IMG/VR virus record: IMGVR_UViG_3300001199_000001 | Span: 5,404-69,403 of that record | DNA length: 64,000 nucleotides | DNA from: a virus | Taxonomy: Duplodnaviria > Heunggongvirae > Uroviricota > Caudoviricetes | Direction: 5' to 3' (one strand) | In this document: positions 1 to 64,000 of the stretch, one piece after another | Numbering within the stretch: the first letter of the stretch is position 1 | How the letters are laid out: every line of letters starts with the position of its first letter | The notes under the pieces: generated by a model | Seen by the model: the letters and a program-made list of their open reading frames with translations, nothing else | The model's database searches: none | What the model was told of the DNA's origin: nothing | Translations under genes and position numbers: made by a program

Positions 1-216
1 TACGTGTTCGGTCTCTATAAGCAATACTGCGCCATGGGCGCGCTGCGTATGGCGGGGGACGGCGACAGCCGTAAAGGCGAAGTCTCACCCCCGACGCTCG
101 CCGCCATCATCGCCATGCAAGATCAAGTCGGCAACATCTCCTATTGGAATGACGCCGAGAATCGCAAGAAGCGTGATGTCCTCTCAGCCTTCGACCGGGC
201 TATCGCAGCGGTCTGA
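1..216 (+). CDS. hypothetical protein, 5'-truncated by window; C-terminal region paralogous to C-terminus of 532..1221 product
   Basis: ORF open to window start; shared motif CA(M/L)GA(L/I)...(A/G)RPG...NI(S/P)(Y/S)WND with 532..1221. Confidence 0.55.
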   Translation, partial: YVFGLYKQYCAMGALRMAGDGDSRKGEVSPPTLAAIIAMQDQVGNISYWNDAENRKKRDVLSAFDRAIAAV

Positions 217-249
217 TCTACCACTCTAATCAAACACTTGAGGGAAAAC

Positions 250-507
250 ATGTCCGCCAAAGTAAAACTGTCCTTGGACGAAGCGCTCGACGACCACGAC
301 ACCGACCTTCATAACAGCAATATCAAAAACATCGTCGCCGCCTTGAAGCACATCGAGGCGGCGCGCAAAGACCTTGCCAAGCAGGAGCGCAAACTCGCTG
401 GCTGGGAAGTCACGCTTCGGGCGATGGCGGCCAACCCGGCTGAAGTCGACCACGAAGAACTCTACAAGCTTTACAGCACAGTCCGCTCGGACACCCCGTC
501 AATTTAA
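250..507 (+). CDS. hypothetical protein (coiled-coil, lysine/glutamate rich)
   Basis: ATG at 250 preceded by GAGGGA; track ORF 238..507 begins at TTG. Confidence 0.5.
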   Translation: MSAKVKLSLDEALDDHDTDLHNSNIKNIVAALKHIEAARKDLAKQERKLAGWEVTLRAMAANPAEVDHEELYKLYSTVRSDTPSI

Positions 508-531
508 CCGCGCCTCTGCCGGAGACCTCCC

Positions 532-1221
532 ATGCCCTTCGACGGATTTATCGAAGACCACACCACTGAGAAGAAGAAGCCACTGACTCTCCTTGAGCTT
601 CTTAAGGATGTCGATTTTTCGGTGCTTGAACAGCGCCTCTTTGCCGCCAACACACTGAAGATGACCAAGGCGGAGCAGGAACTACTGAAGTTCCCTGTTA
701 AGACCAATCCCTGCATGGACGTGCCGCTTTACGACGACGGTTACGCCATCGTCGAGTGGAAGACCACCAAAAAGGACTGGGACATCGACTGGTCGTTCGC
801 TGAGAAGGTCGACTACTATCAGTACCTCTACTCGGGGAAAATGACGGCTCCCAGGCCGAAGAAAGTCGTTGGCGACCTACCCATCGACCGTCCCACGCTC
901 GAAGCGATCATCGATATTCTGACCCGCGCGCGGGCGCTGGTCGCTGAAGGCTGGATGCAAGGGACTTTCGGGGGCTATGATCCTGATACTGAAACCGTGC
1001 GCTACTGCGCGCTCGGCGCTATCCACAAGGCGCATCACGGTCGCCCCGGTCGTCCCTATGACAGTAATCCAAACGTGACGATCCTCGATTACGCCTACAA
1101 GGCGCTCAGCAACGTCGTCGGTAATATTCCGTCGTGGAATGACTACGGCGGCAGGACCCAGGCACAGGTCGTCGCCGGTTTCGACGAGAGCATCGGACGC
1201 CTGCAAAGGATGCTCCCTTGA
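532..1221 (+). CDS. hypothetical protein (paralog of first ORF C-terminus)
   Basis: 229 aa ORF, GGAG upstream; high-GC codon bias. Confidence 0.6.
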   Translation: MPFDGFIEDHTTEKKKPLTLLELLKDVDFSVLEQRLFAANTLKMTKAEQELLKFPVKTNPCMDVPLYDDGYAIVEWKTTKKDWDIDWSFAEKVDYYQYLYSGKMTAPRPKKVVGDLPIDRPTLEAIIDILTRARALVAEGWMQGTFGGYDPDTETVRYCALGAIHKAHHGRPGRPYDSNPNVTILDYAYKALSNVVGNIPSWNDYGGRTQAQVVAGFDESIGRLQRMLP

Positions 1222-1264
1222 GCGACATCCCAGCACTAGGTATGCCGAAAGAGGGCGACGCCTG

Positions 1265-1582
1265 ATGCAGCAGGTCACTTCAATGTACTGCCCTCTCACT
1301 CACGCGCCCTGCGAGTTCACTGGCTGCGTCAGCGGGTTGCGTTGCGCCAACGGCACAGGACCAACATTCATCGATACGTCGCCACCGACCTACCAACCAC
1401 CGCAGCAGATGGCGTCGTGGCTGTCGTCCGACGAAGTCCATCGCATGGTCATGACCGTCGCCGCCAAGCACGACGACTTCGCCTGGAAAGCCTGCGCCAT
1501 GGAAATCCTCGGCGAACTTGAAATCCTCTCAAGAGCCGCGCTCTTCAACACGCCGCGTCCGCCAGCAGACGGCTGCCTTTGA
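1265..1582 (+). CDS. hypothetical Cys-rich protein
   Basis: ATG 1265 after GAGGGCG RBS; N-terminal CPLTHAPCEFTGC. Confidence 0.45.
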   Translation: MQQVTSMYCPLTHAPCEFTGCVSGLRCANGTGPTFIDTSPPTYQPPQQMASWLSSDEVHRMVMTVAAKHDDFAWKACAMEILGELEILSRAALFNTPRPPADGCL

Positions 1583-1848
1583 TGGATAAACCGACCGACA
1601 CCGCTATCCGATTCCTGCGACGGATGAACGACTGGGAAATGGTGGCTTGCGATAAACCGTTAGAGCGGTGCTTTCTAGAAGCGCTTCTGCTTGATTTCAT
1701 CGAACTCAAGCGTAGTTCTAGCAGCGGCGTCCCGGTATTCGTCCTTAGTAATGAAGGGCGGGAATTCGTCATGGCGAATGGTGGTTTTGTAGATTACTGG
1801 GCAGAGGAAGATACTAGAAGAAGCCCGAAAGATCGTCCGGATGCCTAA
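1582..1848 (+). CDS. hypothetical protein
   Basis: ATG overlaps upstream TGA (TGATG). Confidence 0.5.
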   Translation: MDKPTDTAIRFLRRMNDWEMVACDKPLERCFLEALLLDFIELKRSSSSGVPVFVLSNEGREFVMANGGFVDYWAEEDTRRSPKDRPDA

Positions 1849-2125
1849 GTTCACGCCCGACAAAGAATGGGACTATTACGACGGCCCTCTCTTCGGCACC
1901 GCGTTGGACGAGACCGGCGCGGCCTGGGTCTACATCGTCGCCGGTAGTAAAGGGCGTAAATTCCTCGTCGTGCCGTGGATCGAAGGCGTCACCCACGTTC
2001 GGGAACTCATAAAACGCGCCGATAAGGCGTTCCTCTGGGACTTCGAGGGCGACGCTGTCGAGATCGCCGTTCCCGAACCCAGTGATTTCGCCGGAGAAGG
2101 TCTGCTGGTTGGGGATGTAGCCTGA
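1841..2125 (+). CDS. hypothetical protein
   Basis: 94 aa ORF, 8-nt overlap with upstream gene. Confidence 0.5.
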   Translation: MPKFTPDKEWDYYDGPLFGTALDETGAAWVYIVAGSKGRKFLVVPWIEGVTHVRELIKRADKAFLWDFEGDAVEIAVPEPSDFAGEGLLVGDVA

Positions 2126-2637
2126 TGCACATCACCACCTACACCTTCAACACCGTTCGCGGTGAAGAGCCCTACAAATGCACCTGCGGCAGTTGTGGTA
2201 AAACCCTTCGCCGCAGAGCCGTCGTCGAGAACACCATCAATCCCTATAACCGCACTGAGGACGGGACGCCAAAGACCCGTTCGCAAGTCTATTGGGACGC
2301 CCGCGCCGCCGCCAAGGTCGAAGCCGCGAGGCTGGAAGGGACCGAGACAATCTGCCGCGACTGCGAGGAGAAGCCGCGTCGCGATCTCCTCCTCGCCATG
2401 GCGGCGGCCCCTGAAACCGAATTCCCCAAGCCTGAGCGGTACTGGAATTCGGCGATGCACTATCTCGAAGATCGTAAGCAGGTCGAACAGCGTCACACCA
2501 AATGCGAGTGCGGGGCGCCGTGTTGCAGCCGTTGGCGTACATCGGAAGGTTATTTCATCACCGAACTCGGCAAGAAGCGCGCCGCCAAGTTCCAGGCGAA
2601 GCCCCAACTTGTAAGGAACGCTGATGAGTTGGCCTGA
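2125..2637 (+). CDS. Cys-rich zinc-finger-like protein
   Basis: CTCGSCGK...CRDCEE...CECGAPCC motifs; TGATG coupling to upstream gene. Confidence 0.55.
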   Translation: MHITTYTFNTVRGEEPYKCTCGSCGKTLRRRAVVENTINPYNRTEDGTPKTRSQVYWDARAAAKVEAARLEGTETICRDCEEKPRRDLLLAMAAAPETEFPKPERYWNSAMHYLEDRKQVEQRHTKCECGAPCCSRWRTSEGYFITELGKKRAAKFQAKPQLVRNADELA

Positions 2638-2701
2638 AGCTTTTATCGCCGTTGGATTTGGTCTGGTCTTCGCCGTGGCTATCGGAGCCTGCGCGCGATG
2701 A
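2624..2701 (+). CDS. 25-aa hydrophobic micro-protein (MSWPEAF family, copy 1)
   Basis: MSWPEAFIAVGFGLVFAVAIGACAR; ATGA overlap with next copy. Confidence 0.35.
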   Translation: MSWPEAFIAVGFGLVFAVAIGACAR

Positions 2702-2775
2702 GTTGGCTAGAAGTTGTCACCTTTGTCGGCTTTTCCGCCTCCGTCGTTTTTATCATGTGGTGCTCCAGCCTATGA
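2698..2775 (+). CDS. 25-aa hydrophobic micro-protein (copy 2)
   Basis: MSWLEVVTFVGFSASVVFIMWCSSL; ATGA overlaps at both ends. Confidence 0.35.
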   Translation: MSWLEVVTFVGFSASVVFIMWCSSL

Positions 2776-2849
2776 ACTGGCCTGAAGCTTTCGCCGCCGT
2801 AGGTATCGCCGCCTCGTTCGCCTTCATGATCTGGTGTGCATCTCGATGA
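2772..2849 (+). CDS. 25-aa hydrophobic micro-protein (copy 3)
   Basis: MNWPEAFAAVGIAASFAFMIWCASR; ATGA overlaps at both ends. Confidence 0.35.
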   Translation: MNWPEAFAAVGIAASFAFMIWCASR

Positions 2850-3274
2850 CCGAACCCGTCACCCTTGCAGATTGCCCGCCCGGCCTGTTCCGTTTCGGTG
2901 AAGGCCGAAGTGTCTCCCTCGGCTTCAAGACCGAATACGGTATGATCGGCGGCGAGGCAGTCGGACCCGACGTGGTCTTCAAGGTAACCAACTGGCCGGA
3001 CGCCTACGTTCTCGCCAGTGGTGAATTCTTCTGGGGCGGCGTTACGACTCACGAGGAACGCGCCGCGCTGATGGTCACGCCTATCGACCCTGATCACGTC
3101 GCCGATCTCTTCTCACACCGCGACTCATGGGGCGATATGCTGAACACGCTTGTCAGCCGCGTTGACATCGAATACATTCCTGACGACGACAAATCATACT
3201 GGCAACACGAACTGAAGGTTTTCAACCGCGTGTTCACCGCCATTACGGGAAAGGCATATGACCCAGAAAGATGA
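2846..3274 (+). CDS. hypothetical protein
   Basis: ATG 2846 overlaps stop of micro-ORF (ATGA); 142 aa. Confidence 0.55.
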   Translation: MTEPVTLADCPPGLFRFGEGRSVSLGFKTEYGMIGGEAVGPDVVFKVTNWPDAYVLASGEFFWGGVTTHEERAALMVTPIDPDHVADLFSHRDSWGDMLNTLVSRVDIEYIPDDDKSYWQHELKVFNRVFTAITGKAYDPER

Positions 3275-3452
3275 CCTGCTCTCGGAATGGGAACGCGAGG
3301 CGCGCGCTGCCGCCGAACGTCTGTTCCCCTACGAGCCGATCACACCGCGTGAACGTCAGCGGATGAAATCGCTCGGCTGCGATGTCGACTACATCGAACG
3401 GCTGGAGCGCGGCGAGCATCTGAACGAAAACTTCCTGAAGGACTGCGATTGA
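3258..3452 (+). CDS. hypothetical protein
   Basis: 64 aa ORF. Confidence 0.45.
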   Translation: MTQKDDLLSEWEREARAAAERLFPYEPITPRERQRMKSLGCDVDYIERLERGEHLNENFLKDCD

Positions 3453-3455
3453 CTC

Positions 3456-3836
3456 ATGGCGCGCTATCCCGGCTCTCGCTACGGGAAGGTCCACCCGAAA
3501 AACCGGGCGCTGGTCTTCAAGCGCGACGGACTGCGTTGCAAATATTGCGGGTGCACCTGCATCCACCCGGACCAAACCTACCAGGGGAACCCTCGGGCGG
3601 CGACTATCGACCATAAGATTCCCCGTTCGATGGAGGGCGATAACCGTCCCTCCAATCTCGTGACAGCTTGTTTTGACTGCAATAATAAGAAGGGAGGGGC
3701 TACGGATTTCGATCCGACAACCAAGTACCGCGACAATCCGCCCCTTGTCTCCGGCGAGGCCGCACGCGAACTCGCACGTCAAATCATCCGCCAGAACATC
3801 GATCACTACGCGACCTTGAACGGGAAGAAGGCTTAA
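3456..3836 (+). CDS. HNH endonuclease
   Basis: CKYCGC...IDHKIP...N...CFDCNNKKG motif (HNH, Cys4 plus His/Asn). Confidence 0.8.
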   Translation: MARYPGSRYGKVHPKNRALVFKRDGLRCKYCGCTCIHPDQTYQGNPRAATIDHKIPRSMEGDNRPSNLVTACFDCNNKKGGATDFDPTTKYRDNPPLVSGEAARELARQIIRQNIDHYATLNGKKA

Positions 3837-4051
3837 TGGACACCGGCTCGAAAATCTTTGTCACCTTCGTTCTGTTCTTCCTGAGCGCCACTGCTACGGT
3901 TAGCAACCTTCAGGTCGAATCACTGCTGCGTCTGGCGAAGGCTGCCGTCCATGACGAGGACGTGGCTAAGCCGTCGACTAACGATAGGGTGACCTGCTTT
4001 CTCCCCGTGGTCATCGCGGCTTTAGGTATTTTTGCGGTCTGGACTAACTAA
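3836..4051 (+). CDS. small membrane protein
   Basis: two hydrophobic helices; TAATG coupling to HNH gene. Confidence 0.5.
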   Translation: MDTGSKIFVTFVLFFLSATATVSNLQVESLLRLAKAAVHDEDVAKPSTNDRVTCFLPVVIAALGIFAVWTN

Positions 4052-4086
4052 AAAATCATCAACGAGAAAAACAAAGGAAACACCCT

Positions 4087-4497
4087 ATGTCGGACACCCT
4101 CGAACTCGTCCAAACCACAGCCGCCACCTCGGGTCTCGTCTTTGACGCCAGTGGCAACATCGTCGACCACCCGGTCATTGAACAGCCGACGGAGCGCCAG
4201 ATCGTCCTCTGGACGGAGACCGGCGAGACCATCGAGATGGTCGATCTCGAACTGCGTTCTGATGCCGTGCCGCTCGAAGATTTCGACGCCGCCCTGAACC
4301 GCTGGCAACTGGCGCGCATGACCAAGCCGGGCAAGGCCAACAAGAACTTCATGCGCGAGTTCCCGTTCGAATACCTCGTCGAACTGGCCTACCGGGGGCG
4401 CTCCGGGCTCGCGAGCCTGTCGGTCCTGCAATGGAAGCCGACCGTCGTTGTCGTCGGTGAAGGCGTCATCGGATCGGCAATTCATCCCGGTGAATAA
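4087..4497 (+). CDS. hypothetical protein
   Basis: AAAGGAAACACCCT-ATG RBS; 136 aa. Confidence 0.6.
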   Translation: MSDTLELVQTTAATSGLVFDASGNIVDHPVIEQPTERQIVLWTETGETIEMVDLELRSDAVPLEDFDAALNRWQLARMTKPGKANKNFMREFPFEYLVELAYRGRSGLASLSVLQWKPTVVVVGEGVIGSAIHPGE

Positions 4498-4564
4498 AAC
4501 CCAGCCCTCCAAGCGTAAGCTGAAGCTGCTCGACAGCGCGGGCGACTATACATCGCCCCAGCTT

Positions 4565-4858
4565 ATGATTGAAATTCTGGACGATGCGATGAGAGAAATC
4601 GATTACTCGAATTTTCACACCAATCGCATGCGGCTGATTCAGGGGATTATCCGCGACTGGGCGAAAGACAACGGCATCGAGATGGGGCCGACGAAAGCTC
4701 AACGAGACAAGATGCGAGAAGAGGCTTCGAGACAGAGAAACATCCAAGCCTATGTGGATATGAACGTTCCCAAAGATCGCGCCGAAGCTTTCGTGGACGG
4801 TAAAATCAGCGCCCGCGAACTTCTTGAGGAAGTTACCAAGGGTACCGAAGGAACTTGA
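4565..4858 (+). CDS. hypothetical protein (start uncertain; ORF open from 4448)
   Basis: first ATG after upstream stop at 4565. Confidence 0.45.
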   Translation: MIEILDDAMREIDYSNFHTNRMRLIQGIIRDWAKDNGIEMGPTKAQRDKMREEASRQRNIQAYVDMNVPKDRAEAFVDGKISARELLEEVTKGTEGT

Positions 4859-4859
4859 G

Positions 4860-5123
4860 ATGCCCTACTCTCTTTACCGCAACCTCCGCCGCCTGTGGGA
4901 TTACAAGGCCCTGCCTATGTTCTTGACCTCCCGTCCGAAAAGGCGGGAGGGCCGCCTGATTGGGTTGCTGTTTGAAGACATGACCTTGACTGAGCCGACA
5001 TGGCGAGACGCGCAGTGGTATCCGTACTCGGGTGGTTATTGGCAGTTCAAGGGCGGCGGCAAACTTCCTCAAGGGGCATCTCGCCTTTGGGGCTGGAAAC
5101 CATTGAAAGCAGGAAAGGTCTAA
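4860..5123 (+). CDS. hypothetical protein (N-terminus MPYSLYR)
   Basis: AAGGAACT RBS; ATG 4860. Confidence 0.55.
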   Translation: MPYSLYRNLRRLWDYKALPMFLTSRPKRREGRLIGLLFEDMTLTEPTWRDAQWYPYSGGYWQFKGGGKLPQGASRLWGWKPLKAGKV

Positions 5124-5422
5124 TGCCCTATTCCCTCTACCGCACGCGTGACGGCGCCGGGGACAGCGGCGGCATGAGCATGGCTCTCATTCCGAACAAG
5201 AGTGCTGCCTCTTCCGATGACCCCGATAACCTGAAAATCGACTACGAGCACAACGCCCGTCCGCGCGTGGGCGTCGCCATGCGTGTCGGCAGCATCGCCG
5301 GGCGTACTTTCGCCAGTCAGGACTGGTGGCAGACGACGCTGATAACCGAGATCATCAGCGATACGCCTGAAGAAGTGCGGTTCAAGACCGGTAACTCTGA
5401 ATATGTCTGGAAGGTGTTGTGA
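5123..5422 (+). CDS. hypothetical protein (N-terminus MPYSLYR, paralogous start)
   Basis: AGGAAAGG RBS, TAATG coupling. Confidence 0.55.
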   Translation: MPYSLYRTRDGAGDSGGMSMALIPNKSAASSDDPDNLKIDYEHNARPRVGVAMRVGSIAGRTFASQDWWQTTLITEIISDTPEEVRFKTGNSEYVWKVL

Positions 5423-5763
5423 TGACTGAAGAAACCGCCGCCCATACCTACGTATTAACTGAGAGTTCCCGGATCACCAAGCGTCACATTTGCAAATCGT
5501 GGTCTCACTTCTTCCAGGCCATCAAGGCGGGCGATAAGAAGCACGATCTCCGCTTTGACGGGGATCGAGGCTTCTCCGTCGGCGATGAAGTCCTGCTGAG
5601 GGAATATGACAACATCAACGGTGTTTACACCGGAGAAGAGTGCCTAACCAAGGTCACCTATCTCACCTCGCGCGAGGTGCCTTGCGCCTTCTCAAGCGCC
5701 GTGCTGGATCGTGATTATGTTATCCTCAGTCTGGAGCCGATCAGGCAGCGCGGACGGTTCTAG
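5422..5763 (+). CDS. DUF3850 / ASCH-like (PUA-fold) domain protein
   Basis: HTYVLTES...FQAIKAGDKKHDLRFDGDRGFSVGDEVLLREYD..NGVYTGEE matches DUF3850 consensus. Confidence 0.7.
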   Translation: MTEETAAHTYVLTESSRITKRHICKSWSHFFQAIKAGDKKHDLRFDGDRGFSVGDEVLLREYDNINGVYTGEECLTKVTYLTSREVPCAFSSAVLDRDYVILSLEPIRQRGRF

Positions 5764-5951
5764 TGGGATACCGCCCGCCGACTGCCGAAGACCTCCGCGC
5801 CGATCTGCAAGACATGGGATGTCCTTGGCAGCTTACTGAACTCTTGATCGCCAACGTCATCATCGGTCTCTTCACCGTCGACGAAGTCATCCGACTCGCT
5901 GACAACCTCCGCCTCTCGTCAATTCAGGAACGTAAACTTGTCCAACCGTAA
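5763..5951 (+). CDS. hypothetical protein (GTG start)
   Basis: 62 aa ORF coupled to upstream stop. Confidence 0.4.
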   Translation: MGYRPPTAEDLRADLQDMGCPWQLTELLIANVIIGLFTVDEVIRLADNLRLSSIQERKLVQP

Positions 5952-6288
5952 CCTATATAAATTTAGCTGGGACTGCGGGCGCGCAGGCGAGGTCGACGGC
6001 CTGCTGACCGCTACCCCTGAGCAGATCGCAGGCATCGTCGGCAAGGGCGTCTACTTCGGTGAAATCCTCGGCAAACACTCCGAAGTGTATGGGCTAGCAC
6101 AGGCTGAAGAATTCACTCTCGTCACCGACGATCAAACCTTCATCGCCAAGATGGAGGAACTGTTCGCCCCACCTTTCGAAGACGGCGACGGCCCGAAATG
6201 CCTCTTCGGCTACAGCCCGTTTGACTATCTCGAAGAGATCGAGGACGACGAACCGACCGATGAAACCGACGAAGAGGTCGAAGATTGA
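5938..6288 (+). CDS. hypothetical acidic protein (TTG start in track; true start uncertain)
   Basis: 116 aa ORF with acidic C-terminus EEIEDDEPTDETDEEVED. Confidence 0.4.
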   Translation: MSNRNLYKFSWDCGRAGEVDGLLTATPEQIAGIVGKGVYFGEILGKHSEVYGLAQAEEFTLVTDDQTFIAKMEELFAPPFEDGDGPKCLFGYSPFDYLEEIEDDEPTDETDEEVED

Positions 6289-6371
6289 TCGTTGAAGCCT
6301 TGCGGCTTTTCGCAGCCGCCGCCTTCGTCGTCTTCGGACTGCTCGTACTCGCCACCGCTATCGCCAAATAG
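6285..6371 (+). CDS. possible 28-aa hydrophobic micro-protein (TTG start)
   Basis: MIVEALRLFAAAAFVVFGLLVLATAIAK; AAGAGGTCGAAGA RBS 7 nt upstream. Confidence 0.3.
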   Translation: MIVEALRLFAAAAFVVFGLLVLATAIAK

Positions 6372-6378
6372 ACATGAC

Positions 6379-6555
6379 GTGATCAAACGAACCGGCAACT
6401 TCAGAGTTGGCGACACAGTGCGGCGCCGGGGGTTCACGATCCCCGGCGTCATCACTGACATCACCGATTCGAGTTGGATCAAAATGCGCTGGGCGGTCAA
6501 AGCCAAGGGCCATGCCGAATACCACCACCCGGCTGAGTTGGAGAAGATCGAGTGA
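6379..6555 (+). CDS. hypothetical protein (GTG start; ORF open from 6292)
   Basis: VIKRTGNFRVGDTVRRRGFTIPGVITDI...; upstream part of the ORF is low complexity. Confidence 0.4.
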   Translation: MIKRTGNFRVGDTVRRRGFTIPGVITDITDSSWIKMRWAVKAKGHAEYHHPAELEKIE

Positions 6556-6635
6556 GCGAAGCCATCATTGTCGGTAGTCTCGTCTACATCTCCGGCCTCC
6601 TGACCCTGATCTATTTCAGACTGGGTGAAAAATGA
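6552..6635 (+). CDS. possible 27-aa hydrophobic micro-protein (GTG start)
   Basis: VSEAIIVGSLVYISGLLTLIYFRLGEK; overlapping start/stop at both ends. Confidence 0.3.
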   Translation: MSEAIIVGSLVYISGLLTLIYFRLGEK

Positions 6636-6865
6636 CCGCACGCATCCCCACCACCACCGTAGCCGAACTCAACACCCTCGACGACGCCGAGATCATCGAA
6701 GGCTACTGGGACGGTTTCAACGGCGAGCCCGCGCCCGGCGATAACCGATCCCTCAGGTATTGGCACGGTTGGCGCAACGGCGCTGTCGATGGTGGTTTCA
6801 TCGAGAAGGACGACGCTCAAGCTGCGTTAGCTAAGGAAGTCGTGGCGGGGTGGAAGAAAAAATGA
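6632..6865 (+). CDS. small protein with Rmf-like (ribosome modulation factor) motif, tentative
   Basis: EGYWDGFNGEP...NRSLRYWHGWRNGA resembles Rmf RGYQAGIAGRS...RSQWLGGWREA. Confidence 0.4.
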   Translation: MTARIPTTTVAELNTLDDAEIIEGYWDGFNGEPAPGDNRSLRYWHGWRNGAVDGGFIEKDDAQAALAKEVVAGWKKK

Positions 6866-7101
6866 ACAAAGCTCAAAGATGGCTGGACGAAAAAGCCGCC
6901 GACTATCCCTTCGGCCCTGTTGAAACCCCGATCAAGACTGTCGATCCACGACACTACGGCGCCGGCATGTGCTCGGCTGTGCTGCGCGACGGCGTGCGCA
7001 CGTGGCGGTTCAAGACTGAGAAGGGCATGGCCCGGTTCATCTACAACAACGAGGAACACATCCTTGTCAGCTTCTCCGCCGCCGCTGTTTCGCCGGACTG
7101 A
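6862..7101 (+). CDS. hypothetical protein
   Basis: GGTGGAAG RBS, ATGA coupling; alternative ATG at 6850. Confidence 0.5.
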   Translation: MNKAQRWLDEKAADYPFGPVETPIKTVDPRHYGAGMCSAVLRDGVRTWRFKTEKGMARFIYNNEEHILVSFSAAAVSPD

Positions 7102-7747
7102 ACAACCCAGCGTCATTCAGATCATTCCAAATTCTTTTCAACACGGAGCCGGTCTCCTGGTTAACGAAGATGGAAGAACGCGCGCCATGCGGACTCCCGA
7201 GTAAATAAGGACGCATCGTCTCCCAAGATTCAGCGTAGTCCGCATTTTTAGTACGAAGCAATTCGCGCTCCAACAGCAGCCGTCCAGCTACTTCAAGCGG
7301 AACGGTACCATCTGCTAATGGAGCGTGCAGCCATCCGCAATTAACGAGCACAGGAACGGCCATATGGTGATAAAATTTTACATCTAAAATCTGCGCCATG
7401 AAAACAGCAGCGGGACTGGTTATAGATTTTACCGATTCAATAACTCTCTCAGCATCTTCGATGTGATACGGGCAGGTTATAAAACCATTAGCAAAGTGAA
7501 CGGTATGATCTAATCCTTTGTACCCAGTGTCATGGCCCGGTTCCGTCACGTATGTGTCGGGTCCCTGCTTGCTGAGCAGTGGGTGCCATAAAGGGTACGA
7601 AGATACTACCGGCCCGAGATCAGTCACGATGTCACGGAGCATCCACTGACTTCTCTCTCGGTCAGCATTTTTTATGTCCCTTCCGATCAGGTAGTTCTCG
7701 ACACTCGCGTAGCCCGTTCTAGCTGCCTCATCCGCTCTAAAGGTCAT
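7067..7747 (-). CDS. hypothetical protein on opposite strand in low-GC segment (moron-like)
   Basis: 226 aa ORF; locally AT-rich relative to flanks; divergent from promoter at 7832. Confidence 0.55.
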   Translation of the reverse strand: MTFRADEAARTGYASVENYLIGRDIKNADRERSQWMLRDIVTDLGPVVSSYPLWHPLLSKQGPDTYVTEPGHDTGYKGLDHTVHFANGFITCPYHIEDAERVIESVKSITSPAAVFMAQILDVKFYHHMAVPVLVNCGWLHAPLADGTVPLEVAGRLLLERELLRTKNADYAESWETMRPYLLGSPHGARSSIFVNQETGSVLKRIWNDLNDAGLFSPAKQRRRRS

Positions 7748-7831
7748 CTTCGTTCCTCATAAAATCTGTTCCTAACGCATAAAACATTCATTCTGTGCGT
7801 AAGTCAACGATTCCATGTTCCGACAAAAGTG

Positions 7832-7860
7832 TTGACGGCTGACATCGAATGTCATAGGAT
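7832..7860 (+). promoter_or_regulatory. sigma70-like promoter TTGACG-N17-TAGGAT, 6 nt before ATG (leaderless mRNA)
   Basis: TTGACG 7832-7837, TAGGAT 7855-7860, ATG 7867. Confidence 0.55.
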
Positions 7861-7866
7861 CGGCAA

Positions 7867-8352
7867 ATGCTGATCCTCTACACCCTGGTCCGGACCGACA
7901 TGCCCTCCATGGGTTACGGCAAGGGCGCGGCCCAAGCCCAGCACGCCGCAACCGCCTTCTCTGAATTCGAAATGCTGCGCCCGCTGGAAGCTGATGGCGA
8001 GATCGACGCCGACGTAATGGAATGGCGCAAGTCCACCAACCAAGGCTTCGGCACCAAGCTGACCCTCGATTGCTCCGACAAAGAGACGATGATCAAGGTC
8101 GTCGCCGCCGCACGCAAGCTCGGCTTCCCGGCGCGTGTGGTCACCGACCCGACCTACCCCTACCTCGTATCCGACGAAATCGTCCCGCTGATCGATAAGG
8201 CCGTCCACACCGACGATCCGAAATCCATCGGCGGCGGGCAGTCGATCTGCTTCCGTGAAGAGAAGACCTGCGCCTACGTCTTCGGTCTGAAGGACGATGT
8301 CAGCATCCTGCTGTCGCGGTTCAAACTACTGCCGAATGAGCCTGTTGCATGA
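7867..8352 (+). CDS. PTH2-family peptidyl-tRNA hydrolase-like protein
   Basis: LVRTDMPSMGYGKGAAQAQHAA matches PTH2 VVRxDLxMxxGKxAAQxxHAA. Confidence 0.6.
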   Translation: MLILYTLVRTDMPSMGYGKGAAQAQHAATAFSEFEMLRPLEADGEIDADVMEWRKSTNQGFGTKLTLDCSDKETMIKVVAAARKLGFPARVVTDPTYPYLVSDEIVPLIDKAVHTDDPKSIGGGQSICFREEKTCAYVFGLKDDVSILLSRFKLLPNEPVA

Positions 8353-8738
8353 CCACTAAAAACCCCCACGAGCGCACGATCATGCTCGCCACCGTCGCTG
8401 TAATGTTCATCGGCATCCTGAGCGCGGTGACCATCTCCAGTATCAATGCGGGTCGAACGGCGGCGATGCAGGAGACCATGACCGCGCGCAACGAGACCAA
8501 ACTGGCCAAGGCCTCGTTGGAGGTCTGCCAGAAAAACATCGTCTCGCTAGAGACCGCCGTCGTCTATCAAACAGATATTGTCCAAGTCCTGAAAGCCGAG
8601 CGCGATCACGCCCAAAGCCTCGTGGCGCAAAGCCAAGCAGCGGTTCGCGCCCAACTACGCGGTCCACAGGGCCTCGACGAAGGCGCCGTCGATAAGCTGC
8701 TCGTGTCGACCCTGAACCGCAAACCCCAGTGCCTGTGA
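8349..8738 (+). CDS. membrane-anchored coiled-coil protein
   Basis: N-terminal TM helix then coiled coil; ATGA coupling. Confidence 0.5.
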   Translation: MTTKNPHERTIMLATVAVMFIGILSAVTISSINAGRTAAMQETMTARNETKLAKASLEVCQKNIVSLETAVVYQTDIVQVLKAERDHAQSLVAQSQAAVRAQLRGPQGLDEGAVDKLLVSTLNRKPQCL

Positions 8739-8739
8739 C

Positions 8740-9021
8740 ATGAGTAAGGCCGTCCCCTTCAAGCTGGATAAGGTCTGCGACGGCTGCGGCGCTCGGGGTG
8801 CTTACGACTTTATGGGCGACTACTATTGTCAGGCTTGTACGGACAAAGCGTTCGACGAGCAGGCACGTGAGGAGTGGATCGATGTCACCACGATCTTTGA
8901 CCACCCCTATGAAATCGAAATGAAAGCGTACAGCGATCCGCCGCGCTTCCGTCACCGCACGGACGATGGCGACGGTTTCAGTACTGCTTGGATCGACGGA
9001 AAACCAAAAAGGGACGACTAA
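8740..9021 (+). CDS. zinc-ribbon protein
   Basis: CDGCGARG...CQAC. Confidence 0.5.
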   Translation: MSKAVPFKLDKVCDGCGARGAYDFMGDYYCQACTDKAFDEQAREEWIDVTTIFDHPYEIEMKAYSDPPRFRHRTDDGDGFSTAWIDGKPKRDD

Positions 9022-9221
9022 TGGGCTGGTCCAGAGGCAGTGCACTCCTGAGCGATATCGTCGGCGTGATCGAACAAAACGTCACGACACACGTCAACAA
9101 AGTCGCTATCTATAAGGAACTGATCGGCATCTTTGAGGACGCAGACTGCGACACCATAGATGAGGTGCTGAGCGATCACAGCGATTCCGCCGCCTTTCGA
9201 GAGGCATACAACCATGATTAA
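9021..9221 (+). CDS. hypothetical protein
   Basis: TAATG coupling; 66 aa. Confidence 0.45.
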   Translation: MGWSRGSALLSDIVGVIEQNVTTHVNKVAIYKELIGIFEDADCDTIDEVLSDHSDSAAFREAYNHD

Positions 9222-9516
9222 CTTCGATTTCAAACGTGGCCCCATCGACCTCGGATTCCTTCCGATGTTCCTCAACCCGAACAGCCCTGACCCCGCCACG
9301 GTGCAACTTGATCGCAGCTACGCGCACGGCGGTGGCTGGCGTCCGCAAAAGGGTTTCGTCATGCTCCCCAACGGCTCCCTACGCTATCCGGGCGACGAAC
9401 CGATGCCGGTGCTGGCGGAAGCGAAGCTCGGCGACGAGATCATCCGCGTCTACGACTTCAGTTATATCGCCGTCGTCCAACCGGACGGCTCCTTTGAAGC
9501 GTGCAGGATGGACTGA
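9214..9516 (+). CDS. hypothetical protein
   Basis: 100 aa ORF. Confidence 0.5.
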   Translation: MINFDFKRGPIDLGFLPMFLNPNSPDPATVQLDRSYAHGGGWRPQKGFVMLPNGSLRYPGDEPMPVLAEAKLGDEIIRVYDFSYIAVVQPDGSFEACRMD

Positions 9517-9728
9517 TGCCTAGAAGAACCTTCACGAACCCGGCCGGAAAAGCCGACGCCCTGCGCATCCAAGCCTTAAGTCGAGCCTACGACAAGCAGG
9601 CCGAAGTCCTGAAGGACGTGTTCGAGGCCGGTAGAAAGGCTAAGGCTGCTGGCAAGCCGATCTCCGACTGCCCGCGCGTCGCCGACCTTGAGGTGTCGAG
9701 AACATGGCGGGATGGGTATCTCAGTTAA
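9516..9728 (+). CDS. hypothetical protein
   Basis: ATG overlaps upstream TGA; last plus-strand early gene, convergent with minus block. Confidence 0.45.
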   Translation: MPRRTFTNPAGKADALRIQALSRAYDKQAEVLKDVFEAGRKAKAAGKPISDCPRVADLEVSRTWRDGYLS

Positions 9729-10071
9729 GGTCAGACTTGGGTTTAGGATACCGCTCGATTTCTTTGACATCCGAAAACGCTTCTTCGAATAAGAACACGA
9801 GCCTTCGCGCTTCAACATCCGCCGCATCCAACTCTTCCTGCGTGTAAGGCGGCGGCAGAACGATGTCTCCAGTCTCGGTGATGTAGAAGATCAGTCCGTC
9901 GACCGGCGGAACTGGAAACTTGCCGATGTCGATCTCGCCCCACATCTCGTCGCGGTCTTTGTCGTCATCGGTGTAAAACATCCGTACCGTCACCACCCGC
10001 CGCGTCCCCGGCTCGTCGTCCCAGACGTAGCCTTCGATAGGATAGTCTCGCGGATTGAAGGGCTCGGTCAT
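9721..10071 (-). CDS. hypothetical protein
   Basis: 116 aa ORF. Confidence 0.5.
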   Translation of the reverse strand: MTEPFNPRDYPIEGYVWDDEPGTRRVVTVRMFYTDDDKDRDEMWGEIDIGKFPVPPVDGLIFYITETGDIVLPPPYTQEELDAADVEARRLVFLFEEAFSDVKEIERYPKPKSDLN

Positions 10072-10172
10072 CAGATTTCCGGATGCGTGCGGAGGATATT
10101 AATCACGGTTAAGCCGATGCAGCCGAGCGCTGCTAATATCGCTATCGCCAGAAGCAACTTGTGCCGTTTCAT
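10071..10172 (-). CDS. 33-aa membrane micro-protein
   Basis: MKRHKLLLAIAILAALGCIGLTVINILRTHPEI; ATGA overlaps at both ends. Confidence 0.4.
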   Translation of the reverse strand: MKRHKLLLAIAILAALGCIGLTVINILRTHPEI

Positions 10173-10366
10173 CACGCGTCTCTGATGATCTTGTAGTGGG
10201 TCGGCTCTTCGTCGACCTCGACCTTATGATCGTCCTCGGCGTGGCCGATCTGCCAGAAATCACCGTTCCAGTGGCCGACCATCACCAGCCCGGATTCTTC
10301 GTTCAAGAGAAGACGCGTACTGCCGTCTTTGGCTGCGTCGTCGATCATGATGAAATCTTCGGTCAA
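10172..10366 (-). CDS. hypothetical acidic protein
   Basis: 64 aa ORF. Confidence 0.45.
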   Translation of the reverse strand: MTEDFIMIDDAAKDGSTRLLLNEESGLVMVGHWNGDFWQIGHAEDDHKVEVDEEPTHYKIIRDA

Positions 10367-10476
10367 AAGCCGAACTCCCGCAAAATCGTGAACCTGTTAA
10401 CCGCGACTAGCAAATAAACTAGGGCCACAAGACAAGCGCTCACGGAGACCGTCAGAAAAATGTACTCTTTCATCAT
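10363..10476 (-). CDS. 37-aa membrane micro-protein
   Basis: MMKEYIFLTVSVSACLVALVYLLVAVNRFTILREFGF; ATGA overlaps at both ends. Confidence 0.4.
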   Translation of the reverse strand: MMKEYIFLTVSVSACLVALVYLLVAVNRFTILREFGF

Positions 10477-10739
10477 CACCGTCTCCCCGGCAGAACATAA
10501 TGCCCGCCGTCCTTGCTCCGGCGCCAGCGCTGCGGCGGCGTCCACTTCGGATCGCGCTTAGCGAATCCCCCTGATTTCAACTGCCAGTCAAATGACAGGC
10601 GCTTAGCCGTGCGCGGACGCTCCCAGCCGTCACCCTCAACCTCGATCCATGACCCGAACGGCGCGGTCTCGATGGGCCGCCACTCGTTCGCTTGATCATG
10701 GGCGAGATAAAACGGCTCTTTAGGCTGTTCGTCTCTCAT
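10476..10739 (-). CDS. hypothetical protein (Trp/Arg rich)
   Basis: 87 aa ORF. Confidence 0.45.
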   Translation of the reverse strand: MRDEQPKEPFYLAHDQANEWRPIETAPFGSWIEVEGDGWERPRTAKRLSFDWQLKSGGFAKRDPKWTPPQRWRRSKDGGHYVLPGRR

Positions 10740-10751
10740 TACTCGAAATCC

Positions 10752-10898
10752 CTAAACCGTTATACGTCCGATGGCCCACAGCAGCGCTGCGACGAACCAC
10801 AGACCCCAGGCGACCTGCTCGGCATGACGAGCCCCCAGGCTGGCGATAAACTTGGCGATGAAACCAAGCAGAACCAGTAGTGTGAAAAGAAGGGCCAT
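10752..10898 (-). CDS. 48-aa two-helix membrane protein
   Basis: MALLFTLLVLLGFIAKFIASLGARHAEQVAWGLWFVAALLWAIGRITV; below the track length cut-off. Confidence 0.4.
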   Translation of the reverse strand: MALLFTLLVLLGFIAKFIASLGARHAEQVAWGLWFVAALLWAIGRITV

Positions 10899-10957
10899 TA
10901 TCGTTCCTTAGGGTTGGTAGTCACAGGTCCAGATTTCCAAACCATTTAGGTGGGTAG

Positions 10958-11167
10958 TCACCGGTCCAGATTTCCGGTCGGCGTGCGTAGCGACTTCCAT
11001 ACTTCCTTATTGCAGGTCGGGCAGTTGATGACGACCGCATTGCCGTCTCGCTGGTCGTAAACGACCCGGCCTTCGCGCTGCTCGAATTCAAAGATCGTAC
11101 GACAATTGGAACAGTCGACCCGGTAGGTGATCTCTTCGGGTAGCGTGCCCTGTTGGATGATCTTCAT
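10958..11167 (-). CDS. zinc-ribbon protein
   Basis: CSNC...CPTC. Confidence 0.5.
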   Translation of the reverse strand: MKIIQQGTLPEEITYRVDCSNCRTIFEFEQREGRVVYDQRDGNAVVINCPTCNKEVWKSLRTPTGNLDR

Positions 11168-11318
11168 CCCAACCCCTCTTCCAGTATTTCCAAAGTAACA
11201 ACCATGTAATAATAGTAAGTACTGAACGCATTACTGTCTATGATAGAACTATTTCGTGTTGAGTGATAATAACCATACCACTCACTACGTTCTACGCTGT
11301 AGAGATAGGCGTTACTAC

Positions 11319-11573
11319 TCACCCGAACGCTCTTCTCGCCCCGGCTTCATCCTCGAAGAACCGGCAGCCCCAATAGGTCAGCCTCTCGCGGTTGTAGTGG
11401 GAGTCGTCGCCAAGGGCCTCCACGGCGGCGTCGCATGCTTCCGCGAAACTATAGGCGTAGGTCGAAGTCACGAACCGCGCCCGACCGTGCTCGCCGGTCG
11501 CTGCGAAGCCTTCCAACCAGACCTCGTACTTACGTGCTTGAGCGTGGTGGGTAAAGTCATCAGGATCGCGCAT
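11319..11573 (-). CDS. hypothetical protein
   Basis: 84 aa ORF. Confidence 0.5.
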   Translation of the reverse strand: MRDPDDFTHHAQARKYEVWLEGFAATGEHGRARFVTSTYAYSFAEACDAAVEALGDDSHYNRERLTYWGCRFFEDEAGARRAFG

Positions 11574-11823
11574 CTACCGAAAACTCTTCTTTTAAAAGCA
11601 GGTTGCGGCAGTCAACAAACATCCCTTGGTAGGCTAAATCAAGCCGCCTGCGGTACTCATCCGTCTCGACCCGGATCACATCTCCGACATGGACGTATGA
11701 GCCGTACGGCACGACCTTGGCCTTGGTGCACAGCAACCATTTACCCATGGTGTACGGGGTTGATGGCCAGCCCACGCTCTGCGGCCCCCATGAACCGGGA
11801 ATGTCGTCATAAGTTAGCGGCAT
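11560..11823 (-). CDS. hypothetical protein
   Basis: 87 aa ORF. Confidence 0.5.
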   Translation of the reverse strand: MPLTYDDIPGSWGPQSVGWPSTPYTMGKWLLCTKAKVVPYGSYVHVGDVIRVETDEYRRRLDLAYQGMFVDCRNLLLKEEFSVDARS

Positions 11824-11873
11824 TCTATTTCCCCGCCTTTGTCTGCTGGCTCATCGTCGTTGTCAGCGGCATC

Positions 11874-12179
11874 TTATCGTCCGTCATCCAGATTGCTGCG
11901 GGCCATGTCCAACATCTCAACGAACCACGTCGCGGCTGCGTAGCCTTGAAGGACGATCACGTTCTGGGCCTGTTCCATCTGCTTGCCGACCCGCTCCGCA
12001 TGCATCGCCTTGACCTCGATATAGAGACTGTCGTCGGGCAGAAAGAAATCGAGTGCCGTTGTGTTCTCCGGCTCCTTCTCGTGGAAGTAGCGGATACCCG
12101 CCCGGTCCATGCCGCCCGCGACATAGGCTTCCAGTGGATCGGAGATGACGACTGCCTTTCTAATAGTCGACAATGTCAT
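11874..12179 (-). CDS. VRR-NUC / PD-(D/E)xK-like nuclease, tentative
   Basis: ALDFFLPDDSLYIEVKAMHAE (D...EVK motif); internal ATG chosen to limit overlap with the DHH gene. Confidence 0.45.
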   Translation of the reverse strand: MTLSTIRKAVVISDPLEAYVAGGMDRAGIRYFHEKEPENTTALDFFLPDDSLYIEVKAMHAERVGKQMEQAQNVIVLQGYAAATWFVEMLDMARSNLDDGR

Positions 12180-13047
12180 CGCCTTCCCAGCCAATCGGCA
12201 TCCGGAAACCCGAAGCCCGCGCATGCCCGCCGCCGCCATACTTCACAGCAATCTGCGAGACATCCATCCCGTCGTCCGCCGACCGCAGGCTGAAAATGCG
12301 ATCACTGAGGCCGTCGTAATAGGTTGCCGCGAACGGCTTGTCCTTGGACATGATGTTCCCGGCGTCAGACCCCATGGTGTAAGGCACGTTCGCTACCGGC
12401 ACGCGGACACCGCCGATGACCATCTCGCGGGTCGTCTCTTCAAGAAGCGCTAGAATGTCCTTCTGCATACGGCGTTCGATAGCAGCGCCTTGGCTGATGA
12501 AGCTCGCTTCCATGACAGCGTCTTCCAGCCCCTTCGCCACATAAGACCACTCGGCGAAATCGTAGGGATAGCTGAACAGGTTCGCTGCGACTTCTCGCGA
12601 ATGTTTCATCTCGAATTTCCACAGGTCTCGGTCCTGCACGTAGCGCACCAGCAGGGGCGCAGGCTCGCCGGGATGAGCATACTCCCACGCCAGCATCGCC
12701 CCAGACTTATCCATGTCAAAGAAAGCCTGGATATGCGGATAGCCGTCGGCGGCGAGCACGCGCGGATCGTACAGTTTATCGACCCTATACTGCGCAAGGT
12801 CTTCCATGGCGCTCTTGTGGTGGTCGACAATCGTGATCGAAGCCGCCTTCTTGGCGAGCGCTTCCAGCACCGGACGCTTAAACGAATAGTCGACGAGCAG
12901 CACGTGCTTTCCCGCGACATCCGGTAGTTCGCCGTTGCTGTATGATCCCGGCCGAAATTCGATATCAGGCCAGCGCTTCCAGATCGCCCACGCCGCCGTG
13001 AACCCGTCCGCGCAGGGGGCGTGGTAGATGCAAATGTCGGGCTTCAT
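12160..13047 (-). CDS. DHH-family phosphoesterase
   Basis: APCADGFTAAW...VLLVDYS...IVDHH motifs. Confidence 0.75.
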   Translation of the reverse strand: MKPDICIYHAPCADGFTAAWAIWKRWPDIEFRPGSYSNGELPDVAGKHVLLVDYSFKRPVLEALAKKAASITIVDHHKSAMEDLAQYRVDKLYDPRVLAADGYPHIQAFFDMDKSGAMLAWEYAHPGEPAPLLVRYVQDRDLWKFEMKHSREVAANLFSYPYDFAEWSYVAKGLEDAVMEASFISQGAAIERRMQKDILALLEETTREMVIGGVRVPVANVPYTMGSDAGNIMSKDKPFAATYYDGLSDRIFSLRSADDGMDVSQIAVKYGGGGHARASGFRMPIGWEGDDIVDY

Positions 13048-13436
13048 GCGACCTCTTCTTGTTCAGGCTCGTTAGCGAGGAATTTTTTCGCGTCTTTGCG
13101 GTTGCGCGTCGGCCCCCGCCTCAAACGCCAGACTTCGTCCAGCGCCTCGCAGCGCAGTGGCAGCCTGATAAGACCTTCGACATAGAGCGGATCGTTTCGC
13201 CAAAACCCGCAACCCTGCGCATCAACCGATAGCCCGCAGACTAGACAGACACGCACGTGCAACCAGCCGTTGGCTAGGTAGGCGCCATCATACTCGGCGA
13301 TAGTCGGGTGAGCACATTTGCGTTGAACGTTCTCGATAACTGCCTGCTCATGCTGTTGCGCTTGTTGGCGTGCTTCCTCAGCAGCGTTAATTTCCGGGTG
13401 AAGAAACTGTCCGGCGTCAAACTCGTCCTGTCTCAT
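13044..13436 (-). CDS. hypothetical Cys-containing protein
   Basis: 130 aa ORF. Confidence 0.5.
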   Translation of the reverse strand: MRQDEFDAGQFLHPEINAAEEARQQAQQHEQAVIENVQRKCAHPTIAEYDGAYLANGWLHVRVCLVCGLSVDAQGCGFWRNDPLYVEGLIRLPLRCEALDEVWRLRRGPTRNRKDAKKFLANEPEQEEVA

Positions 13437-13912
13437 TTCCCCGCCCCAGAAGCCGCCTCAGCGGCAAGCCTCGCCTTACGTAGCTCGACATACTTATTAA
13501 GATATTGCCGAGCAGAGCGACGATCAGGTGGTACCGTGTACACGCCATAGAAGCCATCCACATAGCAGCGCGTACAACTACACGGGTCGGACGTGCAGTC
13601 GCCGCAGTGCAGTCCCCCTTCAGCTTCTTCCCGAAGCGCCGCTGGCGGCGCATGCACCAAAGGCAGGAACCAGTCGTACTCATCGCCGTCATCGTCCGGA
13701 CGATCCTCCGGGAATAGCAGCTTATGCAAAGCCTCGACCGCCTCTTCAGCAGGTCGGCCTTTATGCTTGACGGAATAGAAGATGCTGTAGAGTTCGTCTT
13801 TCAGCAGTGACATCGCGTAGCGCAGGTAGGCGCGGGCATGCGCCTCTTCGCTGTAGGAGCGCGCGGGTGCGATCAGGGCGTAGAAATCGTCTTCGGTCTG
13901 CGGCTCACTCAT
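13433..13912 (-). CDS. hypothetical protein (start at internal ATG)
   Basis: ORF open from 14029; overlap with 13905..14135 favours 13912 start. Confidence 0.45.
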   Translation of the reverse strand: MSEPQTEDDFYALIAPARSYSEEAHARAYLRYAMSLLKDELYSIFYSVKHKGRPAEEAVEALHKLLFPEDRPDDDGDEYDWFLPLVHAPPAALREEAEGGLHCGDCTSDPCSCTRCYVDGFYGVYTVPPDRRSARQYLNKYVELRKARLAAEAASGAGK

Positions 13913-14135
13913 CTTCCGGTCCGCCTCCCATACGAGCGATCTCTCTGAAGACCGGCCGGAGGATATCGATGTCATAATCATCGACCTCGAACTCCCACGC
14001 CTTATCGACCGTTGTGATCCCGGCGGCATGAAGGATTTCGGCCGCGTATACCGGCTGGTCGAAGGCGTTCATGATGATGCCCGCTGCAATCACCATGCCC
14101 CGGCCGACGGCGCGATCTTCGGCATCGTCACTCAT
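13905..14135 (-). CDS. hypothetical protein
   Basis: 76 aa ORF. Confidence 0.45.
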   Translation of the reverse strand: MSDDAEDRAVGRGMVIAAGIIMNAFDQPVYAAEILHAAGITTVDKAWEFEVDDYDIDILRPVFREIARMGGGPEDE

Positions 14136-15045
14136 CGGGTGTGGTTTCCGGAGCAGGCTCTTCCTTCGGCGTCAGGCTGTCGCAAATCACATACCCGTCG
14201 ATATCAAGACGCAGGCCTCTGGTGTCGTACTCGCCCGCCGCCACTTCCCGCTTGCCTGTATCATCAACCGCAAGCCAAAGCTCCCAGCCACCAGCATGCG
14301 TGCAGGTAAGCAGGCAATTGAACGCAAGATCGAAGATCGAAGCCCGCTCGATCTCCGCCGTGGTGATATACAGATCATGATAACTTTTCGGCTTGGTCAT
14401 GACATGCAGCGTCTCGGTCAGGAGATCGTACAATGCCTCCATCGCGCCTTCCATGCACTGACGAGGGCCATCGCCTCGACTCCCCTCGATAATCCAAGCA
14501 CGAGCTTGGTCCCAGCCGACCAATACCTCTTCGCGGCCCTCAATAGAAATCTGTCGCGTGATTCGCGCAACGAGGCTGTCATTGGTGGGATCGAGCCAAG
14601 CCTTGAAGTGGTTGAGGCGTAGCTCGGCGTCCATCCACTTCCTATAATACTCTGGATGCACATGCTTGGCCGCGATGGCGCGAAGCTCGTTACGCAACTC
14701 ACCCAGAGTCCGATCACCTGCCGCGTTCCAGAGCAGGTTAACCGCCTCGATAGGCATGGTCTCGCCGAACATTTCGATCATCTCGTCCTGAGTGATCGGC
14801 GCGTTGTTCATATCTTGCGCGGCCTGTGACGCTTCGCTAAACGCCGCCATGTTTTCGTCAAACCGACGTTTCGACGCCGCATTCAGCGTTTCATCGAGTC
14901 GCTCACGATTGATTTGCCCAGTAGCGAAAGCTGTCGCGGCCTTTTCCAATACTACCGCATCAACAGCGGGATCAGTCGCTTGCGCCCCGGCGACATAGCC
15001 TAGTTTGTAAGCCAGGAAGTCTTCCAGTTCGTCTTCAGTCATCAC
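14128..15045 (-). CDS. hypothetical protein
   Basis: 305 aa ORF. Confidence 0.6.
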   Translation of the reverse strand: MMTEDELEDFLAYKLGYVAGAQATDPAVDAVVLEKAATAFATGQINRERLDETLNAASKRRFDENMAAFSEASQAAQDMNNAPITQDEMIEMFGETMPIEAVNLLWNAAGDRTLGELRNELRAIAAKHVHPEYYRKWMDAELRLNHFKAWLDPTNDSLVARITRQISIEGREEVLVGWDQARAWIIEGSRGDGPRQCMEGAMEALYDLLTETLHVMTKPKSYHDLYITTAEIERASIFDLAFNCLLTCTHAGGWELWLAVDDTGKREVAAGEYDTRGLRLDIDGYVICDSLTPKEEPAPETTPDE

Positions 15046-15403
15046 TAACCCCCACGTTCATCAGGTCAACAGCTTTTAGCAACCCCATCGTCGTCGGCGG
15101 GGTAATGATCGGCAGGCCAGCACCATAAAGCGCCGCAGAAATCACATTGGCGGCCCACTCTATCTCGGACTCGCGACTACGCCAGTAATGATATTTTTCG
15201 TCCTGCTGGGCGAAGGCGTCGACCATGGCGCGGCGGGATTCGGTGAGAAGATCGGCCAGAGCGTCGGGCGTGGTGGTGTTTCTGATTTCACCGATGCCGA
15301 ATAGGGCTCCGTCCCGAGCCTCTATCTGAGGGTAGTCGCTAGTTTGTTGAATCAAGGCGAGCCGTTCATCGCAAAGCGCGTTCTTGATGCCGTCGTAGTC
15401 CAT
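15035..15403 (-). CDS. hypothetical protein
   Basis: 122 aa ORF. Confidence 0.55.
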   Translation of the reverse strand: MDYDGIKNALCDERLALIQQTSDYPQIEARDGALFGIGEIRNTTTPDALADLLTESRRAMVDAFAQQDEKYHYWRSRESEIEWAANVISAALYGAGLPIITPPTTMGLLKAVDLMNVGVSDD

Positions 15404-15452
15404 CGGCGTGCTCCAACCTTAAAGTCAAAGCTACGCCCTTACGCGGCAGTCG

Positions 15453-15644
15453 TCAACTCTTTGGTACCGCGCTCACGTTGCGGGGTTTGATGCTGATCTC
15501 CAAGGCGATGAACACATCGTCCGTGAGCTTTTCAGCCGCCTCCTGCGAGATCACGTGATCCTTGATCGCATTGAACACCATCAACCAGCGGTCGTTGTAA
15601 TGACGGTTGCCGTCAAGATCGGGGAGTATGATTCGTTTACCCAT
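15453..15644 (-). CDS. hypothetical protein
   Basis: start MGKRIILPD with ATGA coupling to upstream gene. Confidence 0.45.
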   Translation of the reverse strand: MGKRIILPDLDGNRHYNDRWLMVFNAIKDHVISQEAAEKLTDDVFIALEISIKPRNVSAVPKS

Positions 15645-15892
15645 CAGCCTAGACCTATTACTCGACCCAGCAGCCGACTCCATGCCAAGATGGCCGTCAG
15701 GATCAAAAGAGCGGCGCCACCATAGATTAAGTACCTCGCAGACAGGAGGAGCTTGAGATCGAGTCTGCCTTGCGATGCTCGGTTAACCGCCTCGGCTCCG
15801 ACAACAAAGCCCGTCAGCACACCGCCCAAGCCCGTCCACAGAAGGGCGGCGATCAATCCTTCCACCCGTAAAAGAGACGAGTATCCTCCCAC
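15644..15892 (-). CDS. membrane protein (two TM helices)
   Basis: 82 aa hydrophobic ORF. Confidence 0.5.
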   Translation of the reverse strand: MGGYSSLLRVEGLIAALLWTGLGGVLTGFVVGAEAVNRASQGRLDLKLLLSARYLIYGGAALLILTAILAWSRLLGRVIGLG

Positions 15893-16128
15893 AATGGTCC
15901 GCGCACCCAGCCCTCTGCCGTGCGTGTAGCGACCCCCTTAGCGACCAGTCGGGCCATCGTATCGATGGTGTAGCCCTCGCTCATCCGAATACGACGTTGG
16001 ATATCATCGACGCTCAGGGCTTCGTCTGCGCGCAGCACGGACCCAGCCGTGCGCATGTAGGTCCCAAGCTTAGTAGCAGGCTGACGGACGATCTGGACGT
16101 GCTGTGGGCCTAAGCTGAACGGCGTCAC
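15853..16128 (-). CDS. hypothetical protein
   Basis: 91 aa ORF. Confidence 0.5.
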   Translation of the reverse strand: MTPFSLGPQHVQIVRQPATKLGTYMRTAGSVLRADEALSVDDIQRRIRMSEGYTIDTMARLVAKGVATRTAEGWVRGPLWEDTRLFYGWKD

Positions 16129-16541
16129 GGCTTTGGCTCCACGATGGCGCTGCTGACGGCGTCTCGCATCGCCTTGAAGAAGTCCTTCGGGTTCTTCGCC
16201 AAGCTCTCGTTGAAGGTGTCGGTCGCTTTCTGGATTCGGCCCGACGACAGGGCCATGTCGCGCACGACGGCGACGGTCTTCGTCTCGACCTCTTCGTACT
16301 GCGCCCGCATCCGGGCGATGGTCTTCTCGTAGAGAAGCCGCTCGATGTCTGAGAGCATCAGATCATCAACGATCTTCTCAGCGGCGCTTTCAGCGTCGGG
16401 ACAGCCGTGCTCGACAAGGCGCAATGCGACTTTTTCGATCAGTGTCGCTTGCGCTGACTTCTCAGTACCGGACATGGCCGCCCTCACCTTGGCCTTGATC
16501 TCGTCGAAGTCGCTCATCACCGATATCCTCGCATTGTGCAT
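16125..16541 (-). CDS. hypothetical protein (start uncertain)
   Basis: 138 aa ORF; internal ATGs at 16517 and 16475. Confidence 0.5.
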   Translation of the reverse strand: MHNARISVMSDFDEIKAKVRAAMSGTEKSAQATLIEKVALRLVEHGCPDAESAAEKIVDDLMLSDIERLLYEKTIARMRAQYEEVETKTVAVVRDMALSSGRIQKATDTFNESLAKNPKDFFKAMRDAVSSAIVEPKP

Positions 16542-16686
16542 CGATCCATCCGGGCCGTAATTCCAGAGCTTTCAGCGCCCGCTCTGTGGACGGGCGCTGA
16601 GCCCAGCCGACAACGATTCTCTGATCCTTGTCACGGTCGAACACAGTGATTTCGTAGCGTTGTCCACTGTACCCAACCTTATGCAT
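16462..16686 (-). CDS. hypothetical protein
   Basis: internal start MHKVGYSG of ORF 16462..16830; overlaps downstream gene. Confidence 0.3.
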   Translation of the reverse strand: MHKVGYSGQRYEITVFDRDKDQRIVVGWAQRPSTERALKALELRPGWIDAQCEDIGDERLRRDQGQGEGGHVRY

Positions 16687-16690
16687 GGTC

Positions 16691-17317
16691 TTACCCTCGG
16701 ATTTCTCTGATCGTCTCGTACTTGCGATGCGCCGGATTCCAGTAGAGCACCGGCTCTTTAACGACCGGTGTCCGCCGGAGAGACGGGTCGAGCGAGAAGA
16801 CCGCTTTCTTGACCGTCTCGTCAGTGACATTGAACCGCTTGCCGACTTCCGTGAAGCTCTTTCCTGCGCGGACCAACTTCAAGGCTTCGTTATAATCGAA
16901 GGTCCGTGGCCGACCTCGAATTTCGGATTTAAGGCGAGGGTTCTGTGTCTTGATGGCATACCAGATCGCCGCCCCGCTCACCTTGTACTTTTTGATCAGC
17001 GCGGTGATCTTGCTACCGGTGATATAATCGTTATAGGCCGCCTCATGATCGAACTTCCGTCGCCGAACGAGGGCAGTTCCCCTGACGATAACATCTCGAC
17101 CGAACTGGAGGTCAGGGTCAACGCGTTTGATGGCGCTGCGAACGGTCCGCTCGTGAATGCCTAAGTCCTTGGCGATCTCGGAGACCTTGGCGCCCGCCAC
17201 GTAGGCGTCATAAGCCTGCTGGTCGTAATTTGGGCGGACCTTCTTGCTGACCTTCTTATGAGACGCTGCCTTTGGTCGCTTAAAGGTCGTTTTTTCGAGG
17301 GTTTGGACGGTGGTCAA
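16691..17317 (-). CDS. DNA-binding protein with three tandem HTH repeats
   Basis: three repeats of Y(D/N)xYxxGxK(V/I)(S/T)E(I/V)xK..GxxxxT(V/I)xxA(I/V)K..(D/N)P. Confidence 0.6.
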   Translation of the reverse strand: MTTVQTLEKTTFKRPKAASHKKVSKKVRPNYDQQAYDAYVAGAKVSEIAKDLGIHERTVRSAIKRVDPDLQFGRDVIVRGTALVRRRKFDHEAAYNDYITGSKITALIKKYKVSGAAIWYAIKTQNPRLKSEIRGRPRTFDYNEALKLVRAGKSFTEVGKRFNVTDETVKKAVFSLDPSLRRTPVVKEPVLYWNPAHRKYETIREIRG

Positions 17318-17628
17318 GCTTCGCTCTCCTTGAGTTTAGCGACAAGCGCCGCATGGCTGGAGATAAGAAAGCCAATGGGGTCTGTGCCGCAGCCTACAGC
17401 CCCTTTTGTCAGGGCTTGTAGATAATCACAGACCTTTCGCTGTTCAGGCGAGTATCCGCCTTCTGATGTTGGAGCATTGTTTATTAACGCTTGCTGAACA
17501 ACATCATAGCCGTACATGTCGGCAGCTAGGACTGTGTTTATAGCCCGGACGGCCTCGGCATAGCCTGCCTGCCTTCCGGTCTCGTAGAGTTCTTCGTCCG
17601 GCGTAAGCACGGGTTCGCTTGCTGTCAT
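17314..17628 (-). CDS. hypothetical protein
   Basis: 104 aa ORF; first gene after leaderless promoter. Confidence 0.5.
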   Translation of the reverse strand: MTASEPVLTPDEELYETGRQAGYAEAVRAINTVLAADMYGYDVVQQALINNAPTSEGGYSPEQRKVCDYLQALTKGAVGCGTDPIGFLISSHAALVAKLKESEA

Positions 17629-17634
17629 AATCCT

Positions 17635-17663
17635 ACAATAGGACTAGGACAAGCTACTGTCAA
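17635..17663 (-). promoter_or_regulatory. sigma70-like promoter TTGACA-N17-TATTGT, 6 nt before ATG (leaderless)
   Basis: minus-strand TTGACA (plus 17658-17663), -10 TATTGT (plus 17635-17640), ATG at 17628. Confidence 0.5.
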
Positions 17664-17677
17664 GCGTGTTGACAATG

Positions 17678-18034
17678 CTAAATTGTCAAACTAGCACGGG
17701 CTTGCGCAGCGATAGCCCTAAAGGCTAGGGGGTCTGCCGCCAGATCAGCCATGATCTTGCGGTCAATTGCGACGCCCGCCTTTTCCAGGCCATGCACCAG
17801 CGTGGAATAGGTCAGACCCTCCAGTCGCGCAGCCGCGTTTATCCGTTGAATCCACAGGGCGCGGAAACTGCGCTTCTTGTTGCGGCGGTCACGATAAGCA
17901 TATTGCCCGGCCTTATCGACCGCAGCCTTGGCGGTACGGATTGTGCTCTTGCGCCGCCCTGAGAAGCCCTTGGCCTGCTCCAGAACGTTCTTGTGACGGG
18001 CGTGAGACGTGACGCCCCGTTTGACACGAGCCAT
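17678..18034 (-). CDS. rplT: 50S ribosomal protein L20 (bL20)
   Basis: [30 protein letters not shown]...; AAAGGA RBS. Confidence 0.85.
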
Positions 18035-18058
18035 ATCAAATTCCTTTAGATCGAGGGC

Positions 18059-18256
18059 TTAAGCGTAAGGCATGTAGGTTTTGATCTTCGCCGTGTCGGC
18101 GTCGCTCATCACCTTCGTGCCTCGGTTCTGACGGATGTATTTGCCGTTATGGCTAATCAAGCGGTGGCGCTTACCGGCGACACCTGCTTTGATCTTGCCC
18201 GCAGCCGTGATCTTGAAGCGCTTTTTGGCGCCTGACTTAGTCTTCAGTTTCGGCAT
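18059..18256 (-). CDS. rpmI: 50S ribosomal protein L35 (bL35)
   Basis: [23 protein letters not shown]...; AGAGGA RBS. Confidence 0.85.
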
Positions 18257-18333
18257 TTCGGTCCTCTGGACTACGTAAAAAGAATCGCCAAGGCATGCCA
18301 TGAGCCCGGCGATCCGAAGAGGTGTCTAATAAC

Positions 18334-18594
18334 CTACGTGAAGGTCTTAGTCACCTTCGGCGTCAACGTCACGATCCGCACCGGAGCCTTGAATACCCGG
18401 AAGTGCTCCGCTGCCGCCACCTCGGCGTCCTTATAGGTCGCAGGCCAGCGGAATGGATCGCCCATCATGAACCAGCGTGACGCGTGCGGACGGTATGTCT
18501 GAAGCTGATAAACCGTCATCCGGGCGAGGTATTCGGCTTCGGTCGTGGTGTCGGCCGCCATCTTAAGCTGCGTCTGCGTCAGGCCCTTAACCAT
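18334..18594 (-). CDS. hypothetical protein
   Basis: internal start MVKGLTQTQL preferred; not infC-like. Confidence 0.45.
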   Translation of the reverse strand: MVKGLTQTQLKMAADTTTEAEYLARMTVYQLQTYRPHASRWFMMGDPFRWPATYKDAEVAAAEHFRVFKAPVRIVTLTPKVTKTFT

Positions 18595-19234
18595 CGACTT
18601 CGGCTTCTTTCGGGTATTCAAGAATGCTCTTGAGATACGGATCAACGCCTTTCTCGCGTAGCGCGATGTACTTCGACTGGTGGACCCCGTGGTTTACGTA
18701 AAGACCGCACACCCGGCAAAGCCCCTTCGCGTCTGCCCTAGGCTCGGCCTTATGCGCCGTCGCAGTCAGGAGTTGGACGTACTGGCGGATGAAATAGTCG
18801 TTGCGCGCCTTAAGCTGATCGTCATGGCGCCGTCGAAGGTCAGGCCTGCCGCGACGCAGGCGCTGAACTTCATCTTCCCGCTCGCGTAACTCCCGGTTCA
18901 GATCACGATTTTGACGTTCGCAAATCTCCACCGTCCGATGTAGGAAGTATAGTTCCTGCTCCACCGTCCCGTGGTCCGGCGCGTAGGTCGCAGCCTCCGC
19001 GTGCTCGGGCCAGAAGTTTTTAACGATCTCTTCCAGCGGCGTATCGAGATAGGAATAAGGCAAGGCCGCGACCGACCAGAAATCGTCATCCACTCGGATA
19101 CCGACAGCGCCATCAGGAAAATACTCGCTGCCCGGCGCGATGATTTCCCGGTTGAAATCAATCCCAGGAAGGTCCGTCAGGTGGACGTAGTAGGGGCGCT
19201 CTAGAACAGGAATTTCTGTCACGCGTCCGACCAC
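18587..19234 (-). CDS. hypothetical protein
   Basis: 215 aa ORF. Confidence 0.55.
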   Translation of the reverse strand: MVGRVTEIPVLERPYYVHLTDLPGIDFNREIIAPGSEYFPDGAVGIRVDDDFWSVAALPYSYLDTPLEEIVKNFWPEHAEAATYAPDHGTVEQELYFLHRTVEICERQNRDLNRELREREDEVQRLRRGRPDLRRRHDDQLKARNDYFIRQYVQLLTATAHKAEPRADAKGLCRVCGLYVNHGVHQSKYIALREKGVDPYLKSILEYPKEAEVDG

Positions 19235-19506
19235 TTCGCTGAAACCAAGTCGATAGAAGTGAACTTGGCAAACAGGTTGCTGCCGCCGAAAAGCTCACGC
19301 TGTGCATCCAGATCATTCTCAAGGAAGGTCAGCACTTCGGCGATATCGTCCGGCTCGGCGTCTGCAATGCGCGGCATCTCTTCCGCCGCTTCTTCCGGGT
19401 CGGTGTCACCGAAGGCGGCGATCTTGGCCTCCTCGCGTCGCTCTTCATCCGAGAGATCGGAGACCACGATGCGCAAGGTCACCTCAAGCGTGCGAGTGTC
19501 GGTCAT
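19219..19506 (-). CDS. hypothetical acidic protein
   Basis: 95 aa ORF. Confidence 0.5.
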   Translation of the reverse strand: MTDTRTLEVTLRIVVSDLSDEERREEAKIAAFGDTDPEEAAEEMPRIADAEPDDIAEVLTFLENDLDAQRELFGGSNLFAKFTSIDLVSAKWSDA

Positions 19507-19686
19507 TTATGGGCCTTCTTTCAGAGCTTCCTCGTACATACTCTGCGCGATCCGCCGCCACTTCCGGCGCTCTAACAACGGTATGCCGAACCACGAACCG
19601 CCGTGACCTTCCCCCGCGTGCGCGCTCAATTGCGCGTACTGGCCATACATGGCGACAGCGAGGAGTTCCCGCTCGACGAGGGTCAT
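19507..19686 (-). CDS. hypothetical 59-aa protein
   Basis: MTLVERELLAVAMYGQYAQL...; ATGA coupling with upstream gene, fills gap. Confidence 0.4.
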   Translation of the reverse strand: MTLVERELLAVAMYGQYAQLSAHAGEGHGGSWFGIPLLERRKWRRIAQSMYEEALKEGP

Positions 19687-20129
19687 GAAGGGAAATACTC
19701 TTCAAGATCGAGGAACGCGCCGACATCGTCGCCCAGCCGAACCGTTCGCGTGATTTGTTCCTCCCCTGAACCACGGACAAGATCACCATCGCCAAGGAGG
19801 GCGATTACCGGAGGCTCACATCGGAAGATCAACCCACGGCTCTCGACCCCAGCGAAGTTGCGCATCTTGACGCGGTTGCCCTTCGAGCCGCCGAGCATGC
19901 CCTTGGACTTACCTTCTTCCCAATAGCCGCGCTCCTTGAGCACGTCTTCAGGGACGATGGCGTTCTCTGGAATGTAGGCGACAACATCGCCCGGCGCCCA
20001 ACGCAGGTTGCCGTCATCATCCAGATTGGCGACGACCTCAGGGAAGTCGCCCTCCAGGGTGACTATGGAGAGGCGGGGCGCGACTGGGTGGAGACGGACG
20101 GCTTTGACGGTGGTGATAGGGGCTTTCAT
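19683..20129 (-). CDS. hypothetical protein
   Basis: 148 aa ORF. Confidence 0.55.
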   Translation of the reverse strand: MKAPITTVKAVRLHPVAPRLSIVTLEGDFPEVVANLDDDGNLRWAPGDVVAYIPENAIVPEDVLKERGYWEEGKSKGMLGGSKGNRVKMRNFAGVESRGLIFRCEPPVIALLGDGDLVRGSGEEQITRTVRLGDDVGAFLDLEEYFPS

Positions 20130-20149
20130 CAGGACAGGCTACTAACAGC

Positions 20150-20533
20150 TTATCCCGATGTCAACACATTATCACGTCCCCGCATCAACCGCATGAGCAC
20201 CGCGCGCAGGGCTGATTGCTCGTAAGGCTTCTGAAGGAAGGGCAGGGTCTGATCCGGGACATTCTCCTTGTTATAACCGGTTGACAGCACAAAGGGGATT
20301 CCACGTCCTTGGAGTGCAGTAGCTACCGGGCAGCTATACACTCCGTTCAGGTTGAGGTCGAGAACCGCCATGTCTATCGACTCACTCTCGATGATCGCGA
20401 GAGCCTGCTCGACGCGTGCTGCGGGACCTATGACCTTGCAACCAAGGTCGGCTAACATGTCTTCCAGCACCCAGGAAACCATGAGTTCGTCCTCGACTAC
20501 GAGGACGCGGCGACCCAACAGCGGGCTAGTCAT
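20150..20533 (-). CDS. single-domain response regulator (CheY-like receiver, LovR-like)
   Basis: RVLVVEDELMV...VIGPA...IDMAVLDLNL...PFVLSTGY receiver motifs. Confidence 0.8.
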   Translation of the reverse strand: MTSPLLGRRVLVVEDELMVSWVLEDMLADLGCKVIGPAARVEQALAIIESESIDMAVLDLNLNGVYSCPVATALQGRGIPFVLSTGYNKENVPDQTLPFLQKPYEQSALRAVLMRLMRGRDNVLTSG

Positions 20534-21602
20534 TGGGGCTACGTCCATGACCCTTCGGAAGGGGCATAACGACTTCACACGAAACGCCGGATGGATCGTA
20601 ATCCAATCGGACTTCGCCGTTCAACTCTTGGGCAAGGCCGCGCTCGATAAGGCGAGAACCGAAGCCTTTGCGGGTGGGCTGCACGAGGCGCGGTCCGCCG
20701 CTTTCCTTCCACAGTAGTCGCATCCATTCGCCATCGGCTCGACATTCAACGCCCCAGGACATAGTAACCCGCCCGTCGTCTACCGAGAGTGCGCCATATT
20801 TTGCCGAGTTGGTGGCTAGCTCATGGAAAACCATGGCCAGAGACAAAGCCGCCTTAGGCCGCAAGCGGATATCGGCCTTGGCCTCTAAAGTGAAGCGTTC
20901 CTTTCGCTGATCGTGTAAGCCAAACGGTTCTAGGATAAGGTCGACCACGTTACGCAGCACCACACGGCCCCAACTCGCGCTGCCAAGCAGGCTATGGGTT
21001 TTCGACAACGCGAGGATGCGACCTTCAAACAGTGCAAGAACTTTGCCATCTACGATGCCCCGTAAAGTCTGCCTAGCTATCGCCAGCACGGTTGCGAGCG
21101 TGTTCTGGGTGCGATGGTCTAGTTCATTCAGAAGAAAGCGCAGACGATCTTGCTCCTTCTTGTGGCGCGTAGTGTCCACAAAGGAGGCGAAATGTTGAAC
21201 GACCTCCCCCACTTCGTTCTTGACAGGACTAATGAACACGGTGGCCCACAATACGCTGCCGTCCTTGCGACAATAGCGTATCTCCGTGTCGTGGCCTTCG
21301 CCGTCGTCACGCTCAAAATCGACTTTGATAGCCTCCAACATATCTGGTGCGCCCCCCGGCGCCATCAAGGAGTTAAAGGCCTGCCCAAGTACTTCGCCTC
21401 GACTGTATCCAGTGAGAGCCAAAAAGCTGTCATTAGCGAAAATGAGCGGGTTTCCCGCTGCCTTGGCGTCCGTGAACACCATAGCCATTCGAGTCTGCTC
21501 TGCGGCCACGACAAACGGTCCAAGCTCATCCTTGAACTCTTGAACAACGGCTTCTGCTTTGGCCTGCGCGTTGGCGGGCGTCTTGTGTTGTTCTTCATCC
21601 AT
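20526..21602 (-). CDS. LOV-type PAS domain / HWE (HisKA_2) histidine kinase, LovK-like, lacking the photoactive cysteine
   Basis: GNPLIFANDSFLALTGYSRGEVLGQAFNSLMAP (LOV core with GRNCRFLQG replaced), ...YCRKDGS..W; ELDHRTQNTLATVLAIARQT HWE H-box; C-terminal ATPase. Confidence 0.75.
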   Translation of the reverse strand: MDEEQHKTPANAQAKAEAVVQEFKDELGPFVVAAEQTRMAMVFTDAKAAGNPLIFANDSFLALTGYSRGEVLGQAFNSLMAPGGAPDMLEAIKVDFERDDGEGHDTEIRYCRKDGSVLWATVFISPVKNEVGEVVQHFASFVDTTRHKKEQDRLRFLLNELDHRTQNTLATVLAIARQTLRGIVDGKVLALFEGRILALSKTHSLLGSASWGRVVLRNVVDLILEPFGLHDQRKERFTLEAKADIRLRPKAALSLAMVFHELATNSAKYGALSVDDGRVTMSWGVECRADGEWMRLLWKESGGPRLVQPTRKGFGSRLIERGLAQELNGEVRLDYDPSGVSCEVVMPLPKGHGRSPND

Positions 21603-21659
21603 AAGAGCGGTCCTCTGCCGGAGTCCAGAGATACTTCTCAGTCTTCATAATGGGCGTAC

Positions 21660-22130
21660 TTAGGCACGCCGCTTGATCGCTGTTAGCGTCTCATCGTCCT
21701 CAACAACTGGACAACGCATGCCAAACGCATCCTTGAAACGTTTAACCACGACGGCGGGCAGTCGGACCTCCCCATCGCTAATGTGAACGGCGAGGCCGTG
21801 CAGACCGTCTTCCCATTTGCTATCAAGGAAGTTCCACAAACCGATCCGGCTGATCGTGATTTGTGGATTGATCAAGGGAGCATACTCCGCGAACCACAGT
21901 CGACCCGTTTTCGTAGAGTTCATCCACGCGTTACCGAACGGTGATAAGAACCGAACGCTGCCCTGAGCCTGAATTTGCTTGATGTATGTTTCCACCACCC
22001 CGGTAACTCCGGGTGCTTGTTGACGCGTCCCCGGATACCACGTCACGGACCAATCCGCCGGGGAAGCCAGGGAAGCAGCAGGTGCAAGCGCGGCTGCGCC
22101 GCCAAGGGCGAGAAGTTGTCTGCGGTCCAT
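21660..22130 (-). CDS. Tat-signal secreted protein (paralog A)
   Basis: MDRRQLLALGGAAALAPAASLA twin-arginine signal. Confidence 0.6.
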   Translation of the reverse strand: MDRRQLLALGGAAALAPAASLASPADWSVTWYPGTRQQAPGVTGVVETYIKQIQAQGSVRFLSPFGNAWMNSTKTGRLWFAEYAPLINPQITISRIGLWNFLDSKWEDGLHGLAVHISDGEVRLPAVVVKRFKDAFGMRCPVVEDDETLTAIKRRA

Positions 22131-22366
22131 TACCTTGTCCCTGCTTCCTCTAGCCCAGCTAGAATTTGTTCGTGGTTATCCAGAATGAACTGAATAAGCT
22201 CGCGCTGATGGGTATCGCAGCGTTCATTCAAACGCGCGAACTCCTTGATGCTCTTGGCGTCGTCGCTGTCGAGATCGAAGTTATCGACCTCATCCGATGC
22301 ATCAGCGGCAGCGTCGAGGACGTAGTAGTAGGTCGCGAGGGTGTGGAATTGATCTACGTCCATCAA
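22130..22366 (-). CDS. hypothetical acidic protein
   Basis: 78 aa ORF. Confidence 0.45.
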   Translation of the reverse strand: MMDVDQFHTLATYYYVLDAAADASDEVDNFDLDSDDAKSIKEFARLNERCDTHQRELIQFILDNHEQILAGLEEAGTR

Positions 22367-22836
22367 TCAATCTCCTCAAGCGCGCTAAACGGCTCTGTCG
22401 TCGCGCCGCCCTCAACATTGACCCACTCGCCGTTATCCAGCGACTCCCAGTCCCAGTCGTACCGTTCGCAAATGGCGCGCAGTTGCGGCTTACCGTAGTG
22501 ACTGTAGTCGTCAATTCGCAGCGCGCCCAGGAAGCCATCCTCGCCCGCGAGCCACAGCCACGCCCTCATATGGTCCAACGACCGCCCGGCGCTCAGCCCA
22601 CGGCAGTCGTTCGCCTTGCCCCAAGCGAAATCCATATATTCCTTCATCTCGTCAAGGACCGCCTCGCGATCTCGCGGCGAGATTTCCCAACCATCGCTCG
22701 TGGCTTCCGGCTTAAGGAATTGCTTGGCCTTATCGAACGGCAAACGGACGATCAGATCGCCGGTCTGTGTGCCGAAGAAGTCCGAACCGGATACCGCGTC
22801 GATGTGGGCGATGATTTCGTCGTCGGTGCGCATCAC
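22363..22836 (-). CDS. hypothetical protein
   Basis: 157 aa ORF. Confidence 0.55.
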   Translation of the reverse strand: MMRTDDEIIAHIDAVSGSDFFGTQTGDLIVRLPFDKAKQFLKPEATSDGWEISPRDREAVLDEMKEYMDFAWGKANDCRGLSAGRSLDHMRAWLWLAGEDGFLGALRIDDYSHYGKPQLRAICERYDWDWESLDNGEWVNVEGGATTEPFSALEEID

Positions 22837-23051
22837 TTAATATCTTCTCCAAGGCGTATCCGTGCACGTCTGCGTGCTTTCTCATAACCGCGTTCAGTCA
22901 TGCCTAGGCGAGCAGCTTGCTCCGCCCGCGTCCCAGGCCCGTTCATGGCGGCGATGATGGCGGCGTCATTCTTAGAAGCGCGGGACTTCTGTGCAACCCG
23001 CAAACGGGCGAGGCGGTACTTCTGAAACGGGGTTAAGGGCGGCTTGTTCAT
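22833..23051 (-). CDS. small HTH DNA-binding protein
   Basis: AEQAARLGMTERGYEKARRRA (sigma region 4-like HTH). Confidence 0.5.
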   Translation of the reverse strand: MNKPPLTPFQKYRLARLRVAQKSRASKNDAAIIAAMNGPGTRAEQAARLGMTERGYEKARRRARIRLGEDIK

Positions 23052-23060
23052 GCTGTCTTT

Positions 23061-23324
23061 CTAAGCATCGCTACTCACCGGGTCCTTCGCCAGCGCCAAC
23101 GCCTCTTGCAGCGTCTCGACGATCTCTTGAAGTTGTCCTCGCGAGAGCCACATCCAAGCTTTCTCATCCTTGCCTACAGCGAGGTAAACTGGACAGCTTC
23201 TAACCGCGCTGCCCCAGTCAGTCTCCTTCACCTTGACGCGAATAGGGTAGTAGCGCCCAACGGATTTATCCATCAGGATGGTCAGCGGTTTATCGTCATC
23301 GTTTCCTAGATTGCTACCACTCAC
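23061..23324 (-). CDS. hypothetical protein
   Basis: 87 aa ORF. Confidence 0.45.
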   Translation of the reverse strand: MSGSNLGNDDDKPLTILMDKSVGRYYPIRVKVKETDWGSAVRSCPVYLAVGKDEKAWMWLSRGQLQEIVETLQEALALAKDPVSSDA

Positions 23325-24670
23325 GCCGCCACCTCTTTCAGCAGCCCGCCTGTCTTACCCGCCAGATCGAAGTTATTCTCGATGAACTTGATCACCCTGA
23401 GCGCAGGCGTATCCCGCTTGAATACGATGTTCGGTCCGTGGTTATCCAGCATTACAGCTTTAACCCCCGGACGAACCTCAACGAGGTTTTGCGATGTGTT
23501 GGCTCCGCACTGATGCGAGCCACATTCGTTTTGCCACTGCGGCGCGACCTTGACCGGCTCGTGGTCTTCCCTGAACGGTAGATGGGCATGGACGATGCAG
23601 TCGTAGCCAGGATGCTCGCGGAACACCATTCGTTGGCTCTGGCCGCCGACTGATGGCTTGGCGCCGAACGCCACCACCTTATCGTCGCCTTCGTACTCGA
23701 CGCGCACAAGGCCGATTTCCGCTAGCTTGTTGAAGTCCTGTTTGCGTTTGGAAGTGAGGATCGTCTTGTCGTCGATCCGCACAGCAAAATGCCCGACCGT
23801 CGCGCCTCGGAAAGGCTTATAGGCGCCGCGCTCGATGAGGTAGTTGACGACTTCACGTAAATTGTCCGGGATCGCGGGATCATCCCATGCGACCGAGTCG
23901 CCGTGCTGGACTGTGGATCGCGTGAAGGTATTGGTTGATCTCGCCATCACCATCTTGACCAGACCCTTAAGCACCTCATCACGGTCCGTCGTTTCATGGT
24001 AGCGCGCCTCTTCCGGCGTCACGATCATGTTGTTTCGCGTCACCGTATCGTTGGCTAGGACGAGGTTCAGGCTGTCTCGCTTGAGCATATTCAGAGCGAT
24101 GGCGTACTGCTCGTCCGAAGTCGCCCCGGTCGTCGTCTTGAAACCGACCACGAAGATGTCCTTGCGGGTCTTGCGGATTTTACCGATCAGCTTGGTGGCT
24201 GGCGTGAGCACCATATCTTGCTGACCGGCTGAGGTCTTAAGACGTGGTTCATGCGAGCCTGAGGGCGTCGTGACGAAATCAGCATGCCACGTCGAACCAA
24301 GCTGCCCGTCTTCGAGGATCGATCCGTCGTAGTCGCACAGCGCCGCGTTCAGAACGATGACGCGGGTCTCGGGATCAGCGATCAGTTCGTCCAGCAGCGC
24401 GCTGACATCGTCGTTGGTGACGAGCTTGCTGAAATAGGGTTCAGCCATCTTAGTGAGATGAAGGTGCACCGTCTCCTTCATATCTTCAACAGCAACACAG
24501 GCTTCATAAAGGGACCTTATCTTGCCCCCGTTTGTAGCGAGGTCACGAACTGCCGCACCAAACAGTTCGGACAGTCTTCGCGCCGTCTTCCCGAACGCCG
24601 GAGCCGCAAGTGCGAGGTGATTGCGCACGTGGGAGAAAGTCCCGCCGCCGATGATGTGGATTTTCTTCAT
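23321..24670 (-). CDS. two-domain enzyme: N-terminal CoaB/DFP-like (phosphopantothenate-cysteine ligase fold) plus C-terminal class II aldolase/adducin-like domain
   Basis: KKIHIIGGGTFSHVRN...VLNAALCDY...IFVVGFKTTTG...LVLAND (DFP-like); GHFAVRIDD.TILTSKR...GAKPSVGGQS...HPGYDCIVHAHL (class II aldolase). Confidence 0.6.
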   Translation of the reverse strand: MKKIHIIGGGTFSHVRNHLALAAPAFGKTARRLSELFGAAVRDLATNGGKIRSLYEACVAVEDMKETVHLHLTKMAEPYFSKLVTNDDVSALLDELIADPETRVIVLNAALCDYDGSILEDGQLGSTWHADFVTTPSGSHEPRLKTSAGQQDMVLTPATKLIGKIRKTRKDIFVVGFKTTTGATSDEQYAIALNMLKRDSLNLVLANDTVTRNNMIVTPEEARYHETTDRDEVLKGLVKMVMARSTNTFTRSTVQHGDSVAWDDPAIPDNLREVVNYLIERGAYKPFRGATVGHFAVRIDDKTILTSKRKQDFNKLAEIGLVRVEYEGDDKVVAFGAKPSVGGQSQRMVFREHPGYDCIVHAHLPFREDHEPVKVAPQWQNECGSHQCGANTSQNLVEVRPGVKAVMLDNHGPNIVFKRDTPALRVIKFIENNFDLAGKTGGLLKEVAA

Positions 24671-25143
24671 GACCAGTTGATCTCAAAAGACAGTTTGAAG
24701 TTGCCTTGATCCTCAAGCGGAAAGCGAGGAGGCAAGATTTCGTAACTGATTTCTTCCCGGTGGCCCTCCGACGACAGAACAAGATATCGCCGCCGCATGA
24801 CCAGCGCCGCAGGCATAGACTCACGACCATCGACGATATGGATGCTTAGGCCTTCCTCAGGCAGGAAGGTTTTATCCGAAGCGTCCCAGACACCGATCTG
24901 GTTGACGTGGAACTCCGGGTTGGCGAGCTTCACCTGCCAGAGCATGAAGAGCCGGTCCGTCGTGACGGCGACCGCACTTTCGGCGCGGATGCGGGCTATA
25001 TAATCCCGCACCAGTTGCGCGTGTGGGTTTGCCTTCGCCGCGTCCGACCAGAATTCGTCCTGAGGCTCCGCCGCCAGCAAAACCGACGGCATTAGGGAGG
25101 CGGCCCCACCTAGGGCAAGGAGTTGTCGCCTATCCATCATCAT
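24667..25143 (-). CDS. Tat-signal secreted protein (paralog B)
   Basis: MMMDRRQLLALGGAASLMPSVLLA; homologous to 21660..22130 (QIG.W...D......GL.IH..DG). Confidence 0.6.
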   Translation of the reverse strand: MMMDRRQLLALGGAASLMPSVLLAAEPQDEFWSDAAKANPHAQLVRDYIARIRAESAVAVTTDRLFMLWQVKLANPEFHVNQIGVWDASDKTFLPEEGLSIHIVDGRESMPAALVMRRRYLVLSSEGHREEISYEILPPRFPLEDQGNFKLSFEINWS

Positions 25144-25348
25144 CCTCGCTAAACGTCCAGCCCATATGGTTCAAAATTTCTTCCGGCTTGATCGGACTAT
25201 CGACCGTGCCGACGCCGATGAGCATGAAGGTGAATCTCTTGTCCTTTTTATCGACCTTATACCGCAGCCGCGAGCCATTAGGCGTGACGCTCTCGAAAGC
25301 GGTCATCGTGTGGATTTGACCTAGCTCCAGCTTACCGAAATCGCTCAC
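25130..25348 (-). CDS. hypothetical protein
   Basis: 72 aa ORF. Confidence 0.45.
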   Translation of the reverse strand: MSDFGKLELGQIHTMTAFESVTPNGSRLRYKVDKKDKRFTFMLIGVGTVDSPIKPEEILNHMGWTFSEDDDG

Positions 25349-25365
25349 GCAGGCCCCCGTGGTTA

Positions 25366-25698
25366 TCAGTGCGTCGCGAACTTAACAGTCGCCGTGGCCA
25401 AAACATCCGAAAGGGTGTCAGCCATGGCGATCTTCCGCGACACGACATCGCGCAGAAAGTCCTCGTGTTCCGGTTGGCCCATCAGGGCGTCAGCCCCTTC
25501 TTCATAGGCCGCCGCGATTTCTCGCACCTCCTCGATAAGGACATATACCTCTTCAAGAATGGACGACGGAATGTAACCATGGGCGACGCATTGCTCGACC
25601 CGGCGCACCAGTTTGACGCCCTTCTCGGTATTCTTCTCCTGCCGGTGCGAGGCCGCCAGCAGATGTCTCATCACGTCTTGTTCAGTAGCGCCGATCAT
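25366..25698 (-). CDS. hypothetical protein
   Basis: AAGGAG RBS before internal ATG 25698. Confidence 0.5.
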   Translation of the reverse strand: MIGATEQDVMRHLLAASHRQEKNTEKGVKLVRRVEQCVAHGYIPSSILEEVYVLIEEVREIAAAYEEGADALMGQPEHEDFLRDVVSRKIAMADTLSDVLATATVKFATH

Positions 25699-25795
25699 GT
25701 CTACTCCTTTGGTTGCCGGAGGTTTTCTCGGTACCCTCACCCCGGCCTTTGGGTTGTGCGCGCAAAGCAGATGGAGGGCTACTCGCGCACCAAGC

Positions 25796-26008
25796 CTAAC
25801 TCACAGTGATGTTAATGGATTCGACGGGAACGCCGAGACGAACAGCAAGCGCTTCTCGCGCTTCTTGGATAGTCACTTCGACCGCCTGCGCCGGGAAGGC
25901 CTGCGCGGCGGTGAAGTGTGAGGTCTTAAACAGGGGATCGAGAAAACCCTCTGGCGAGACAGTCTGATCTGCCGGACGGTCTTGTTCGATTTTCGAATCG
26001 CCGGTCAT
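25796..26008 (-). CDS. hypothetical protein
   Basis: AGGAGA RBS; TTGACA-N16-TAGTCT promoter at about 26030-26057. Confidence 0.5.
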   Translation of the reverse strand: MTGDSKIEQDRPADQTVSPEGFLDPLFKTSHFTAAQAFPAQAVEVTIQEAREALAVRLGVPVESINITVS

Positions 26009-26075
26009 GTCAACGTCTCCTGAAGTTAAAGACTACTTCCTCGCGGCGGGCCTGTCAATGTGTTACCAGCGGAAA

Positions 26076-26687
26076 TTATGCTCCCGCAAGGCGAGCGTAC
26101 AGATCGTCTCGTAATGTGGAATTGGACAGCTTGCGGCTGGAATAGCTGTCCGTCTCCGCGCGTGGCACCGCATAGAGGATATGCGGCTCTAGGAACTTTG
26201 GGATTTCGGGGGGCTCTGACATCGTCTCCGGCATCTCCGCTTCGGCCATAACGAAATTGATCGCTGCACCCGCCAGGAAGAAATCGATATCCCACCGCAC
26301 ACGTAAACCGCCCTTCACGGTCTGCACGTCAGTCAGGCGGTATTTAGCCAGCCGGTGTGTCGTGTGCGGCCATAAAAGGTTGTATTCATGCGCCGACAAA
26401 TCCTTCTCGATCTCAAAGAACATACCTTCCACCGGCAGCTTGTAGGTGAAGGTGAACTTGTGACCACGTGGGCTGAGCTTGCGGCGGATGCGCCCCTTGC
26501 CCGGCAGATAGCCCTGATCGATCATCTCTTCGCTGTAGTTCAGGCGTTTGCGTATGGGCTCGACGCTGTCGAGGCGCAAAACGTATTTGAGTTCGTTCTC
26601 GATCAAATCAGCACCGCCAGAAGATAGACAAAAGCTACAACAGGCCAGAACAAGGCGTTCGTCAGCGCCGTATACAGCGCCCGCCAT
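26076..26687 (-). CDS. CYTH-like (triphosphate tunnel metalloenzyme) domain protein; start uncertain
   Basis: LIENELKYVL resembles CYTH N-terminal EIERKFLV; repeated E.E/K.K motifs. Confidence 0.4.
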   Translation of the reverse strand: MAGAVYGADERLVLACCSFCLSSGGADLIENELKYVLRLDSVEPIRKRLNYSEEMIDQGYLPGKGRIRRKLSPRGHKFTFTYKLPVEGMFFEIEKDLSAHEYNLLWPHTTHRLAKYRLTDVQTVKGGLRVRWDIDFFLAGAAINFVMAEAEMPETMSEPPEIPKFLEPHILYAVPRAETDSYSSRKLSNSTLRDDLYARLAGA

Positions 26688-26803
26688 GGTTTCGTGTCAT
26701 CGTGGGCCATGTCAGCGATAAACGACCAGACGAAAACGAGCGCCGATATGCTGAAATAGGCCAGCACTCCCGTGCGCAGCCAATCGATGTCGTGCAAGTT
26801 CAT
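26603..26803 (-). CDS. small membrane protein
   Basis: MNLHDIDWLRTGVLAYFSISALVFVWSFIA... Confidence 0.45.
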   Translation of the reverse strand: MNLHDIDWLRTGVLAYFSISALVFVWSFIADMAHDDTKPWRALYTALTNALFWPVVAFVYLLAVLI

Positions 26804-27108
26804 GGCGGCGCTCCTATCGTCAGCGCCACGGCGCCGTTGCCAAACAGTGATTCCTGACAGGCCCGACAAGCGTAGGTGATGCCCTCTATATAGGCGTGGG
26901 CTCCAAAAGCCGTGTGACCAGCAAGAGCGATGGCCATCGTCTCGGCATGCCCCGGCTGATCACATATCGTCCTGCATTTGATGTAACCCTCGCCCGGCAA
27001 ACGCGGACAAACCGCTTGCGGCTTGTTACAAGCGTTTTCCCCAACGACGCGCCGCCCGTCCGGGAAGACCAGGGTGCAGAGCACGACAGTTTTGGCGCAA
27101 GGCCCCAT
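26800..27108 (-). CDS. cytidine/deoxycytidylate deaminase-family zinc-binding protein
   Basis: GHAETMAI (HAE) and ACRACQESL (PCxxC) motifs; ATGA coupling. Confidence 0.6.
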   Translation of the reverse strand: MGPCAKTVVLCTLVFPDGRRVVGENACNKPQAVCPRLPGEGYIKCRTICDQPGHAETMAIALAGHTAFGAHAYIEGITYACRACQESLFGNGAVALTIGAPP

Positions 27109-27440
27109 CAGCGCATGCCTTGCGGCAGGTACTGCGCCATGAATTCGGTCTCCAGCGCCTTGCTGGGGAAGCTGAAAGTAGGCATCCGACTGATCGGGTC
27201 GACGTAATATTTCACCGTCGGATGCTGCTGCAACCACTCACGCACGCCCAGCAGCAAGACAGGCGGCACCCGACCGGCATGAGCAGGCTCGGTCAACCGC
27301 CAGTTCTTCCACATCGCGGTCGCTTCAAGTTGAAGATAGAAAATGCCCTCATGATTATATCGCCGCATGTCGGGTCTCTTCGGCCAGCGCGTCAAAAACA
27401 CAAAGGCCCGCCCCGAAGGGCGGGCCTCGATTAAGTTCAA
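27108..27440 (-). CDS. hypothetical protein
   Basis: 110 aa ORF; start possibly at 27365. Confidence 0.45.
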   Translation of the reverse strand: MNLIEARPSGRAFVFLTRWPKRPDMRRYNHEGIFYLQLEATAMWKNWRLTEPAHAGRVPPVLLLGVREWLQQHPTVKYYVDPISRMPTFSFPSKALETEFMAQYLPQGMR

Positions 27441-27450
27441 CCTTACTGTC

Positions 27451-28518
27451 TTACCTGACAGCAGTCAACACATTTGGGTTGGGCGCGGTGCGTCTCTGTG
27501 CGTTCGTGTAAGTGAACGGCGCTGTGACTTTTTGCGGATCGCGCGTGACGGGATAGCCCGTAATTTCGGTCGGCCATTGGGCAACCTTATATACCCGCAT
27601 CGAGCGGCGTGTACGACCCGCGACGAAGTCGTTCCAAGCCGTACTAATCAACCCGAACCAAGTGTCCACGTTGAGTGACGAACCGCGACGCAGATTGAGC
27701 GTAACATTGCGCAGCGCTAGGATCGGACTGCCCTTTTCGAGTTCCGCCCCCGACGAAAGCTTGGCAAGAAATTCCGACCACTTGTCGGCATACTCGCCGG
27801 ATGCTGTCGCCATCCAGCCGACCGCGCTGAGCGCCGACATCGAGACTGGCGGTCTGGCGGTATCGATTTTGGAGACGATCTGCTGGATTTCGGGGTGTTG
27901 GCGTACGAAATCGAGCATTTCGTTCTTACTGATCGTATTGTTCCGTGTAGGCAGCAACTGGTTCCACGTGATGATCAGGCGGACCGCAGCGGCGACCTTG
28001 GTCGCTTGGACGATGCCAGCGCCGCTGAGCGTGTCGGAGGCGCTGCGCTTGGCGCCTTGGTCCAGGGTGGAGAAAGTGTCTTCTTCGAGACCGCGAACGA
28101 CCATCATGCGAACCGGGGTCTTGGCGAGGAGGACGGCGGTGAGGCGGTGTTGACCGTTCAGGAGGCGACCGTTGCTAGCAAATTGAATGGGCTCGCCATT
28201 CATCTTCCACATGCCCATGCTCATTTGCCGGGCGAGAGATTCGACATGTTTGCGTCGAATAGGGCGGTTGCCCCAATTGGTGGTCGACAGATACTGATCG
28301 GCGACCTCCGGAGTGATAATTTCGTCCGACCACGAAAGGTGGGATGCGACGTGAACTGATTTGGACTTCGCAGCGGCCATGCCGTTACCTCCTGAGTTGA
28401 TGGTTTCTAACTCATAGTCGCCTTCGTTTCCCGTTGTCAACTCATTAGTGACAGCCTCGATGAACTGAGATTGGGGAGGCTTGGTCCGCCTCGAAAAGAT
28501 CAAATCCATTAGACTCAT
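27451..28518 (-). CDS. ParB-like nuclease domain (ParBc/DUF262-like) protein
   Basis: NGRLLNGQHRLTAV motif resembles DGQ(Q/H)R of ParB/DUF262. Confidence 0.5.
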   Translation of the reverse strand: MSLMDLIFSRRTKPPQSQFIEAVTNELTTGNEGDYELETINSGGNGMAAAKSKSVHVASHLSWSDEIITPEVADQYLSTTNWGNRPIRRKHVESLARQMSMGMWKMNGEPIQFASNGRLLNGQHRLTAVLLAKTPVRMMVVRGLEEDTFSTLDQGAKRSASDTLSGAGIVQATKVAAAVRLIITWNQLLPTRNNTISKNEMLDFVRQHPEIQQIVSKIDTARPPVSMSALSAVGWMATASGEYADKWSEFLAKLSSGAELEKGSPILALRNVTLNLRRGSSLNVDTWFGLISTAWNDFVAGRTRRSMRVYKVAQWPTEITGYPVTRDPQKVTAPFTYTNAQRRTAPNPNVLTAVR

Positions 28519-29630
28519 ACAACCACCCCTCCGTTGGCTGGGTTTTCCCGCACGACGCCGGTCCGTTCGTTGGGCGGGAAACAGAGAGAATAATGCAGAC
28601 CGGTGAAACGATATTCGAGGCGGGCGATGCCGTTGACCTCATTGGGTAGGCCCCTGGTCAAAAGACGCGTTCCGAAGGATGTTTTTTTAGGCCGTTCGAC
28701 ATACGGTCCGCCGCTCTCGTCCCAGCCCAGGCAAATCTCATTTTCACTGACGTGGACGCTGAGATTGACTGCGCCGTTGTATTCCGCGCTCCACGCCCCG
28801 TGCTTGGCGGCGTTAGTGGCCAATTCATGTAAGGCCATGCCAATCGACACCGCGTAATTCGGGTGAAGTTCGATATCCTTGCCGACCACCGTATAAACCT
28901 TGCCGTAAGGTGCGAGCAGGCGGTCGACCAACTCCCGGAAAAACACATGCGACCAGTGATGCTCGACTAGCAGATTATGGGTTTGCGAGAGCGCCATGAG
29001 ACGCTTCTCGAACGTCATCGCGAACTGCTCCTTCGACTCCGCCGCGCGCAAGGTCTGCTGGGCGATGGACTGCACCGACGCGAGTGTGTTCTTGACGCGG
29101 TGGTTCAGTTCGTCGATCAGCAGTTGCTGCCTACGATCATGCTCCTTCAGCGCAATCATCTCGTCCGATTTCTGCTGTAGCGCTAGGTAGGCGGCTTCCC
29201 GGTCACGCAACGCTTCGTCCTTCGCTCGAATCTGGTTTTCGAGCATTGAGGGAGAGGGTATCGCAAGCAGTTGCGGCGTCAAGGGCATCAACATTAATGC
29301 CGTAATCACTGACACTGAGGCGGTGACAGCCTTGAGCAAGGCCTCCACTCCGTAGTGTGGGTTCCACAGCGTCCAGATGGAAAAGAAGTGGGTCGTGCCG
29401 CAGAGCAGGATGAACGACACGAACAGCCAGCCCATCCACCCAAAGCTCAAACCCCTCCGCTTCAATAAGAAATAACCGATGGCGAACGGAATCGAATAAT
29501 ACGCCAGCCCGATAAGCACGTCGGAAGCGACATGGACAATGAGGATGTCAGGGCGCCATAATAAGCAGAGCCCGTGGGGATTTAGAAACTCGGAATCGAA
29601 GAAATATCGAATCCGTTCAATGATATTCAT
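28515..29630 (-). CDS. membrane-anchored HWE (HisKA_2) sensor histidine kinase
   Basis: N-terminal multi-TM domain; ELNHRVKNTLASVQSIAQQT H-box; C-terminal ATPase. Confidence 0.75.
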   Translation of the reverse strand: MNIIERIRYFFDSEFLNPHGLCLLWRPDILIVHVASDVLIGLAYYSIPFAIGYFLLKRRGLSFGWMGWLFVSFILLCGTTHFFSIWTLWNPHYGVEALLKAVTASVSVITALMLMPLTPQLLAIPSPSMLENQIRAKDEALRDREAAYLALQQKSDEMIALKEHDRRQQLLIDELNHRVKNTLASVQSIAQQTLRAAESKEQFAMTFEKRLMALSQTHNLLVEHHWSHVFFRELVDRLLAPYGKVYTVVGKDIELHPNYAVSIGMALHELATNAAKHGAWSAEYNGAVNLSVHVSENEICLGWDESGGPYVERPKKTSFGTRLLTRGLPNEVNGIARLEYRFTGLHYSLCFPPNERTGVVRENPANGGVVV

Positions 29631-29707
29631 GCAGCCGTCACATTAGCTAACCTTGCGGCCTAGCATACGGCGAAACCGCATATAAATCCACTGACAAAGC
29701 TAAAAAG

Positions 29708-29742
29708 AAAAGGGACCCGTTTCACGGGTCCCTTTCCAGTTT
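29708..29742 (-). terminator. rho-independent terminator (bidirectional hairpin)
   Basis: GGGACCCG-tttca-CGGGTCCC stem; T-run on minus strand after stem. Confidence 0.6.
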
Positions 29743-29762
29743 TCAGCCAGGAGGCGAGAAGT

Positions 29763-30281
29763 TTAGGCTTCTTCGGCGTCCGGGGCGGGCGTGACGAACG
29801 GAGCTTCGTCAGGTTGCGGCTCAACCGGGGCCGGTTCTTCGACCGGAGGAGCGGGCTCAGGATCGACCGGAGCAGGCTCTTCAACCGGAGGAGCGGGCTC
29901 AGGGTCGACTGGCGCAGGCTCTTCAACCGGCGGCAGGGGCTCAGGATCAACCGGAGCCGGTTCTGCCGGGGTGTTGGCCGAGATGGCGGCGGCGAGGGCT
30001 GCTTGCGCGCCGTCGAGTTCACCAGCAAGGGCTTCCAGCGCAGCCGGGTCGTCCTTGAGAGCGCGAATTTGATCGGCGAGACCAGCGATCATAACAACGG
30101 CGCTAGCCATCACTTCTTTGGTTTCGGCGACTTCGAGAGTCAGTTTGTCAAGTGCAGCAGTCATAGCTGTGAGTTTCCCGTCATTGGATTGTAGGAGAGC
30201 AATGATCAGGGAGAGCTTTTCAACCGCCGAGGTAAGTAATTGTCCGGACAGGTTTACATTAAAGTCTATAGAAATGTTCAC
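29763..30281 (-). CDS. coiled-coil protein with C-terminal proline-rich 14-aa repeats (GTG start)
   Basis: VEEPAPVDPEPAPP x3.5. Confidence 0.55.
   Translation of the reverse strand: MNISIDFNVNLSGQLLTSAVEKLSLIIALLQSNDGKLTAMTAALDKLTLEVAETKEVMASAVVMIAGLADQIRALKDDPAALEALAGELDGAQAALAAAISANTPAEPAPVDPEPLPPVEEPAPVDPEPAPPVEEPAPVDPEPAPPVEEPAPVEPQPDEAPFVTPAPDAEEA
29820..29965. repeat. 42-bp tandem repeat (about 3.4 copies) encoding Pro-rich repeats
   Basis: ttcaaccggaggagcgggctcagg(g/a)tcgac(c/t)gg(a/c)gcaggctc units. Confidence 0.7.
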
Positions 30282-30361
30282 GAAGCCGCCCCTCTGATCT
30301 TCGGGAAGCTAGCTAAAAATCGTGTTTAATTTATGTTATTATGACTTACTTCTTTGAATAC

Positions 30362-30571
30362 TTAAACGATGACGCCTCGCATCAATTTAGCCGATTTCAC
30401 GCTCTGATAATGCCCCCGCGATGATATCGGCTGACGCTCAATCAGCGACTTCGCGTAATGTCGGGCCATGCCACGATATTCAGCCTCGATCTCGATCTTC
30501 GTACCGCAACTGAAGGTCACCAGCCATTGGCGCATGGTGGGGTTCTTGGGTCTGTCGGGGCGTGTCGCCAT
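30362..30571 (-). CDS. hypothetical protein
   Basis: start MATRPD with ATGA coupling. Confidence 0.4.
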   Translation of the reverse strand: MATRPDRPKNPTMRQWLVTFSCGTKIEIEAEYRGMARHYAKSLIERQPISSRGHYQSVKSAKLMRGVIV

Positions 30572-30771
30572 CAGAATGACCATACGTAATCTTCGTCGCC
30601 AATCTCCTTGGCGTCCGGACCAACGGGATAGGGATTGCCCTTTAGTTTCGCATCGCAGCCGTGACACTCAGTTTCCATCTGAACGCCGTCCATACACACT
30701 TGGATGTGACACTCAAGACAGGTGAATTCGGTACGCCACGGCACGCCTAGCGGGTAGATAGGCTTAGGCAT
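30571..30771 (-). CDS. Cys/His-rich small protein
   Basis: MPKPIYPLGVPWRTEFTCLECHIQVCMDGVQMETECHGCDAKLKG. Confidence 0.45.
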   Translation of the reverse strand: MPKPIYPLGVPWRTEFTCLECHIQVCMDGVQMETECHGCDAKLKGNPYPVGPDAKEIGDEDYVWSF

Positions 30772-30926
30772 GCGCCTGCTTCTTGAACGTGACGCTCGCA
30801 CCGTCCTTGGACAGGGAGCCGATGAGATCGTCCCCCTCCACCCAGCCTAAGCGTTCAATAATATCGCCGGGGATAGCGACGAGCAGTTCACCGGTCTCAG
30901 GGTCTTCTTCAATTTGTGCACGCATC

Positions 30927-31157
30927 TCAGCGATCCGGAAAGCGGTAAACGTTGCAGTCTTGGGGCGCAGAGGAATCCCTCAGTCGGGCAAGTTCCTGCG
31001 CGTAATCGAGTAGAAGAAGTCTTGGATGATCGTATTCCCGTTCAGCGAGTTCTACGATCTTGGCAGCGACAGCGTGGGCGATGCCCGGCTGGGTGTTGCC
31101 TCTGTGGATAAGTCCGGCCGCCAAAGCGTTGATATGTTCGCGATCACCGAATGCCAT
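30927..31157 (-). CDS. hypothetical protein
   Basis: 76 aa ORF. Confidence 0.45.
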   Translation of the reverse strand: MAFGDREHINALAAGLIHRGNTQPGIAHAVAAKIVELAEREYDHPRLLLLDYAQELARLRDSSAPQDCNVYRFPDR

Positions 31158-31211
31158 TTTGCCTACTCCCTAGGAACTAGGGAGGGGACGCATCCCCTCC
31201 CTTAACTGAAA

Positions 31212-32683
31212 TTATGCGTTCGCCCCGTTTCCGTTCGGCTTGCGCTTGGCCGGGACGACGGTCTCATTCGGGTGGAGCGTACCCACCGCCTTAGTGACGA
31301 TGGCCTGCCCCTCAGGTGTCTGTGCAAGGCCGGTTAGCATGGAGCCGATAGCCTGACCGCCCTTCGACGAGAACAGATCAGTGATCTTGCCGATGCCGGT
31401 CTGCACGTCGCCGCCGTTGACGATTACCTTCACGTCCGCCGCCTTGATGGCTTCGGCTTGCGCCACCCCGACGACTTGGTTGGCCTTCACCTGCTCGACA
31501 CTGACCAGATAGGTTTGATAGCCGGTGTTGCCGCCGATCTCACGGGCCAATTCCATCTGTGGCGCCACTTCAGCCAGTCCCTTGGCTTTCACGGCTTCAG
31601 CTTCGGCGAGGCCTCGCGCCTGAATGCCTTGAGCTTCCTTGATGGATTCTTCGAGGTTGCCTTCGGCGATCAAAATGGTCTGGTTTTTCTCGCCTTCGGC
31701 TTCGATTCGACGGCGTTCACGAACCGCTTCGGCGTCCACAACGGCGACATTCTTGTCCTGCTCGGCCTTAACCTCAGCCACCGCCTTGTCTTGCTGCGCC
31801 TTGATTTCAGCTACCTGCCGGTTGATCTCGGCGGCCCGTGTCATCTCGACCTGCTTGACCGCGTAATCTTTCTCGGCGGTGGTGCGGGATTCTTCGAGAA
31901 CCTGTTGCTCAGACCGCTGCTTCGCGATGCCGACGGCCTGCTCTTGCTGCGCGGTACGCTCGCCGACCTGTTGTGCGGCTTCCTGTCCAGCCAGATCGAT
32001 CTGACGGCGAGCTTCGATTTCACGCTCTTCGGCTTCGCGATGGTTTTCCGCAACAGCGACGCGGCTTTCCTTCTCGATGCGGGATTTCTCTTTGGCCATG
32101 ATGTTCTCAATGACCTTCGAGCCGTTTGAGTCACGGATGTCCATGAACTCGATGGTCTTGACCGTCTGAACGCCCCATTCCTTCAACTGTCCGTCGACTT
32201 CGGAAGTGAAACGCTCACCGAGCGACGAGCGGTCATGCATGATCGTCTCAAGCTGAGACTGTCCAAGCACGGTCCGGACGGCACCTTGCAGCACGGCGTG
32301 AAGCTGTTCAGTCAGTTCGGCGAAGTTGGCGACGCGGTGCGCGGCTACGTCCGAATCAGCGATCCGGAAGAAGGCCATGACATCGACGCGAAACGGCAGG
32401 CGTCCCTGGTCATAAGCTTCGTAATCCTTCAAGCCGACGTTGAAGACGCTCTCAGGAAGCTCGACCTGCGTGACGCCGAAGAACGGAACGAAACCGGGGA
32501 TTTCATAATAGACGTTCCCGGCTGTCCGGCCCTTGCCGTAGGAAGTCGTTGCTCGGCGTGATTGAACGATGTGCACCATATTGGTTGGTACGACCCGGCG
32601 CAGCACCATCATGATGATGGTTACGAGGACAACGAGGCCAAGCGCCACGCCTCCCCCGATCATTGCAATAATACTACCCATGA
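31212..32683 (-). CDS. SPFH/band-7 (flotillin-like, YqiK-type) protein with long coiled coil
   Basis: N-terminal TM, SPFH core, EA-rich coiled coil; GGAG RBS before ATG 32683. Confidence 0.7.
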
Positions 32684-32697
32684 CTCTGATGCTCCGG

Positions 32698-33252
32698 TTA
32701 TTTTCTGAGGTTTTTGGTGTCGACCTTGACCAAGGCGTCAAGGTGCTTATCGACAGAGGCGACGGCCTCATCACGAAGCTGCTCTTTCATCGCGCCGATG
32801 ATGTTGACGGCGTTCTGCTTGACGAGGTCGATAAAGGCCTCGCTGACGAACTTGCCGACCATCCATTCGGCGCGCGTCTTAGCGCCTTGTTTGTCGTAGT
32901 AGCCGCTGCTGGAAGAGAGTTCCTTGCCGCTCTTGTCGACAAGCTTAGACCAGAAGTCCTTCGATTTTTCGTTCAAGGTATCGCGGATGCTGATCGGCTG
33001 ACCGGCAGCTTGGCCATAAATATCGACAGGCTGGATCGGCTGCGTGAGCATAGACTCAAGCCGGTCATTGAGGAGGTCGTCGATCTTCGATGTGATCTTC
33101 GCGCCTATCGCCTCATCGACGCGTTTATCAATCAAACGACCAACGCGGTCGCCAACGTAGCCGGACGATGCGGCATCATCAGCTAGCTTCCGAGCGGCGC
33201 GCTCAAGGATTTGCTCGCGGATTTCTTCTTGGGAAAGGCCAAGGTCGATCAT
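32698..33252 (-). CDS. hypothetical protein
   Basis: 184 aa ORF. Confidence 0.55.
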   Translation of the reverse strand: MIDLGLSQEEIREQILERAARKLADDAASSGYVGDRVGRLIDKRVDEAIGAKITSKIDDLLNDRLESMLTQPIQPVDIYGQAAGQPISIRDTLNEKSKDFWSKLVDKSGKELSSSSGYYDKQGAKTRAEWMVGKFVSEAFIDLVKQNAVNIIGAMKEQLRDEAVASVDKHLDALVKVDTKNLRK

Positions 33253-33253
33253 G

Positions 33254-33424
33254 TCAGTCCTCTTGGGGTCGGAAAATGATGCCCCTGTCTTCCAGTTGCT
33301 TGTGAACGCGGTTTGAACCCATGTAATACGCAGCCCACATCAATGACCGGATTTTTGCCACGCTCATGCTGTCACTCAAGGCAAGGTCGCAGAATTCATC
33401 GAGGGGGTGGGAACTGTCAGTCAT
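33254..33424 (-). CDS. hypothetical protein (internal start)
   Basis: MTDSSHPLDEF...; ORF open from 33496. Confidence 0.35.
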   Translation of the reverse strand: MTDSSHPLDEFCDLALSDSMSVAKIRSLMWAAYYMGSNRVHKQLEDRGIIFRPQED

Positions 33425-33533
33425 CGTCCGCCCACTCGGCGTCACAGACGGGACATTTCCAATAGCCTTTGGCTGGGACCTTATCACCGTCTCCACAGCC
33501 TAGGCAGGGCTCTAGGTCTTCTTCGTCGTCCAT
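33417..33533 (-). CDS. 38-aa zinc-ribbon micro-protein
   Basis: MDDEEDLEPCLGCGDGDKVPAKGYWKCPVCDAEWADDD; ATGA coupling to upstream gene. Confidence 0.4.
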   Translation of the reverse strand: MDDEEDLEPCLGCGDGDKVPAKGYWKCPVCDAEWADDD

Positions 33534-33934
33534 CAGAAGGTTGCCGTCTTCTCTTCAGCCTTGCCGGGCGTGAGCACGAAAAACTCGTCAGGCCATCCTT
33601 CAGCTTCGAGTCGAAGGACGAGCTTACCGGCCGTGATGTGCTTCGCAATGGTCTGAAATGTATCAGGACCAACGCAACCATAAACCGATACATTGGCTCC
33701 GGAGTACGCTGCTGTTGCTCCATCGGCGTCATACTTCGAGATGAAGACAACTTGCCCTTCGGGCGTCTGATTCACGAAGCCGACAAAGTTTTCGGGCGCG
33801 ACGCTGTCGTACTCTTCGAACAGTAGAAGTTCGCTGACATAAATGTCGTTCTCAAGCTCGGCGTTTAACGCCGCGAGATCGTCGAAAACGACTTCTTCGC
33901 ATTGATGAGTGGAGAGGTATCTTTCGGTCGACAT
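33533..33934 (-). CDS. hypothetical protein
   Basis: 133 aa ORF; AAGGAG RBS. Confidence 0.55.
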   Translation of the reverse strand: MSTERYLSTHQCEEVVFDDLAALNAELENDIYVSELLLFEEYDSVAPENFVGFVNQTPEGQVVFISKYDADGATAAYSGANVSVYGCVGPDTFQTIAKHITAGKLVLRLEAEGWPDEFFVLTPGKAEEKTATF

Positions 33935-34021
33935 CGCTGGCTCCTTGAAGCGCTACGATGTCGACCGTATCAAACCCGTGATGGCTGTCAACACCCGCGT
34001 GTCAGCCATCTTGTCACAGGT

Positions 34022-34423
34022 TTAGGAGCGAAACGTCCCCAGGCCCATGCCCTTGGCGATCTCGCTACGGCGTTTCGCATAGTTAGGGGCGGTCATGGGA
34101 TAATCGGACGGGAGACCCCACTTACGGCGATAAGCTTCCGGCGACATGTCGTAACGCGCGCGGAGGTGACGCTTCAGCATTGTCAGCCGCTTGCCGTCCT
34201 CCAGGCAGACGATATAGTCAGGTTGAATCGACCGCCTGATCGAGACGGCGGGCTCTTTCTGTTCAACAGGCGCTTCATCAGGGGCGTCGAGGGTGGCCAT
34301 AGTGCGATGCACCGAGCGGATCAGTTCCGGTATAGTTTCCACGGGGACCTGATTATTCGCCACGTATGCCGCGACGATATCGGCGCTCATGTGGATAATG
34401 TCTTCACTGCTGTCCGTAGTCAT
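34022..34423 (-). CDS. Ros/MucR-family transcriptional regulator with degenerate zinc finger
   Basis: IVCLEDGKRLTMLKRHLRARYDMSPEAYRRKWGLPSDYPMTAPNYAKRRSEIAKGMGLG vs Ros CLECG..FK.LKRHL..H..TPEEYR.KW.LP.DYPMVAP.YA..RS.LAK.MGLG. Confidence 0.8.
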   Translation of the reverse strand: MTTDSSEDIIHMSADIVAAYVANNQVPVETIPELIRSVHRTMATLDAPDEAPVEQKEPAVSIRRSIQPDYIVCLEDGKRLTMLKRHLRARYDMSPEAYRRKWGLPSDYPMTAPNYAKRRSEIAKGMGLGTFRS

Positions 34424-34460
34424 ATGCTAAACCTCGCTAAGATTGCCCAAAATGGGACGA

Positions 34461-34634
34461 TTAGTTTCCGTTGATTCCTCGCATGGTCGCAACCCATGCC
34501 TTATTCAGTTCGTCGATACTCTTCATGATGTCGTCGGCCGTGGGAAACGGACCGATATCATGGCCGATACAGGTGTCGCGATAATACCATCCCTTTTCGG
34601 TCTGCCAGTACTGCTGTCCACGATAATTATCCAT
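34461..34634 (-). CDS. hypothetical 57-aa protein
   Basis: MDNYRGQQYWQTEKGWYYRDTCIGHDIGPF...; C-terminal part of track ORF 34461..34913. Confidence 0.4.
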   Translation of the reverse strand: MDNYRGQQYWQTEKGWYYRDTCIGHDIGPFPTADDIMKSIDELNKAWVATMRGINGN

Positions 34635-35112
34635 TGGTGAGTCTCTTGAGGTATTCCCACGCTTGTTTCGTCCACCGCGCATCGTCGAGGGCATTATGGA
34701 CAGTGCCCTCGTGTTTTGGGAGCCGGAGCGCAGGATTGAGCATGTAGCGCCATTGCTGGATATCAAGACAGAACATCGGGAAGTGTTTCGGTGATTGCAC
34801 CATCGAGCCGAACAGCCAACAGAAAGCGACCCAATCATAGCTAGCGAAGTAGGCCCAGAACTCTGGATGCTTGTCGTCACCGATGAAATTGAGAACAGCA
34901 GGCCCGATCTCATGATAAGGCATGAGCACGTCGCCGCCGCTTAACAGTGGTTTGATGTTGGCTTGTATCCAGTGTTCCGCCGGGACTTCGCCCCAGACGA
35001 AATCGGCATTCTCAGCGTAGAATTCCCGCCCGTCCTCAGCGACGATCCCAAGCGAGATGAGGTGCAGTCGGCCGGGACGGTCCCAGAATTCCGTGTCGAT
35101 GAAGTATCTCAT
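34627..35112 (-). CDS. DEDDh 3'-5' exonuclease (DnaQ/oligoribonuclease-like)
   Basis: FIDTEF...LISLGIV; H.ALDDA motif. Confidence 0.7.
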   Translation of the reverse strand: MRYFIDTEFWDRPGRLHLISLGIVAEDGREFYAENADFVWGEVPAEHWIQANIKPLLSGGDVLMPYHEIGPAVLNFIGDDKHPEFWAYFASYDWVAFCWLFGSMVQSPKHFPMFCLDIQQWRYMLNPALRLPKHEGTVHNALDDARWTKQAWEYLKRLTNG

Positions 35113-35396
35113 GATCCCTCGGGCGGCGTATAAAGTTGTTCAGGAGCGGTGGTAAAGAAAACCCCCTTAAAGGGATCACCCATAAACCGGCGTGCATCGC
35201 GCTGCATCAGGACGCTCCAGCCGTGCGGGGCTTCATATTGATCGACTAGCTCGCGGAGAGCTTCGATGCGCGACGCGGCAGTTTCCAGCAGATGAGCCAA
35301 TTGCGGCCAATCCTGCTCGCGCACGTCGAAGGCGCGCGCGTAGTCACGCAAGCGCTCAGCAATCTCTGCGTCAGTCATCCGCGTGGTCACGTTCAA
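35109..35396 (-). CDS. hypothetical protein
   Basis: 95 aa ORF. Confidence 0.5.
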   Translation of the reverse strand: MNVTTRMTDAEIAERLRDYARAFDVREQDWPQLAHLLETAASRIEALRELVDQYEAPHGWSVLMQRDARRFMGDPFKGVFFTTAPEQLYTPPEGS

Positions 35397-35610
35397 AACG
35401 CGCGACGTTTGTTCCGTCAGGGAAAGCGCGCAGCGGATTGTCGATCCGCACGCCGATTATCTCCCTTGTTTCCATGTCGTAAAGGATCGACAGCGAATGA
35501 TCGATGTGGCGCACGAAGGACGGCCGGTCGGTTGTCGCGTACTCCAGCGCGTCAGCGAGAGGGTAATAAATCGGGACTGGGACGTAGACAGGCCCTAGGT
35601 GTTTGATCAT
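35371..35610 (-). CDS. hypothetical protein
   Basis: 79 aa ORF. Confidence 0.45.
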   Translation of the reverse strand: MIKHLGPVYVPVPIYYPLADALEYATTDRPSFVRHIDHSLSILYDMETREIIGVRIDNPLRAFPDGTNVARFERDHADD

Positions 35611-35816
35611 GGCTTTACCGTCCTCCCACAGCGAATGCAGACATCGCCAAGATAGCGATCAACGATTAGGTATTCCGCATCGGCTGATATGAACATACTA
35701 TCCCCATTGGCGAGCGCTTCGATTTGATCGGCGCTAGGTGTGACCTTCTCGTAACGCGGCTGAAAACGACATCCGAATAGTTTGCCCTGCTTCTCGCAGG
35801 AGATCATGTTAACCAC
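35607..35816 (-). CDS. hypothetical protein
   Basis: 69 aa ORF. Confidence 0.45.
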   Translation of the reverse strand: MVNMISCEKQGKLFGCRFQPRYEKVTPSADQIEALANGDSMFISADAEYLIVDRYLGDVCIRCGRTVKP

Positions 35817-36993
35817 ACTGAAGCTCCGGATAGCCCACTAGACGCGCCCTTTGATAGAAGGGCAGGTGCTCGGCGATGACAGTTTTGAAGACCCACGCGC
35901 TGACCTGTTTCTTCATGTCAGCGACTTTGACTTTACGTTCTTCAGTGTCTCCTGTCAACACTTGCAGGACATCGTCGAGTGCTTGGATTTGCATTTCGGT
36001 GCGTTTCTTCGGCAGGAACGGCTCAAGCCATTCCTGCTGATAAGCGCTATCATCGCGAACGTGCGCGTTGCCGATCTTGAGGATTTCTTCTTCCTCGCCC
36101 GCCTTGATATGCATGATCAACGAGCCGACGTGATCGAGCAGCGGTACGCCCGGCGTATTGATGCAGATTTCACAGAGCATTAGATCGGGGTGGGTTTTAT
36201 CGAACACCGCCAGAGCACGGTGGCCACCATGACTCTCAGTCAGCGACGAATGCCGCTTGATCTCGTAAATCGCGTGCTGCCCTTCGACGCGGATCGCCTG
36301 CCCAGCGATAAACATGCGCGTCGTCTCTGGTCCCATCAGCCGTTCAAAAAACCTGATCGACCGCTTGATCACGCGTCGGGCCGCCCTTTGTCGTTCCTTA
36401 AGCAGGTCCCGGACAACTTCGATGTCGTCATCATAATTGGCGTGTACACGCGGGCTCTGGGCTTGGCGCAGGAGGCGATGGTAAGCTTCTCGGCTGGCTT
36501 GGTAGCGCTCATCGACCATCGCCCTCACGGCGTGCATGTCGTCGACTGTGGCTGTGCGGAAATCACTGGCCGAGCGTCGAAGAGCGCGCCGGATTACTTC
36601 AAGCGATGTCGCCGCGCAGTATCGGTCTTCGACAGCTTGCAGGGCTTTCGCCCCCCAGCGAGCAAAGCCGTTGTCCACAGAATGACTAGCCATCGTTAGG
36701 ATGGATTCAGACAGCATGTGACGGAGAGCCATAGCGCCCTGCATCGACGCCAGCAGTCGCTCGGGTGGGTTCTGCGCCCGCCAGCCTATATAACGCTCTT
36801 CGAGGTGCAGACCCATCGCCACCAGCCCGCGCCAGTGCGGTGACTGCGGGCCGTCGCGACAGAGTCCTTCGGTCTCGTCCATAACGGCGTTGGCGTTCGG
36901 CTCCAACTCCATCATCCAGTAGTAGGTGTCGCCAGCGATATGCCCGGCCTCCATGGCGCCGTCGAGCACGTACTGAACGTCAGGCGCGGGCAT
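35809..36993 (-). CDS. hypothetical protein
   Basis: 394 aa ORF. Confidence 0.65.
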   Translation of the reverse strand: MPAPDVQYVLDGAMEAGHIAGDTYYWMMELEPNANAVMDETEGLCRDGPQSPHWRGLVAMGLHLEERYIGWRAQNPPERLLASMQGAMALRHMLSESILTMASHSVDNGFARWGAKALQAVEDRYCAATSLEVIRRALRRSASDFRTATVDDMHAVRAMVDERYQASREAYHRLLRQAQSPRVHANYDDDIEVVRDLLKERQRAARRVIKRSIRFFERLMGPETTRMFIAGQAIRVEGQHAIYEIKRHSSLTESHGGHRALAVFDKTHPDLMLCEICINTPGVPLLDHVGSLIMHIKAGEEEEILKIGNAHVRDDSAYQQEWLEPFLPKKRTEMQIQALDDVLQVLTGDTEERKVKVADMKKQVSAWVFKTVIAEHLPFYQRARLVGYPELQCG

Positions 36994-37430
36994 CAGCTAT
37001 AAGGAACGAATTCTTCGTGATCGTCGACTATCCGGACATAGCCATTCGCCCCCTTGCCGCCAGAACGGGCGTAGCTGATACCGCCGTCGAGCATGACGAA
37101 GTTGTCACCCTCACCGCCCGTGACATAGTCGTGGCGGTAGCGGGTGCAGATGTACGTCCCGTCTTCGAATCTATGGGCCGGATACTTGGCCTCAAGGATC
37201 GACTTGGCGTTGGTTAGGTAAATCGTAGGTGGAACGTCGATATCCACGTAGTGCTCAAAGACCCCAAGATAATTCGAGTGGCCTAAATCGACCTTCGGGT
37301 TGGCCTGATAGAAGACGTAAATATGCTCGCGCTCGGTATCCTTGCCGTCCTTGGTCTTGGCCGGGATGTCGTAGAAGCCGATGTATTTGACACCGTATTT
37401 TTCTTCAACGACTTCGGTGTTAATTCCCAT
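36993..37430 (-). CDS. hypothetical protein
   Basis: GGAAGGA RBS before ATG 37430. Confidence 0.55.
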   Translation of the reverse strand: MGINTEVVEEKYGVKYIGFYDIPAKTKDGKDTEREHIYVFYQANPKVDLGHSNYLGVFEHYVDIDVPPTIYLTNAKSILEAKYPAHRFEDGTYICTRYRHDYVTGGEGDNFVMLDGGISYARSGGKGANGYVRIVDDHEEFVPYS

Positions 37431-37692
37431 GGGTTGATTCCTTCCGGCGCTGTTTACCAAAGGCGAGGCTCAAGCCTACACCCAGCCATTCGAAGATGAA
37501 CGCCTCCCGCTCGTAGGTGCTCACGATGCTGGTCTCACCGACTTCCCGCACTGGCTCGCCGTCAGCGTAGCAGGGAAACCAACAGACCTCGACACGCGGG
37601 AAGATGTGTCCAAACACGGCGTACCCGTAGAATAAGAGAATCCCATCGTGGCTGCGCTTGAAACCGCGATATTCCGGATCGATATAATACAT
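37420..37692 (-). CDS. hypothetical protein
   Basis: 90 aa ORF. Confidence 0.45.
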   Translation of the reverse strand: MYYIDPEYRGFKRSHDGILLFYGYAVFGHIFPRVEVCWFPCYADGEPVREVGETSIVSTYEREAFIFEWLGVGLSLAFGKQRRKESTHGN

Positions 37693-38072
37693 CAGCCGCC
37701 TTTCAGAGGACGCACGCCGACAGCGCTTCTAGCAGCGATGACTTCCTGAGCCGTAGAGGCTACCGGACCGCTGTCGTAAGCGTCGGACGCGACCCGCGTC
37801 AGTTCGATCTTACCAGCGGCGAACAACTGCTCAAGAGAGTCATCCTCGATCTTGACTTTCTGTTCTTTAAGCTCTTTCAAATTTGTCAGGCGCGTACGGC
37901 GATGGAAGGATGAGTGAAGGATGGGCTTGATGATGAAAAACCGCACGCCTTCCTGCATCTTCTTCTCGATAACGGCGCGCATCGCCTCATCGTGTTCTTT
38001 GTCCCACGCGATCTCAATGTCGCCCATTTCATTCATCAGAACGATGTGACGTGTACCGCTGCCTTCACTCAT
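37692..38072 (-). CDS. hypothetical protein
   Basis: 126 aa ORF. Confidence 0.55.
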   Translation of the reverse strand: MSEGSGTRHIVLMNEMGDIEIAWDKEHDEAMRAVIEKKMQEGVRFFIIKPILHSSFHRRTRLTNLKELKEQKVKIEDDSLEQLFAAGKIELTRVASDAYDSGPVASTAQEVIAARSAVGVRPLKGG

Positions 38073-38391
38073 TGGAAGTTTCCTCTGGTGCTGCGCCGGG
38101 CTCTTCAGGCGCCGTTTCCTCGACGAGTGTTTCGTCGGGCGGGGTTTCCTCGACCGGCGCTAGATCAGGGGCAGCCACCGGGAGGGTGGCCTGTAGGCGG
38201 CGCATCGCCTCCTCCAGCATGAACTGGCGGACGTAAGCTCCCTCTTCCCTGGCTTTACCGACGTGCGGCTTTAAATAACCGTCAATTAGTTTCTGCGTCG
38301 ATAATCCAGCCCAATATGAACGGCTGGTTTTTGAGACTTCGTCGGTCATCGAATACGCAACTCCGGATGAGCGATAAAAACTTCTTCCCAA
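38065..38391 (-). CDS. hypothetical protein with acidic Pro/Glu-rich C-terminus
   Basis: 108 aa ORF. Confidence 0.5.
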   Translation of the reverse strand: MGRSFYRSSGVAYSMTDEVSKTSRSYWAGLSTQKLIDGYLKPHVGKAREEGAYVRQFMLEEAMRRLQATLPVAAPDLAPVEETPPDETLVEETAPEEPGAAPEETSNE

Positions 38392-39035
38392 ATCGCTGCG
38401 TACACATCCTCATCCAGCCGCCGTTTGACGGCCTTAATGAACAAACGTTCTGCGCTTCGGTCGCGCGCCTCGAACTCGGCTGCACGTTCTTGCCGCCTTA
38501 TCTCCCCTGCCTTTTGTTGAAGGCTGTTACGGAGCGCGTTCGCCTTAGCGAGGACGCCGCTTGCCCGACGCAGCCAGTCGGTGTCGCGCACCTCGACAGC
38601 AAGGCCTTTTTCGTCATCGATCTCGTTTCGCAGTTCTGCGGTTTCTTCACGCAGCCATTCAAGAGCACGCTCCACGGCTTCCACCGTGGTCAGAGCCTGT
38701 ACATCGAATTTGTCGAAAACCTCAATGAACTGAGCGACTCTAGGATGGACGACACGGGGGATAGGCGGATCGCTCTCTTCCACTACGGGCGGAGCTACAG
38801 CGGCCAATCGCTGAGCGACAGCCTTACGGGTGACCCTATGGATAACCAAGGCTGAGATCGCCCGTGCTTCCCAGTCCTGCGAATCATTACTGGAGTGCTC
38901 AAGCGCCGTCTCGATCTTGGTCGCCTCGAAGTCGATGTGGTCGAGCAGGTCTTGAAGCTCTTCCACAGAGGTGATGGCGTTGATATCGGCCTTCGACGGC
39001 AAACGACGACGATCACGTAAAGCTTGATTTTGCAT
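38346..39035 (-). CDS. coiled-coil protein
   Basis: 229 aa ORF. Confidence 0.55.
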   Translation of the reverse strand: MQNQALRDRRRLPSKADINAITSVEELQDLLDHIDFEATKIETALEHSSNDSQDWEARAISALVIHRVTRKAVAQRLAAVAPPVVEESDPPIPRVVHPRVAQFIEVFDKFDVQALTTVEAVERALEWLREETAELRNEIDDEKGLAVEVRDTDWLRRASGVLAKANALRNSLQQKAGEIRRQERAAEFEARDRSAERLFIKAVKRRLDEDVYAAIWEEVFIAHPELRIR

Positions 39036-39112
39036 GGCTGCCCTTTAATGGGTCCGATTGCCGTCGGACTCATTGTGTTGTTTTATGTCAAGCCCTGCGC
39101 GCTGTCAACGCT

Positions 39113-39466
39113 TTATCTACCCACCAACCGCTCAGCTTCGACAAGGTCGCCGTGCCTCACTCGCACGGTCAGTTCGGCCACATCATCCGCCTTGTGTCCC
39201 CGCCAGCTACTGAAATAATCCAACAGGGTCGTGAGGGATGAACGAAGCGCTTTGACCCTTGATGGAACGCAGTTCACGTCCTCAGGCCAACCTAAAGCCG
39301 CCTTGATTTTGTCACCGCCCAAAGCTGCTTGATCACAGTCTTCAATCGACTTGCCGTAAGTCACGACATGGGTATTTTTCCCATCCCATGCACAGATAAT
39401 AACCTGACGCAGCACATGCGTTTCGGCGAATGAACGTGCGGCTGAGATGGGGATGTTCTTGGGCAT
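39113..39466 (-). CDS. hypothetical protein
   Basis: 117 aa ORF. Confidence 0.5.
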   Translation of the reverse strand: MPKNIPISAARSFAETHVLRQVIICAWDGKNTHVVTYGKSIEDCDQAALGGDKIKAALGWPEDVNCVPSRVKALRSSLTTLLDYFSSWRGHKADDVAELTVRVRHGDLVEAERLVGR

Positions 39467-39468
39467 GG

Positions 39469-39702
39469 TCAGATTTCCTGGGAAAGAATTTCGATGCCGT
39501 CCTTGACCGCCTTGATCTGTCCGGTCAGTTGCTCGCGCTCGGCCCGCAACTGATCGACATCCGACGCGAAATCGTCATGTTGCAGGTAATCTTCGATCAG
39601 AAGGTCGGTGTCGGATACTTCCCGCTCCAGGGATTTCAGGACTTCCTTCAGTCCCTCAACGACGTGATCAGGAACGCGTTGGCCGCCGCCGATGATATAC
39701 AT
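39469..39702 (-). CDS. hypothetical coiled-coil protein
   Basis: 77 aa ORF. Confidence 0.5.
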   Translation of the reverse strand: MYIIGGGQRVPDHVVEGLKEVLKSLEREVSDTDLLIEDYLQHDDFASDVDQLRAEREQLTGQIKAVKDGIEILSQEI

Positions 39703-39989
39703 TATGCAAGCCTCAAGGCGTAGACCTGCACTGGGTCCGGGCCGAAGTGGGGGTGTGTTATGATCTTGATTTCAAAGCCGCGCCACGGAAGCTCGATGCG
39801 GCGTTCCTTATCGTCCTTTGCGGGGTAGCCTTTGGTCAGGACGATCTTATCGTAAGAAAACCGCTCGAAGCGGTTTTTCCAGTATGCGTTTACCAGCCTG
39901 TATTCTTCTATTTTTGTACCGTCCTTGACTTCGTCGAAATACGCAGCCTTCAAGGCTAAGTTCATTGTACGCTTCACAAAATCACCCAT
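39702..39989 (-). CDS. ASCH-like domain protein (second copy of PUA-like fold); start uncertain
   Basis: MNLALKAAYFDEVKDGTKIEEYR...IVLTKGY; ORF open from 40148. Confidence 0.45.
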   Translation of the reverse strand: MGDFVKRTMNLALKAAYFDEVKDGTKIEEYRLVNAYWKNRFERFSYDKIVLTKGYPAKDDKERRIELPWRGFEIKIITHPHFGPDPVQVYALRLA

Positions 39990-40614
39990 AGATTTCTTCG
40001 AGAACTTGCACACATAGACTGAGGTCAAACTCGTCCTGTTCGTTGCGGACCTTTGTCTCCATATCGATCCAATACGGCGCGCCGTTCGCGGCGTCTGCGA
40101 TAAGCGACCAATCGTAACCCGGCCCGAGACCGCCTGCGTAACCGACAAGCCGCTGTGGGTTCACCGCGCGCGGCCAACGCGTCGGAGTCTCGCCGCGCCC
40201 GCCGGACGTGTCGTACAGCCAATCGACTTCGGCATCTTCCGGGAACACATCCTCACGGGCCTGCAAGATCGCTCGAACGTTGTGGGTCCCTGCCCACAGC
40301 CCGACCTGAAAGGGGTTAGCGGAGCCGAAGATATTGACCTGCGCCCGCTTATAACCGCGAATGTCTATGTCGCGGTGATTGCCTAAGTGCGCGATGACCT
40401 TGGCGTCCGCACCACATATATGAGCCGAACAGGTGAGACGACTGATGCCGAAGGCTTCGAAGCGCTCACGGGTCGGGTATCTCGCTGTCCCTGCGCGTTT
40501 ACCTGAATAGAGAATACCCCATTCAACGGGATAATCTCGCTCGATGGACCGCATCTCGTGGAAGTCGGTCTTATCATCGGCCCCGGTAAAGGTAACGAAC
40601 TGCGGCCTATGCAT
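39982..40614 (-). CDS. hypothetical protein
   Basis: 210 aa ORF. Confidence 0.55.
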   Translation of the reverse strand: MHRPQFVTFTGADDKTDFHEMRSIERDYPVEWGILYSGKRAGTARYPTRERFEAFGISRLTCSAHICGADAKVIAHLGNHRDIDIRGYKRAQVNIFGSANPFQVGLWAGTHNVRAILQAREDVFPEDAEVDWLYDTSGGRGETPTRWPRAVNPQRLVGYAGGLGPGYDWSLIADAANGAPYWIDMETKVRNEQDEFDLSLCVQVLEEIYG

Positions 40615-40804
40615 AAGCGTCTTCCAGTCTGACGATGCGTTTCACGACATGGTGCCTGCGGTGTAGCAGCCAGCGCTGGACCATGCTCTTGGCGTCGAGG
40701 TCGTCCCGCGCTTCAATGACCTTCTCGAAAGGCTCATCCATCCCATCGGGATTGAACCGCGACGGCGGTACGACCATGCGGCCGATCAGGCGAAATTTCA
40801 TCAT
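40607..40804 (-). CDS. hypothetical protein
   Basis: 65 aa ORF. Confidence 0.45.
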   Translation of the reverse strand: MMKFRLIGRMVVPPSRFNPDGMDEPFEKVIEARDDLDAKSMVQRWLLHRRHHVVKRIVRLEDAYA

Positions 40805-40956
40805 ACTGATTCATCCAACACGATGCTGATCCATGCCTCGCGCATTTCGTATTGATCTCCGGTGTCCATTTCGTCCCACACTGCGTCGAACCCCTTCCGG
40901 TCGGTGAGGTTGTCGATCAACTCCGTAACGATGGCGGCGGCTTCACGGCGGGTCAT
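40801..40956 (-). CDS. hypothetical 51-aa acidic protein
   Basis: MTRREAAAIVTELIDNLTDRKGFDAVWDEMD...; ATGA overlaps at both ends. Confidence 0.4.
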   Translation of the reverse strand: MTRREAAAIVTELIDNLTDRKGFDAVWDEMDTGDQYEMREAWISIVLDESV

Positions 40957-41645
40957 GCAGATTTCCTCGGATCGAAAAGAACGCCTGACTCACCCACTCC
41001 ACTCCATTCACGGGCGTTGCTGGCAGGCTCGTAGAGTTCTCTGAGCGCCCGGATAGAAGTTGGCGAGTCGACATGCAGGATACCAATCCCACCCTTCTCT
41101 GCCCACGTCCGGACATTATCGATTCGGTCATCGATGAGAATTTGATGGTCCGAATGTTTACGGTTCATGAACTGCCACTTGCGAGCCGATGTGGTGCAGA
41201 CGAATCGCCCGTCCGGAATCGGTACTGAATCCCATGGCCGCGTGTGCGCGTCCTCATCGGCCCTGGCTGCTTCCACCTCACGCAGAAGATGGCATTCGAC
41301 CCAGCGCCGCTTATGATAAGCCGCACCTAGCCAATACGGGTTGAGGAAATAGTCATCTTCGGTACCGCCGAACTTTGGAGCCGCCGTCAGGATGATCGGA
41401 TCGGCCGCCGCCACCGCCGCGTAGAGGTCGACGGCGCCCGGCAATAAGGGCAGGGTAAAGTAGAAGTCGGTCCCCTTGACCGTCTCGTACATTTCCCGCT
41501 TCAGCGGATGACTGGTGCCTGACCGGTTCAGATCAAGCTTCACGCTTGGGTCGATAAAGTAGCCGAACCGTTCCATACCCTTGTTGTAGTCGGCGAGGAC
41601 GCCGTCTAGATCGAGGTAGATCGCGTAATCGGCGAGGTTTGTCAT
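40953..41645 (-). CDS. HAD-superfamily 5'(3')-deoxyribonucleotidase (NT5C-like)
   Basis: IYLDLDGVLADY motif I; leaderless start at second ATG. Confidence 0.65.
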   Translation of the reverse strand: MTNLADYAIYLDLDGVLADYNKGMERFGYFIDPSVKLDLNRSGTSHPLKREMYETVKGTDFYFTLPLLPGAVDLYAAVAAADPIILTAAPKFGGTEDDYFLNPYWLGAAYHKRRWVECHLLREVEAARADEDAHTRPWDSVPIPDGRFVCTTSARKWQFMNRKHSDHQILIDDRIDNVRTWAEKGGIGILHVDSPTSIRALRELYEPASNAREWSGVGESGVLFDPRKSA

Positions 41646-41651
41646 ATGTGC

Positions 41652-41680
41652 ATATGACAAACAAACGTGTCCGCTGTCAA
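41652..41680 (-). promoter_or_regulatory. sigma70-like promoter TTGACA-N17-TCATAT, 6 nt before ATG (leaderless)
   Basis: minus TTGACA = plus 41675-41680; -10 = plus 41652-41657; ATG 41645. Confidence 0.55.
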
Positions 41681-41684
41681 CTAT

Positions 41685-42005
41685 TCACTGAGGGATCAAT
41701 TCGCCCGCATGAGACAAGGCGAGCATTGACACAGCGAACATCGTATTCGGGCGCGACTGAAACCCACGCCGTTCAAAAACAATTTCAGCCTGTTCTTCGA
41801 ATGCGTCGAACGAGGTGATGTACTCGCGATAATGCCGTCCGGCAGTAAGGTAAGTGTCGACAACGACACTCGGCATCAAACTGGGATTGGCGCGGAACAA
41901 GGTGCTGAGTTTTTGCCAATCGCCTTTCGCGGCAAAGCGGTCGATGGCCGCCATCACCGATGCAAGGTTTTGACTCGATATCTCGATGTCGTCCAATCTA
42001 TGCAT
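41685..42005 (-). CDS. hypothetical protein
   Basis: start MHRLDD; ORF open to 42044. Confidence 0.5.
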   Translation of the reverse strand: MHRLDDIEISSQNLASVMAAIDRFAAKGDWQKLSTLFRANPSLMPSVVVDTYLTAGRHYREYITSFDAFEEQAEIVFERRGFQSRPNTMFAVSMLALSHAGELIPQ

Positions 42006-42046
42006 GTCGGTATCCCTGACTTCCCATGTCAGAATACATTGCATAG

Positions 42047-42811
42047 TTAGGGGATCGACGCCAGTCGCAATGTTCCGTGTCGCGGAAAATTCACTGCGTC
42101 TACAGTCGAGCTTCCAGTAGCTTGGCAGCAGATGATCGCAGAAGGCCCGCCGCCGTTCCCGTTAAACACGCCGACAGCTAAGTTACCGCTGGCGAATGCT
42201 TCTGAATCGAGATTGGTCCGCCAAGATAATACTAAGGGAAGGCCGTCCTGTTTACCCTCTTCGTATGGCGTATGGCCGTGGACGATGTGAGGCCAGTCCG
42301 GGAAACCCGCTTCACTATTCAAGAAGAGGCCTCTGATCCACATCATCGTATTTGCGTCTTGCTCGGTTAAAGGCACGTGAGGCCTAAAGCCTGCATGCAC
42401 GAATACTCGCCCGGCTTTTTCGACGACGTAGGGTAGGTTCTCGATCCACCGAATGTGGGCGGACGGGATCAGTGGCCAGTAGTTGGGCTTACCCCATCCG
42501 ACCTCGCCACCGTAGCTCTCAATGGCCATTTCCCCACCGTTGTCCTGCCAGAAGCGAACCTCTGAACGTGTACGGAGGGTGTAAGCCTCAAGCATCAACT
42601 GCTCGTGGTTGCCCCGTAGGCAGGTGACATTATCCTGCGTCGATAGCTCGATCAGCTTGTCTAGAACCTGCTTCGATTGCGGGCCACGGTCGACGTAGTC
42701 GCCTAGAAAGACGATCTCATGCTCTTGCCCCGACGCGTGAGCGGCAATCGCGTCGAGCGCCTGCGTCAGCAGATCATACCGTCCGTGGATATCGCCGATA
42801 GCGAAAATCAT
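42047..42811 (-). CDS. PPP-family Ser/Thr protein phosphatase (lambda phosphatase/ApaH-like metallophosphoesterase)
   Basis: IGDIHGRYD...VFLGDYVDRGP...LRGNHE motifs. Confidence 0.75.
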   Translation of the reverse strand: MIFAIGDIHGRYDLLTQALDAIAAHASGQEHEIVFLGDYVDRGPQSKQVLDKLIELSTQDNVTCLRGNHEQLMLEAYTLRTRSEVRFWQDNGGEMAIESYGGEVGWGKPNYWPLIPSAHIRWIENLPYVVEKAGRVFVHAGFRPHVPLTEQDANTMMWIRGLFLNSEAGFPDWPHIVHGHTPYEEGKQDGLPLVLSWRTNLDSEAFASGNLAVGVFNGNGGGPSAIICCQATGSSTVDAVNFPRHGTLRLASIP

Positions 42812-43098
42812 GAGCCGTCTTCCAGCAAGGCTTCCTCAATCCAACGTTCTATAACTTCCAACACAAGATGCGCTGTGACATCACCGCACATTTCTTCTTC
42901 GACTTTGGCTGCCCTAACATCATCATCACGGTGGAGAGACGGGATGGGCATCATCGCCGACAAGGCGGCGGTGGCTAGGACGCGGCAACCGGAGCCGCTG
43001 AATTCGTCGCGGACTGTATCGCAGTCCTTACACGGAAAGGCGCGCACGCAGTGGGTATGCTTCGAGATGCTGAGAGCGACGCGGTTAAGCAGCGTCAT
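42808..43098 (-). CDS. hypothetical Cys-containing protein
   Basis: 96 aa ORF. Confidence 0.5.
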   Translation of the reverse strand: MTLLNRVALSISKHTHCVRAFPCKDCDTVRDEFSGSGCRVLATAALSAMMPIPSLHRDDDVRAAKVEEEMCGDVTAHLVLEVIERWIEEALLEDGS

Positions 43099-43273
43099 CA
43101 GGGGAAACGAAAGTGAAAAGCAAGGCTAAAGCAAATGGCAAAGAGCAAATTGCAAATAACAACGAGCAAAATCCTAAAAACCGACGATCAATAAGCAAAG
43201 CCTCCACGCATTTCTGCGCTTCATCGGTAATTATCGCCGGAGCAAAGGATTTGAGCGCCTGAGCGCTAGCCAT
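43085..43273 (-). CDS. small membrane protein
   Basis: 62 aa hydrophobic ORF. Confidence 0.4.
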   Translation of the reverse strand: MASAQALKSFAPAIITDEAQKCVEALLIDRRFLGFCSLLFAICSLPFALALLFTFVSPDDAA

Positions 43274-43359
43274 TATGTTGTAATCTCGCGATTACGGGTA
43301 GCCTGTACTCCTTCACTTTCGCCCCTCAGGGTTGGAGCTTGCGCTCCTCGCCTAAGCTA

Positions 43360-43923
43360 TTAATCGATCAGGCCGAGCGTCCGCAGACGGCCCTCGGTGG
43401 CTGAATCGATCTCGATCTTGTTCTGCATATTGATCTCCATCAGGCGATCAGAAATACGCGTCTTCTGGCGACGAATCGCCTGGAAGTCCTCGGCGAGCTT
43501 GGCCTTGAATTCCTCGGTCAGCGCCGAAGTCGTGACGTAATTGTTGCCGTAGCCGTTCTCCAGCCCCTTCAGGAGAGCCGCCATCTCACCGTTCAACTGC
43601 GCCTTTGACATACGCAGGCCCGAGCCTACGGCGGCGCTGATCAGCTTCTCATGCGCATTGCAGACCTCGCGCTCGACGAGCAGATCATCGACGCCGGTTC
43701 TGGCATTAGCGGCGGCGAGCGCCCGCCGGATGCTGTAGGCCGACGTGATAAGATCACGCGCGACGGTGATGTTCTGCTCGAATTCTACACTCAGCTTGCT
43801 GAGCGTTTGCTCTGCATTCCCATCATAGATCGACAGCCGCTCCGACGACTTCGCCTTGATCTGGTGAGCCGCTTCGATCAGCGCTTGCGCCAGCAGGTGA
43901 GCCTTGCGGAGAGTGACTTGCAT
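43360..43923 (-). CDS. coiled-coil protein
   Basis: 187 aa; AAGGGA RBS; promoter upstream. Confidence 0.55.
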   Translation of the reverse strand: MQVTLRKAHLLAQALIEAAHQIKAKSSERLSIYDGNAEQTLSKLSVEFEQNITVARDLITSAYSIRRALAAANARTGVDDLLVEREVCNAHEKLISAAVGSGLRMSKAQLNGEMAALLKGLENGYGNNYVTTSALTEEFKAKLAEDFQAIRRQKTRISDRLMEINMQNKIEIDSATEGRLRTLGLID

Positions 43924-44173
43924 TGGTGGTCCCTTTGTGTTGACAGCTATCTAACGTGTCAGCACCAGCGCTGTCAACCGATAATTTCGTAAGACCAACA
44001 AACGCTGACGCCATTCCAAACTTGGCGTCCATGTCGTGAACTACGTCCGTGACCTCGAACCTTGACGACATGTCACCTCGAAAAGTGAAGCGAATCTGAT
44101 CGCCGACGGACGGCACACGCGGCCAATGAATCTGCTGGCGATAATTACCGCAAACCAGTTCAAGAAGCGTCAT
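43823..44173 (-). CDS. hypothetical protein (3' end overlaps promoter and next gene; extent uncertain)
   Basis: ATGA coupling at 44173. Confidence 0.35.
   Translation of the reverse strand: MTLLELVCGNYRQQIHWPRVPSVGDQIRFTFRGDMSSRFEVTDVVHDMDAKFGMASAFVGLTKLSVDSAGADTLDSCQHKGTTNASHSPQGSPAGASADRSGSPDQGEVVGAAVDL
43949..43977 (-). promoter_or_regulatory. sigma70-like promoter TTGACA-N17-TTAGAT
   Basis: minus TTGACA = plus 43972-43977; -10 = plus 43949-43954; 24-nt leader with RBS. Confidence 0.55.
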
Positions 44174-44706
44174 GCGTGGACTTCGTTGTCGTAACGCTTG
44201 GCGAAACCACTGGACCCGTAACGGTCTGACTGATAGGTGGCCAGCAATTCGTAGCGCCGCCTCATGAGAGCGCTATATTTGTACTTCACGTCTTTAAATT
44301 TCCCCTCATCCGCTACCCGGATGCGTATGTCCTCGGGCGGGATCGCGGTCATGACGCAATAACATTTTTCGGAAAACATCACCCAGAACTTACGCTTGCG
44401 TCCGCTCCAGGGCTGAAAGACCACTTCATAAACGGTGGTGTCGTCGGATTTTACGAACAATCGCTTTACTTTTTCGCCGGACTGGGTCGGCGAGTACTCG
44501 CGGAATATCATCCAATTCAAGCGTTCCCAATCTTGGGCTGACAAGGTGATATTATAACGGGCTTTGAGTCGGTCCAGTGTGTGCTCGGCGCAAAGCTGGA
44601 GTATGTGCGTCAGGTTGGTGACATGACCTTCCTGCTCTCGATAGCGCTGTAGGACGGGGTTGTAATTGAATTGGTAGAGACGCTTGGGAAGAAGCTTCTC
44701 GGCCAT
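44170..44706 (-). CDS. hypothetical protein
   Basis: 178 aa ORF. Confidence 0.55.
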   Translation of the reverse strand: MAEKLLPKRLYQFNYNPVLQRYREQEGHVTNLTHILQLCAEHTLDRLKARYNITLSAQDWERLNWMIFREYSPTQSGEKVKRLFVKSDDTTVYEVVFQPWSGRKRKFWVMFSEKCYCVMTAIPPEDIRIRVADEGKFKDVKYKYSALMRRRYELLATYQSDRYGSSGFAKRYDNEVHA

Positions 44707-44766
44707 CAGGGAGCCTCGCGGGGGTCTGTGTGTGGCCCCTAAGCTAGGGAGCCCTGCGACATTCTG

Positions 44767-45162
44767 TCAACCCTCAGATCGCAGCATTCCCTTCGGCGGC
44801 GGCGCCTTCGGCTTTTTTGGCGGCGGCCCGTTGCTATCCTCATCGCGCTCGCGTTGTATTTCTCGCAATATTGTGTCATAGTTGTATGGACGTTCGAGGA
44901 GATAGTCGAAAGCACCGGCTTTTGGTCGGTGGACGCGGCTGAAATAAGTCGAGCACCACCAGTCTCGCGGATTTCGCATTTGTGGGAAGATTAACCGAAT
45001 GCCGGGCGCGTCGCAGCCAAATCCCGATGTACATGCGTGCGGGGTGGAGCGGCCGATCATGATTTCGGCGACCCGATAAAGTCGCCGCTTCTCAATCGCT
45101 ACTTTACCATCGGTCGCTGTATATAAAGCGACTACGAAATCACCCGCCGCAAGATCGGTCAT
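44767..45162 (-). CDS. tandem paralog family protein (copy 3)
   Basis: shares GDFV...Y.V.EI...C...G..L...WC..F...YRPK.GAFDYLL with next two genes. Confidence 0.55.
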   Translation of the reverse strand: MTDLAAGDFVVALYTATDGKVAIEKRRLYRVAEIMIGRSTPHACTSGFGCDAPGIRLIFPQMRNPRDWWCSTYFSRVHRPKAGAFDYLLERPYNYDTILREIQRERDEDSNGPPPKKPKAPPPKGMLRSEG

Positions 45163-45455
45163 TACACAGACTCAAGATCATCGACCGGTGTGAGGAGATA
45201 ATCAAACGCCCCCGGCTTTGGACGATATATTGGCCTGAAGGACTGGGAGCACCACGCTTCGCCTTGGGGCATCTTCGGAGAAGACAGGATGACGCCGTCG
45301 CCGCGACAACCGGGATGCAGGCTGCAATCCAGTTTGCGCCACAACTCCGGTTCGATGTCTTGGACGTGGTACATCACGCCCTCGCAGATCATCACACCGG
45401 GGTAGGCCTCATCGTTCTCGATACTTTGGACGTAATCGCCGGGTAGGAAACTCAT
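45162..45455 (-). CDS. tandem paralog family protein (copy 2)
   Basis: ATGA coupling; motif ...WCSQSFRPIYRPKPGAFDYLL. Confidence 0.55.
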   Translation of the reverse strand: MSFLPGDYVQSIENDEAYPGVMICEGVMYHVQDIEPELWRKLDCSLHPGCRGDGVILSSPKMPQGEAWCSQSFRPIYRPKPGAFDYLLTPVDDLESV

Positions 45456-45766
45456 TACTGTGGTTCTTTTGTCGATTTAACTTGGATGGCGTGAAAGCGG
45501 CGTTCCAGGGGCTTCATCAGATTCTTGATGAGATCGTCGTTCGGTCGGTAGACGAGTTTGAAGCGCTCCGAGCAGAAACATTCGTCGTCTAACGAAACTT
45601 CCTTTAAAGTGACTCCTATGCCGGTGCAGTGATCGCCGTGGGCCGCACAGCCGTCATACATGGCGTCTGGCCATATCTCGGCAACGGTATAAAGCGTCTT
45701 AGTGTCGACCCCGCCGGTTGCATCCTCGGCAAGACATTTAACAAAATCCCCGACGATCAAACTCAT
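45455..45766 (-). CDS. tandem paralog family protein (copy 1)
   Basis: ATGA coupling; MSLIVGDFVKCL...CSERFKLVYRPNDDL. Confidence 0.55.
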   Translation of the reverse strand: MSLIVGDFVKCLAEDATGGVDTKTLYTVAEIWPDAMYDGCAAHGDHCTGIGVTLKEVSLDDECFCSERFKLVYRPNDDLIKNLMKPLERRFHAIQVKSTKEPQ

Positions 45767-45769
45767 GAC

Positions 45770-45946
45770 TCAAACCCTGATTAAAGTGTCTTCAATGGAA
45801 TAGTTCGGGTCTTTTAGATCGGGGATATGAGCGAGGGCTTCGTCGCGGGTCTCGTACTCGCCGATTTTAACCGGCACGAGGTACCCCGCATCGAACCACA
45901 CTCGATAGACCCGCTTAACGCGGTAGCCGCGCCAATTGCTTGACAT
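45770..45946 (-). CDS. hypothetical 58-aa protein
   Basis: MSSNWRGYRVKRVYRVWFDAGYLVPVKIGEYETRDEAL...; TAATG coupling. Confidence 0.4.
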   Translation of the reverse strand: MSSNWRGYRVKRVYRVWFDAGYLVPVKIGEYETRDEALAHIPDLKDPNYSIEDTLIRV

Positions 45947-46350
45947 TAGGGTGCGAGCCTTCTGCCGAGATTGTCGGTGGTGTCCGGGTCGAGTAGTTTA
46001 GCCAGCTTGGCTTCGGCCGCCTCCATGATCGCCTGCCGGTTCACCACGCCCCGCTCTTCGGCGTAGGCGACTGCGGCGAGAACATCGCCGAGTTCCTTTT
46101 CGAGGCAGGTGCGCGGCGTCTTGTCCATATCGACGTGTCCGGTTAGCGGGTCTTTGACGCCGGGCGTGTCGATACCGAACCGTCCGGCCTTGCCGATCAA
46201 CTGCGCAACCTCGCCCATTTCTTCCGTCAGAAGAGCTAGGAAATACTGCTCGGCGTTGCGGTTGTCAGCGTCATTCACCATAGCGCAAACCCCTATTTCG
46301 TCAAGAATTTTGTCAAGGAAACCAAACTTCCATGTCAACGTGGCTGACAT
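45946..46350 (-). CDS. MazG-like nucleoside triphosphate pyrophosphohydrolase
   Basis: LLTEEMGEVAQ...EKELGDVLAAVAY (EExxE...ExxD MazG motifs). Confidence 0.65.
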   Translation of the reverse strand: MSATLTWKFGFLDKILDEIGVCAMVNDADNRNAEQYFLALLTEEMGEVAQLIGKAGRFGIDTPGVKDPLTGHVDMDKTPRTCLEKELGDVLAAVAYAEERGVVNRQAIMEAAEAKLAKLLDPDTTDNLGRRLAP

Positions 46351-46910
46351 CAGCCCCCGCCGTATAACCCAATAGCGGTGGTGAAGCGAGGCTCGGCGAC
46401 GCCCGTGCCATAGAGCCATTTGTCGCGGCGCCCGTAGGAGCCGATCTCGACGTAACCGATGTTCAGGTCAAAACCCTCTTCGGTCATGATCCAGTTAACC
46501 ATTCCGTCTAAGGCTCCGGCGGCCTTAACCTCGGTGTTGGCAAACTGGTAGGCGTCTTGACGCAGCCGGGTTAACGCTCGCTCAGAAAGATCGTCGTTCT
46601 GATAAAGCTCGACCTTCATGAAGTGTTTCTGGTGCAGTCCGTCGTTCAGTTCGGTAAGGCGGAAACACGGGGTGCAGGCGACGAACCTGCCCTTGCCAAG
46701 CTCAGCGACATTATCGAGGTGTAAGAAAGATTGTTCGGCTGATCCCACAAGAGTGCCGATGGAGGTCCGCGCCCCCTCTCGCCAAGCGTCTGGCTGTGCG
46801 GTGATCGCGACAATTTCGTCAGGCACAGCCCAAGGCGCTTCTATATATGTATAGCCCTTGGTCTGGTAGTAGGTGACCGCACGGCTCAGGCGACCCCAGT
46901 TGATGGTCAT
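46350..46910 (-). CDS. hypothetical protein
   Basis: 186 aa ORF. Confidence 0.55.
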   Translation of the reverse strand: MTINWGRLSRAVTYYQTKGYTYIEAPWAVPDEIVAITAQPDAWREGARTSIGTLVGSAEQSFLHLDNVAELGKGRFVACTPCFRLTELNDGLHQKHFMKVELYQNDDLSERALTRLRQDAYQFANTEVKAAGALDGMVNWIMTEEGFDLNIGYVEIGSYGRRDKWLYGTGVAEPRFTTAIGLYGGG

Positions 46911-47167
46911 GTTCGTGCTGTCCTGACGCCGGACGCGAAGGCCCGCGCCGTGATCTCCGAGAACGCGATGAGGTCGTTCAAGTCGACGGATGGATGATGG
47001 TTGGCGAGATAAAGACGCACAGCCCCTACGAGGTCAGCGAGTTCGACCAACGCCATCACCTTACTGCCCTGGTCCACCGCATCGATGAACTCCAGGGTTT
47101 CTTCCAAGACCTTCGAGGCTTCGCCTAGCTGGCCCCGAGGAATGTGCGCAAGGTGATAGCCGGACAT
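46907..47167 (-). CDS. hypothetical protein
   Basis: internal start with TAATG coupling. Confidence 0.4.
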   Translation of the reverse strand: MSGYHLAHIPRGQLGEASKVLEETLEFIDAVDQGSKVMALVELADLVGAVRLYLANHHPSVDLNDLIAFSEITARAFASGVRTART

Positions 47168-47427
47168 TAGGGCGTCTTGATCAGATACAGTTTCCAGTCG
47201 CCATAAATCTTGAGCAGCGTATCCGTGCGGGCCAGCCTGTCGACGACATAGGCCCAACCACCGAGCGTGTTGATTTCAACGAACGCCACGGTCTTGCCGT
47301 CGTCATGGGTCGGCGTTTCGCCCGTGTGAGCGCAGACAATGCGAAAATGGCCCGGATCACCAATCGGGTTACCGTCGCAGTCGCGTACGACGCGGCCATC
47401 GACGCGTGCATAGAAAAGTTCTTTCAT
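47167..47427 (-). CDS. hypothetical protein
   Basis: start MKELFYARV. Confidence 0.45.
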   Translation of the reverse strand: MKELFYARVDGRVVRDCDGNPIGDPGHFRIVCAHTGETPTHDDGKTVAFVEINTLGGWAYVVDRLARTDTLLKIYGDWKLYLIKTP

Positions 47428-47636
47428 GCTGCTTCTCCCATGTCGTCCGGTGCGATAACCAGCCGCAGTTCCCACGTCCGCTTGGTAATGTAAGGACAAA
47501 TGTGGGGGTGCTTCTCGGCGACCATGGGACTTCTGACTACCGCCCAATCCCCATCGACGAACACGATTTCGCCGCGCGAGACGACTTCATTCATGGACCA
47601 GCCGTTGGACCATTCGACTTTATCGCCCGGCAGCAT
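47424..47636 (-). CDS. hypothetical protein
   Basis: start MLPGDKVEW. Confidence 0.4.
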   Translation of the reverse strand: MLPGDKVEWSNGWSMNEVVSRGEIVFVDGDWAVVRSPMVAEKHPHICPYITKRTWELRLVIAPDDMGEAA

Positions 47637-47637
47637 C

Positions 47638-47865
47638 TCAGTGGCTCGTACCGACGGTGTCAAAAGCAAGGTCATGCAAAATGCCGAGCGAGGCTTCTTC
47701 GCCGCCGAACATGGCCGAGACGGTGACTCCGCCATCGTCCGAAAAGTTCAAGCTGACGATTTCACATTCATCGACAGTCTCGCTGAAAACATCAGCGTCG
47801 ATATGCTGAGCAATAAGCTCCATCAGCGTTTCGTGGGGAATAAGCACGGTGACGATGCCCTTCAT
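47638..47865 (-). CDS. hypothetical protein
   Basis: start MKGIVTVLIP. Confidence 0.4.
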   Translation of the reverse strand: MKGIVTVLIPHETLMELIAQHIDADVFSETVDECEIVSLNFSDDGGVTVSAMFGGEEASLGILHDLAFDTVGTSH

Positions 47866-47976
47866 GGACGATCCTCGCAAATCATACAGGGAGGCTTTGG
47901 GATCGTGTCTGGTAGGGTGATGGCGAACCAAAGCTTAAACGCCACCCACGACCGTCTGTGTTGTAGCGAGTACACG

Positions 47977-48153
47977 CTACTTGGCAGAATCCTCGGTGTC
48001 GGCTTCGGCGCCAGCACCTGTCCGTTCACGTCGGTTGATTTCAAACTGGGCGGCAGCGCTGGAAAGCGTCTTTGCTTCGACGATCTTCTTCAGTTCGCCG
48101 ATGGATTTGCGGCGGAAGCTGTTTGCGCGCTTGTTATTGATAGGGTTGGACAT
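47977..48153 (-). CDS. hypothetical 58-aa basic protein; first gene of minus block
   Basis: MSNPINNKRANSFRRKSIGELKKIVEAKTLSS... Confidence 0.4.
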   Translation of the reverse strand: MSNPINNKRANSFRRKSIGELKKIVEAKTLSSAAAQFEINRRERTGAGAEADTEDSAK

Positions 48154-48348
48154 CCGAGCCTTCTTATTGATCTAGGTGCCCGATGGACGGCGCGACAACG
48201 AGGGCTGTTCTCTCAGAACATCTTCGTGGTGCAGAGACGCCCCTCTAGGCGCGCCATCCATCGGATAAAGTGACACATACGCCTCTGCGCCCCTCGTGTC
48301 AATAATCCTGACACGGAAATCCAGCGAGGCTGTCCCAAGTCCGAATCC

Positions 48349-48373
48349 TTGACAGATTCCACTTAATGTGACA
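48349..48373 (+). promoter_or_regulatory. conserved late-region element TTGACA-N7-CTTAATGTGACA (copy 1), upstream of portal gene
   Basis: same element at 56751 and 57832. Confidence 0.45.
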
Positions 48374-48446
48374 GAAGGTGGAGGTTGAGGCACAGGTTTA
48401 ACATTCGGGGCCGCCTCGTAACTCCCGAAATTCCGTTGGAAAATCA

Positions 48447-50246
48447 ATGTCCGGACTCGCTCCGAACTCCTCGAATTATCAAAGAGTTTCACGCGCCGTC
48501 GATCAGGCCGTCCATCTGCTTGTCCACCCCGAATATGAGTACTGGCTTCCGGAATGGCGGAAGATCAGGGACGCTCTGCGTGGCCAAAAGGAGATCAAGC
48601 AGAAGTCCGAGAGCTACCTGAAGCGTATGAAGGGGATGGACGACGAGGACTACGAAATCTATCTCGACCGCGCCTTGTTCTACAACATGACCGCGCAGAC
48701 CCTGAACGGCATGATCGGTCAGGTTTTCCGGCGCGAGCCCATCGTCCGCAACCTGCCGGACAAATTTAAGAACGCTGTCCGTAAGTTCGCTAAAGACGGA
48801 ACCAGCCATATCGGGCTGGCCAAGACCAGCATGGGCGAACAGCTATCGCTGGCTCGTTTTGGCATTCTCGTCGATGCGGCGGCTTCCGTACAATTGGAAA
48901 GCCCGTCTTCGTACGCCGTCGGCTACCAGACAGAAGATATCCTTGATTGGACCGTTGAAGAGGTCGACGGATTTTATCGCCCGACACGCGTCCTGCTGCG
49001 GGAATATGTCCGCGACGACTCGTTGTCGGCGAGCAATGCGCCGAGCGATACGGTCTCCCGCCGTGGAGCCGGTCCCCGCGTCAATGTGTCTAAAGCACGG
49101 GCTGGCATGCAGCCGAAACGCTCGTACACGAACTTCCAATATAAGGTGATCTACCGGGAACTCCTGCTGATCCCGCATCCTCGTCACCCGCAATTCGAAC
49201 GTGTGTACGTCCAGCGTCTTTATGACACAGACCCGCAGTCAGCCCCATCGTCCGAAGTCGTTCCTGTCATTCGCGGCGTGCCGCTGCCGTTCATCCCCTT
49301 CCAGTTTTTCGGCTCGCGCACGAACACCGCTGATATTGAGCCGCCGCCGCTAAACGACATTGTCGATATTAACCTGTCGCACTACCGGACCTACGCTGAG
49401 CTTGAGTACGGTCGTACCTTCACGGCCTTGCCAGTCTATTATGCGCCGGGCGGTAACGACGAAGGGGCGTCCGCGTACCATATCGGCCCCAATATGGTTT
49501 GGGAGGTTCCGCCGGACGGGTCCGAGCCGGGCATCCTTGAATATAAAGGCGAAGGCCTGAAGGCGCTTGAAAAAGCGCTGGAACAAAAAGAACAGCAGAT
49601 CGCCTCCATCGGCGGTCGTCTGATGCCCGGTGCGTCGCGGTCGATCTCTGAGTCGAACAACCAGACTGCGCTACGTGAATCAAATGAACAGTCCTTGCTT
49701 CTCAACGCCATCCAGGCCTGTGAAGAGGGCTTTGCTGAAGTCATTCGCTGGTGGCTGATGTTCCGTGACGTGCCGCTGATCGAGACGCAGGGCCTCCGTT
49801 ACGAGTTCAACACCCAGTTCCTGTCTACGCCGATTGGCGCCCGCGAACTGCGCGCCATGCAGCTTATGTACAAAGAAGGCATCATCACTGACCAAATCTA
49901 CTACGAGTTCCTTAAGAAGGCCGAGGTCGTGCCGTCATCGTGGACCTTCGAAGAATACCAAAAGGCCCGCAAGGACCCGAACAGCTTCGTCAACAACCCC
50001 GACGCCCAAGCCCGTCAACGCGGTTATTCCGACCGCAAGCAGGAACTTGGCGTGGAGTCGACCGAGTTCGAGCAAGACATCCTCGACCGTGAGATCGAGA
50101 TCGAAGAAGAAAAGCTTGAAATTGCCGCCAAGGTTGGTTCGACCACCGTCGCAGCTTCCCGCAAGCTGGGCGATCCCGAGCAAGCTGAACCGGCGAAGGC
50201 TGATAAACTTTCTGCCAAGAAAGCCGCAGCAAAACCTAGCAAGTAG
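48447..50246 (+). CDS. putative portal protein
   Basis: 599 aa, first gene of late plus-strand block, followed by scaffold and capsid; no Walker A. Confidence 0.5.
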   Translation: MSGLAPNSSNYQRVSRAVDQAVHLLVHPEYEYWLPEWRKIRDALRGQKEIKQKSESYLKRMKGMDDEDYEIYLDRALFYNMTAQTLNGMIGQVFRREPIVRNLPDKFKNAVRKFAKDGTSHIGLAKTSMGEQLSLARFGILVDAAASVQLESPSSYAVGYQTEDILDWTVEEVDGFYRPTRVLLREYVRDDSLSASNAPSDTVSRRGAGPRVNVSKARAGMQPKRSYTNFQYKVIYRELLLIPHPRHPQFERVYVQRLYDTDPQSAPSSEVVPVIRGVPLPFIPFQFFGSRTNTADIEPPPLNDIVDINLSHYRTYAELEYGRTFTALPVYYAPGGNDEGASAYHIGPNMVWEVPPDGSEPGILEYKGEGLKALEKALEQKEQQIASIGGRLMPGASRSISESNNQTALRESNEQSLLLNAIQACEEGFAEVIRWWLMFRDVPLIETQGLRYEFNTQFLSTPIGARELRAMQLMYKEGIITDQIYYEFLKKAEVVPSSWTFEEYQKARKDPNSFVNNPDAQARQRGYSDRKQELGVESTEFEQDILDREIEIEEEKLEIAAKVGSTTVAASRKLGDPEQAEPAKADKLSAKKAAAKPSK

Positions 50247-50259
50247 AGTCACTTTAAGT
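50247..50259. repeat. AGTCACTTTAAGT motif copy 1
   Basis: immediately after portal stop codon. Confidence 0.7.
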
Positions 50260-50655
50260 TAGGATACTGTGATGCCGAAAACGACAAAGAAGGCAGCCGC
50301 AAAAGTCACCAAACCATCCAAGCGGATGCCCAAAACAAAGAAGTGCTGATGAAAAAGTTAACCCCGGTTTTCAACCCGAAACGACCCGCAGTGCTCTGCG
50401 CTAGCGTCAGTGTCATCCCCTATCTCATCGGCCTTCGTTTCGGACGAGTCGCACGTCCGAAGACCTAATCTCCCGCGCGACCTCCCCTGCGGTCTTTGCC
50501 GGGTATGAGCAGGAAAAACCGATGACGATGCGACGTTCTAACTTTTCCCTGTGTGTTGGGACTTAGTGAACGCGGGTGCGCGGGGAGGGCTAAAACCCTT
50601 CATGTAGCTCGTGAATCTTTATCAACCCGGACTTCAACTTTGAAAGGACTTCCTT

Positions 50656-50856
50656 ATGGAACCTGAAGCCCCCAAGCCTTGGTATGCCCAGCACGCCCTG
50701 GCCCTTATCACTGTCGTTGCCCTTGTGCTCGGCGGTATCGGTTACTCGATCTCTCCTGAAGACCAGCAGGTCTTGGCAGGCGCCGCTGGCGGCCTGACCG
50801 CTCTGGTCACGCAAATCGTCGGCGTCGTTAAAAACGTCCTCGCGTCTAAGAAGTAA
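50656..50856 (+). CDS. small membrane protein
   Basis: GAAAGGA RBS; two hydrophobic segments. Confidence 0.55.
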   Translation: MEPEAPKPWYAQHALALITVVALVLGGIGYSISPEDQQVLAGAAGGLTALVTQIVGVVKNVLASKK

Positions 50857-50910
50857 TAACAGGCGGACTCCCACCCGACAGGGTCCGCCCAACTATTGGA
50901 AATTTCCCCG

Positions 50911-51249
50911 ATGCCTGAGCGTCCACAACGCCGTCACCAGACTAGGCCCCAGGCCTTCACAATCCAGATTGTCCCACTCCCGGACGGTACCTTCGCGGCA
51001 TCCTCGCGTGAGTTATCCGGCGGATTCGTCAAAGGTGAGACCATTGCTGCCGTACTGACGGACATGGGGATCGTACTGGAAGGAAAAGCAGCCGCTCAAG
51101 CTACCAGAATCAGTGAACGCCGCGCCGCGCGCGCAAGCCGAAAATCGGGAGCAGACGCTACCGTGACGGTGGACGAAACGCCGCAGGTTGTCGTCCATTC
51201 GAAGAACCCGAAAAACCCTAAGGCCGGTCCCCCCGACCCTGTAAATTAA
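50911..51249 (+). CDS. HicB-like (UPF0150/RNase H-like fold) domain protein with basic tail
   Basis: FTIQIVPLPDGTFAASSRELSGGFVKGETIAAVLTDMGIVLE matches HicB yt..i..e.dG.y.a.vPelpGc.tqGdT.eEal.n. Confidence 0.55.
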   Translation: MPERPQRRHQTRPQAFTIQIVPLPDGTFAASSRELSGGFVKGETIAAVLTDMGIVLEGKAAAQATRISERRAARASRKSGADATVTVDETPQVVVHSKNPKNPKAGPPDPVN

Positions 51250-51257
51250 GGATTCTA

Positions 51258-52034
51258 ATGACCACCCTTAGGCGTTACGCGGACCATGCTGATTGGCCTA
51301 TAGCAGACTACCGTTGCACCTACCCCGGCCGATTTATGCCAAACGGCGGTGGTTCGATCATTCTCGGTGATCTCGATAGCCGGGGACGACATTATGCCGC
51401 TGCCGGTGGCCAGTATATCGAAGTCGATTTATCTAGGACGATTTTGTCATTAACCGACGCCGTGGGACTAGCGGATTTTATCCGCGATCTCACGCTTCAA
51501 ATGGGCAACATCTATCCGTCTATCGAACTCTATAGCGGTAATTTTTACGATTTCCGGAACATCGAGGATAATGAGATCGACATCGAGGATGTCGCTCATT
51601 CGCTCTCGATGCAGTGTCGGTTTGGCGGCCACTGTTCGGAGTTCTATTCGATTGCCGAGCACTCGGTCAGGGCATCGTTCATCGATCCCGATCATGACGC
51701 CTTTGACAAACTTATGCACGACGCCGCCGAGAGTGTGGCGGTTGATTTGCCTACTCCGTTCAAACGTCTCCTGCGGGATTACACCCGAATTCTAGAGCGC
51801 ATCGAGGCAAACTTCGCAGATGTCTTTGGCCACCGGCACCCGCTCCCTGAGTCAGTAAAACATGCAGACCTGACCATGCTCGCGACGGAGAAGCGCGATC
51901 TTAAGAAGACGAACAATCAGTGGGGAATGCTCGAAGGCGTGCCGACCCTGCCCGACATCATCCAGCCGTGGACTCAGAAGCAAGCGAAACAAGCCTTTTT
52001 GGATCGCTACGAGCAACTGAAACACACGGCGTAA
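51258..52034 (+). CDS. HD-domain phosphohydrolase
   Basis: VAHSLSMQCRFGGHC..FYSIAEHS...LMHDAAE...DLPTP. Confidence 0.65.
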   Translation: MTTLRRYADHADWPIADYRCTYPGRFMPNGGGSIILGDLDSRGRHYAAAGGQYIEVDLSRTILSLTDAVGLADFIRDLTLQMGNIYPSIELYSGNFYDFRNIEDNEIDIEDVAHSLSMQCRFGGHCSEFYSIAEHSVRASFIDPDHDAFDKLMHDAAESVAVDLPTPFKRLLRDYTRILERIEANFADVFGHRHPLPESVKHADLTMLATEKRDLKKTNNQWGMLEGVPTLPDIIQPWTQKQAKQAFLDRYEQLKHTA

Positions 52035-52048
52035 CAAGAGAGAAAATT

Positions 52049-52240
52049 ATGAGTGAACTGTTTTTGATTGGCTTTGATGCAGGCTCCGAGAATCGGCTCA
52101 AGGAACGCATCATTCGCATGGGTGGTGAAGTCCATCACTTTGAAGTCCGGTCGGCGACCATGAAGGTCACCGGCATCACCCGGCGCGATCTCGCGTCACT
52201 GCCGGGTGTCCGTTACGTCCAGAACGATGGGCAACGCTGA
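52049..52240 (+). CDS. hypothetical protein
   Basis: start MSELFLIGFD. Confidence 0.45.
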   Translation: MSELFLIGFDAGSENRLKERIIRMGGEVHHFEVRSATMKVTGITRRDLASLPGVRYVQNDGQR

Positions 52241-52647
52241 TGTCTAAGACCAAGGAAGATTGCAAAGTGAAGTTCGAACAGAACATCAACTTCAAGGGCT
52301 TTAGGGCCGATCCTGTGTTCGATAACACACGGACGCTGGAGGCTTGTGCGACGAAGTTCAACGCACAGGAACTCGCCAAGGCCTGGGCTCAGCCTGTACC
52401 TACTTACGATTATCGTAACATCAATATCGTCGTGAATGTAACCGCAGCCACGGCAAGTCTTGAGCAGATGAAGATCGCCTTTGCAAAAACCGCTGATTTT
52501 GCCAAAGCCAATCGCATTAAGGCAGCCGAAGCTTTGTTGGCAGATAGGGCAAAAGCGACTTTTTACGCGAAAGAGGGAAAATCCACTCCCGAGTTATCGA
52601 TGTTCGATAAAGCCCGCGCGACGCTTAAAAACAAGCACCGCTCATAA
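52240..52647 (+). CDS. hypothetical protein
   Basis: 135 aa ORF. Confidence 0.55.
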   Translation: MSKTKEDCKVKFEQNINFKGFRADPVFDNTRTLEACATKFNAQELAKAWAQPVPTYDYRNINIVVNVTAATASLEQMKIAFAKTADFAKANRIKAAEALLADRAKATFYAKEGKSTPELSMFDKARATLKNKHRS

Positions 52648-52656
52648 AAATAAAAG

Positions 52657-52691
52657 TCCCGGACCGCCTTGGGTTTTAACGGTCCGGGACC
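52657..52691 (+). terminator. perfect 11-bp stem hairpin (possible terminator without U-tract)
   Basis: GTCCCGGACCG-ccttgggttttaa-CGGTCCGGGAC. Confidence 0.45.
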
Positions 52692-52743
52692 CTCAAGAAG
52701 CAGTGGCTGGCAACCCTTTCACCGTCCACTGTCAACACATTAT

Positions 52744-53206
52744 CATGGCTGTCATCAGACGCAAGCGTAAACGGAAGAAGACGGCTATCGCAGTTCGCTT
52801 CTCCCATCGGACACATCCCGCGAAGATGTACAAGGCGCCGCCCGGTGTTTGTAGCTGGTGTGCGAGCGACATCTTGACCCTCGAAGGCAAGATCAACGCG
52901 AACAAGAAGTTCTGCGGACGCATCTGCGAAGATTCCTATAAAATCCACACTGATTCAAAGGCTTGGCGGAAAGAGGTCTGGCAGCGTGATCGCGGGTTCT
53001 GCCGCGAATGTGGCAAGAAACATCCACTCGACGGTAAGGAGTGGGAAGCTGATCACATCCAACCTTTGTTCATTTCCTGCGGCGATTGGAACTTCTGGTC
53101 TCCTGAGAATGGCGCGGTCTTGTGTAAGTCACCTTGTCATAAGATTAAGACCGAAGCTGATCGTCAGAAGTATTTAACTCCAAGACCAGTAAAACGCCGT
53201 CGTTGA
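52744..53206 (+). CDS. HNH endonuclease (second)
   Basis: CRECGKKH...EADHIQP...NGAVLCKSCH..K. Confidence 0.75.
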
Positions 53207-53428
53207 AGAAGAAATTTTCCAGTAGTCAACACCTTGTTTGTGCGAATTCTTGACAAACCAATTGGTTTGGTGTAGAAGGCATGCAAGCTGCAATAACAAA
53301 GAAACAAATTGCAGTGTCCCGACAAGACGACCTTACGCCCAATACCGACGTGGGTGGGTCTCTTTCTCGTCCGCGACGGGTCGTCGCCCAGCACTGGGGT
53401 CCAGTGTTTCCCTCTGAGAAAGTATACA

Positions 53429-54220
53429 ATGCCTGTTTTGACTTTTGATGCTCTTGAAGATGTGCCGGAAGGCCTTCGAGATTTTGCGAAAGACCATGGT
53501 GACGGCAAAATCACCGTGAACGTTGTTCCAGAAACGAAGCTTAGCGAGTTCCGGGATAACAACATCAACGTCTCCAAGGAGCGCGACCAGCTTCGGGAAG
53601 CCGTTGACAGACTGAAGAACATCGTGGGTGAAGACCCCGAAGCGTTCGAAAAGGATTTGGCGGAACTCCGCGTGACCCGAGATCGGGTGGCTGCCGGGGA
53701 ACTGCGTGAAAGTCGGGCTCTGGAAGAAGCCATCGGCAAGCGTACTGAAGAGATGCGCAAGAAGTTTGAAGAAGAGCTTCAAGGCCGTGGTCGCGAACTA
53801 GGTGCTTGGAAGGATAAATATGGAACACTGGACCGGCGCTACCGCGACGAAAAAGTGATCCAAGCGGTGAAGGATGCGGCTACGTCCCCGGACTCTGGGG
53901 TGCAGCACAAGGCCATCAGCGATGTCGCCAAACGGGCTCTCGAAGTCTTCAAGGTGATGGACGATGGACGCATCATTCCGATGAACGGTGACGTGCCGAT
54001 CTACGGAACCAACGGGGTTGACCCGATGACTCCGAACGAATGGCTCGCCAAGCTGAAGGACGAAGCTCCGTACTTCTTCATGGGCACCCAAGGCGGTGGC
54101 GCTGGCGGTGATCCCGGTAAAAAGACGGGTCTCGGCATGTCGTATGCCGATCTTTCGAAGCTCTCGGCAACTGAAAAGTTGGCGCTGGCGAACAAAGAAG
54201 GCCGTCCTTTCGGCAAGTAA
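53429..54220 (+). CDS. putative scaffolding protein
   Basis: coiled-coil, acidic, immediately upstream of capsid gene; start MPVLTFDAL. Confidence 0.5.
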   Translation: MPVLTFDALEDVPEGLRDFAKDHGDGKITVNVVPETKLSEFRDNNINVSKERDQLREAVDRLKNIVGEDPEAFEKDLAELRVTRDRVAAGELRESRALEEAIGKRTEEMRKKFEEELQGRGRELGAWKDKYGTLDRRYRDEKVIQAVKDAATSPDSGVQHKAISDVAKRALEVFKVMDDGRIIPMNGDVPIYGTNGVDPMTPNEWLAKLKDEAPYFFMGTQGGGAGGDPGKKTGLGMSYADLSKLSATEKLALANKEGRPFGK

Positions 54221-54223
54221 CTG

Positions 54224-54236
54224 AGTCACTTTAAGT
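54224..54236. repeat. AGTCACTTTAAGT motif copy 2
   Basis: 3 nt after scaffold stop; part of palindrome GTCACTTtaagtgaAGTGAC. Confidence 0.7.
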
Positions 54237-54387
54237 GAAGTGACTGGACTAAAAATTTGTGGGGTTGGATTCGTCCAACCCCGCTCCAAACAACCCTTGG
54301 GGACGCTGGACGCCCGAGGGGGAAGCCCGAGGCGGGGGGCCTGCCTCCTCAACCAGTCTAGCGTAACCCTTGAGGAGAATTCAGCTT

Positions 54388-55323
54388 ATGGCTGCTCTCA
54401 CACTGTTGCAAGCTGCCGAACAGGCGATGGGCAACGAAGAAATCAAGCGCGCCGCGATCATCGAACTGTTCGCTCAGCCTGACCTCCTTCGTGTCCTCCC
54501 GTTCATGGATATTCCGGGCAGCGCCTATTCGTATATCCAAGAAGGTCAGCTTCCGGGCGTCGCCTTCCGTGGTTACAACGAGTCTTACTCGACCACCACG
54601 GGCGTCGTTAACCCGCAAGTTGAACGCCTCCGCATCGCGGGCGGCGATCTGGATGTGGACAAGGCCCTCCTGAAGACGCACGGCGCGGGCGTTCGCTCGA
54701 CGCAAGAGCGTATGAAGGTTAAGGCCCTCTCGCTCTACATCTCGGGCAAGATGATCAACGGCGACTCCGACGTTGATCCGCGTGAATTCGACGGCCTCCG
54801 TAAGCGCATCGTCGGCGATCAGAAGATCGCTGCTGGTTCGACCGGTGGTGGCGACGCGCTGTCCCTGTCGGTTCTGGATGAAGCTATCGACGCTGTCGAC
54901 GGCGCCACCCACCTGATCATGTCCAAGAAGATGCGTAACCGCCTCTCGGCTGCTGCGCGTAACACCGGCACGACCGGCTTCATGGTCTGGGACAAGGACG
55001 AGTTCGGCAACCGTGTCGCTTTCTACAACGACATTCCGATCCTCGTGACTGACTACGACGACACCAACACTCAGGTCATCGCTTTCAACGAAGCATGCCC
55101 CGGTGGCGGTTCGGCGGTCGGTACGTCGATCTACGTCGTCAACATGAGCGACACCGGCGTTTGCGGTCTGCAAAACGGCGTCATGGAAGTCACCGACCTT
55201 GGTGAAGTCCAAGACAAGCCGGTTCTGCGCACCCGCGTTGAGTGGCTGATCGGTCTGGCCGTGCTCCACGGTCGTGCCGTTGCTCGTATCTGGGGCATCA
55301 AGGACGCGGCGGTGACGGCTTAA
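54388..55323 (+). CDS. putative major capsid protein
   Basis: GAGGAG RBS; 311 aa following scaffold; strong terminator two genes downstream. Confidence 0.55.
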   Translation: MAALTLLQAAEQAMGNEEIKRAAIIELFAQPDLLRVLPFMDIPGSAYSYIQEGQLPGVAFRGYNESYSTTTGVVNPQVERLRIAGGDLDVDKALLKTHGAGVRSTQERMKVKALSLYISGKMINGDSDVDPREFDGLRKRIVGDQKIAAGSTGGGDALSLSVLDEAIDAVDGATHLIMSKKMRNRLSAAARNTGTTGFMVWDKDEFGNRVAFYNDIPILVTDYDDTNTQVIAFNEACPGGGSAVGTSIYVVNMSDTGVCGLQNGVMEVTDLGEVQDKPVLRTRVEWLIGLAVLHGRAVARIWGIKDAAVTA

Positions 55324-55375
55324 TTGCCGTCACTACCCTGCCTTCGTTAGGAACCTTTTTTAGGAAACCCAGAAA

Positions 55376-55816
55376 ATGGAAAGCACTGTTAAGCACCAGT
55401 ACGACGGCGATCTCGCCCTTCGTGCGCCCGGTTTGGCCGCTCTTACGGCTGACACCGCTCTGACCAAGATCGACCTGCACCGCCTGACGGCGGGACGTGG
55501 CGATCTGGAGAACCGCTATGGTCTCGGTTCGTTCGACGTTGTCGTTGTTGTCGCTTCTATGGACACCACGACCGGCGACGAAGCCTACGCCCTGGAATTC
55601 ACGACCTATGACTCCGCTGGAGCCAACCCGGTCGTCCAGGCGTCGCACACCGTGACCTCGGCTGATGTCGCCAAGACGCGCGTCTTCACGTTCCACCCGG
55701 AATCGCTGAAGCTTGCGGACGCCGACGCTGCCAAGTTCTCGATCAACGTGAATGTCGGCGGCACGACCCCGATCATCTCGTTGTATGCCTTTGCGGCCCC
55801 CCACTCCCACGCGTAA
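55376..55816 (+). CDS. putative head-associated/decoration protein
   Basis: 146 aa following capsid gene. Confidence 0.4.
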   Translation: MESTVKHQYDGDLALRAPGLAALTADTALTKIDLHRLTAGRGDLENRYGLGSFDVVVVVASMDTTTGDEAYALEFTTYDSAGANPVVQASHTVTSADVAKTRVFTFHPESLKLADADAAKFSINVNVGGTTPIISLYAFAAPHSHA

Positions 55817-55859
55817 TGGCTGACGCTTCGGCGTCATCCTAGTGGATGTGGTAATAAGG

Positions 55860-55890
55860 AAGGCCCCGCTGAAAAGCGGGGCCTTTTCTT
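55860..55890 (+). terminator. rho-independent terminator
   Basis: GGCCCCGC-tgaaaa-GCGGGGCC followed by TTTTCTT. Confidence 0.8.
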
Positions 55891-55904
55891 ATGCGTAAGA
55901 GGTG

Positions 55905-55951
55905 TGAAGCCGGGAGGGGTCTTAACGGGGGGGCGACATCCTCCCGGCTTC
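55905..55951. repeat. long inverted repeat hairpin
   Basis: GAAGCCGGGAGG...CCTCCCGGCTTC 12-bp stem. Confidence 0.5.
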
Positions 55952-56043
55952 AGTCTTCGGGCGGGCTGTTCGTGGGGGGCGAGCCTCAGCACCGACGACA
56001 TGTAGAACTTATTGAATTATACGTTTGTGGTCAACACAAAAAT

Positions 56044-56676
56044 TCAATCCGGTCCATTCAGTTTGACGACTTCCACCCCGTCGACATAGCCAATTGCGGC
56101 GTGGGCCTTAGCGATCACGTCCTCCAAGAGAACGGGGGCGTAACCGACCTGTTCCGCAGAGACGCAAACATATCTCGGATCGGGAACCCTCATGATCGAG
56201 GGCGGCGTCGCGAGGCCGTCGTAGATATCCTCGTCCACAGTGATCTGGTTGGTGTGCAGGTGGCCATGGATGTTAACCACGAACCGACCCAGGCACTGTT
56301 CATGGATTGGAATATGGCTCAGGATAGCGCGCGGGCCACCTTCTCCGTCTACGACCTTATAGCCGCGCACGTCCTCGAAGTATTTCAGATACTCCTTAGC
56401 GCCGAAGATATCGTGGTTGCCGGAAATCAGCACCAGTTTTCCATTCAGGCGCTCTAAGATTGGCAGAGCCCGCTTGTTTATAGCGACATCGCCGACAAGG
56501 TAGACACGGTCGTGCTCACCCGTGACTGCGTTCCACGCGGCCACCATCGCTTCATCCATTTCCTCGGGCGTGTCCCACGGGCGGACGGGAGAGCCGTCGC
56601 TCCGCATGAACTGTGTGATTCCCTTGTGGCCCCAGTGGGTGTCACCGATCACTCGCGCTCTGTCTTTTTTAGCCAT
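56044..56676 (-). CDS. calcineurin-like metallophosphoesterase
   Basis: VIGDTHWGH...LVGD...GNHD...IHGHLH motifs; opposite strand inside late region. Confidence 0.75.
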   Translation of the reverse strand: MAKKDRARVIGDTHWGHKGITQFMRSDGSPVRPWDTPEEMDEAMVAAWNAVTGEHDRVYLVGDVAINKRALPILERLNGKLVLISGNHDIFGAKEYLKYFEDVRGYKVVDGEGGPRAILSHIPIHEQCLGRFVVNIHGHLHTNQITVDEDIYDGLATPPSIMRVPDPRYVCVSAEQVGYAPVLLEDVIAKAHAAIGYVDGVEVVKLNGPD

Positions 56677-56750
56677 GAGACAGTTTCATCGATTTTTAGG
56701 AACTTGTCAACACCCGGCGTCAACTGCACTGACAAGCCGGGTCAGAATCA

Positions 56751-56775
56751 TTGACATCTTAACTTATTGTGACAC
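56751..56775 (+). promoter_or_regulatory. conserved late-region element TTGACA-N6-CTTATTGTGACAC (copy 2)
   Basis: 23 nt before GGAGG RBS of gene at 56798. Confidence 0.45.
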
Positions 56776-56797
56776 ACTCCCCTCATTGGAGGCGCGT

Positions 56798-57157
56798 ATG
56801 GCTGATCTGAACTACACCGTTTATGACAATGAAGACCTTCATCGTGACTTTCAACTGAAGGAAGGCGCGTCGGCTGAGGCCGCGACTGCGACTGATATCA
56901 CCGACAGCACGATTAGCGCTGAAATCCGGGACGAGACAAATACGCTCATCCTCCGGATGACATCGACAGACAACACTACGCTCAAGATTTTGGACGCAGA
57001 AGAAGGACGCTTCGGGTTTCGTATTGATCGCGAGCTTCTGCCGACGAACAAGAAGCTGTTGAAGTACGATGTGCTGATTACCGACGCAGATGGGTACACG
57101 CGTCGTCTCTGGGGCGGCAAGATTACTGTCAAGATAGGCGTCACGCAGGACACCTAA
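56798..57157 (+). CDS. hypothetical structural protein
   Basis: GGAGGCG RBS; 119 aa. Confidence 0.55.
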   Translation: MADLNYTVYDNEDLHRDFQLKEGASAEAATATDITDSTISAEIRDETNTLILRMTSTDNTTLKILDAEEGRFGFRIDRELLPTNKKLLKYDVLITDADGYTRRLWGGKITVKIGVTQDT

Positions 57158-57813
57158 TGCCTGACCTCCAGCCCATTATATTCCCGCCGAACACACCGAC
57201 GGTGGTCGTTTTTACGCAGGAACAAGGCTCGCTCATAGTCCTTATCCCGCAAGAACAACCGATTCTTGAGACGCCCGTTGAGGCGGTCACGGTCGTCGAG
57301 CCGGTCAACGACACGCAGCCGATCATCGTAGAAGCCGTGACACCCAATCTCATCGTGATTGAGCAGCCTATTACGACGGCTGTCATTACCGCAGGACCGC
57401 CAGTGATCGTCATTGCCGACGCCACCGGAGCCCAAGGACCGCGCGGCGATTCCGGCAACGTCGAGCGTTATCTTGTTGGCTCCTGGGATGGGCCGATGCC
57501 TTTCAGCACTCCTAGCGATCCTGAGTTCCTTTTCGCGGCGGATATCCCTACAGCGATGCGAATCAGGGCAGACGCTCCGAAGTCCTTTGCAAAAGCAAAA
57601 ACACCCGCCACGTCCAATGTCGTACTTGATGTCACCTTGAATGAGGTGGTCGTGGGCACACTAACCTTCGGTCCTGGTGATGAGGATGGTGTGTTTGTTA
57701 TTACTGATCAAGTAGACATGGTTGCAGGCGATCTTCTTGAAATTCCGGCTCCAACATCTGGCGACGCAACACTAGCCGACATACGGATCACCATCACTAC
57801 AGAACTAACCTGA
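57157..57813 (+). CDS. hypothetical structural protein (collagen-like GAQGPRGDSG segment)
   Basis: 218 aa; TAATG coupling. Confidence 0.55.
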   Translation: MPDLQPIIFPPNTPTVVVFTQEQGSLIVLIPQEQPILETPVEAVTVVEPVNDTQPIIVEAVTPNLIVIEQPITTAVITAGPPVIVIADATGAQGPRGDSGNVERYLVGSWDGPMPFSTPSDPEFLFAADIPTAMRIRADAPKSFAKAKTPATSNVVLDVTLNEVVVGTLTFGPGDEDGVFVITDQVDMVAGDLLEIPAPTSGDATLADIRITITTELT

Positions 57814-57831
57814 GTAAAGTCACCCGAATTC

Positions 57832-57857
57832 TTGACAAGCTCAACTTAATATGACAC
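57832..57857 (+). promoter_or_regulatory. conserved late-region element TTGACA-N7-CTTAATATGACAC (copy 3)
   Basis: upstream of 57922 gene. Confidence 0.45.
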
Positions 57858-57921
57858 AAGGAAGGCTCAATAGCCCGCTCTGGGCTCGCGATCCCGAACC
57901 GCACCCAAACAGGATTTTCCC

Positions 57922-58389
57922 ATGGCATCTGCTAAGCGCATGGTCACAGTTTACGACAAGAATGGTAAGTCGTATGTTGTTGATCACCTGAACGCTCTCG
58001 ATATGACGGCGTCACTAGGCTTCACCTATCAACCGGGCCGCAAGTTTGATTATCACGAGCCGCTGCCTTACGCTGGTAAGAACGTCGAGCTTCTGAAGAG
58101 AGACCCGCAGGGCAAGTCCCTGGCGCAGGGCATTCTTGACGGTATCCGGGACACTGAAGAAGCTGTCGTCGCTGACGACACCGATGAAGTGTTTGACGCC
58201 GGTAAGGACGTTGCACCTGAACCGGAATCGCTGGTCATTCCTTCGGTTGAAGTTGAAGTCAAGCCAGACACCACGCTTGTGATCCCGACAACGGACGAAG
58301 TCGAAGAAGTCGAGACACCTGCCTTTGAAATTCCGGTCATTGAAGCGGATGCCGAAGTTAAGCCGCGTAGCCGCACGAAGAAGGCCTAA
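57922..58389 (+). CDS. hypothetical acidic protein
   Basis: 155 aa ORF. Confidence 0.55.
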   Translation: MASAKRMVTVYDKNGKSYVVDHLNALDMTASLGFTYQPGRKFDYHEPLPYAGKNVELLKRDPQGKSLAQGILDGIRDTEEAVVADDTDEVFDAGKDVAPEPESLVIPSVEVEVKPDTTLVIPTTDEVEEVETPAFEIPVIEADAEVKPRSRTKKA

Positions 58390-58394
58390 TATCG

Positions 58395-58796
58395 ATGCCG
58401 GTCCTTTCATACGAAGTTCATGAAAATATCCTGAATTGGATGAAGGGCTCGGCGTTCCCCTCGGCTCCGGCGTCTCTGCGCTTGGCCTTGCTTACGGCAG
58501 AGCCTAATCCGGATGGTACCGGTATAGCGGAGCCCAACGGTGGTCACGGCTATGGTCGCCAAGTCGTTGCGTTCGGTGCGATCACGACGGACAACGGTAT
58601 CTCAACGATGAAGAATTCCGCTCCGGTGGTGTTCGGTCCAGCTTCTACTTCGGGCTGGGCGACCGCCACCCATGTCGGCCTCTTCTCCGTTGGGGGTGAC
58701 CTTCTTGCTTACGGTCCTCTGCCTGCGCAGCGCACGGCGCCGCTGGGCGATACCATTTCTTTCGGTGCTGAAGCCGTACAGATTCGTCTAAAGTGA
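58395..58796 (+). CDS. hypothetical structural protein (related to 59536..59937)
   Basis: shared LALLT..P..DGTG...G.....G...LFS pattern. Confidence 0.5.
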   Translation: MPVLSYEVHENILNWMKGSAFPSAPASLRLALLTAEPNPDGTGIAEPNGGHGYGRQVVAFGAITTDNGISTMKNSAPVVFGPASTSGWATATHVGLFSVGGDLLAYGPLPAQRTAPLGDTISFGAEAVQIRLK

Positions 58797-58808
58797 GTCA
58801 CTTTAAGT
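58796..58808. repeat. AGTCACTTTAAGT motif copy 3 (palindrome GTCACtttaaGTGAC)
   Basis: overlaps stop codon of 58395..58796. Confidence 0.7.
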
Positions 58809-59517
58809 GACACAAGATGCGAGCATTAGTTGGTCGGCGGGGGCATCATTCGTCGCCACCTCCAACAAGACTCACATTGCGCGGGTGGGCTGGTCAGCGG
58901 AGGCGGCATTTAGCGCCGCCCCTAATCAGACTTACGCCGCGTCCGTGATTTTAATTGCTGAAGGCGGCATCGAACCAAACGATGCCTATCTCGGCAAGCC
59001 TACCAGTATCGAACTACTGATGGAGACTGATGGCGCGTCCACCGTCTTCCCCGGCAGCTTCGCTTATATACAGGACGCGTCGACCTACGAGGTCGTCATG
59101 TTCTTCGAGATGGAAGGGAACGCTCACGGATCGTTGGTCGTGCCGTATGTGCAGGACACCGATGGTGGGAAACCTCCGAGACTTCTTGGACAACCTGTAG
59201 AGGGTCAGCCCGAAGCAGCCGAGAAGTTGTTCCGCTTTCACGCGGCTGATTCAGCTTACCGAATTTCGGAAGCTCGCAGTCGTGGGTGGGCGGACAGTCC
59301 GGCGACGGCGGATGCAGTCTTCACGCTTGAAAGAAAGCGCGGGATTACATCCACCACCGTAGCCACGGTCACTTTTTATGCAGGCGCCAGCGCCCCGCAG
59401 ATCGAAGTGATTGATGCGAGTGTGGTGGTCGGTGACCGTCTCATCTTCCACGCCCCGACTGTGCAAGACATCACACTTGCCAATCTGGTTGTGACTTTTG
59501 TTCTGATCTTCGCCTAA
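58807..59517 (+). CDS. hypothetical structural protein (GTG start)
   Basis: 236 aa ORF. Confidence 0.5.
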   Translation: MTQDASISWSAGASFVATSNKTHIARVGWSAEAAFSAAPNQTYAASVILIAEGGIEPNDAYLGKPTSIELLMETDGASTVFPGSFAYIQDASTYEVVMFFEMEGNAHGSLVVPYVQDTDGGKPPRLLGQPVEGQPEAAEKLFRFHAADSAYRISEARSRGWADSPATADAVFTLERKRGITSTTVATVTFYAGASAPQIEVIDASVVVGDRLIFHAPTVQDITLANLVVTFVLIFA

Positions 59518-59535
59518 TCATAAGGAGACTTTCCC

Positions 59536-59937
59536 ATGGCGAACGCAATCTACCCCAAGGCCAAGGAGCAATTCCTCCAAGGCGGAATCAACATGTCATC
59601 GGACACCATCAAGGTGGCCCTGATCGACACCGGCACCTACACCTATTCGGCAGCCCATGACTTCTGGGATGACGCATCGGCTGGTGTTATCGGGACCCCG
59701 CAAACGCTGGGCACCAAGACCTTCACCAGCGGCGTTTTCGACGCCGCCGACTCGACCTTCACCTCGGTTTCGGGTGCGACGGTTGAAGCGCTGATCATCT
59801 ACAAGGACACCGGCACCCCGGCTACTTCGAACCTGATCGCGTACATCGACTCGGGTACGGGCCTGCCGGTTACGCCCAACGGCGGTAACATCAATGTGGT
59901 CTGGGACTCTGGCGCCAATAAAATCTTCGCGCTCTGA
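59536..59937 (+). CDS. hypothetical structural protein
   Basis: GGAGAC RBS-like; 133 aa. Confidence 0.55.
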   Translation: MANAIYPKAKEQFLQGGINMSSDTIKVALIDTGTYTYSAAHDFWDDASAGVIGTPQTLGTKTFTSGVFDAADSTFTSVSGATVEALIIYKDTGTPATSNLIAYIDSGTGLPVTPNGGNINVVWDSGANKIFAL

Positions 59938-59943
59938 TTTCTG

Positions 59944-59956
59944 AGTCATTTTAAGT
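59944..59956. repeat. AGTCATTTTAAGT motif copy 4 (variant)
   Basis: 6 nt after stop of 59536..59937. Confidence 0.65.
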
Positions 59957-59997
59957 GTAAGCTTTGGCGAAGGAGATCGGTTTTCGCCGGTCTCCTA

Positions 59998-60010
59998 AGT
60001 CATTTTAGGG
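59998..60010. repeat. AGTCATTTTAGGG motif copy 5 (degenerate)
   Basis: 5 nt before ATG 60016. Confidence 0.5.
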
Positions 60011-60015
60011 TAACA

Positions 60016-60363
60016 ATGGCTAGGCTTCTTTTCCGCGCACACGCGACTGTCTCGAACACGCCCGGTACCGGCAGTTTTACGCTGTCCACCGCAGCGTTCA
60101 CCGACACCCTTGCGTGGTCCACGGCGGGCGCAGAAGACGGCCATCAATACGCCTACCTCGCTATCGAGGGTACAAGCTGGGAGGCAGGCGAGGGAACCTA
60201 CACCAGCGGAACCCTGACGCGAGATAAAATCCTCAAGTCCTCGAACAGCGACAACGCCGTCACCTTCACGTCGGCTGTCACCGTCGCGTCCACGCCTGGA
60301 CCCACTCATCTTCAAAGCCGTGGTCGTATCCTGGCTTTGTCAAACCGCATTCCGCTTTTCTAA
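60016..60363 (+). CDS. fiber-like N-terminal module protein (paralog of 63751 ORF start)
   Basis: NTPGTGSFTLSTAAF...GTLTRDKILKSSNSDNA vs TGTGTITMGSAVSGF...TTLTRGVRKSNAALSSN. Confidence 0.5.
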   Translation: MARLLFRAHATVSNTPGTGSFTLSTAAFTDTLAWSTAGAEDGHQYAYLAIEGTSWEAGEGTYTSGTLTRDKILKSSNSDNAVTFTSAVTVASTPGPTHLQSRGRILALSNRIPLF

Positions 60364-60375
60364 GGGGCTGATCAC

Positions 60376-60795
60376 ATGGCTGCGAACGTCGAGCCTATTT
60401 ATACTAAAACGCCCCATATTGAATGGATCAGCTATATCGTAACCGCCAACACCACGGCGGACCTTACTGCTGGCACGAGCTATCTGACCTTCACCGCCAC
60501 GACGAACGGGTCGTTCTTGTCCCGCCTGCGTTTCAGACCAACGCCTGCGGGCAACACTACGGCGACTGTCGCCCGTATTTGGATCAACAACGGCGCGACC
60601 ACCGGCACGGCAGCGAACAACATTCTATTCGACGAAATCACCCTACCTGCCATCACTGCATCTTCTACAGCCGCTACGGCTGGATATGACGTACCGGTCA
60701 ACTTTCCGCTGCCTAACGGTTATCGAGTTTATGTGACTATCCATACAGGGTCAGCAAACGGCTGGGCTTGCTCATCTATCGGGGGCGACTACTAA
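60376..60795 (+). CDS. hypothetical structural protein
   Basis: 139 aa ORF. Confidence 0.5.
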   Translation: MAANVEPIYTKTPHIEWISYIVTANTTADLTAGTSYLTFTATTNGSFLSRLRFRPTPAGNTTATVARIWINNGATTGTAANNILFDEITLPAITASSTAATAGYDVPVNFPLPNGYRVYVTIHTGSANGWACSSIGGDY

Positions 60796-60986
60796 TGCAG
60801 GCCGTCTTCAATAAAATCGAATTCGAGTACGGGAAACAAGGCGAGGCCATTCAGGTCGTTGTCGATGGCATAGAGCAAGGCATCTTCTCACTCGATGGCC
60901 AAGCCATCACATTAGAAGGTGAATACGGCTACAAATTCACTGAACAGGACATCGAAGCGCCAGCATGGTTTGAATTCGGGGAATAG
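60795..60986 (+). CDS. hypothetical protein
   Basis: TAATG coupling. Confidence 0.45.
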   Translation: MQAVFNKIEFEYGKQGEAIQVVVDGIEQGIFSLDGQAITLEGEYGYKFTEQDIEAPAWFEFGE

Positions 60987-60989
60987 CCA

Positions 60990-61886
60990 ATGGATTTCCA
61001 TGGCTTTCCTCGTTTACCTGAATTTGATCGATTCAAGTTATTCACGCCGTCTGATGCTGGTTTGGCTCAGGCGGTTCTTTGGCACGTCCCTTCGACGGCT
61101 GTAGGGCTCCTTATTTCAGTTGTAGGTGGTGGCGGCGGCGGCGGCGGCGGCAATTCCGGATCAACGGGCACTACTCGGGGCGGCGGCGGCGGCGGTAGTT
61201 CATCTTCTTTGGCAACCTGGATCGGTCCGGCCAATCGCCTCCCGTCTATGCTTTATTTCTACATTGGAAATGGTGGTTTAGGCGGCGCAGCAGGCGTCAA
61301 CGGCACGGCGGGTGGACAAACGAGAGTCCACGTAGGTACAGGTACAACAGGGGCTTCGTGTCTACTGGCAGTCAATGGGGGAAATGGCGGCACGGCGGGA
61401 AGCGCTGCTGGCGGTACTGGCGGGACGGCTCCGACGGCCATAGCAATGACTTCAAGCTCCTTTTCAGCGACCGGCTTGTGGCAAGCCCTGACCGGTTTAG
61501 CCGGGCAGGCAGGGCGAACGGACAGCAATTTCACTGCCGACCCCATCAACAGCACGCCCTTGTGCAGAGGCTGGGGTGGTGGCGGATGTAACGCGACTGA
61601 TGTTGCAGGTACCGGAGGCGGCTCAACACAGATGTCTTTAGGGGGTATTGGAATCCCCCCCATAAATGGCGGCGCCATAAATGGTGGAGCAGGTACGAGT
61701 GGGTTACTTATCCAAAGACCGTTAGCAAGTTTAGGTGGCGCTGGTGGTGGTGGGCACGGTACGGGAACGGGCGGAGCAGGCGGCGGCGGCGGGCCAGGGA
61801 CAGGCGGCGGTGGTGGCGGCGCTGGTGTCACAGGCGGAGCAGGCGGTAACGGCGGTTCTGGTTTTGTCCTAGTTAACTGGTGGTGA
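60990..61886 (+). CDS. glycine-rich protein, paralog 1 (C-terminal ...GSGFVLVNWW)
   Basis: 298 aa, more than 40% Gly; conserved N-terminal block and WW terminus shared with next two genes. Confidence 0.65.
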   Translation: MDFHGFPRLPEFDRFKLFTPSDAGLAQAVLWHVPSTAVGLLISVVGGGGGGGGGNSGSTGTTRGGGGGGSSSSLATWIGPANRLPSMLYFYIGNGGLGGAAGVNGTAGGQTRVHVGTGTTGASCLLAVNGGNGGTAGSAAGGTGGTAPTAIAMTSSSFSATGLWQALTGLAGQAGRTDSNFTADPINSTPLCRGWGGGGCNATDVAGTGGGSTQMSLGGIGIPPINGGAINGGAGTSGLLIQRPLASLGGAGGGGHGTGTGGAGGGGGPGTGGGGGGAGVTGGAGGNGGSGFVLVNWW

Positions 61887-61887
61887 A

Positions 61888-62724
61888 ATGCTGGACTTTG
61901 GACCTCATCCTATCCCCAAAAACGTAGCCGTCTTCGCACGCGCCGCCGCTGCCACCGATTTCATGACTTTTATACGCCCAAGGGGAGCCAATACCCTAGG
62001 TATTTTCCTGCTATCTGCTGGAGGCAATGGTGGCGCGGGAGCATCGGGCGCCGCTGCGTCAAGTAGAATCGGAGGCGGAGGCGGAGGCTCTGGCTCGTAT
62101 CTTAACTGGCTGGGACCTATCAGCGTTCTTCCAGAGGTTCTGTATATTTACACAGGGCTTGAAAACAACACGTCAATTTCTATAGAGCCTACAACAATCG
62201 CCGCTGTAAAGCTTTTAGGTGCGCCGAACGGTGCAAATGGGAACGCAGGCGGAGCGGGAGGAGGAAGCGGGGGCGCTGGCAGTACACCAAACATCGCCAG
62301 CCACAGTCCTCTATCAATTCATGGGATGTTCACCTCAGTGGCAGGTGTGGCGGGCGGAAATGGCGGCGCGGCAGGGTCTGCCGGTACGTCCACGACGGTT
62401 TTGAATAATCACATCCTTGCTGGAGGCAATGGAGGATCGGGCGTGACATCAACCGATGTCCCCGGTGTCAACAGCCTGTCTAACGTCAATGAAATTATAC
62501 CATCTATATTGAGCACGAACGCAGCAAGCGCGCCTGCGGGATTTTGGTCGTGGCGTCCGTATTGCGGATCGGGCGGAGGCGGCGGAGGGTCCGTGAACTC
62601 CGGAACGGGCGGGGCCGGTGGAGCGGGGGCTTTTGGCTGCGGCGGCGGGGGCGGCGGAGCGGGCACAACCGGTGGCGCAGGTGGGGTGGGAGGCAGCGGT
62701 CTAGTTGTTATAAGCTGGTGGTAA
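61888..62724 (+). CDS. glycine-rich protein, paralog 2 (C-terminal ...GSGLVVISWW)
   Basis: 278 aa. Confidence 0.65.
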   Translation: MLDFGPHPIPKNVAVFARAAAATDFMTFIRPRGANTLGIFLLSAGGNGGAGASGAAASSRIGGGGGGSGSYLNWLGPISVLPEVLYIYTGLENNTSISIEPTTIAAVKLLGAPNGANGNAGGAGGGSGGAGSTPNIASHSPLSIHGMFTSVAGVAGGNGGAAGSAGTSTTVLNNHILAGGNGGSGVTSTDVPGVNSLSNVNEIIPSILSTNAASAPAGFWSWRPYCGSGGGGGGSVNSGTGGAGGAGAFGCGGGGGGAGTTGGAGGVGGSGLVVISWW

Positions 62725-62727
62725 GTT

Positions 62728-63606
62728 ATGGATGATTTTGCTTTTTTCACCCGCCCTGCCGCAATCGACAGGACGACTATCTTCGTTTCAGCGACACCAC
62801 TCAGTACAGCGGCGAACGACTGGCAAAAATGGCATCGTCCGAGAGCCGCTACGATGATTCAAGCCTTGATCATTGGCGCTGGAGGTGGGGGAGCCAACGG
62901 GTCTTCAGGAGCGTCTGGGACGAACAGGGCTGGCGGCGGAGGCGGCGGCTCCGGTGCTGTCATGAAGGCGCTTTTTCCCGCCTCCTTATGCCCGGAAGTG
63001 TTGTACGTCCGTCCCGGCAAAGGCGGCGATGCCGCCACATCCGGTACCTTCTCCTTCGTCGCTTTTGCCCCGTCAAACGCTCAAAATGCTTATCTCTTGC
63101 TAGAAGCATCAGGCGGTTCCGGCGCGACTACCGTCACGGGAGGCACGCAAGGAGCGGGGGACTCTCTAACTACCAAACCTCTTACCGCATGGGGTTTTTT
63201 GACTAGCTCAATCGGCCAAGCTGGAACGGCGGGCGGGACTTCGACAGGGGCTGCTGGCACCGCAGCAGTGGTGCTTAACTCCCATTTCTTAACGGGAGGA
63301 ACGGGAGGTGGGAGCGCTGGTGCATCTTCTGTGAGTTATGCAGGCGGGGCGATTACAGGCAAATCCGGTTATTTCCCGGACTTGGCCGGTGGTGTGGCTG
63401 GTGGAGGAGCCGGATCACATGGAATTTGGCGCCCGGAAATTTGGGCGGGGACAGGCGGAACGGGCGGCGGAAGCTCGTTCGACGGGGTTGGCGGCGCGGG
63501 CGGCAACGGCGCTTATGGGTGTGGCGGCGGTGGCGGCGGGGCTGGTGTCACAGGCGGCGCGGGAGGTAAAGGCGGAGACGCGTTGATCATGATCACGTGG
63601 TGGTGA
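62728..63606 (+). CDS. glycine-rich protein, paralog 3 (C-terminal ...GGDALIMITWW)
   Basis: 292 aa. Confidence 0.65.
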   Translation: MDDFAFFTRPAAIDRTTIFVSATPLSTAANDWQKWHRPRAATMIQALIIGAGGGGANGSSGASGTNRAGGGGGGSGAVMKALFPASLCPEVLYVRPGKGGDAATSGTFSFVAFAPSNAQNAYLLLEASGGSGATTVTGGTQGAGDSLTTKPLTAWGFLTSSIGQAGTAGGTSTGAAGTAAVVLNSHFLTGGTGGGSAGASSVSYAGGAITGKSGYFPDLAGGVAGGGAGSHGIWRPEIWAGTGGTGGGSSFDGVGGAGGNGAYGCGGGGGGAGVTGGAGGKGGDALIMITWW

Positions 63607-63665
63607 ATCCTTGACTTTTAGCCGATTTGAGGCAAGGTATTTCTTTGTTAAGCTTAGTGGCTGGC

Positions 63666-63678
63666 AGTCACTTTAAGT
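63666..63678. repeat. AGTCACTTTAAGT motif copy 6
   Basis: 60 nt after stop of third Gly-rich gene. Confidence 0.7.
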
Positions 63679-63750
63679 TTCCCGTCAATTAACCTTCGAC
63701 GCACGCCGTCGCTCTATTAGGGCGGTGGCGTTTTCTTTTAGGGCGGACCC

Positions 63751-64000
63751 ATGAGCCAGTATTTCAACCGCGTCTACGCGAGCACGGCGACGACCGGCAC
63801 CGGAACCATTACCATGGGCTCCGCCGTGTCGGGCTTTCGGGCGTTTTCGATTATCCCGTCGAACTGCGCGACCTATTATATGATCGAGGATGGCTCCAAC
63901 TGGGAATATGGGATCGGAGTCTGGAACGGTACGACGCTGACGCGTGGAGTCAGAAAAAGTAACGCAGCGCTCAGTTCGAACCTCTACCAACCGATCAACC
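63751..64000 (+). CDS. fiber-like protein, 3'-truncated by window
   Basis: MSQYFNRVYASTATTGTGTITMGS...; N-terminal module like 60016..60363. Confidence 0.5.
   Translation, partial: MSQYFNRVYASTATTGTGTITMGSAVSGFRAFSIIPSNCATYYMIEDGSNWEYGIGVWNGTTLTRGVRKSNAALSSNLYQPIN

Follow-up and report, generated by a model that had tools for sequence, protein, structure and literature searches.

Three ATGA-linked micro-ORFs in a Caudoviricetes virus are best explained as a tandem triplication within a widespread, unannotated phage micropeptide family

The micro-ORF chain and its surroundings

The window analyzed here, 64,000 nucleotides of a Caudoviricetes virus (positions 5,404 to 69,403 of IMG/VR record IMGVR_UViG_3300001199_000001), contains a run of small genes of unknown function, mostly coupled through ATGA or 1-nt overlaps, together with an HNH endonuclease gene; in this run lie three micro-ORFs whose products are called p1, p2, and p3 (Table 1). 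A sequence-only reading of the window had described three 25-aa ORFs of exactly 78 nt whose starts overlap the preceding stops in a new frame. The coordinates and lengths match the sequence, and the ATGA overlap is seen at both internal junctions, ORF1/ORF2 and ORF2/ORF3; the same four nucleotides are common to ORF3 and the downstream gene (ATG at 2846), and the frame changes each time. The coupling had been extended to the upstream gene as well, and this part did not hold: the upstream TGA (2635-2637) falls inside codons 4 and 5 of ORF1 (CCTGAA), which gives a 14-nt overlap instead of an ATGA link, and ORF1 has a Shine-Dalgarno sequence of its own. All three micro-ORFs begin with ATGA, but only in ORF2 and ORF3 does it overlap a preceding stop; the ATGA of ORF1 is unused as a junction, its TGA ending just a spurious 40-codon ORF. 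Family members elsewhere carry AGGAGG or GGAGG at the same distance as the Shine-Dalgarno sequence of ORF1. Because the Shine-Dalgarno-like (SD-like) sequences are weak, translation of ORF2 and ORF3 would depend on reinitiation. The 142-aa gene, whose start at 2846 was also picked by a gene caller, lacks a ribosome-binding site of its own except for the weak SD-like GGTG inside ORF3.

Table 1. Features of the micro-ORF chain and its flanking genes (window coordinates)
Feature	Position	Strand	Description
Upstream gene	2125-2637	+	170 aa, Cys-rich, phrog_12618/35236
Shine-Dalgarno AAGGAA of ORF1	2613-2618	+	5 nt before the ORF1 ATG; read from the sequence
ORF1 (p1)	2624-2701	+	78 nt, 25 aa, MSWPEAFIAVGFGLVFAVAIGACAR; canonical family N-terminus
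SD-like GGAG	2684-2687	+	10 nt upstream of the ORF2 start
ORF2 (p2)	2698-2775	+	78 nt, 25 aa, MSWLEVVTFVGFSASVVFIMWCSSL; diverged paralog
SD-like GGTG	2759-2762	+	9 nt upstream of the ORF3 start
ORF3 (p3)	2772-2849	+	78 nt, 25 aa, MNWPEAFAAVGIAASFAFMIWCASR; best family match of the three
SD-like GGTG	2833-2836	+	in the Trp-Cys codons of ORF3; 9 nt before the start of the 142-aa gene
Downstream gene	2846-3274	+	142 aa, phrog_12239; starts in the ATGA at the end of ORF3

The N-termini of p1 and p3 read MSWPEAF and MNWPEAF, and both peptides end in R. ORF2 departs from the family by P4L, A6V, and F7V, so that its N-terminus (MSWLEVV) keeps only M1, S2, W3, and E5, and it lacks the basic C-terminal end, finishing with SSL. 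Common to all three peptides are M1, W3, E5, V10-G11, and a Cys near the C-terminal end; the F..W.C portion of the motif proposed earlier is found in ORF2 and ORF3 only. Mean hydropathy over residues 6 to 24 lies between 1.84 and 2.42 for the three peptides, with ORF1 at 2.42. Their paralogy was upheld by comparison with composition-preserving shuffles, which the ungapped BLOSUM62 similarity exceeded in all pairs (p1-p3 and p2-p3, 0 of 20,000 shuffles each; p1-p2, p=0.0014). Restricting the same test to residues 8 to 25 gave p=0.002 for p1-p3 and again 0 of 20,000 for p2-p3, and on this similarity ORF2 is a diverged paralog of ORF3. Synonymous divergence among the window paralogs is near saturation (pS 0.63 to 0.73) and nonsynonymous divergence is lower (pN 0.31 to 0.48). 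A chain of three ATGA-linked ORFs of 18 to 50 codons occurs once in the window, against an expectation of 0.005 per mononucleotide-shuffled strand. Other ORFs overlapping the chain were discarded as genes: a 65-aa ORF with a TTG start (2652-2849) has homologs only for its last 25 residues, and antisense ORFs at 2679-2756 and 2753-3097 are without support.

The neighbors of the chain belong to PHROGs of unknown function, apart from the HNH endonuclease, and farther along the window lie genes for two HWE histidine kinases, an SPFH protein, and a portal protein; no tRNA genes were found in the window. The gene caller of the public assembly (Logan SRR2043728) left the micro-ORF stretch empty. Consensus scans of both strands between 2100 and 3000, which are weak evidence, returned no promoter- or terminator-like sites, and no Rfam match was obtained at the chain. 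A regulatory leader peptide or attenuator uORF was not supported, since no terminator-like site follows the chain and, across the family, many members have no close downstream ORF and the downstream genes are not related to one another (see below).

The only DNA similarity to cultured phages consists of short stretches (66-74%) in Dolichocephalovirinae of Caulobacter and Brevundimonas. Homologs of the upstream gene occur in Brevundimonas phages Kikimora and Bajun with no micro-ORFs after them, and the homolog of the downstream gene, CcrRogue gp305, has none beside it. No close relative carrying both flanking proteins was found in viral contigs or metagenomes, nor was any found by megablast of 25 kb against phages. 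In Bajun, the syntenic spot lies in the replication module, and the holin and spanin genes lie far off, beside the tail genes; 100 kb of its 207-kb genome contained no MSWPEAF member and one unrelated 24-aa micro-ORF.

A phage micropeptide family and its features

The sequence-only reading had suggested looking for MSWPEAF peptides in related phages, and DNA-pattern scans gave homologous ORFs at at least 139 viral or metagenomic loci, encoding at least about 60 distinct peptides. The first 17 nt of ORF1 have an exact match in 16 IMG/VR viral contigs, 15 of which carry there an ORF of 24 to 31 aa that encodes MSWPEA, a hydrophobic helix, and a basic tail. With a degenerate DNA pattern for M-[S/T/..]-W-P-E-A-F, 109 of 117 complete hits in viral contigs were family-like among the matches listed (42 of 50 distinct peptides). 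The same pattern, run on one genome per bacterial species, gave 5 family-like hits out of 119, the rest being chance matches in long or nonhydrophobic ORFs. The stricter pattern MxWPEAFxAVG retrieved full-length family ORFs of 22 to 45 aa at 16 of 16 hits in metagenomes; in viral contigs, 74 of 75 translated hits were full-length family ORFs, and the remaining one was cut to 19 aa. By these sequence searches, the family proved to be phage-specific.

Membership of the window peptides was supported by a family HMM built without the window sequences. Among 4,789 small ORFs, it recovered p3 (E=1.3e-10) and p1 (E=1.1e-6), with p2 undetected; an HMM of the transmembrane part only (residues 8 to 25) placed p3 as its top hit (E=0.015). 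The nearest homologs are two 25-aa forms on contigs of 57-59% GC, MSWPEAFAAVGGLCAWALILWVLFR (locus L327) and MSWPEAFAFVGMFAFFASVAWMVLR (locus L101). The gene before the L327 micro-ORF looks, on inspection of its sequence by eye, GapR/DUF2312-like. Of the 139 collected loci, 137 carry a single copy and 2 carry tandem pairs (L011 and L280). The L280 pair is ATGA-linked too, and both L327 and L280 have ATGA coupling on either side. The triple in the window is the largest array seen among the collected loci and so far unique.

Family-wide statistics were drawn from 82 distinct genes encoding 59 peptides. Members share a layout of an N-terminal motif, M-[S/T/N]-W-P-E-A-[F/I/V], one hydrophobic helix of about 18 residues, and a short basic tail, with a modal length of 27 aa (range, 22 to 45 aa). 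Mean charge is -1.0 at the N-terminal and +0.95 at the C-terminal end, and 86% of members have K or R within the last six residues. Nearly all of the genes (81 of 82) start with ATGA, and in 55 of 82 its TGA closes an upstream ORF that is 40 codons or longer; several members are also ATGA-coupled to the next gene. This arrangement of stop and start codons showed that members are usually translationally coupled to the preceding gene and sometimes to the following one. In 52 of the 82, no ORF of 50 codons or more followed within 60 nt. All-against-all BLAST of neighboring genes revealed no partner recurring across unrelated loci; the micro-ORF therefore behaves as a self-contained module. Both temperate and virulent phages carry the family, in operons of early or accessory genes and among unrelated neighbors, and the contigs that carry it span 36-66% GC.

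Comparison of the genes also showed purifying selection on the encoded protein. The codons for P4, E5, A6, and F7 vary synonymously, and in the enteric clade, dN/dS is 0.34 over codons 8 to 27, which the search left unconstrained, and 0.08 over codons 2 to 7; conservation of the N-terminal motif is, however, overstated because the family set was fished with that motif. In 28 nonenteric peptides, small residues occupy position 11 in 57%, position 15 in 79%, and position 17 in 82%, and these three positions form one helix face. Only the AVG-anchored pattern fixed position 11; all three were free in the searches that retrieved most members. The earlier claim of selection on the peptides is thus supported by a large homologous family with varying synonymous codons, by a dN/dS near 0.3 and little variation in length, and by strong ribosome-binding sites.

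The enterobacterial clade (MTWPEAFTTVGIAMAVALVVYSICRWG and variants) is present in 93 GenBank phage records, including that of the Stx phage 933W, with a related variant in the Stx phage VT1-Sakai, and extends to the virulent Vequintavirinae phage Av-05. One 84-nt variant occurs in 1,349 of 5,426 complete E. coli genomes, at up to 5 copies per genome. In lambdoid prophages, the early-left operon has this ORF as its final small gene, after DUF551 or Ea22-like genes and before xis/int or hok; some 200 to 300 nt separate the homolog from hokW/hokD downstream of it in 933W and E. coli 83972. The ORF was unannotated in all eight records opened (E. coli E2865 and 83972 from RefSeq, 933W, ArgO145, Stx2 II, 666R9, VT1-Sakai, and Av-05), where the feature reported under the match was the upstream gene, joined through the ATGA overlap.

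Searches of Pfam, PHROGs, NCBIfam, and PADLOC gave no meaningful match to the micropeptides, and PDB sequences gave none. A 75-aa concatenate of the three peptides found nothing similar in a collection of 5.8 billion proteins; protein databases are empty for the family because gene callers ignore ORFs shorter than about 30 codons. By tblastn, a p3-like 25-mer had no match and a 29-mer of another family type (L006) returned only noise, and megablast of locus L101 against phages gave no match. The peptide strings were not found in 8 million full texts, nor were the peptides found in the supplements of one Enterobacteriaceae smORF study and one Ribo-seq study of EHEC Sakai. Large smORF catalogues (e.g., Fremin et al. 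2022) may contain the family unnamed. As far as checked, the family is undescribed, and so are its breadth and its amplification in tandem; the phage single-helix membrane micropeptide as a kind is already known.

Membrane topology, mode of action, and alternatives

The locus is best explained by tandem triplication of a single gene from this widespread, unannotated phage family. On the strength of the sequence comparisons, we consider it very likely that the three micro-ORFs are translated members of it. The sequence-only reading had proposed single-pass hydrophobic peptides, with which one hydrophobic helix and charges that follow the positive-inside rule agree, and from these features the peptides are likely to span the inner membrane once. 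Translation of ORF1 would initiate at its own Shine-Dalgarno sequence while ribosomes complete the upstream gene, and ORF2, ORF3, and the 142-aa gene would be reached by termination-reinitiation at the ATGA junctions, probably assisted by the SD-like GGAG or GGTG 9 to 10 nt before each junction. Since a 25-mer is complete before it leaves the ribosome tunnel, insertion into the inner membrane would be posttranslational; by the positive-inside rule, the orientation would be N-out/C-in, with the acidic MSWPE end in the periplasm and the basic end in the cytoplasm.

Three rival explanations of the chain bear on this. It is most improbable that the micro-ORFs are untranslated chance ORFs in a noncoding spacer or a degenerate DNA repeat. 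That gene callers left the stretch empty, that protein-database entries are absent, and that GC3 by frame is not decisive over 70-nt segments would all fit such an origin; the shuffle tests oppose it, as do the independent HMM matches (E=1e-10 and 1e-6) and the hundreds of homologous ORFs that preserve frame and length. Only slightly less remote is a purely cis-acting translational relay, in which ribosomes would be passed from the 170-aa to the 142-aa gene, setting the level or timing of the latter, with the peptides as by-products. Junctions of the ATGA type, each next start preceded at 9 to 10 nt by an SD-like GGAG or GGTG, are what a relay would look like, the 142-aa gene has just the weak GGTG in ORF3 as a ribosome-binding site, and nearly every family member starts with ATGA. 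For a relay, however, the hydrophobic helix and the positive-inside distribution of charge would be superfluous, and phages of 36-66% GC have kept the amino acid sequence despite variation in synonymous codons (dN/dS of about 0.3). Moreover, the downstream genes are mutually unrelated, and the 52 of 82 family genes without a downstream ORF (at least 50 codons, within 60 nt) therefore relay nothing.

A more serious competitor, although still unlikely, is a toxin-like or pore-forming peptide that would oligomerize in the inner membrane and depolarize or permeabilize it, in the manner of Hok, TisB, Ibs, Ldr, or a minimal holin; host functions would then be shut off, lysis timed, or the cell killed, three copies supplying a higher dose. 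Type I toxins (Hok/Gef, TisB, Ibs, Ldr, and ShoB) are hydrophobic single-helix peptides of 19 to 50 aa with charged tails, often found in prophages and sometimes in tandem arrays, and in lambdoid phages, many distal early-left genes are toxic. As small hydrophobic membrane peptides, p1 to p3 resemble this class: their size, hydrophobicity, and charged tail are type I toxin-like, their small-xxx-small motifs would favor self-association as well, and a homolog lies close upstream of hokW/hokD in 933W and E. coli 83972. Type I toxins, however, are monocistronic and repressed by antisense RNA, whereas the micro-ORFs are coupled within an operon; neither an antisense partner nor a promoter- or terminator-like site was found in or beside the chain on either strand, and neither Rfam nor the toxin and holin families gave a match. 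Coupling to early genes with strong translation would also leave their expression without the check that type I toxins have, and it is not obvious what a pore would need the conserved periplasmic SWPEAF motif for. Holins typically have at least 60 aa and are late genes in lysis cassettes. The holin/antiholin likeness offered by the sequence-only reading goes no further than that both are small phage membrane proteins, and it was not supported: at 25 codons, the micro-ORFs are far under holin size, they lie among small genes of early or replication type away from the lysis genes, and no holin appeared among the Pfam, PHROG, or NCBIfam hits at E<=10. A role as a modulator of membrane potential, also raised there, is possible.

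In the reading that we favor as probable, the micropeptides are made early through translational coupling, sit in the inner membrane in N-out/C-in orientation, and exert their effect by packing their helix against a target in the host membrane. The acting parts would be the conserved face formed by the small residues (positions 11, 15, 17, and 22) and the periplasmic SWPE cap; the face could pack on transmembrane helices in an inner-membrane protein of the host or on itself, with the outcome that a host membrane function would be altered early in infection. Action by binding a host membrane protein, and not by pore formation or depolarization, is suggested tentatively, by analogy with the peptides discussed below and from the small-residue stripe. 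Candidate effects would be to block a machine for transport, DNA entry, pili, or division, in the way of PfsE and SidA, and the three diverged copies may have widened or split target specificity.

Comparison with known systems and significance

PfsE (PA0721) of the Pseudomonas Pf filamentous phages is an inner-membrane peptide of about 30 aa with a single helix, which binds the host inner-membrane protein PilC and thereby blocks superinfection (PMC8764522). Like the MSWPEAF peptides, it is a tiny phage-encoded single-helix peptide with a short conserved aromatic motif; however, its YxWGW motif is absent from p1 to p3 and from the family profile, and there is no sequence similarity. PfsE is also reported to be N-in, whereas the MSWPEAF family is predicted to be N-out, and it is limited to Pf (Inovirus) prophages, whereas the MSWPEAF family occurs in tailed temperate and virulent phages of many Proteobacteria. 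SidA of Caulobacter crescentus, an SOS-induced inner-membrane division inhibitor of 29 aa, binds FtsW/FtsI/FtsN (PMC4211646). It is of the same size class, and its host clade is alphaproteobacterial, like that of the relatives of this phage; it is chromosomal and LexA regulated, unlike the phage-borne MSWPEAF peptides, and the likeness is by description only, with no link to division. The AcrZ, MgtS, MgrB, KdpF, and CydX class comprises proteins of at most 50 aa that use one helix to modulate a larger membrane protein by packing. Such regulators are encoded on the chromosome, each in association with a partner gene or regulon, whereas the MSWPEAF family has no conserved neighbor, and searches of the family libraries and PDB detected no sequence similarity between the two. 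Reviews of small membrane-protein regulators are cited in PMC11323111.

A bolder form of our favored reading, which we offer as speculation and rate as rather unlikely, is that the MSWPEAF peptides are an early membrane effector of phages across the Proteobacteria, docking on one universally conserved inner-membrane machine, such as one for DNA entry, membrane-protein insertion, or septal synthesis. The docking parts would be the invariant periplasmic SWPE(A/F) cap and the small-residue helix face. A single conserved target would explain how the same 25- to 29-aa module could work in phages of E. coli and of Alphaproteobacteria, on contigs of 36-66% GC, and the triple might then reflect arms-race diversification toward several target variants. 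If this were true, a gene that a quarter of complete E. coli genomes carry unannotated, Stx prophages included, would have a defined host target.

PfsE illustrates that small single-helix peptides of phages can reprogram the membrane machines of the host, and yet such peptides escape gene callers and protein databases. A sharply defined family conserved from Stx phages of E. coli to a phage of alphaproteobacterial type provides a concrete, testable example; because homologs reside in the tractable phages 933W, VT1-Sakai, and Av-05 and in common E. coli prophages, its function and target could be determined directly. The triple with its ATGA relay is in addition a natural system for studying termination-reinitiation across successive 25-codon cistrons, and it is equally suited to the study of paralog divergence in micropeptides.

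Start-codon context and the upstream gene

Among the 82 distinct family genes, the second codon is nearly always A-initial (ACN, AGY or AAY), and serine at this position takes AGY codons, not TCN; as a consequence, an ATGA start is also present in the 26 cases in which it does not coincide with the end of an upstream ORF. This bias suggests selection either for the ATGA context as such or for an A at position +4. An out-of-frame TGA lies inside the conserved Pro-Glu codons of the family motif (CCT-GAA); in p1, the first of the three linked ORFs (window 2633-2638), it terminates the 170-aa gene upstream. The C-terminus of this gene is about 9 aa longer than those of its homologs in Brevundimonas phages Kikimora and Bajun, suggesting that the end of the gene was remodelled by insertion of the cassette.

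Tandem arrays and other family loci

Besides the triple array of the window, only two tandem arrays were found among the 139 loci with a family member, with two copies each (L011 and L280 in the table). The family members in Stx phage 933W and in a prophage of E. coli 83972 are located approximately 200 to 300 nt upstream of a type I toxin-antitoxin locus, hokW/sokW or hokD.

Features located in the window and at other loci (L numbers)
Feature	Location	Strand	Remarks
28-aa hydrophobic ORF MIVEALRLFAAAAFVVFGLLVLATAIAK	window 6285-6371	+	TTG start
27-aa hydrophobic micro-ORF MSEAIIVGSLVYISGLLTLIYFRLGEK	window 6552-6635	+	coupled at both ends
34-aa hydrophobic micro-ORF MMKRHKLLLAIAILAALGCIGLTVINILRTHPEI	window 10071-10175	-	unannotated-type, intergenic gap
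38-aa hydrophobic micro-ORF MMMKEYIFLTVSVSACLVALVYLLVAVNRFTILREFGF	window 10363-10479	-	unannotated-type, intergenic gap
HWE-type histidine kinase	window 20526-21602	-	
HWE-type histidine kinase	window 28515-29630	-	
SPFH/Band 7 protein, 520 aa	window 31212-32774	-	
Portal protein (DUF4055)	window 48447-50246	+	
Tandem pair MGWPEC.../MSWPEAIS...	L011 4717-4898		directly upstream of serine recombinase
Family member	L140 1501-1578		Stx phage 933W; unannotated
Tandem pair MTWPEATMW.../MTWPEAIFG...	L280 3137-3294	-	ATGA-linked
Family member	L284 1501-1584		prophage of E. coli 83972; unannotated
24-aa hydrophobic ORF MKALDLLFKTVGFIAACAFLFIFW	L361 21134-21208	-	Brevundimonas phage Bajun; unannotated

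Further hydrophobic micro-ORFs and larger genes

MSEAIIVGSLVYISGLLTLIYFRLGEK initiates at a GTG that overlaps the preceding stop codon (GTGA) and is preceded, 8 nt upstream, by GGAG, while its own stop overlaps the ATG of the next gene (ATGA). It is loosely similar to the family in its MS..EA, helix and basic end; the WPE motif is absent, and the family HMM did not detect it. The start of MIVEALRLFAAAAFVVFGLLVLATAIAK overlaps the stop of the gene at 5938-6288, and the ORF occupies the gap ahead of the next gene, which probably starts at GTG 6379. Both MMKRHKLLLAIAILAALGCIGLTVINILRTHPEI, which contains a signal-peptide/lipobox-like AALGC, and MMMKEYIFLTVSVSACLVALVYLLVAVNRFTILREFGF are flanked by coupled genes. 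Micro membrane peptides seem to be abundant in this phage. In Bajun, MKALDLLFKTVGFIAACAFLFIFW fills the gap between BAJUN_00400 and BAJUN_00410, its start overlapping the stop of the latter; it lacks the WPE cap and matches the family HMM weakly (E=0.02-0.05), via a TVGFIAACAF helix.

The SPFH/Band 7 and portal genes show that the window extends into a structural module. The N-terminal membrane domain of one of the two HWE kinases is of the ethylene-receptor type (ETR1-like; Pfam E=5.5e-36), and the other kinase has a PAS domain; the pair represents sensory cargo that is unusual in a phage.

Follow-up and report, generated by a model that had tools for sequence, protein, structure and literature searches.

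Probable very short membrane-peptide genes in two operons of a distant phiCbK-like jumbo phage

The window analysed here is a stretch of 64,000 nt from a viral genome (IMGVR_UViG_3300001199_000001:5404-69403), and positions are counted from its first letter. Five short open reading frames (ORFs), c1 to c5, each occupy the gap between two neighbouring genes and lie on the same strand as both. They had been listed in a first-pass annotation of this DNA, and their coordinates, start codons and lengths could all be confirmed in the sequence. The ORFs, a further triplet and the surrounding genes are as follows (TM, transmembrane; LLR, log-likelihood ratio of codon usage).

2624–2701, 2698–2775 and 2772–2849, plus strand: triplet of 25-aa paralogous TM peptides, chained by ATGA overlaps
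5938–6288, plus strand: 116-aa gene upstream of c1; phrog_5848 (E = 7e-28, residues 5–105), homologues in ICP1 and other phages
6285–6371, plus strand: c1, TTG start, 28 aa, MIVEALRLFAAAAFVVFGLLVLATAIAK; predicted TM helix at residues ~8–26
6379–6555, plus strand: 58-aa soluble gene between c1 and c2, GTG start; phrog_1690 (E = 5e-5), LLR +0.37 per codon
6552–6635, plus strand: c2, GTG start, 27 aa, MSEAIIVGSLVYISGLLTLIYFRLGEK; predicted TM helix at residues ~4–22
6632–6865, plus strand: 77-aa gene downstream of c2; phrog_4460 (E = 2.6e-12), 6632 being the most upstream start in frame
9721–10071, minus strand: called 116-aa gene downstream of c3; 10071 is its most upstream start
10071–10172, minus strand: c3, ATG start, 33 aa, MKRHKLLLAIAILAALGCIGLTVINILRTHPEI; basic N-terminus MKRHK and a 22-residue hydrophobic stretch
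10172–10366, minus strand: called 64-aa gene between c4 and c3; TTG at 10366 is its most upstream start
10363–10476, minus strand: c4, ATG start, 37 aa, MMKEYIFLTVSVSACLVALVYLLVAVNRFTILREFGF; starts MMKEY, predicted single TM helix
10476–10739, minus strand: called orphan gene of 87 aa, between c5 and c4
10752–10898, minus strand: c5, ATG start, 48 aa, MALLFTLLVLLGFIAKFIASLGARHAEQVAWGLWFVAALLWAIGRITV; predicted helical hairpin (two TM segments)
10958–11167, minus strand: 69-aa four-cysteine (CxxC...CxxC) gene; phrog_2834 (E = 4e-13)

In c1 to c4, seven of the eight junctions are stop/start overlaps of 1 or 4 nt. The start of c1 shares TTGA with the stop of the gene at 5938–6288, and a 7-nt spacer follows up to the GTG at 6379. 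c2 has a GTGA overlap upstream and an ATGA overlap downstream, c3 a TGATG overlap at both ends, and c4 TGATG upstream and TTGA downstream. c5 is without overlaps, the spacers being 59 nt upstream and 12 nt downstream. The earlier description of ORFs often overlapping at both ends thus holds for c2 to c4 and for one end of c1, and fails for c5. The junction types of c1 to c4 are those used by the called genes of this phage, whose co-directional neighbours show 25 one-nt, 22 four-nt and 15 eight-nt overlaps. All eight tiny ORFs (c1 to c5 and the triplet) share the strand of the genes on either side, and all fall within 2.6–10.9 kb of the window. No convincing tiny hydrophobic gap ORF was found in the other 53 kb. 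Two hydrophobic gap ORFs, 43098–43169 and 50259–50333, have TTG starts with little or no ribosome-binding motif and look like chance.

The hydrophobicity of the five products was measured as the best 17-residue Kyte–Doolittle window (KD17), on which the TM calls for c1 to c4 are based. KD17 is 2.29–2.68 for the five (c1 2.59, c2 2.29, c3 2.68, c4 2.67). As an empirical null we used 537 out-of-frame ORFs of 20–60 aa inside called genes; two of these reached 2.0 and none reached 2.4. In addition, the sequence of each ORF was shuffled 20,000 times with dinucleotide composition preserved, and the shuffles were scored for an open frame together with equal hydrophobicity. The resulting P-values are <5e-5 for c1 and c3, 2e-4 for c2, 3.5e-4 for c4 and 1.5e-3 for c5. 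The hydrophobicity of all five is non-random and far above chance, whereas an open frame alone is frequent by chance (P = 0.2–0.59 in the shuffles). With 27, 28, 33, 37 and 48 aa, all products are within the 50-residue limit for small membrane proteins, and all carry a hydrophobic segment able to span a bilayer, as indicated by KD17 and, for c5, by the hairpin model. c4 ends in an amphipathic basic tail (NRFTILREFGF). In c3, AALG-C18 fits the lipobox pattern by eye. An assignment of c3 as an outer-membrane spanin or lipoprotein was rejected: the hydrophobic run goes on for 9 residues past the Cys, the mature peptide would have just 16 aa, and no inner-membrane spanin-like gene adjoins.

Codon usage was scored as LLR per codon and ranked against the same 537 null ORFs. 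It is gene-like for c1 (+0.41; 0.6% of null ORFs equal or higher), c2 (+0.54; none of the 537 above, <0.2%) and c5 (null percentile 1.7%). The scores of c3 (+0.11, percentile 11%) and c4 (+0.17, percentile 6.5%) are ambiguous, being compatible with both gene and non-gene distributions. The mean score of all five ORFs was above that of every one of 20,000 null resamples. On the plus strand, the best-scoring frame switches from the 116-aa gene to c1, the 58-aa gene, c2 and the 77-aa gene exactly at the predicted boundaries. Properly spaced Shine–Dalgarno-like motifs of 4 nt or more precede c1 (GAGGT, 6 nt upstream), c2 (GGAG, 8 nt), c4 (GGAG, 6 nt) and c5 (TAAGGA, its own ribosome-binding site); the share with such a motif is 60% among called genes and 18% among random sites. 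Only GAG (3 nt) is present upstream of c3, which is the weakest of the five on motif and codon counts. A point against the plus-strand ORFs is that c1, the 58-aa gene and c2 all use non-ATG starts, as do only 16 of 139 called genes.

The gene caller of the assembly, which is independent of our analysis, called c3, c4 and c5. Not called by the pipeline behind this public assembly were c1, c2, the triplet and, despite its PHROG match, the 58-aa gene. The shortest product it reported in the window has 33 aa, and a length below this would explain the absence of c1 and c2 from the calls and from the protein collection, where c3 and c4 are singletons. No homologues of c1 to c4 were found in any collection searched, nor was a relative of the region. 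In a set of 5.8 billion proteins, the product of the 87-aa gene between c5 and c4 has no match but itself. Pairwise comparison revealed no sequence similarity among c1 to c5 or to the triplet. They therefore form a physico-chemical category rather than a family, with shared chemistry and not shared ancestry. To call them a systematic class of micro-proteins, as had been suggested, is an overstatement for ORFs that lack mutual similarity and are confined to one accessory region of ~8 kb. Within the triplet, pairwise z-scores are 4.1–10.7 and pS (0.63–0.73) exceeds pN (0.29–0.45). These comparisons make the triplet evidence, from the same genome, that tiny TM genes of this kind are maintained in the phage.

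For c5, frame conservation in relatives, proposed earlier as a check, could be demonstrated. A cluster-level search gave 20 cluster representatives at E ≤ 1e-3, and the family profile matches at least 78 phage proteins of 46–61 aa. c5 aligns to this profile end to end (E = 2.4e-17) with all conserved residues present (F5, V9, G12, F13, A30, W31, W34, A37, W41). The family has a pN/pS of 0.34–0.51, which indicates purifying selection. An AlphaFold2 model of c5 (pLDDT 87.5) contains helices at 2–20 and 26–47. By these comparisons c5 is certainly a gene, and it is a member of a conserved, predicted two-helix phage family held by neither Pfam nor PHROGs, in which c5 had no match. Every context of a c5 homologue examined was a phage contig, and the genes occupy varied positions in unrelated phage genomes.

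We conclude, with a probability of about 0.72, that c1 to c5 are genuine very short membrane-peptide genes of a distant phiCbK-like jumbo phage, located in two operons. The earlier proposal of coupled micro-protein genes is thus most probably right for c1 to c5, in place of untranslated spacers, given the non-random hydrophobicity and the operon-consistent strand and position. The products of c1 to c4 (27–37 aa) would each form one predicted TM helix and that of c5 (48 aa) a two-helix hairpin, all encoded inside two polycistronic accessory-gene operons. c1 to c4 are probably translated by termination–reinitiation coupling through the 1- or 4-nt overlaps, and c5 probably from its own ribosome-binding site. 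The most likely destination of the peptides is the inner membrane of the host, where they would most likely serve as accessory factors, binding or disturbing either envelope proteins of the host or the membrane. Host take-over, the exclusion of rival phages and lysis timing are candidate roles. The operons give no functional hint, as no neighbouring gene has an assigned function. Two bolder readings are conceivable, though we consider them unlikely. In one, the 2.6–10.9-kb region would be a nursery that repeatedly turns spacers between tightly coupled genes into translated membrane micro-genes: c1 to c4 would be recent and restricted to this lineage, tandem duplication would be enlarging the triplet, and c5 would be an offshoot of the same process that has succeeded and spreads horizontally. 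In the other, the eight peptides would be a joint membrane-remodelling set, with c5 a new minimal 48-aa lysis or exclusion factor.

That c5, and possibly others, are dedicated lysis-timing proteins (a minimal holin, an antiholin or a pinholin-like factor) appears unlikely. On IMG/VR contig L041 the c5 homologue lies in a cluster of membrane-protein genes, two genes upstream of a gene for an Rv2525c-like glycoside-hydrolase domain protein, a possible endolysin. On contigs L026 and L028 the homologue is immediately upstream of the terminase genes, and in many lambdoid phages the lysis cassette is directly upstream of the terminase genes. In the model, c5 has two TM helices as class II holins do. 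However, it has almost no C-terminal tail, and no charged one, and at 48 aa is smaller than class II holin and pinholin examples (~65–95 aa). On other contigs the homologue follows a portal gene or precedes a NUDIX gene, and no lysis gene adjoins. In the window no endolysin-like gene flanks any of c1 to c5; only the L041 homologue is near a glycoside-hydrolase-like gene.

It is rather improbable that the act of translating the mini-ORFs outweighs the peptides, either as a ribosome relay that sets stoichiometry or through a U-rich mRNA or nascent chain that tethers the transcript to the membrane. c2, c3 and c4 overlap both the upstream stop and the downstream start, so that reinitiating ribosomes must cross the mini-ORF, and the orphan state of c1 to c4 is what a lack of constraint on the exact sequence would predict. 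Hydrophobicity would, however, be superfluous in a pure relay, and every one of the ORFs is strongly TM-like. Moreover, most genes of this phage couple directly without a relay, and c5 and the triplet show protein-level conservation.

Slightly less probable again is an origin by chance, in which all five ORFs, or c3 and c4 at the least, would be fortuitous open frames within spacers that are not translated, in a GC-rich genome poor in stop codons. Open frames of this length are common in the shuffles, c3 and c4 combine ambiguous codon statistics with a lack of detectable homologues, and the gap ORFs at 43 and 50 kb are hydrophobic yet chance-like. Against this, an open frame with equal hydrophobicity has a joint probability of at most 3.5e-4 for c3 and c4 given their own composition, and each of the two is joined to both neighbours by stop/start overlaps of the types found in real genes. 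None of the eight tiny TM ORFs is oriented against its neighbours, and c5 is conserved.

The reading that the gaps belong to other genes, by N-terminal extension of the downstream gene or through a 138-aa antisense ORF (6225–6641), is highly improbable and already largely refuted. Alternative starts of flanking genes, the competing explanation named in the first-pass annotation, are unable to cover the gaps of c2 to c5, since the starts at 6632, 10071, 10366 and 10739 are already the most upstream possible. In the c1 gap, an ORF at 6292–6555 could carry the 58-aa gene across. This sole possible extension (6292–6381, from a TTG at 6292) is P/S-rich low-complexity sequence that looks non-coding (−0.46 bits per codon compared with +0.41 for c1), and the alignment to phrog_1690 begins at residue 7 of the 58-aa form (residues 7–57 to profile positions 2–56 of 63). 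Residues 9–71 of the 77-aa gene align to positions 2–63 of phrog_4460, which its start fits; PHROG profiles thus fix the boundaries of the genes flanking c1 and c2. The antisense ORF, which extends across c1, the 58-aa gene and c2, has positive scores opposite the TM segments. Its mean, however, is 0.06 per codon, and for much of the plus-strand stretch with a PHROG match the score is below zero or close to it.

Small phage membrane proteins missed by gene callers are a kind already well known. Fremin, Bhatt and Kyrpides (2022, Cell Rep) reportedly catalogued small phage genes by comparative genomics, including ORFs of up to 50 codons missed by standard callers, and many of these genes are said to be predicted transmembrane or secreted. 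Our ORFs resemble that catalogue in size and, for c1, c2 and the triplet, in their escape from standard callers. The conservation it required is present only in c5, whereas the orphans c1 to c4 would go unreported. HK97 gp15 and T4 Imm are moron or accessory inner-membrane proteins of phages that block superinfection. The products described here are likewise small, predicted inner-membrane proteins outside the structural and replication core, and the c5 family is moron-like in its varied positions; gp15 and Imm are larger (~80–170 aa), with no known homology to c1 to c5. According to passages in PMC12648545 and PMC10903887, the bacterial small membrane proteins AcrZ (49 aa), MgrB (47 aa), MgtS (31 aa), KdpF (29 aa) and CydX (37 aa) work by associating with larger complexes in the membrane. 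The model put forward here for the phage peptides is of this type. The size range is shared, as is a single TM helix with short charged flanks. There is no sequence similarity, and those genes are chromosomal and often separately regulated, whereas c1 to c5 are phage-borne and coupled within operons.

Among named phages the nearest relative is the Caulobacter phage phiCbK. In 50 kb of its accessory region the only comparable tiny hydrophobic ORF is gp097 (34 aa as annotated; NC_019405.1, 207009–207113), which has no sequence similarity to ours. With one such ORF in phiCbK and eight here, the cluster is not a trait common to the group.

Genes this short are systematically lost, and the window provides a concrete example of what annotation overlooks in large phages. 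As small hydrophobic phage proteins are an established category, current understanding is unchanged. The c5 family, with at least 78 members and a confident hairpin model, offers a practicable way to study a small phage membrane protein whose gene is found repeatedly next to packaging or possible lysis genes in unrelated phages. If translated, the orphan peptides are candidate new modulators of alphaproteobacterial envelope functions.

Prophage type I toxins such as Hok, TisB, BsrG, TxpA and YonT are hydrophobic single-helix peptides of 20–60 aa on mobile elements (PMC12648545). Such toxins come with a dedicated promoter, a structured leader and an antisense RNA, whereas c1 to c5 are operon-embedded. 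A type I toxin–antitoxin assignment was rejected: the ORFs are overlap-coupled to their neighbours, none of the sites of a promoter scan is placed as an antisense promoter, and there is no Rfam match. Searches for Rfam families, tRNAs and terminators revealed nothing that accounts for the gaps. The 69-aa gene at 10958–11167 is the first gene of the minus-strand operon holding c5, c4 and c3. Two promoter-like sites lie at 11269–11212 on the minus strand; these are consensus matches only, and the number of sites in the scan (8) does not exceed what shuffles give (4.4 ± 2.2). Two 27-nt direct repeats (10912–10975), 93% identical and 37 nt apart, span both the stop codon of the 69-aa gene and the spacer preceding c5.

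Five tiny hydrophobic ORFs, c1 to c5, were described in a first-pass annotation as micro-protein genes filling gaps between larger genes of the phage. Their coordinates, start codons and lengths could all be confirmed in the sequence, and we conclude that c1–c5 are real micro-genes for predicted membrane peptides. Their positions and junctions are as follows.

6285–6371 (+): c1, 28 aa, TTG start; overlaps the upstream stop codon as TTGA, 7-nt spacer downstream
6552–6635 (+): c2, 27 aa, GTG start; GTGA and ATGA overlaps
10071–10172 (−): c3, 33 aa; TGATG at both ends
10363–10476 (−): c4, 37 aa; TGATG and TTGA overlaps
10752–10898 (−): c5, 48 aa, two transmembrane (TM) segments; 59-nt and 12-nt spacers, own TAAGGA ribosome-binding site

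Each ORF lies on the same strand as both of its neighbours. The proposed overlap at both ends holds for c2, c3 and c4, but c1 overlaps at one end only and c5 at neither. Such overlap types are the norm for the called genes of this phage: among co-directional called neighbours in the window there are 25 overlaps of one nt, 22 of four nt and 15 of eight nt. The plus-strand accessory operon containing c1 and c2 extends at least from 5419 to 7101. In the minus-strand accessory operon, from 11167 to 9721, tiny TM ORFs make up three of the seven genes. Expression of c1–c4 would probably occur by termination–reinitiation within these two operons. A 27-nt direct repeat (10912–10938 and 10949–10975, 93% identical, 37 nt apart) has one copy across the stop codon of the 69-aa gene and the other in the spacer upstream of c5. 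The 3′ end of the 69-aa gene seems to have undergone a short tandem duplication, possibly a remnant of the event that brought c5 to this site.

An open frame of such length is not rare at 57% GC (probability 0.2–0.59 in shuffles). The exceptional trait of c1–c5 is their hydrophobicity, with best 17-residue Kyte–Doolittle windows (KD17) of 2.29–2.68. The null set consisted of 537 ORFs of 20–60 aa located out of frame inside called genes; KD17 was at least 1.6 in 15 of these, at least 2.0 in two and at least 2.4 in none. The interior of each ORF was also shuffled 20,000 times with dinucleotides preserved; the frequency of open frames at least as hydrophobic as the real one was below 5e-5 for c1 and c3, 2e-4 for c2, 3.5e-4 for c4 and 1.5e-3 for c5. 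Composition alone therefore does not explain the hydrophobicity.

A census of the whole window revealed 14 ORFs of up to 65 aa with a KD17 above 2.15. Eight tiny TM ORFs are credible, namely c1–c5 and a triplet of 25-aa peptides (2624–2849, +); all fall within 2.6–10.9 kb, where they occupy gaps on the coding strand. The third member of the triplet (2772–2849) is absent from the census because its frame was read as a 65-aa ORF (2652–2849), whose KD17 is under the cut-off. The remaining seven census ORFs either overlap called genes off-frame or combine a TTG start with little or no ribosome-binding motif. Two called small genes of the same region also encode hydrophobic segments, two in a 71-aa protein (3836–4051, +) and a borderline one (KD19 1.81) in a 62-aa protein (5763–5951, +), which further enriches the 2.6–10.9 kb region in membrane proteins.

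The codon model used to score coding potential was built from called genes with 100 codons or more. The scores were +0.54 bits/codon for c2 (none of the 537 null ORFs as high), +0.41 for c1 (0.6% as high), +0.28 for c5 (1.7%), +0.17 for c4 (6.5%) and +0.11 for c3 (11%). Gene windows of equal size average 0.32 ± 0.19 and null ORFs −0.22 ± 0.25, so that c3 and c4 are compatible with both distributions; the mean of the five ORFs was higher than in every one of 20,000 random draws of five null ORFs. Shine–Dalgarno-like motifs of at least 4 nt at a spacing of 6–8 nt precede c1, c2, c4 and c5, and c3 has only GAG as a ribosome-binding motif. We regard c5 as certain to be a real micro-gene, c1 and c2 as very likely, c4 as likely and c3 as probable.

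The gene caller of the Logan assembly had called c3, c4 and c5 but nothing in 6289–6631 or 2638–2845. Prodigal-type callers apply a minimum gene size of 90 nt, and the shortest called product in the window is 33 aa long. This accounts for the uncalled ORFs of 25–28 aa but not for an uncalled 58-aa ORF with a GTG start between c1 and c2 (6379–6555, +). The latter resembles genes in its codon usage and has a match to phrog_1690 (E = 5e-5); it lacks a recognizable ribosome-binding site, and its start is overlapped by a three-codon mini-ORF (ATG-ACG-TGA).

The gaps might instead belong to the flanking genes through alternative starts. For c1, the 58-aa ORF could be extended across it to a TTG at 6292, but the extension scores −0.46 bits/codon against +0.41 in the c1 frame and would be P/S-rich and of low complexity. 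It is also unneeded, since the alignment to phrog_1690 already starts at residue 7 in the 58-aa form. For c2–c5 this explanation fails, as the downstream starts (6632, 10071, 10366 and 10739) are already the most upstream ones in frame, and no alternative start covers the gaps. PHROG profiles set the ends of the flanking 116-aa, 77-aa and 69-aa genes, and a sliding codon score over 6200–6700 gives the frame order 116-aa gene, c1, 58-aa gene, c2, 77-aa gene. Scans of the gaps for RNA elements gave no Rfam family, tRNA or notable terminator. A 138-aa antisense ORF (6225–6641) was rejected, having a mean of 0.06 bits/codon and positive values mainly opposite TM codons. A frameshift fusion of c1 with the upstream gene was considered and rejected.

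Conservation of the frame was borne out for c5. When 1.84 billion cluster representatives were scanned in full with HMMER, 20 matched at E ≤ 1e-3, 19 of them proteins of 44–53 aa aligning end to end, and a family profile search extended this to 78 proteins of 46–61 aa with E down to 5e-20. Conserved residues are F5, V9, G12, F13, A30, W31, W34, A37 and W41. Pairs of homologues differ with pS of 0.52–0.85 and pN of 0.23–0.39; the resulting uncorrected pN/pS of 0.34–0.51 indicates that the c5-family protein is under purifying selection. AlphaFold2 predicted a helical hairpin from the family alignment (pLDDT 87.5; helices 2–20 and 26–47). In a fold search with this model, viral structures offered generic hairpins only and nothing at E ≤ 0.001, and Pfam and PHROGs revealed nothing beyond noise for family members. 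A motif scan of 185,579 species-representative genomes for c5-family genes gave no match.

All c5-family contexts examined are phage contigs, with the gene in variable position.

L025 and L034: directly after a large gene or the portal gene
L026 and L028: immediately upstream of terminase genes
L030: preceding a NUDIX gene
L042: after a putative tail-fibre gene, a 987-aa ORF without Pfam match
L041 (IMGVR_UViG_3300005534_000013), 1699–1899: inside a cluster of membrane-protein genes, with an Rv2525c-like glycoside hydrolase two genes downstream

In L041 (1286–3161) the family member is preceded by a 123-aa protein whose C-terminal part carries a TM helix; downstream come a tiny Gly-rich TM ORF, a multi-TM protein of 127 aa and the Rv2525c-like glycoside hydrolase. 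This arrangement is read as a probable lysis cassette, which hints weakly that the c5 family might be lysis-related. No such hint comes from the window. In a 129-aa protein (8349–8738, +), a single N-terminal TM helix leads into an extended segment that appears helical or coiled-coil when judged by eye. Inner-membrane spanins share this architecture, but neither an endolysin nor a lipoprotein partner is encoded close by, and the 129-aa protein has no counterpart in Pfam or PHROGs.

The triplet peptides are true paralogues (z = 4–11), with synonymous divergence (0.63–0.73) exceeding non-synonymous (0.29–0.45). No similarity was detectable among c1–c5 or between these and the triplet, and an N-terminal motif ‘M-S-x-x-E-A’ shared by c1, c2 and the triplet was rejected by permutation tests. 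As one concatenated protein query, c1–c4 and the triplet gave no match at E ≤ 10, a weak test in which c3 and c4, although present in the database, were likewise not recovered. Pfam and PHROGs yielded only sub-threshold noise for the tiny peptides. When 19 regional proteins were concatenated for tblastn, only the 116-aa gene matched, and IMG/VR scans anchored on the 87-aa, 116-aa, 77-aa and 69-aa genes and c5 found no syntenic locus. The 87-aa neighbour proved an orphan when compared with 5.8 billion proteins. With the peptidyl-tRNA hydrolase 2 gene (7867–8352) as anchor, IMG/VR and JGI metagenomes yielded only homologues 28–45% identical with no shared neighbours. Relatives of the c1–c5 region were thus found in none of the collections searched.

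Charges flanking the hydrophobic segments are modest. The +3 N-terminus of c3 suggests a putative N-in orientation, and the basic C-flank of c1, c2 and c4 suggests that these may be C-in. Residues 14–18 of c3 (A-A-L-G-C, Cys at 18 after the basic N-terminus) fit a lipobox by eye; a lipoprotein was rejected since the hydrophobic run extends past this Cys, and a plain TM helix is more likely. Accessory membrane proteins of phages often serve exclusion, host take-over or lysis timing. A function for c1–c5 could be assigned by analogy only; bacterial small membrane proteins work by binding larger membrane complexes (PMC12648545; PMC10903887).

Small hydrophobic phage proteins overlooked by gene callers are an already established category. 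Phage small genes were reportedly surveyed globally by Fremin and co-workers in 2022 (cited in PMC12856327). Specific to the present phage are the local density (eight tiny TM genes in 8 kb, compared with one in 50 kb of the phiCbK accessory region), the expansion of the triplet and a c5 family absent from Pfam and PHROGs.

The window forms part of a 70.9-kb Logan assembly contig (SRR2043728_3232), whose own gene calls gave a map of 139 called genes across the whole window; a JGI contig of 278,859 bp carries the same proteins. The portal protein (48447–50246) is 58–59% identical to portals of Caulobacter phiCbK-like giant siphoviruses, and a nucleotide search of the phage collection found no nucleotide-level relative. 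By sequence, the window is therefore assigned to a distant phiCbK-like phage. Two stretches of its structural module are without called genes (52648–53428, 781 nt; 50247–50655, 409 nt), and tRNA and Rfam scans of both gave no match. A 226-aa gene on the opposite strand (7067–7747, −), without family match, lies in a low-GC island (0.50 versus 0.57 for the window) and converges on a 79-aa gene, with a 35-nt overlap at the 3′ end of the latter; it resembles an insert of recent origin that separates two plus-strand operons. The phage encodes two histidine kinases of the HWE type, of which one contains PAS domains, along with a response regulator (20526–21602, 20150–20533 and 28515–29630, −), a Ros/MucR-family protein (34022–34423) and a Band_7 protein (31212–32681). 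HWE kinases and Ros/MucR-type regulators are typical of Alphaproteobacteria, which hints at a possible alphaproteobacterial host. Adjacent homologues of ribosomal proteins L20 and L35 (17678–18034 and 18059–18256, −; Pfam Ribosomal_L20 and Ribosomal_L35p in precomputed annotation) resemble the bacterial rpmI–rplT pair.

Follow-up and report, generated by a model that had tools for sequence, protein, structure and literature searches.

A Caulobacterales-derived rpmI-rplT gene pair with a conserved leader hairpin in a distant relative of the phiCbK-type jumbo phages

Genes for ribosomal proteins bL35 and bL20 among phage ORFs

The minus strand of the window (the whole 64-kb stretch of viral DNA analyzed here) carries adjacent genes for two large-subunit ribosomal proteins, each preceded by a ribosome binding site.

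18059-18256, minus strand: rpmI (bL35), stop codon included; 65 amino acids; PF01632, TIGR00001
17678-18034, minus strand: rplT (bL20), stop codon included; 118 amino acids; PF00453, TIGR01032
18262-18267, minus strand: Shine-Dalgarno sequence AGAGGA of rpmI, 5 nt 5′ of the ATG
18042-18046, minus strand: Shine-Dalgarno sequence AAGGA of rplT, inside the rpmI-rplT spacer, 7 nt 5′ of the ATG

A first-pass annotation had placed both genes here, with good ribosome binding sites, and the profile searches agree. The Pfam families Ribosomal_L35p (PF01632) and Ribosomal_L20 (PF00453) match the phage rpmI and rplT products with 70.8 and 142 bits (cut-offs 28.9 and 30.8), and the NCBIfam equivalog models rpmI_bact (TIGR00001) and rplT_bact (TIGR01032) score 68.3 bits on bL35 and 140.9 bits on bL20 (cut-offs 51.2 and 65.65). 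Both ribosome binding sites are present. An AGAGGAC box is common to the phage rpmI leader and cellular rpmI leaders, and the AAGGA within the 24-nt rpmI-rplT spacer is kept in cellular spacers as well. When compared with chains from solved ribosomes, residues 1-116 of the phage bL20 align to residues 1-117 of bL20, and residues 1-64 of the phage bL35 align to bL35. The two-domain architecture of bL20, a long basic N-terminal extension followed by a C-terminal globular domain, is complete in the phage protein. These matches confirm, at the level of sequence, that rpmI and rplT are genuine, full-length and functional-looking ribosomal protein genes.

The same annotation had described the pair as standing apart from its canonical operon. 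We searched the 64-kb window by tblastn with infC, pheS and pheT from Caulobacterales and thrS from Vibrio, and detected none of the four genes (one chance-level match, E = 0.11). The neighboring ORFs at 18334-18594 and 17314-17628 are not genes of the operon, and neither has a Pfam or PHROG family. Both flanks of the cassette consist of phage ORFs, encoded on the same strand and tightly spaced. The gene content around it confirms that rpmI-rplT is detached from the infC-rpmI-rplT-pheST operon and is set among phage ORFans.

The phage genome around the cassette

The reading that would have overturned the first-pass annotation was that of a bacterial chromosome with a rearranged but ordinary rpmI-rplT locus. 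The window encodes a portal protein (48447-50246; phrog_145, E 7e-109) with 58-59% amino acid identity to phiCbK-type portals over 97% of the length. Its major capsid gene shares 76-79% nucleotide identity with those of Caulobacter Bertelyviruses and the Brevundimonas phage Bajun, and 78% with that of CcrSC, and scaffold and tail proteins are also encoded. The exact bL20 and bL35 proteins were found on one 278,859-bp JGI contig, and a second record with the same gene order is a 70.9-kb Logan contig of SRR2043728. Given the phage structural genes and the 279-kb contig, the bacterial-chromosome reading is not upheld. Base composition is uniform along the window, and no tRNA genes were found in the 64 kb.

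The structural gene set is similar to that of phiCbK-like phages and the genome exceeds 200 kb. By these features, the phage, whose host is from Caulobacterales, is distantly related to jumbo phages of the phiCbK/Bertelyvirus type (Dolichocephalovirinae). The deposited phiCbK-like and Bertelyvirus jumbo phages of Caulobacter and Brevundimonas have the portal and major capsid similarity and the jumbo size in common with this phage, but unlike it they carry neither L20 nor L35. When the accessory region around the cassette is set against 30 kb of CcrSC, the 148-aa ORF is the single gene in common. The comparison of gene order proposed in the first-pass annotation was for this reason uninformative with cultured relatives.

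Origin, age and selection

Among 5.8 billion protein sequences, those closest to the phage L20 and L35 are cellular and come from Caulobacterales. The phage L20 is 80-84% identical to its best cellular relatives and the L35 up to 92%, and no identical cellular copy of either protein occurs in the set. When named genomes are considered, L20 is 72-79% identical to the proteins of Caulobacter, Caulobacteraceae and Brevundimonas, and mostly ≤70% identical to those of Sphingomonadales and Hyphomicrobiales. One apparent close phage relative, P0002, was rejected, as its 1-kb contig contains an internal duplication, produced in assembly, that accounts for the top score.

The first-pass annotation had asked whether the proteins are host-derived or divergent. 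In a neighbor-joining tree of L35+L20, the phage pair is nested among Caulobacterales (98% bootstrap support), beside uncultured Caulobacteraceae (70%). The terminal branch of the phage L35 is of ordinary length and that of L20 is about three times longer. In the cellular relatives, the genes are in the usual infC...rpmI-rplT-pheST arrangement.

Divergence was measured pairwise against cellular homologues only. Relative to the closest cellular copies, pS of the phage genes is 0.42-0.75, which is near saturation, and dN/dS is 0.05-0.15 for rpmI and 0.08-0.14 for rplT. The two phage genes have GC3 values of 0.66 and 0.73, compared with 0.675 ± 0.06 in the neighboring phage genes and 0.78-0.94 in the cellular orthologues. 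Synonymous divergence near saturation, low dN/dS and phage-level GC3 together identify an old, ameliorated resident of the phage genome, rather than a fresh capture, a chimera or a decaying passenger. On this sequence record, rpmI-rplT is derived from a Caulobacterales host and was captured long ago, and purifying selection maintains both proteins in the phage lineage.

The stretch of DNA homologous to cellular loci extends from about 60 nt 5′ of the rpmI start codon as far as the rplT stop codon. As judged from the aligned DNA, this shows capture as one piece comprising the leader hairpin described below, both ribosome binding sites and both ORFs, without infC, pheST or the host terminator.

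Constraint is uneven along L20, with a dN of 0.03-0.08 in the N-terminal extension versus 0.21-0.24 in the C-terminal domain. The N-terminal half departs from the Caulobacterales majority at just a few positions. Twelve of the 14 residues unique to the phage L20 are in the C-terminal domain, six of them at positions that are invariant in 19 Caulobacterales. Changes in this domain, the RNA-binding face, could mean altered specificity.

A conserved hairpin in the rpmI leader

The first-pass annotation had pointed to a conserved L20 autoregulatory structure as something to look for upstream. A conserved hairpin is indeed present there, in an unexpected form and as a candidate operator.

18282-18315, minus strand, 34 nt: conserved rpmI leader hairpin (candidate L20 operator), recognized by homology, covariation and a covariance model
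18277-18281, minus strand: U5 run directly 3′ of the hairpin; with the stem UUC it reads UUCUUUUU

The hairpin sequence is GGAUCGCC-GGGC-[UCAUGGCAU]-GCCU-U-GGCGAUUC. It is laid out as an 8-bp helix (P1), a 1-nt bulge and a 4-bp helix (P2), with a loop that is 9 nt long in the phage. All Caulobacterales loci, and those of many other Alphaproteobacteria, have a hairpin of this kind ahead of rpmI. We evaluated covariation in 69 distinct leaders, using shuffles and a slid partner as controls. Paired cells amount to 91.7%, versus 77.2% in shuffled and 32-51% in slid alignments, and changes on both sides of a pair are seen in 9 of 12 pairs. The observed covariation score was equalled by none of 500 shuffles, and RNAalifold independently gives the identical hairpin. 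G.U pairs on the coding strand indicate a structure at the RNA level rather than a DNA site. The loop ends in GGCAU or GGGCU in the 69 leaders.

We built a covariance model from the cellular leaders alone. In the phage it matches 18277-18319 (39.2 bits, E about 8e-9), within the range of 31-47 bits obtained for seven independent cellular loci. The runner-up in the window scores 15.5 bits, and the model has no other significant site in the 64 kb, so that the window holds one copy of the hairpin. Neither the other phage loci nor the gammaproteobacterial rpmI loci examined gave a match. No Rfam 15 family reached its gathering score anywhere in the window. Near the cassette there was no match even at E ≤ 10, and in a cellular locus the hairpin was likewise unmatched.

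Relative to the nearest cellular leaders, 4 of the 34 hairpin positions differ in the phage, which is improbable at the divergence of synonymous sites (P ≤ 1.4e-4). Three of the four changes are in P1 pairs and all 12 stem pairs are intact. In detail, the phage has G.U at a pair that is A-U in most leaders, U-A at one that is C-G in most, and C-G where the cellular locus L014 has an A.G mismatch. When folded alone, the hairpin has an energy of -18.9 kcal/mol (z -3.4). By this pattern of change, purifying selection has kept the leader hairpin in the phage.

Closest Caulobacteraceae have a second small hairpin, between the Shine-Dalgarno sequence and the ATG, which is missing in the phage and in seven cellular metagenome loci. 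We had considered that the phage deleted it, but as the seven cellular loci also lack it, the absence is not specific to the phage and is no phage invention.

From its position and conservation, we infer that the leader hairpin is a candidate L20 operator. Two earlier surveys of ribosomal leaders list L20 leaders in Gammaproteobacteria and Firmicutes, and a candidate in Deltaproteobacteria, only (PMC7247131). Those leaders and the L20 site in 23S rRNA share two consecutive G-C pairs and an AA dimer (PMC7247131). Like the E. coli rpmI operator, the Bacillus leader RF00558 and the candidate deltaproteobacterial motif, the alphaproteobacterial hairpin is a structured RNA ahead of the L35 and L20 genes. 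It has two nearly invariant consecutive G-C pairs (columns 18-36 and 19-35, in 68 and 67 of the 69 leaders, respectively) and, in most cellular copies and in the consensus, AA before the conserved loop, which may correspond to this signature. The phage hairpin and its nearest relatives lack the AA dimer and have UCAU or UAAU here. The scaffold also differs from those of the known L20 leaders, as it is a single bulged hairpin of 12 bp with the conserved GGCAU or GGGCU loop.

We found no support for an E. coli-type pseudoknot in the alphaproteobacterial rpmI leader. We tried pairing of the GGCAU or GGGCU loop with a downstream AUGCU or CGCUC box and rejected it, because perfect matches numbered 16 of 76, versus 15.3 ± 3.3 after shuffling, and swapped loop types matched equally well.

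It is conceivable from the layout that the hairpin and the U5 run act as an attenuator or terminator. A simple terminator scan did not call them, owing to the 9-nt loop and the bulge. The hairpin is a covariation-supported RNA ahead of rpmI across Alphaproteobacteria, and the phage copy is a natural “minimal” version of it. For this class, where an L20 leader has been missing, it is a candidate.

Transcription signals

Sites of the form TTGACA-N15-19-TAnnnT occur six times in the window, where 0.9 are expected. All six are on the coding strand, and five are directly ahead of ORF starts. Two of these promoter-like sites bracket the region of the cassette.

17635-17663, minus strand: promoter-like TTGACA-17-TATTGT, just 3′ of rplT; the ATG of the next gene (104 aa) is 6 nt after the -10 box
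20136-20164, minus strand: promoter-like TTGACA-17-TAGCCT, ahead of the 148-aa gene; the nearest upstream site

The first takes the place that the terminator and pheS occupy after the rplT stop codon in cells, and it marks where the cassette ends and the next unit begins. With one such site before the 148-aa gene and another right after rplT, it is plausible that a transcription unit runs from the 148-aa gene and has rpmI-rplT as its last genes.

Occurrence in other phages and viruses

We searched deposited phage records for related genes. Among 50,697 records, 15 have an L20-like and one an L35-like sequence; none of these is from a phiCbK-like phage. The three L20 records that we inspected have a host context, thrS-infC-rpmI-rplT(-pheST). 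In IMG/VR, a diverse L20 profile retrieved four loci, three of which resemble host flanks. Two of the three have infC just upstream near a contig end (one also has thrS), and the other consists of an L20 fragment where a contig ends. The remaining locus, L107 (IMGVR_UViG_3300044800_000405), encodes a divergent L20 that stands alone, L35, infC and pheS all being absent nearby, and for this reason viral L20 may not be unique to the phage described here. PHROGs includes small L20-like and L35-like families that are labelled “unknown function.”

Several searches were made for a sibling phage with the cassette. None was detected in an IMG/VR scan with the phage L20, by a pattern search for the leader plus rpmI, or in a metagenome scan with the neighboring 104-aa protein. 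The flanking 215-aa and 208-aa proteins, used as queries, gave just two domain-level matches, both without the cassette, and on the long contigs that carry the closest relatives of the 148-aa gene, neither L20 nor L35 occurs in the vicinity. Given that no related phage carries it, the cassette is so far a trait of a single lineage. It qualifies as a case of virus-encoded ribosomal protein genes, as it is part of a bona fide viral genome, has viral flanks on both sides and is located off the contig ends.

Comparison with known ribosomal protein genes of viruses and hosts

Compared with the infC-rpmI-rplT(-pheST) operon of Caulobacterales, the phage keeps the rpmI-rplT order, the short spacer with AAGGA, the leader hairpin and the AGAGGAC box, and its proteins are 80-92% identical. 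It differs in lacking infC, pheST, the host terminator and the host promoter region, and in its lower GC3.

Ribosomal proteins named from viruses in the available text of two surveys are bS21, bL12, bL9, bL31, bL33, bS6, uS9, uS15, HPF, S1 and S4, most of them peripheral and exchangeable (PMC6375957, PMC7162821). For huge phages, the accessible part of Al-Shayeb et al. (2020) gives S1, S4, S21 and L7/L12 (PMC7162821). Mizuno et al. (2019) had L20 and L35 HMMs in their search set, and neither protein is in the results tables of the available supplementary text (PMC6375957). According to the portion of that study at hand, loosely bound, exchangeable proteins are enriched in viruses, namely bS21, bL12, bL9, bL31 and bL33, and bL20 and bL35 are outside this favored set (PMC6375957). 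A claim of six ribosomal proteins in PhiMa05, which is disputed, does not include bL20 or bL35.

The cassette resembles the virus-encoded ribosomal proteins covered in the available text of these surveys in being host-derived, placed among viral genes, under purifying selection and presumably used in infection (PMC6375957, PMC7162821). Unlike those proteins, it combines the early-assembly core protein bL20 with its operon partner bL35 in a two-gene module that retains a host cis-regulatory leader.

Possible roles of the phage-encoded proteins

bL20 is buried in 23S rRNA, its site in the 50S subunit being the H40-H41 junction, and it is the autogenous repressor of its own operon. To our knowledge, bL35 has no regulatory role. 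In E. coli L20, the N-terminal extension serves assembly and the C-terminal domain alone is enough for feedback control (PMC1888825). bL20 is an early-assembly protein, and extra rplT rescues 50S assembly defects via the N-terminal domain (PMC6962249).

We consider it about an even bet, from the sequence features described above, that the phage supplies bL20 and bL35 for the assembly of new 50S subunits in infection, under feedback through the leader. On this view, infected cells would produce the phage proteins and incorporate them into newly forming 50S subunits, and the phage would thereby secure or increase the supply of an assembly component that is limiting at a time when it is taking over host gene expression. 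Free L20 would exert feedback on the cassette through the retained hairpin, the candidate L20 operator of Alphaproteobacteria, either by translational repression or by attenuation at the hairpin and U-run. The best argument for a role on the ribosome, over a purely regulatory one, is the distribution of constraint, with L35 as a whole and the assembly-specific N-terminal extension of L20 conserved best. bL35 is co-retained with bL20, at 92% identity. As a counterpoint, these are two of roughly 33 large-subunit proteins, and they cannot alone raise ribosome output unless they are limiting. Simple replacement in mature ribosomes is unlikely, since neither bL20 nor bL35 belongs to the loosely bound, exchangeable group recognized in the available part of the viral survey (PMC6375957). 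The changes in the L20 C-terminal domain, the restriction to a single lineage so far and the lack of the AA dimer in the phage leader also weigh against supply under feedback.

Could the cassette instead serve as a reserve? It might replace host bL20 and bL35 when host shut-off, starvation, or a defense system or toxin acting on ribosomal protein mRNAs cuts their synthesis. This is a version of 50S supply in which the benefit is conditional. It draws on the same evidence of functional genes under selection, and the PTH2-type peptidyl-tRNA hydrolase in the window fits the idea of keeping translation running under stress. We regard a reserve function as unlikely, as there is no evidence of a defense or shut-off that singles out bL20 or bL35, although sequence alone cannot separate it from the unconditional form. 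Rather unlikely, too, is that the phage bL20 is mainly an off-ribosome repressor that binds the hairpin of the host rpmI leader and stops host bL35/bL20 synthesis and new ribosome assembly, or, in a variant that we include in the same estimate, that it controls phage mRNAs. In either form, bL35 would be carried along only through translational coupling. L20 is a known autogenous repressor whose C-terminal domain suffices for control (PMC1888825), Caulobacterales hosts carry the same hairpin, and the C-terminal domain is the most changed part of the phage L20, which could reflect retuned RNA binding. However, conservation in the phage protein is strongest in the assembly-specific N-terminal extension, which a pure repressor could do without, and purifying selection on bL35 is equally strong (dN/dS about 0.05). 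The single hairpin copy in the 64 kb gives no sign of a phage regulon, and repressing host L20 while its own L20 mRNA bears the same operator would be self-defeating for the phage.

The remaining explanations deny the cassette a function or a place in the phage. A piece of host DNA acquired by illegitimate recombination and yet to be lost would account for its presence in one phage lineage only, and jumbo phages have much accessory DNA. A neutral fragment of this age would have decayed, and we find instead synonymous divergence near saturation with dN/dS of 0.05-0.15, intact ORFs, ribosome binding sites and hairpin, and GC3 fully ameliorated to the phage level; we disfavor a functionless passenger as very improbable. 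An artefact, either a chimeric assembly or an ordinary rpmI-rplT locus on a bacterial chromosome or in the flank of a prophage, came into question because the inspected L20 matches in deposited “phage” records and three of the four IMG/VR matches have a host-operon context or are at a contig end. Here, phage ORFs adjoin the pair closely on both sides and on the same strand, infC, pheST and thrS are absent from the 64 kb, and codon composition is phage-like. Moreover, none of the 5.8 billion proteins is an identical cellular one (the best have 84% identity for L20 and 92% for L35), and the arrangement recurs in the JGI and Logan contigs. We disfavor this explanation as extremely improbable.

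If supply to new 50S subunits is the right reading, the phage may act on the building of ribosomes, beyond finished ribosomes. A more specific form, which we offer tentatively and for which we see a less than even chance, is intervention in ribosome biogenesis itself, instead of an exchange of peripheral proteins in mature particles. The phage bL20 would seed 50S subunits with phage-type bL20/bL35, and its leader would plug into, or titrate, the host L20 feedback loop. If true, this would be the first virus-borne early-assembly ribosomal protein and the first virus-borne ribosomal leader found in our searches. The accepted view is that viruses take loosely bound, exchangeable ribosomal proteins, which can replace host copies on mature ribosomes. 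The long-kept bL20, bL35 and host leader RNA suggest that jumbo phages, or some of them, commit resources to ribosome production or to its control. Caulobacter is a genetically tractable model. As relatives of the phage infect it, the idea is directly testable.

The first-pass annotation had combined rpmI and rplT with a PTH2-like hydrolase and an Rmf-like ORF into a phage strategy aimed at the host translation apparatus. Of these elements, the ribosomal protein genes in a phage genome and the hydrolase hold up, whereas the “Rmf-like” ORF (6632-6865) drops out, with no Pfam match even at E ≤ 1. A strategy directed at host translation may exist, and the sequence evidence points more specifically toward ribosome assembly and ribosomal protein supply than toward a general attack. 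The hydrolase ORF (7867-8352) matches the Pfam family of PTH2-type peptidyl-tRNA hydrolases with 38.3 bits (cut-off 23).

L20 and L35 homologues in other sequences

Two small protein families, both labelled "unknown function," consist of homologues of the two ribosomal proteins: phrog_19526 (L20 homologues, 148.6 bits with the L20 of the window) and phrog_25434 (L35 homologues, 53.3 bits with its L35). The 50-kb contig IMGVR_UViG_3300044800_000405 also encodes a divergent, free-standing L20 homologue (locus L107, positions 3998-4372), which scores 125 bits against Pfam and shares 55% identity with the L20 of the window. The gene lies mid-contig beside an ORF of 794 amino acids, and no L35, infC or pheS gene was found within 4 kb of it. 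This putatively viral contig has two PHROG matches, and the locus may represent an independent acquisition of L20 by a virus.

Three records labelled as phage (CAKLQH020000014.1, MK672802.1 and MT121966.1) carry the arrangement thrS-infC-rpmI-rplT(-pheST). We rejected these as phage-borne rpmI-rplT loci, as they represent either host chromosome in a phage-labelled record or an overshooting prophage prediction. Also set aside as the top relative was a 184-aa "L20" on a 1-kb contig (ena:ERZ28770148 k141_3651898), the first ~66 residues of which are repeated internally; its search score was inflated by this assembly duplication artefact.

The rpmI leader and the end of rplT

Across Alphaproteobacteria, rpmI is preceded by a hairpin supported by covariation (cellular loci L006-L092 and L098-L104), and the phage has a copy of it.

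18282-18315, minus strand: leader hairpin, phage copy

Across the alphaproteobacterial copies, the structure comprises two stems, P1 (CCGCC/GGCGG, lengthened to 8 bp) and P2 (NGGC/GCCN'), with GGCAU or GGGCU at the loop end. No family in Rfam 15 matched the hairpin, and we consider the alphaproteobacterial element a candidate L20 ribosomal leader.

At the other end of the cassette (17625-17700, minus strand), the rplT stop codon lies between the two arms of a perfect inverted repeat of 8 bp (TTGACAAT/ATTGTCAA), and a second stem overlaps the -35 box of a downstream promoter-like site. The predicted fold of this segment has an energy of -19.7 kcal/mol (z -2.4), and a U-run is absent. Six sigma-70-like sites were detected in the window, where 0.9 were expected, and all six are on the coding strand.

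17635-17663, minus strand: sigma-70-like site
20136-20164, minus strand: sigma-70-like site
26030-26058, minus strand: sigma-70-like site
33964-33991, minus strand: sigma-70-like site
35930-35958, minus strand: sigma-70-like site
44741-44770, minus strand: sigma-70-like site

At two of these the -10 box ends exactly 6 nt ahead of the ATG, the geometry expected of leaderless mRNAs.

Other translation-related and accessory genes

Besides the ribosomal protein cassette, the window holds another gene related to translation. It had been noted as PTH2-like in the first-pass annotation, and this assignment was borne out by matches to PF01981 (38.3 bits, cut-off 23) and phrog_1866.

7867-8352, plus strand: PTH2-type peptidyl-tRNA hydrolase domain
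19683-20129, minus strand: 148-aa protein

The family of the 148-aa protein is common on large, jumbo-phage-sized contigs. Among 30 members, 19 matched the PHA02142 OB-fold domain and eight the tRNA_bind domain; the copy in the window is itself sub-threshold, its sole match being a weak one to a phage "RNA ligase" PHROG. Its gene is the only one common to the window and the compared region of CcrSC, a phiCbK-like Caulobacter phage.

The phage encodes a pair of HWE-type histidine kinases plus a receiver that stands alone, apparently a two-component system of the alphaproteobacterial kind. An ethylene-receptor-like N-terminal domain (ETR1_N, 123 bits) marks one of the kinases; the second contains a PAS domain, and its gene lies immediately upstream of the receiver gene. 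Further accessory genes are listed with them.

28515-29630, minus strand: HWE-type histidine kinase
20526-21602, minus strand: HWE-type histidine kinase
20150-20533, minus strand: response-regulator receiver
31212-32774, minus strand: SPFH/Band 7 protein
23321-24670, minus strand: 449-aa protein with DFP-like and class II aldolase-like domains
12160-13047, minus strand: DHH phosphoesterase
42047-42811, minus strand: NinI-like Ser/Thr phosphatase
51258-52034, plus strand: dNMP phosphatase
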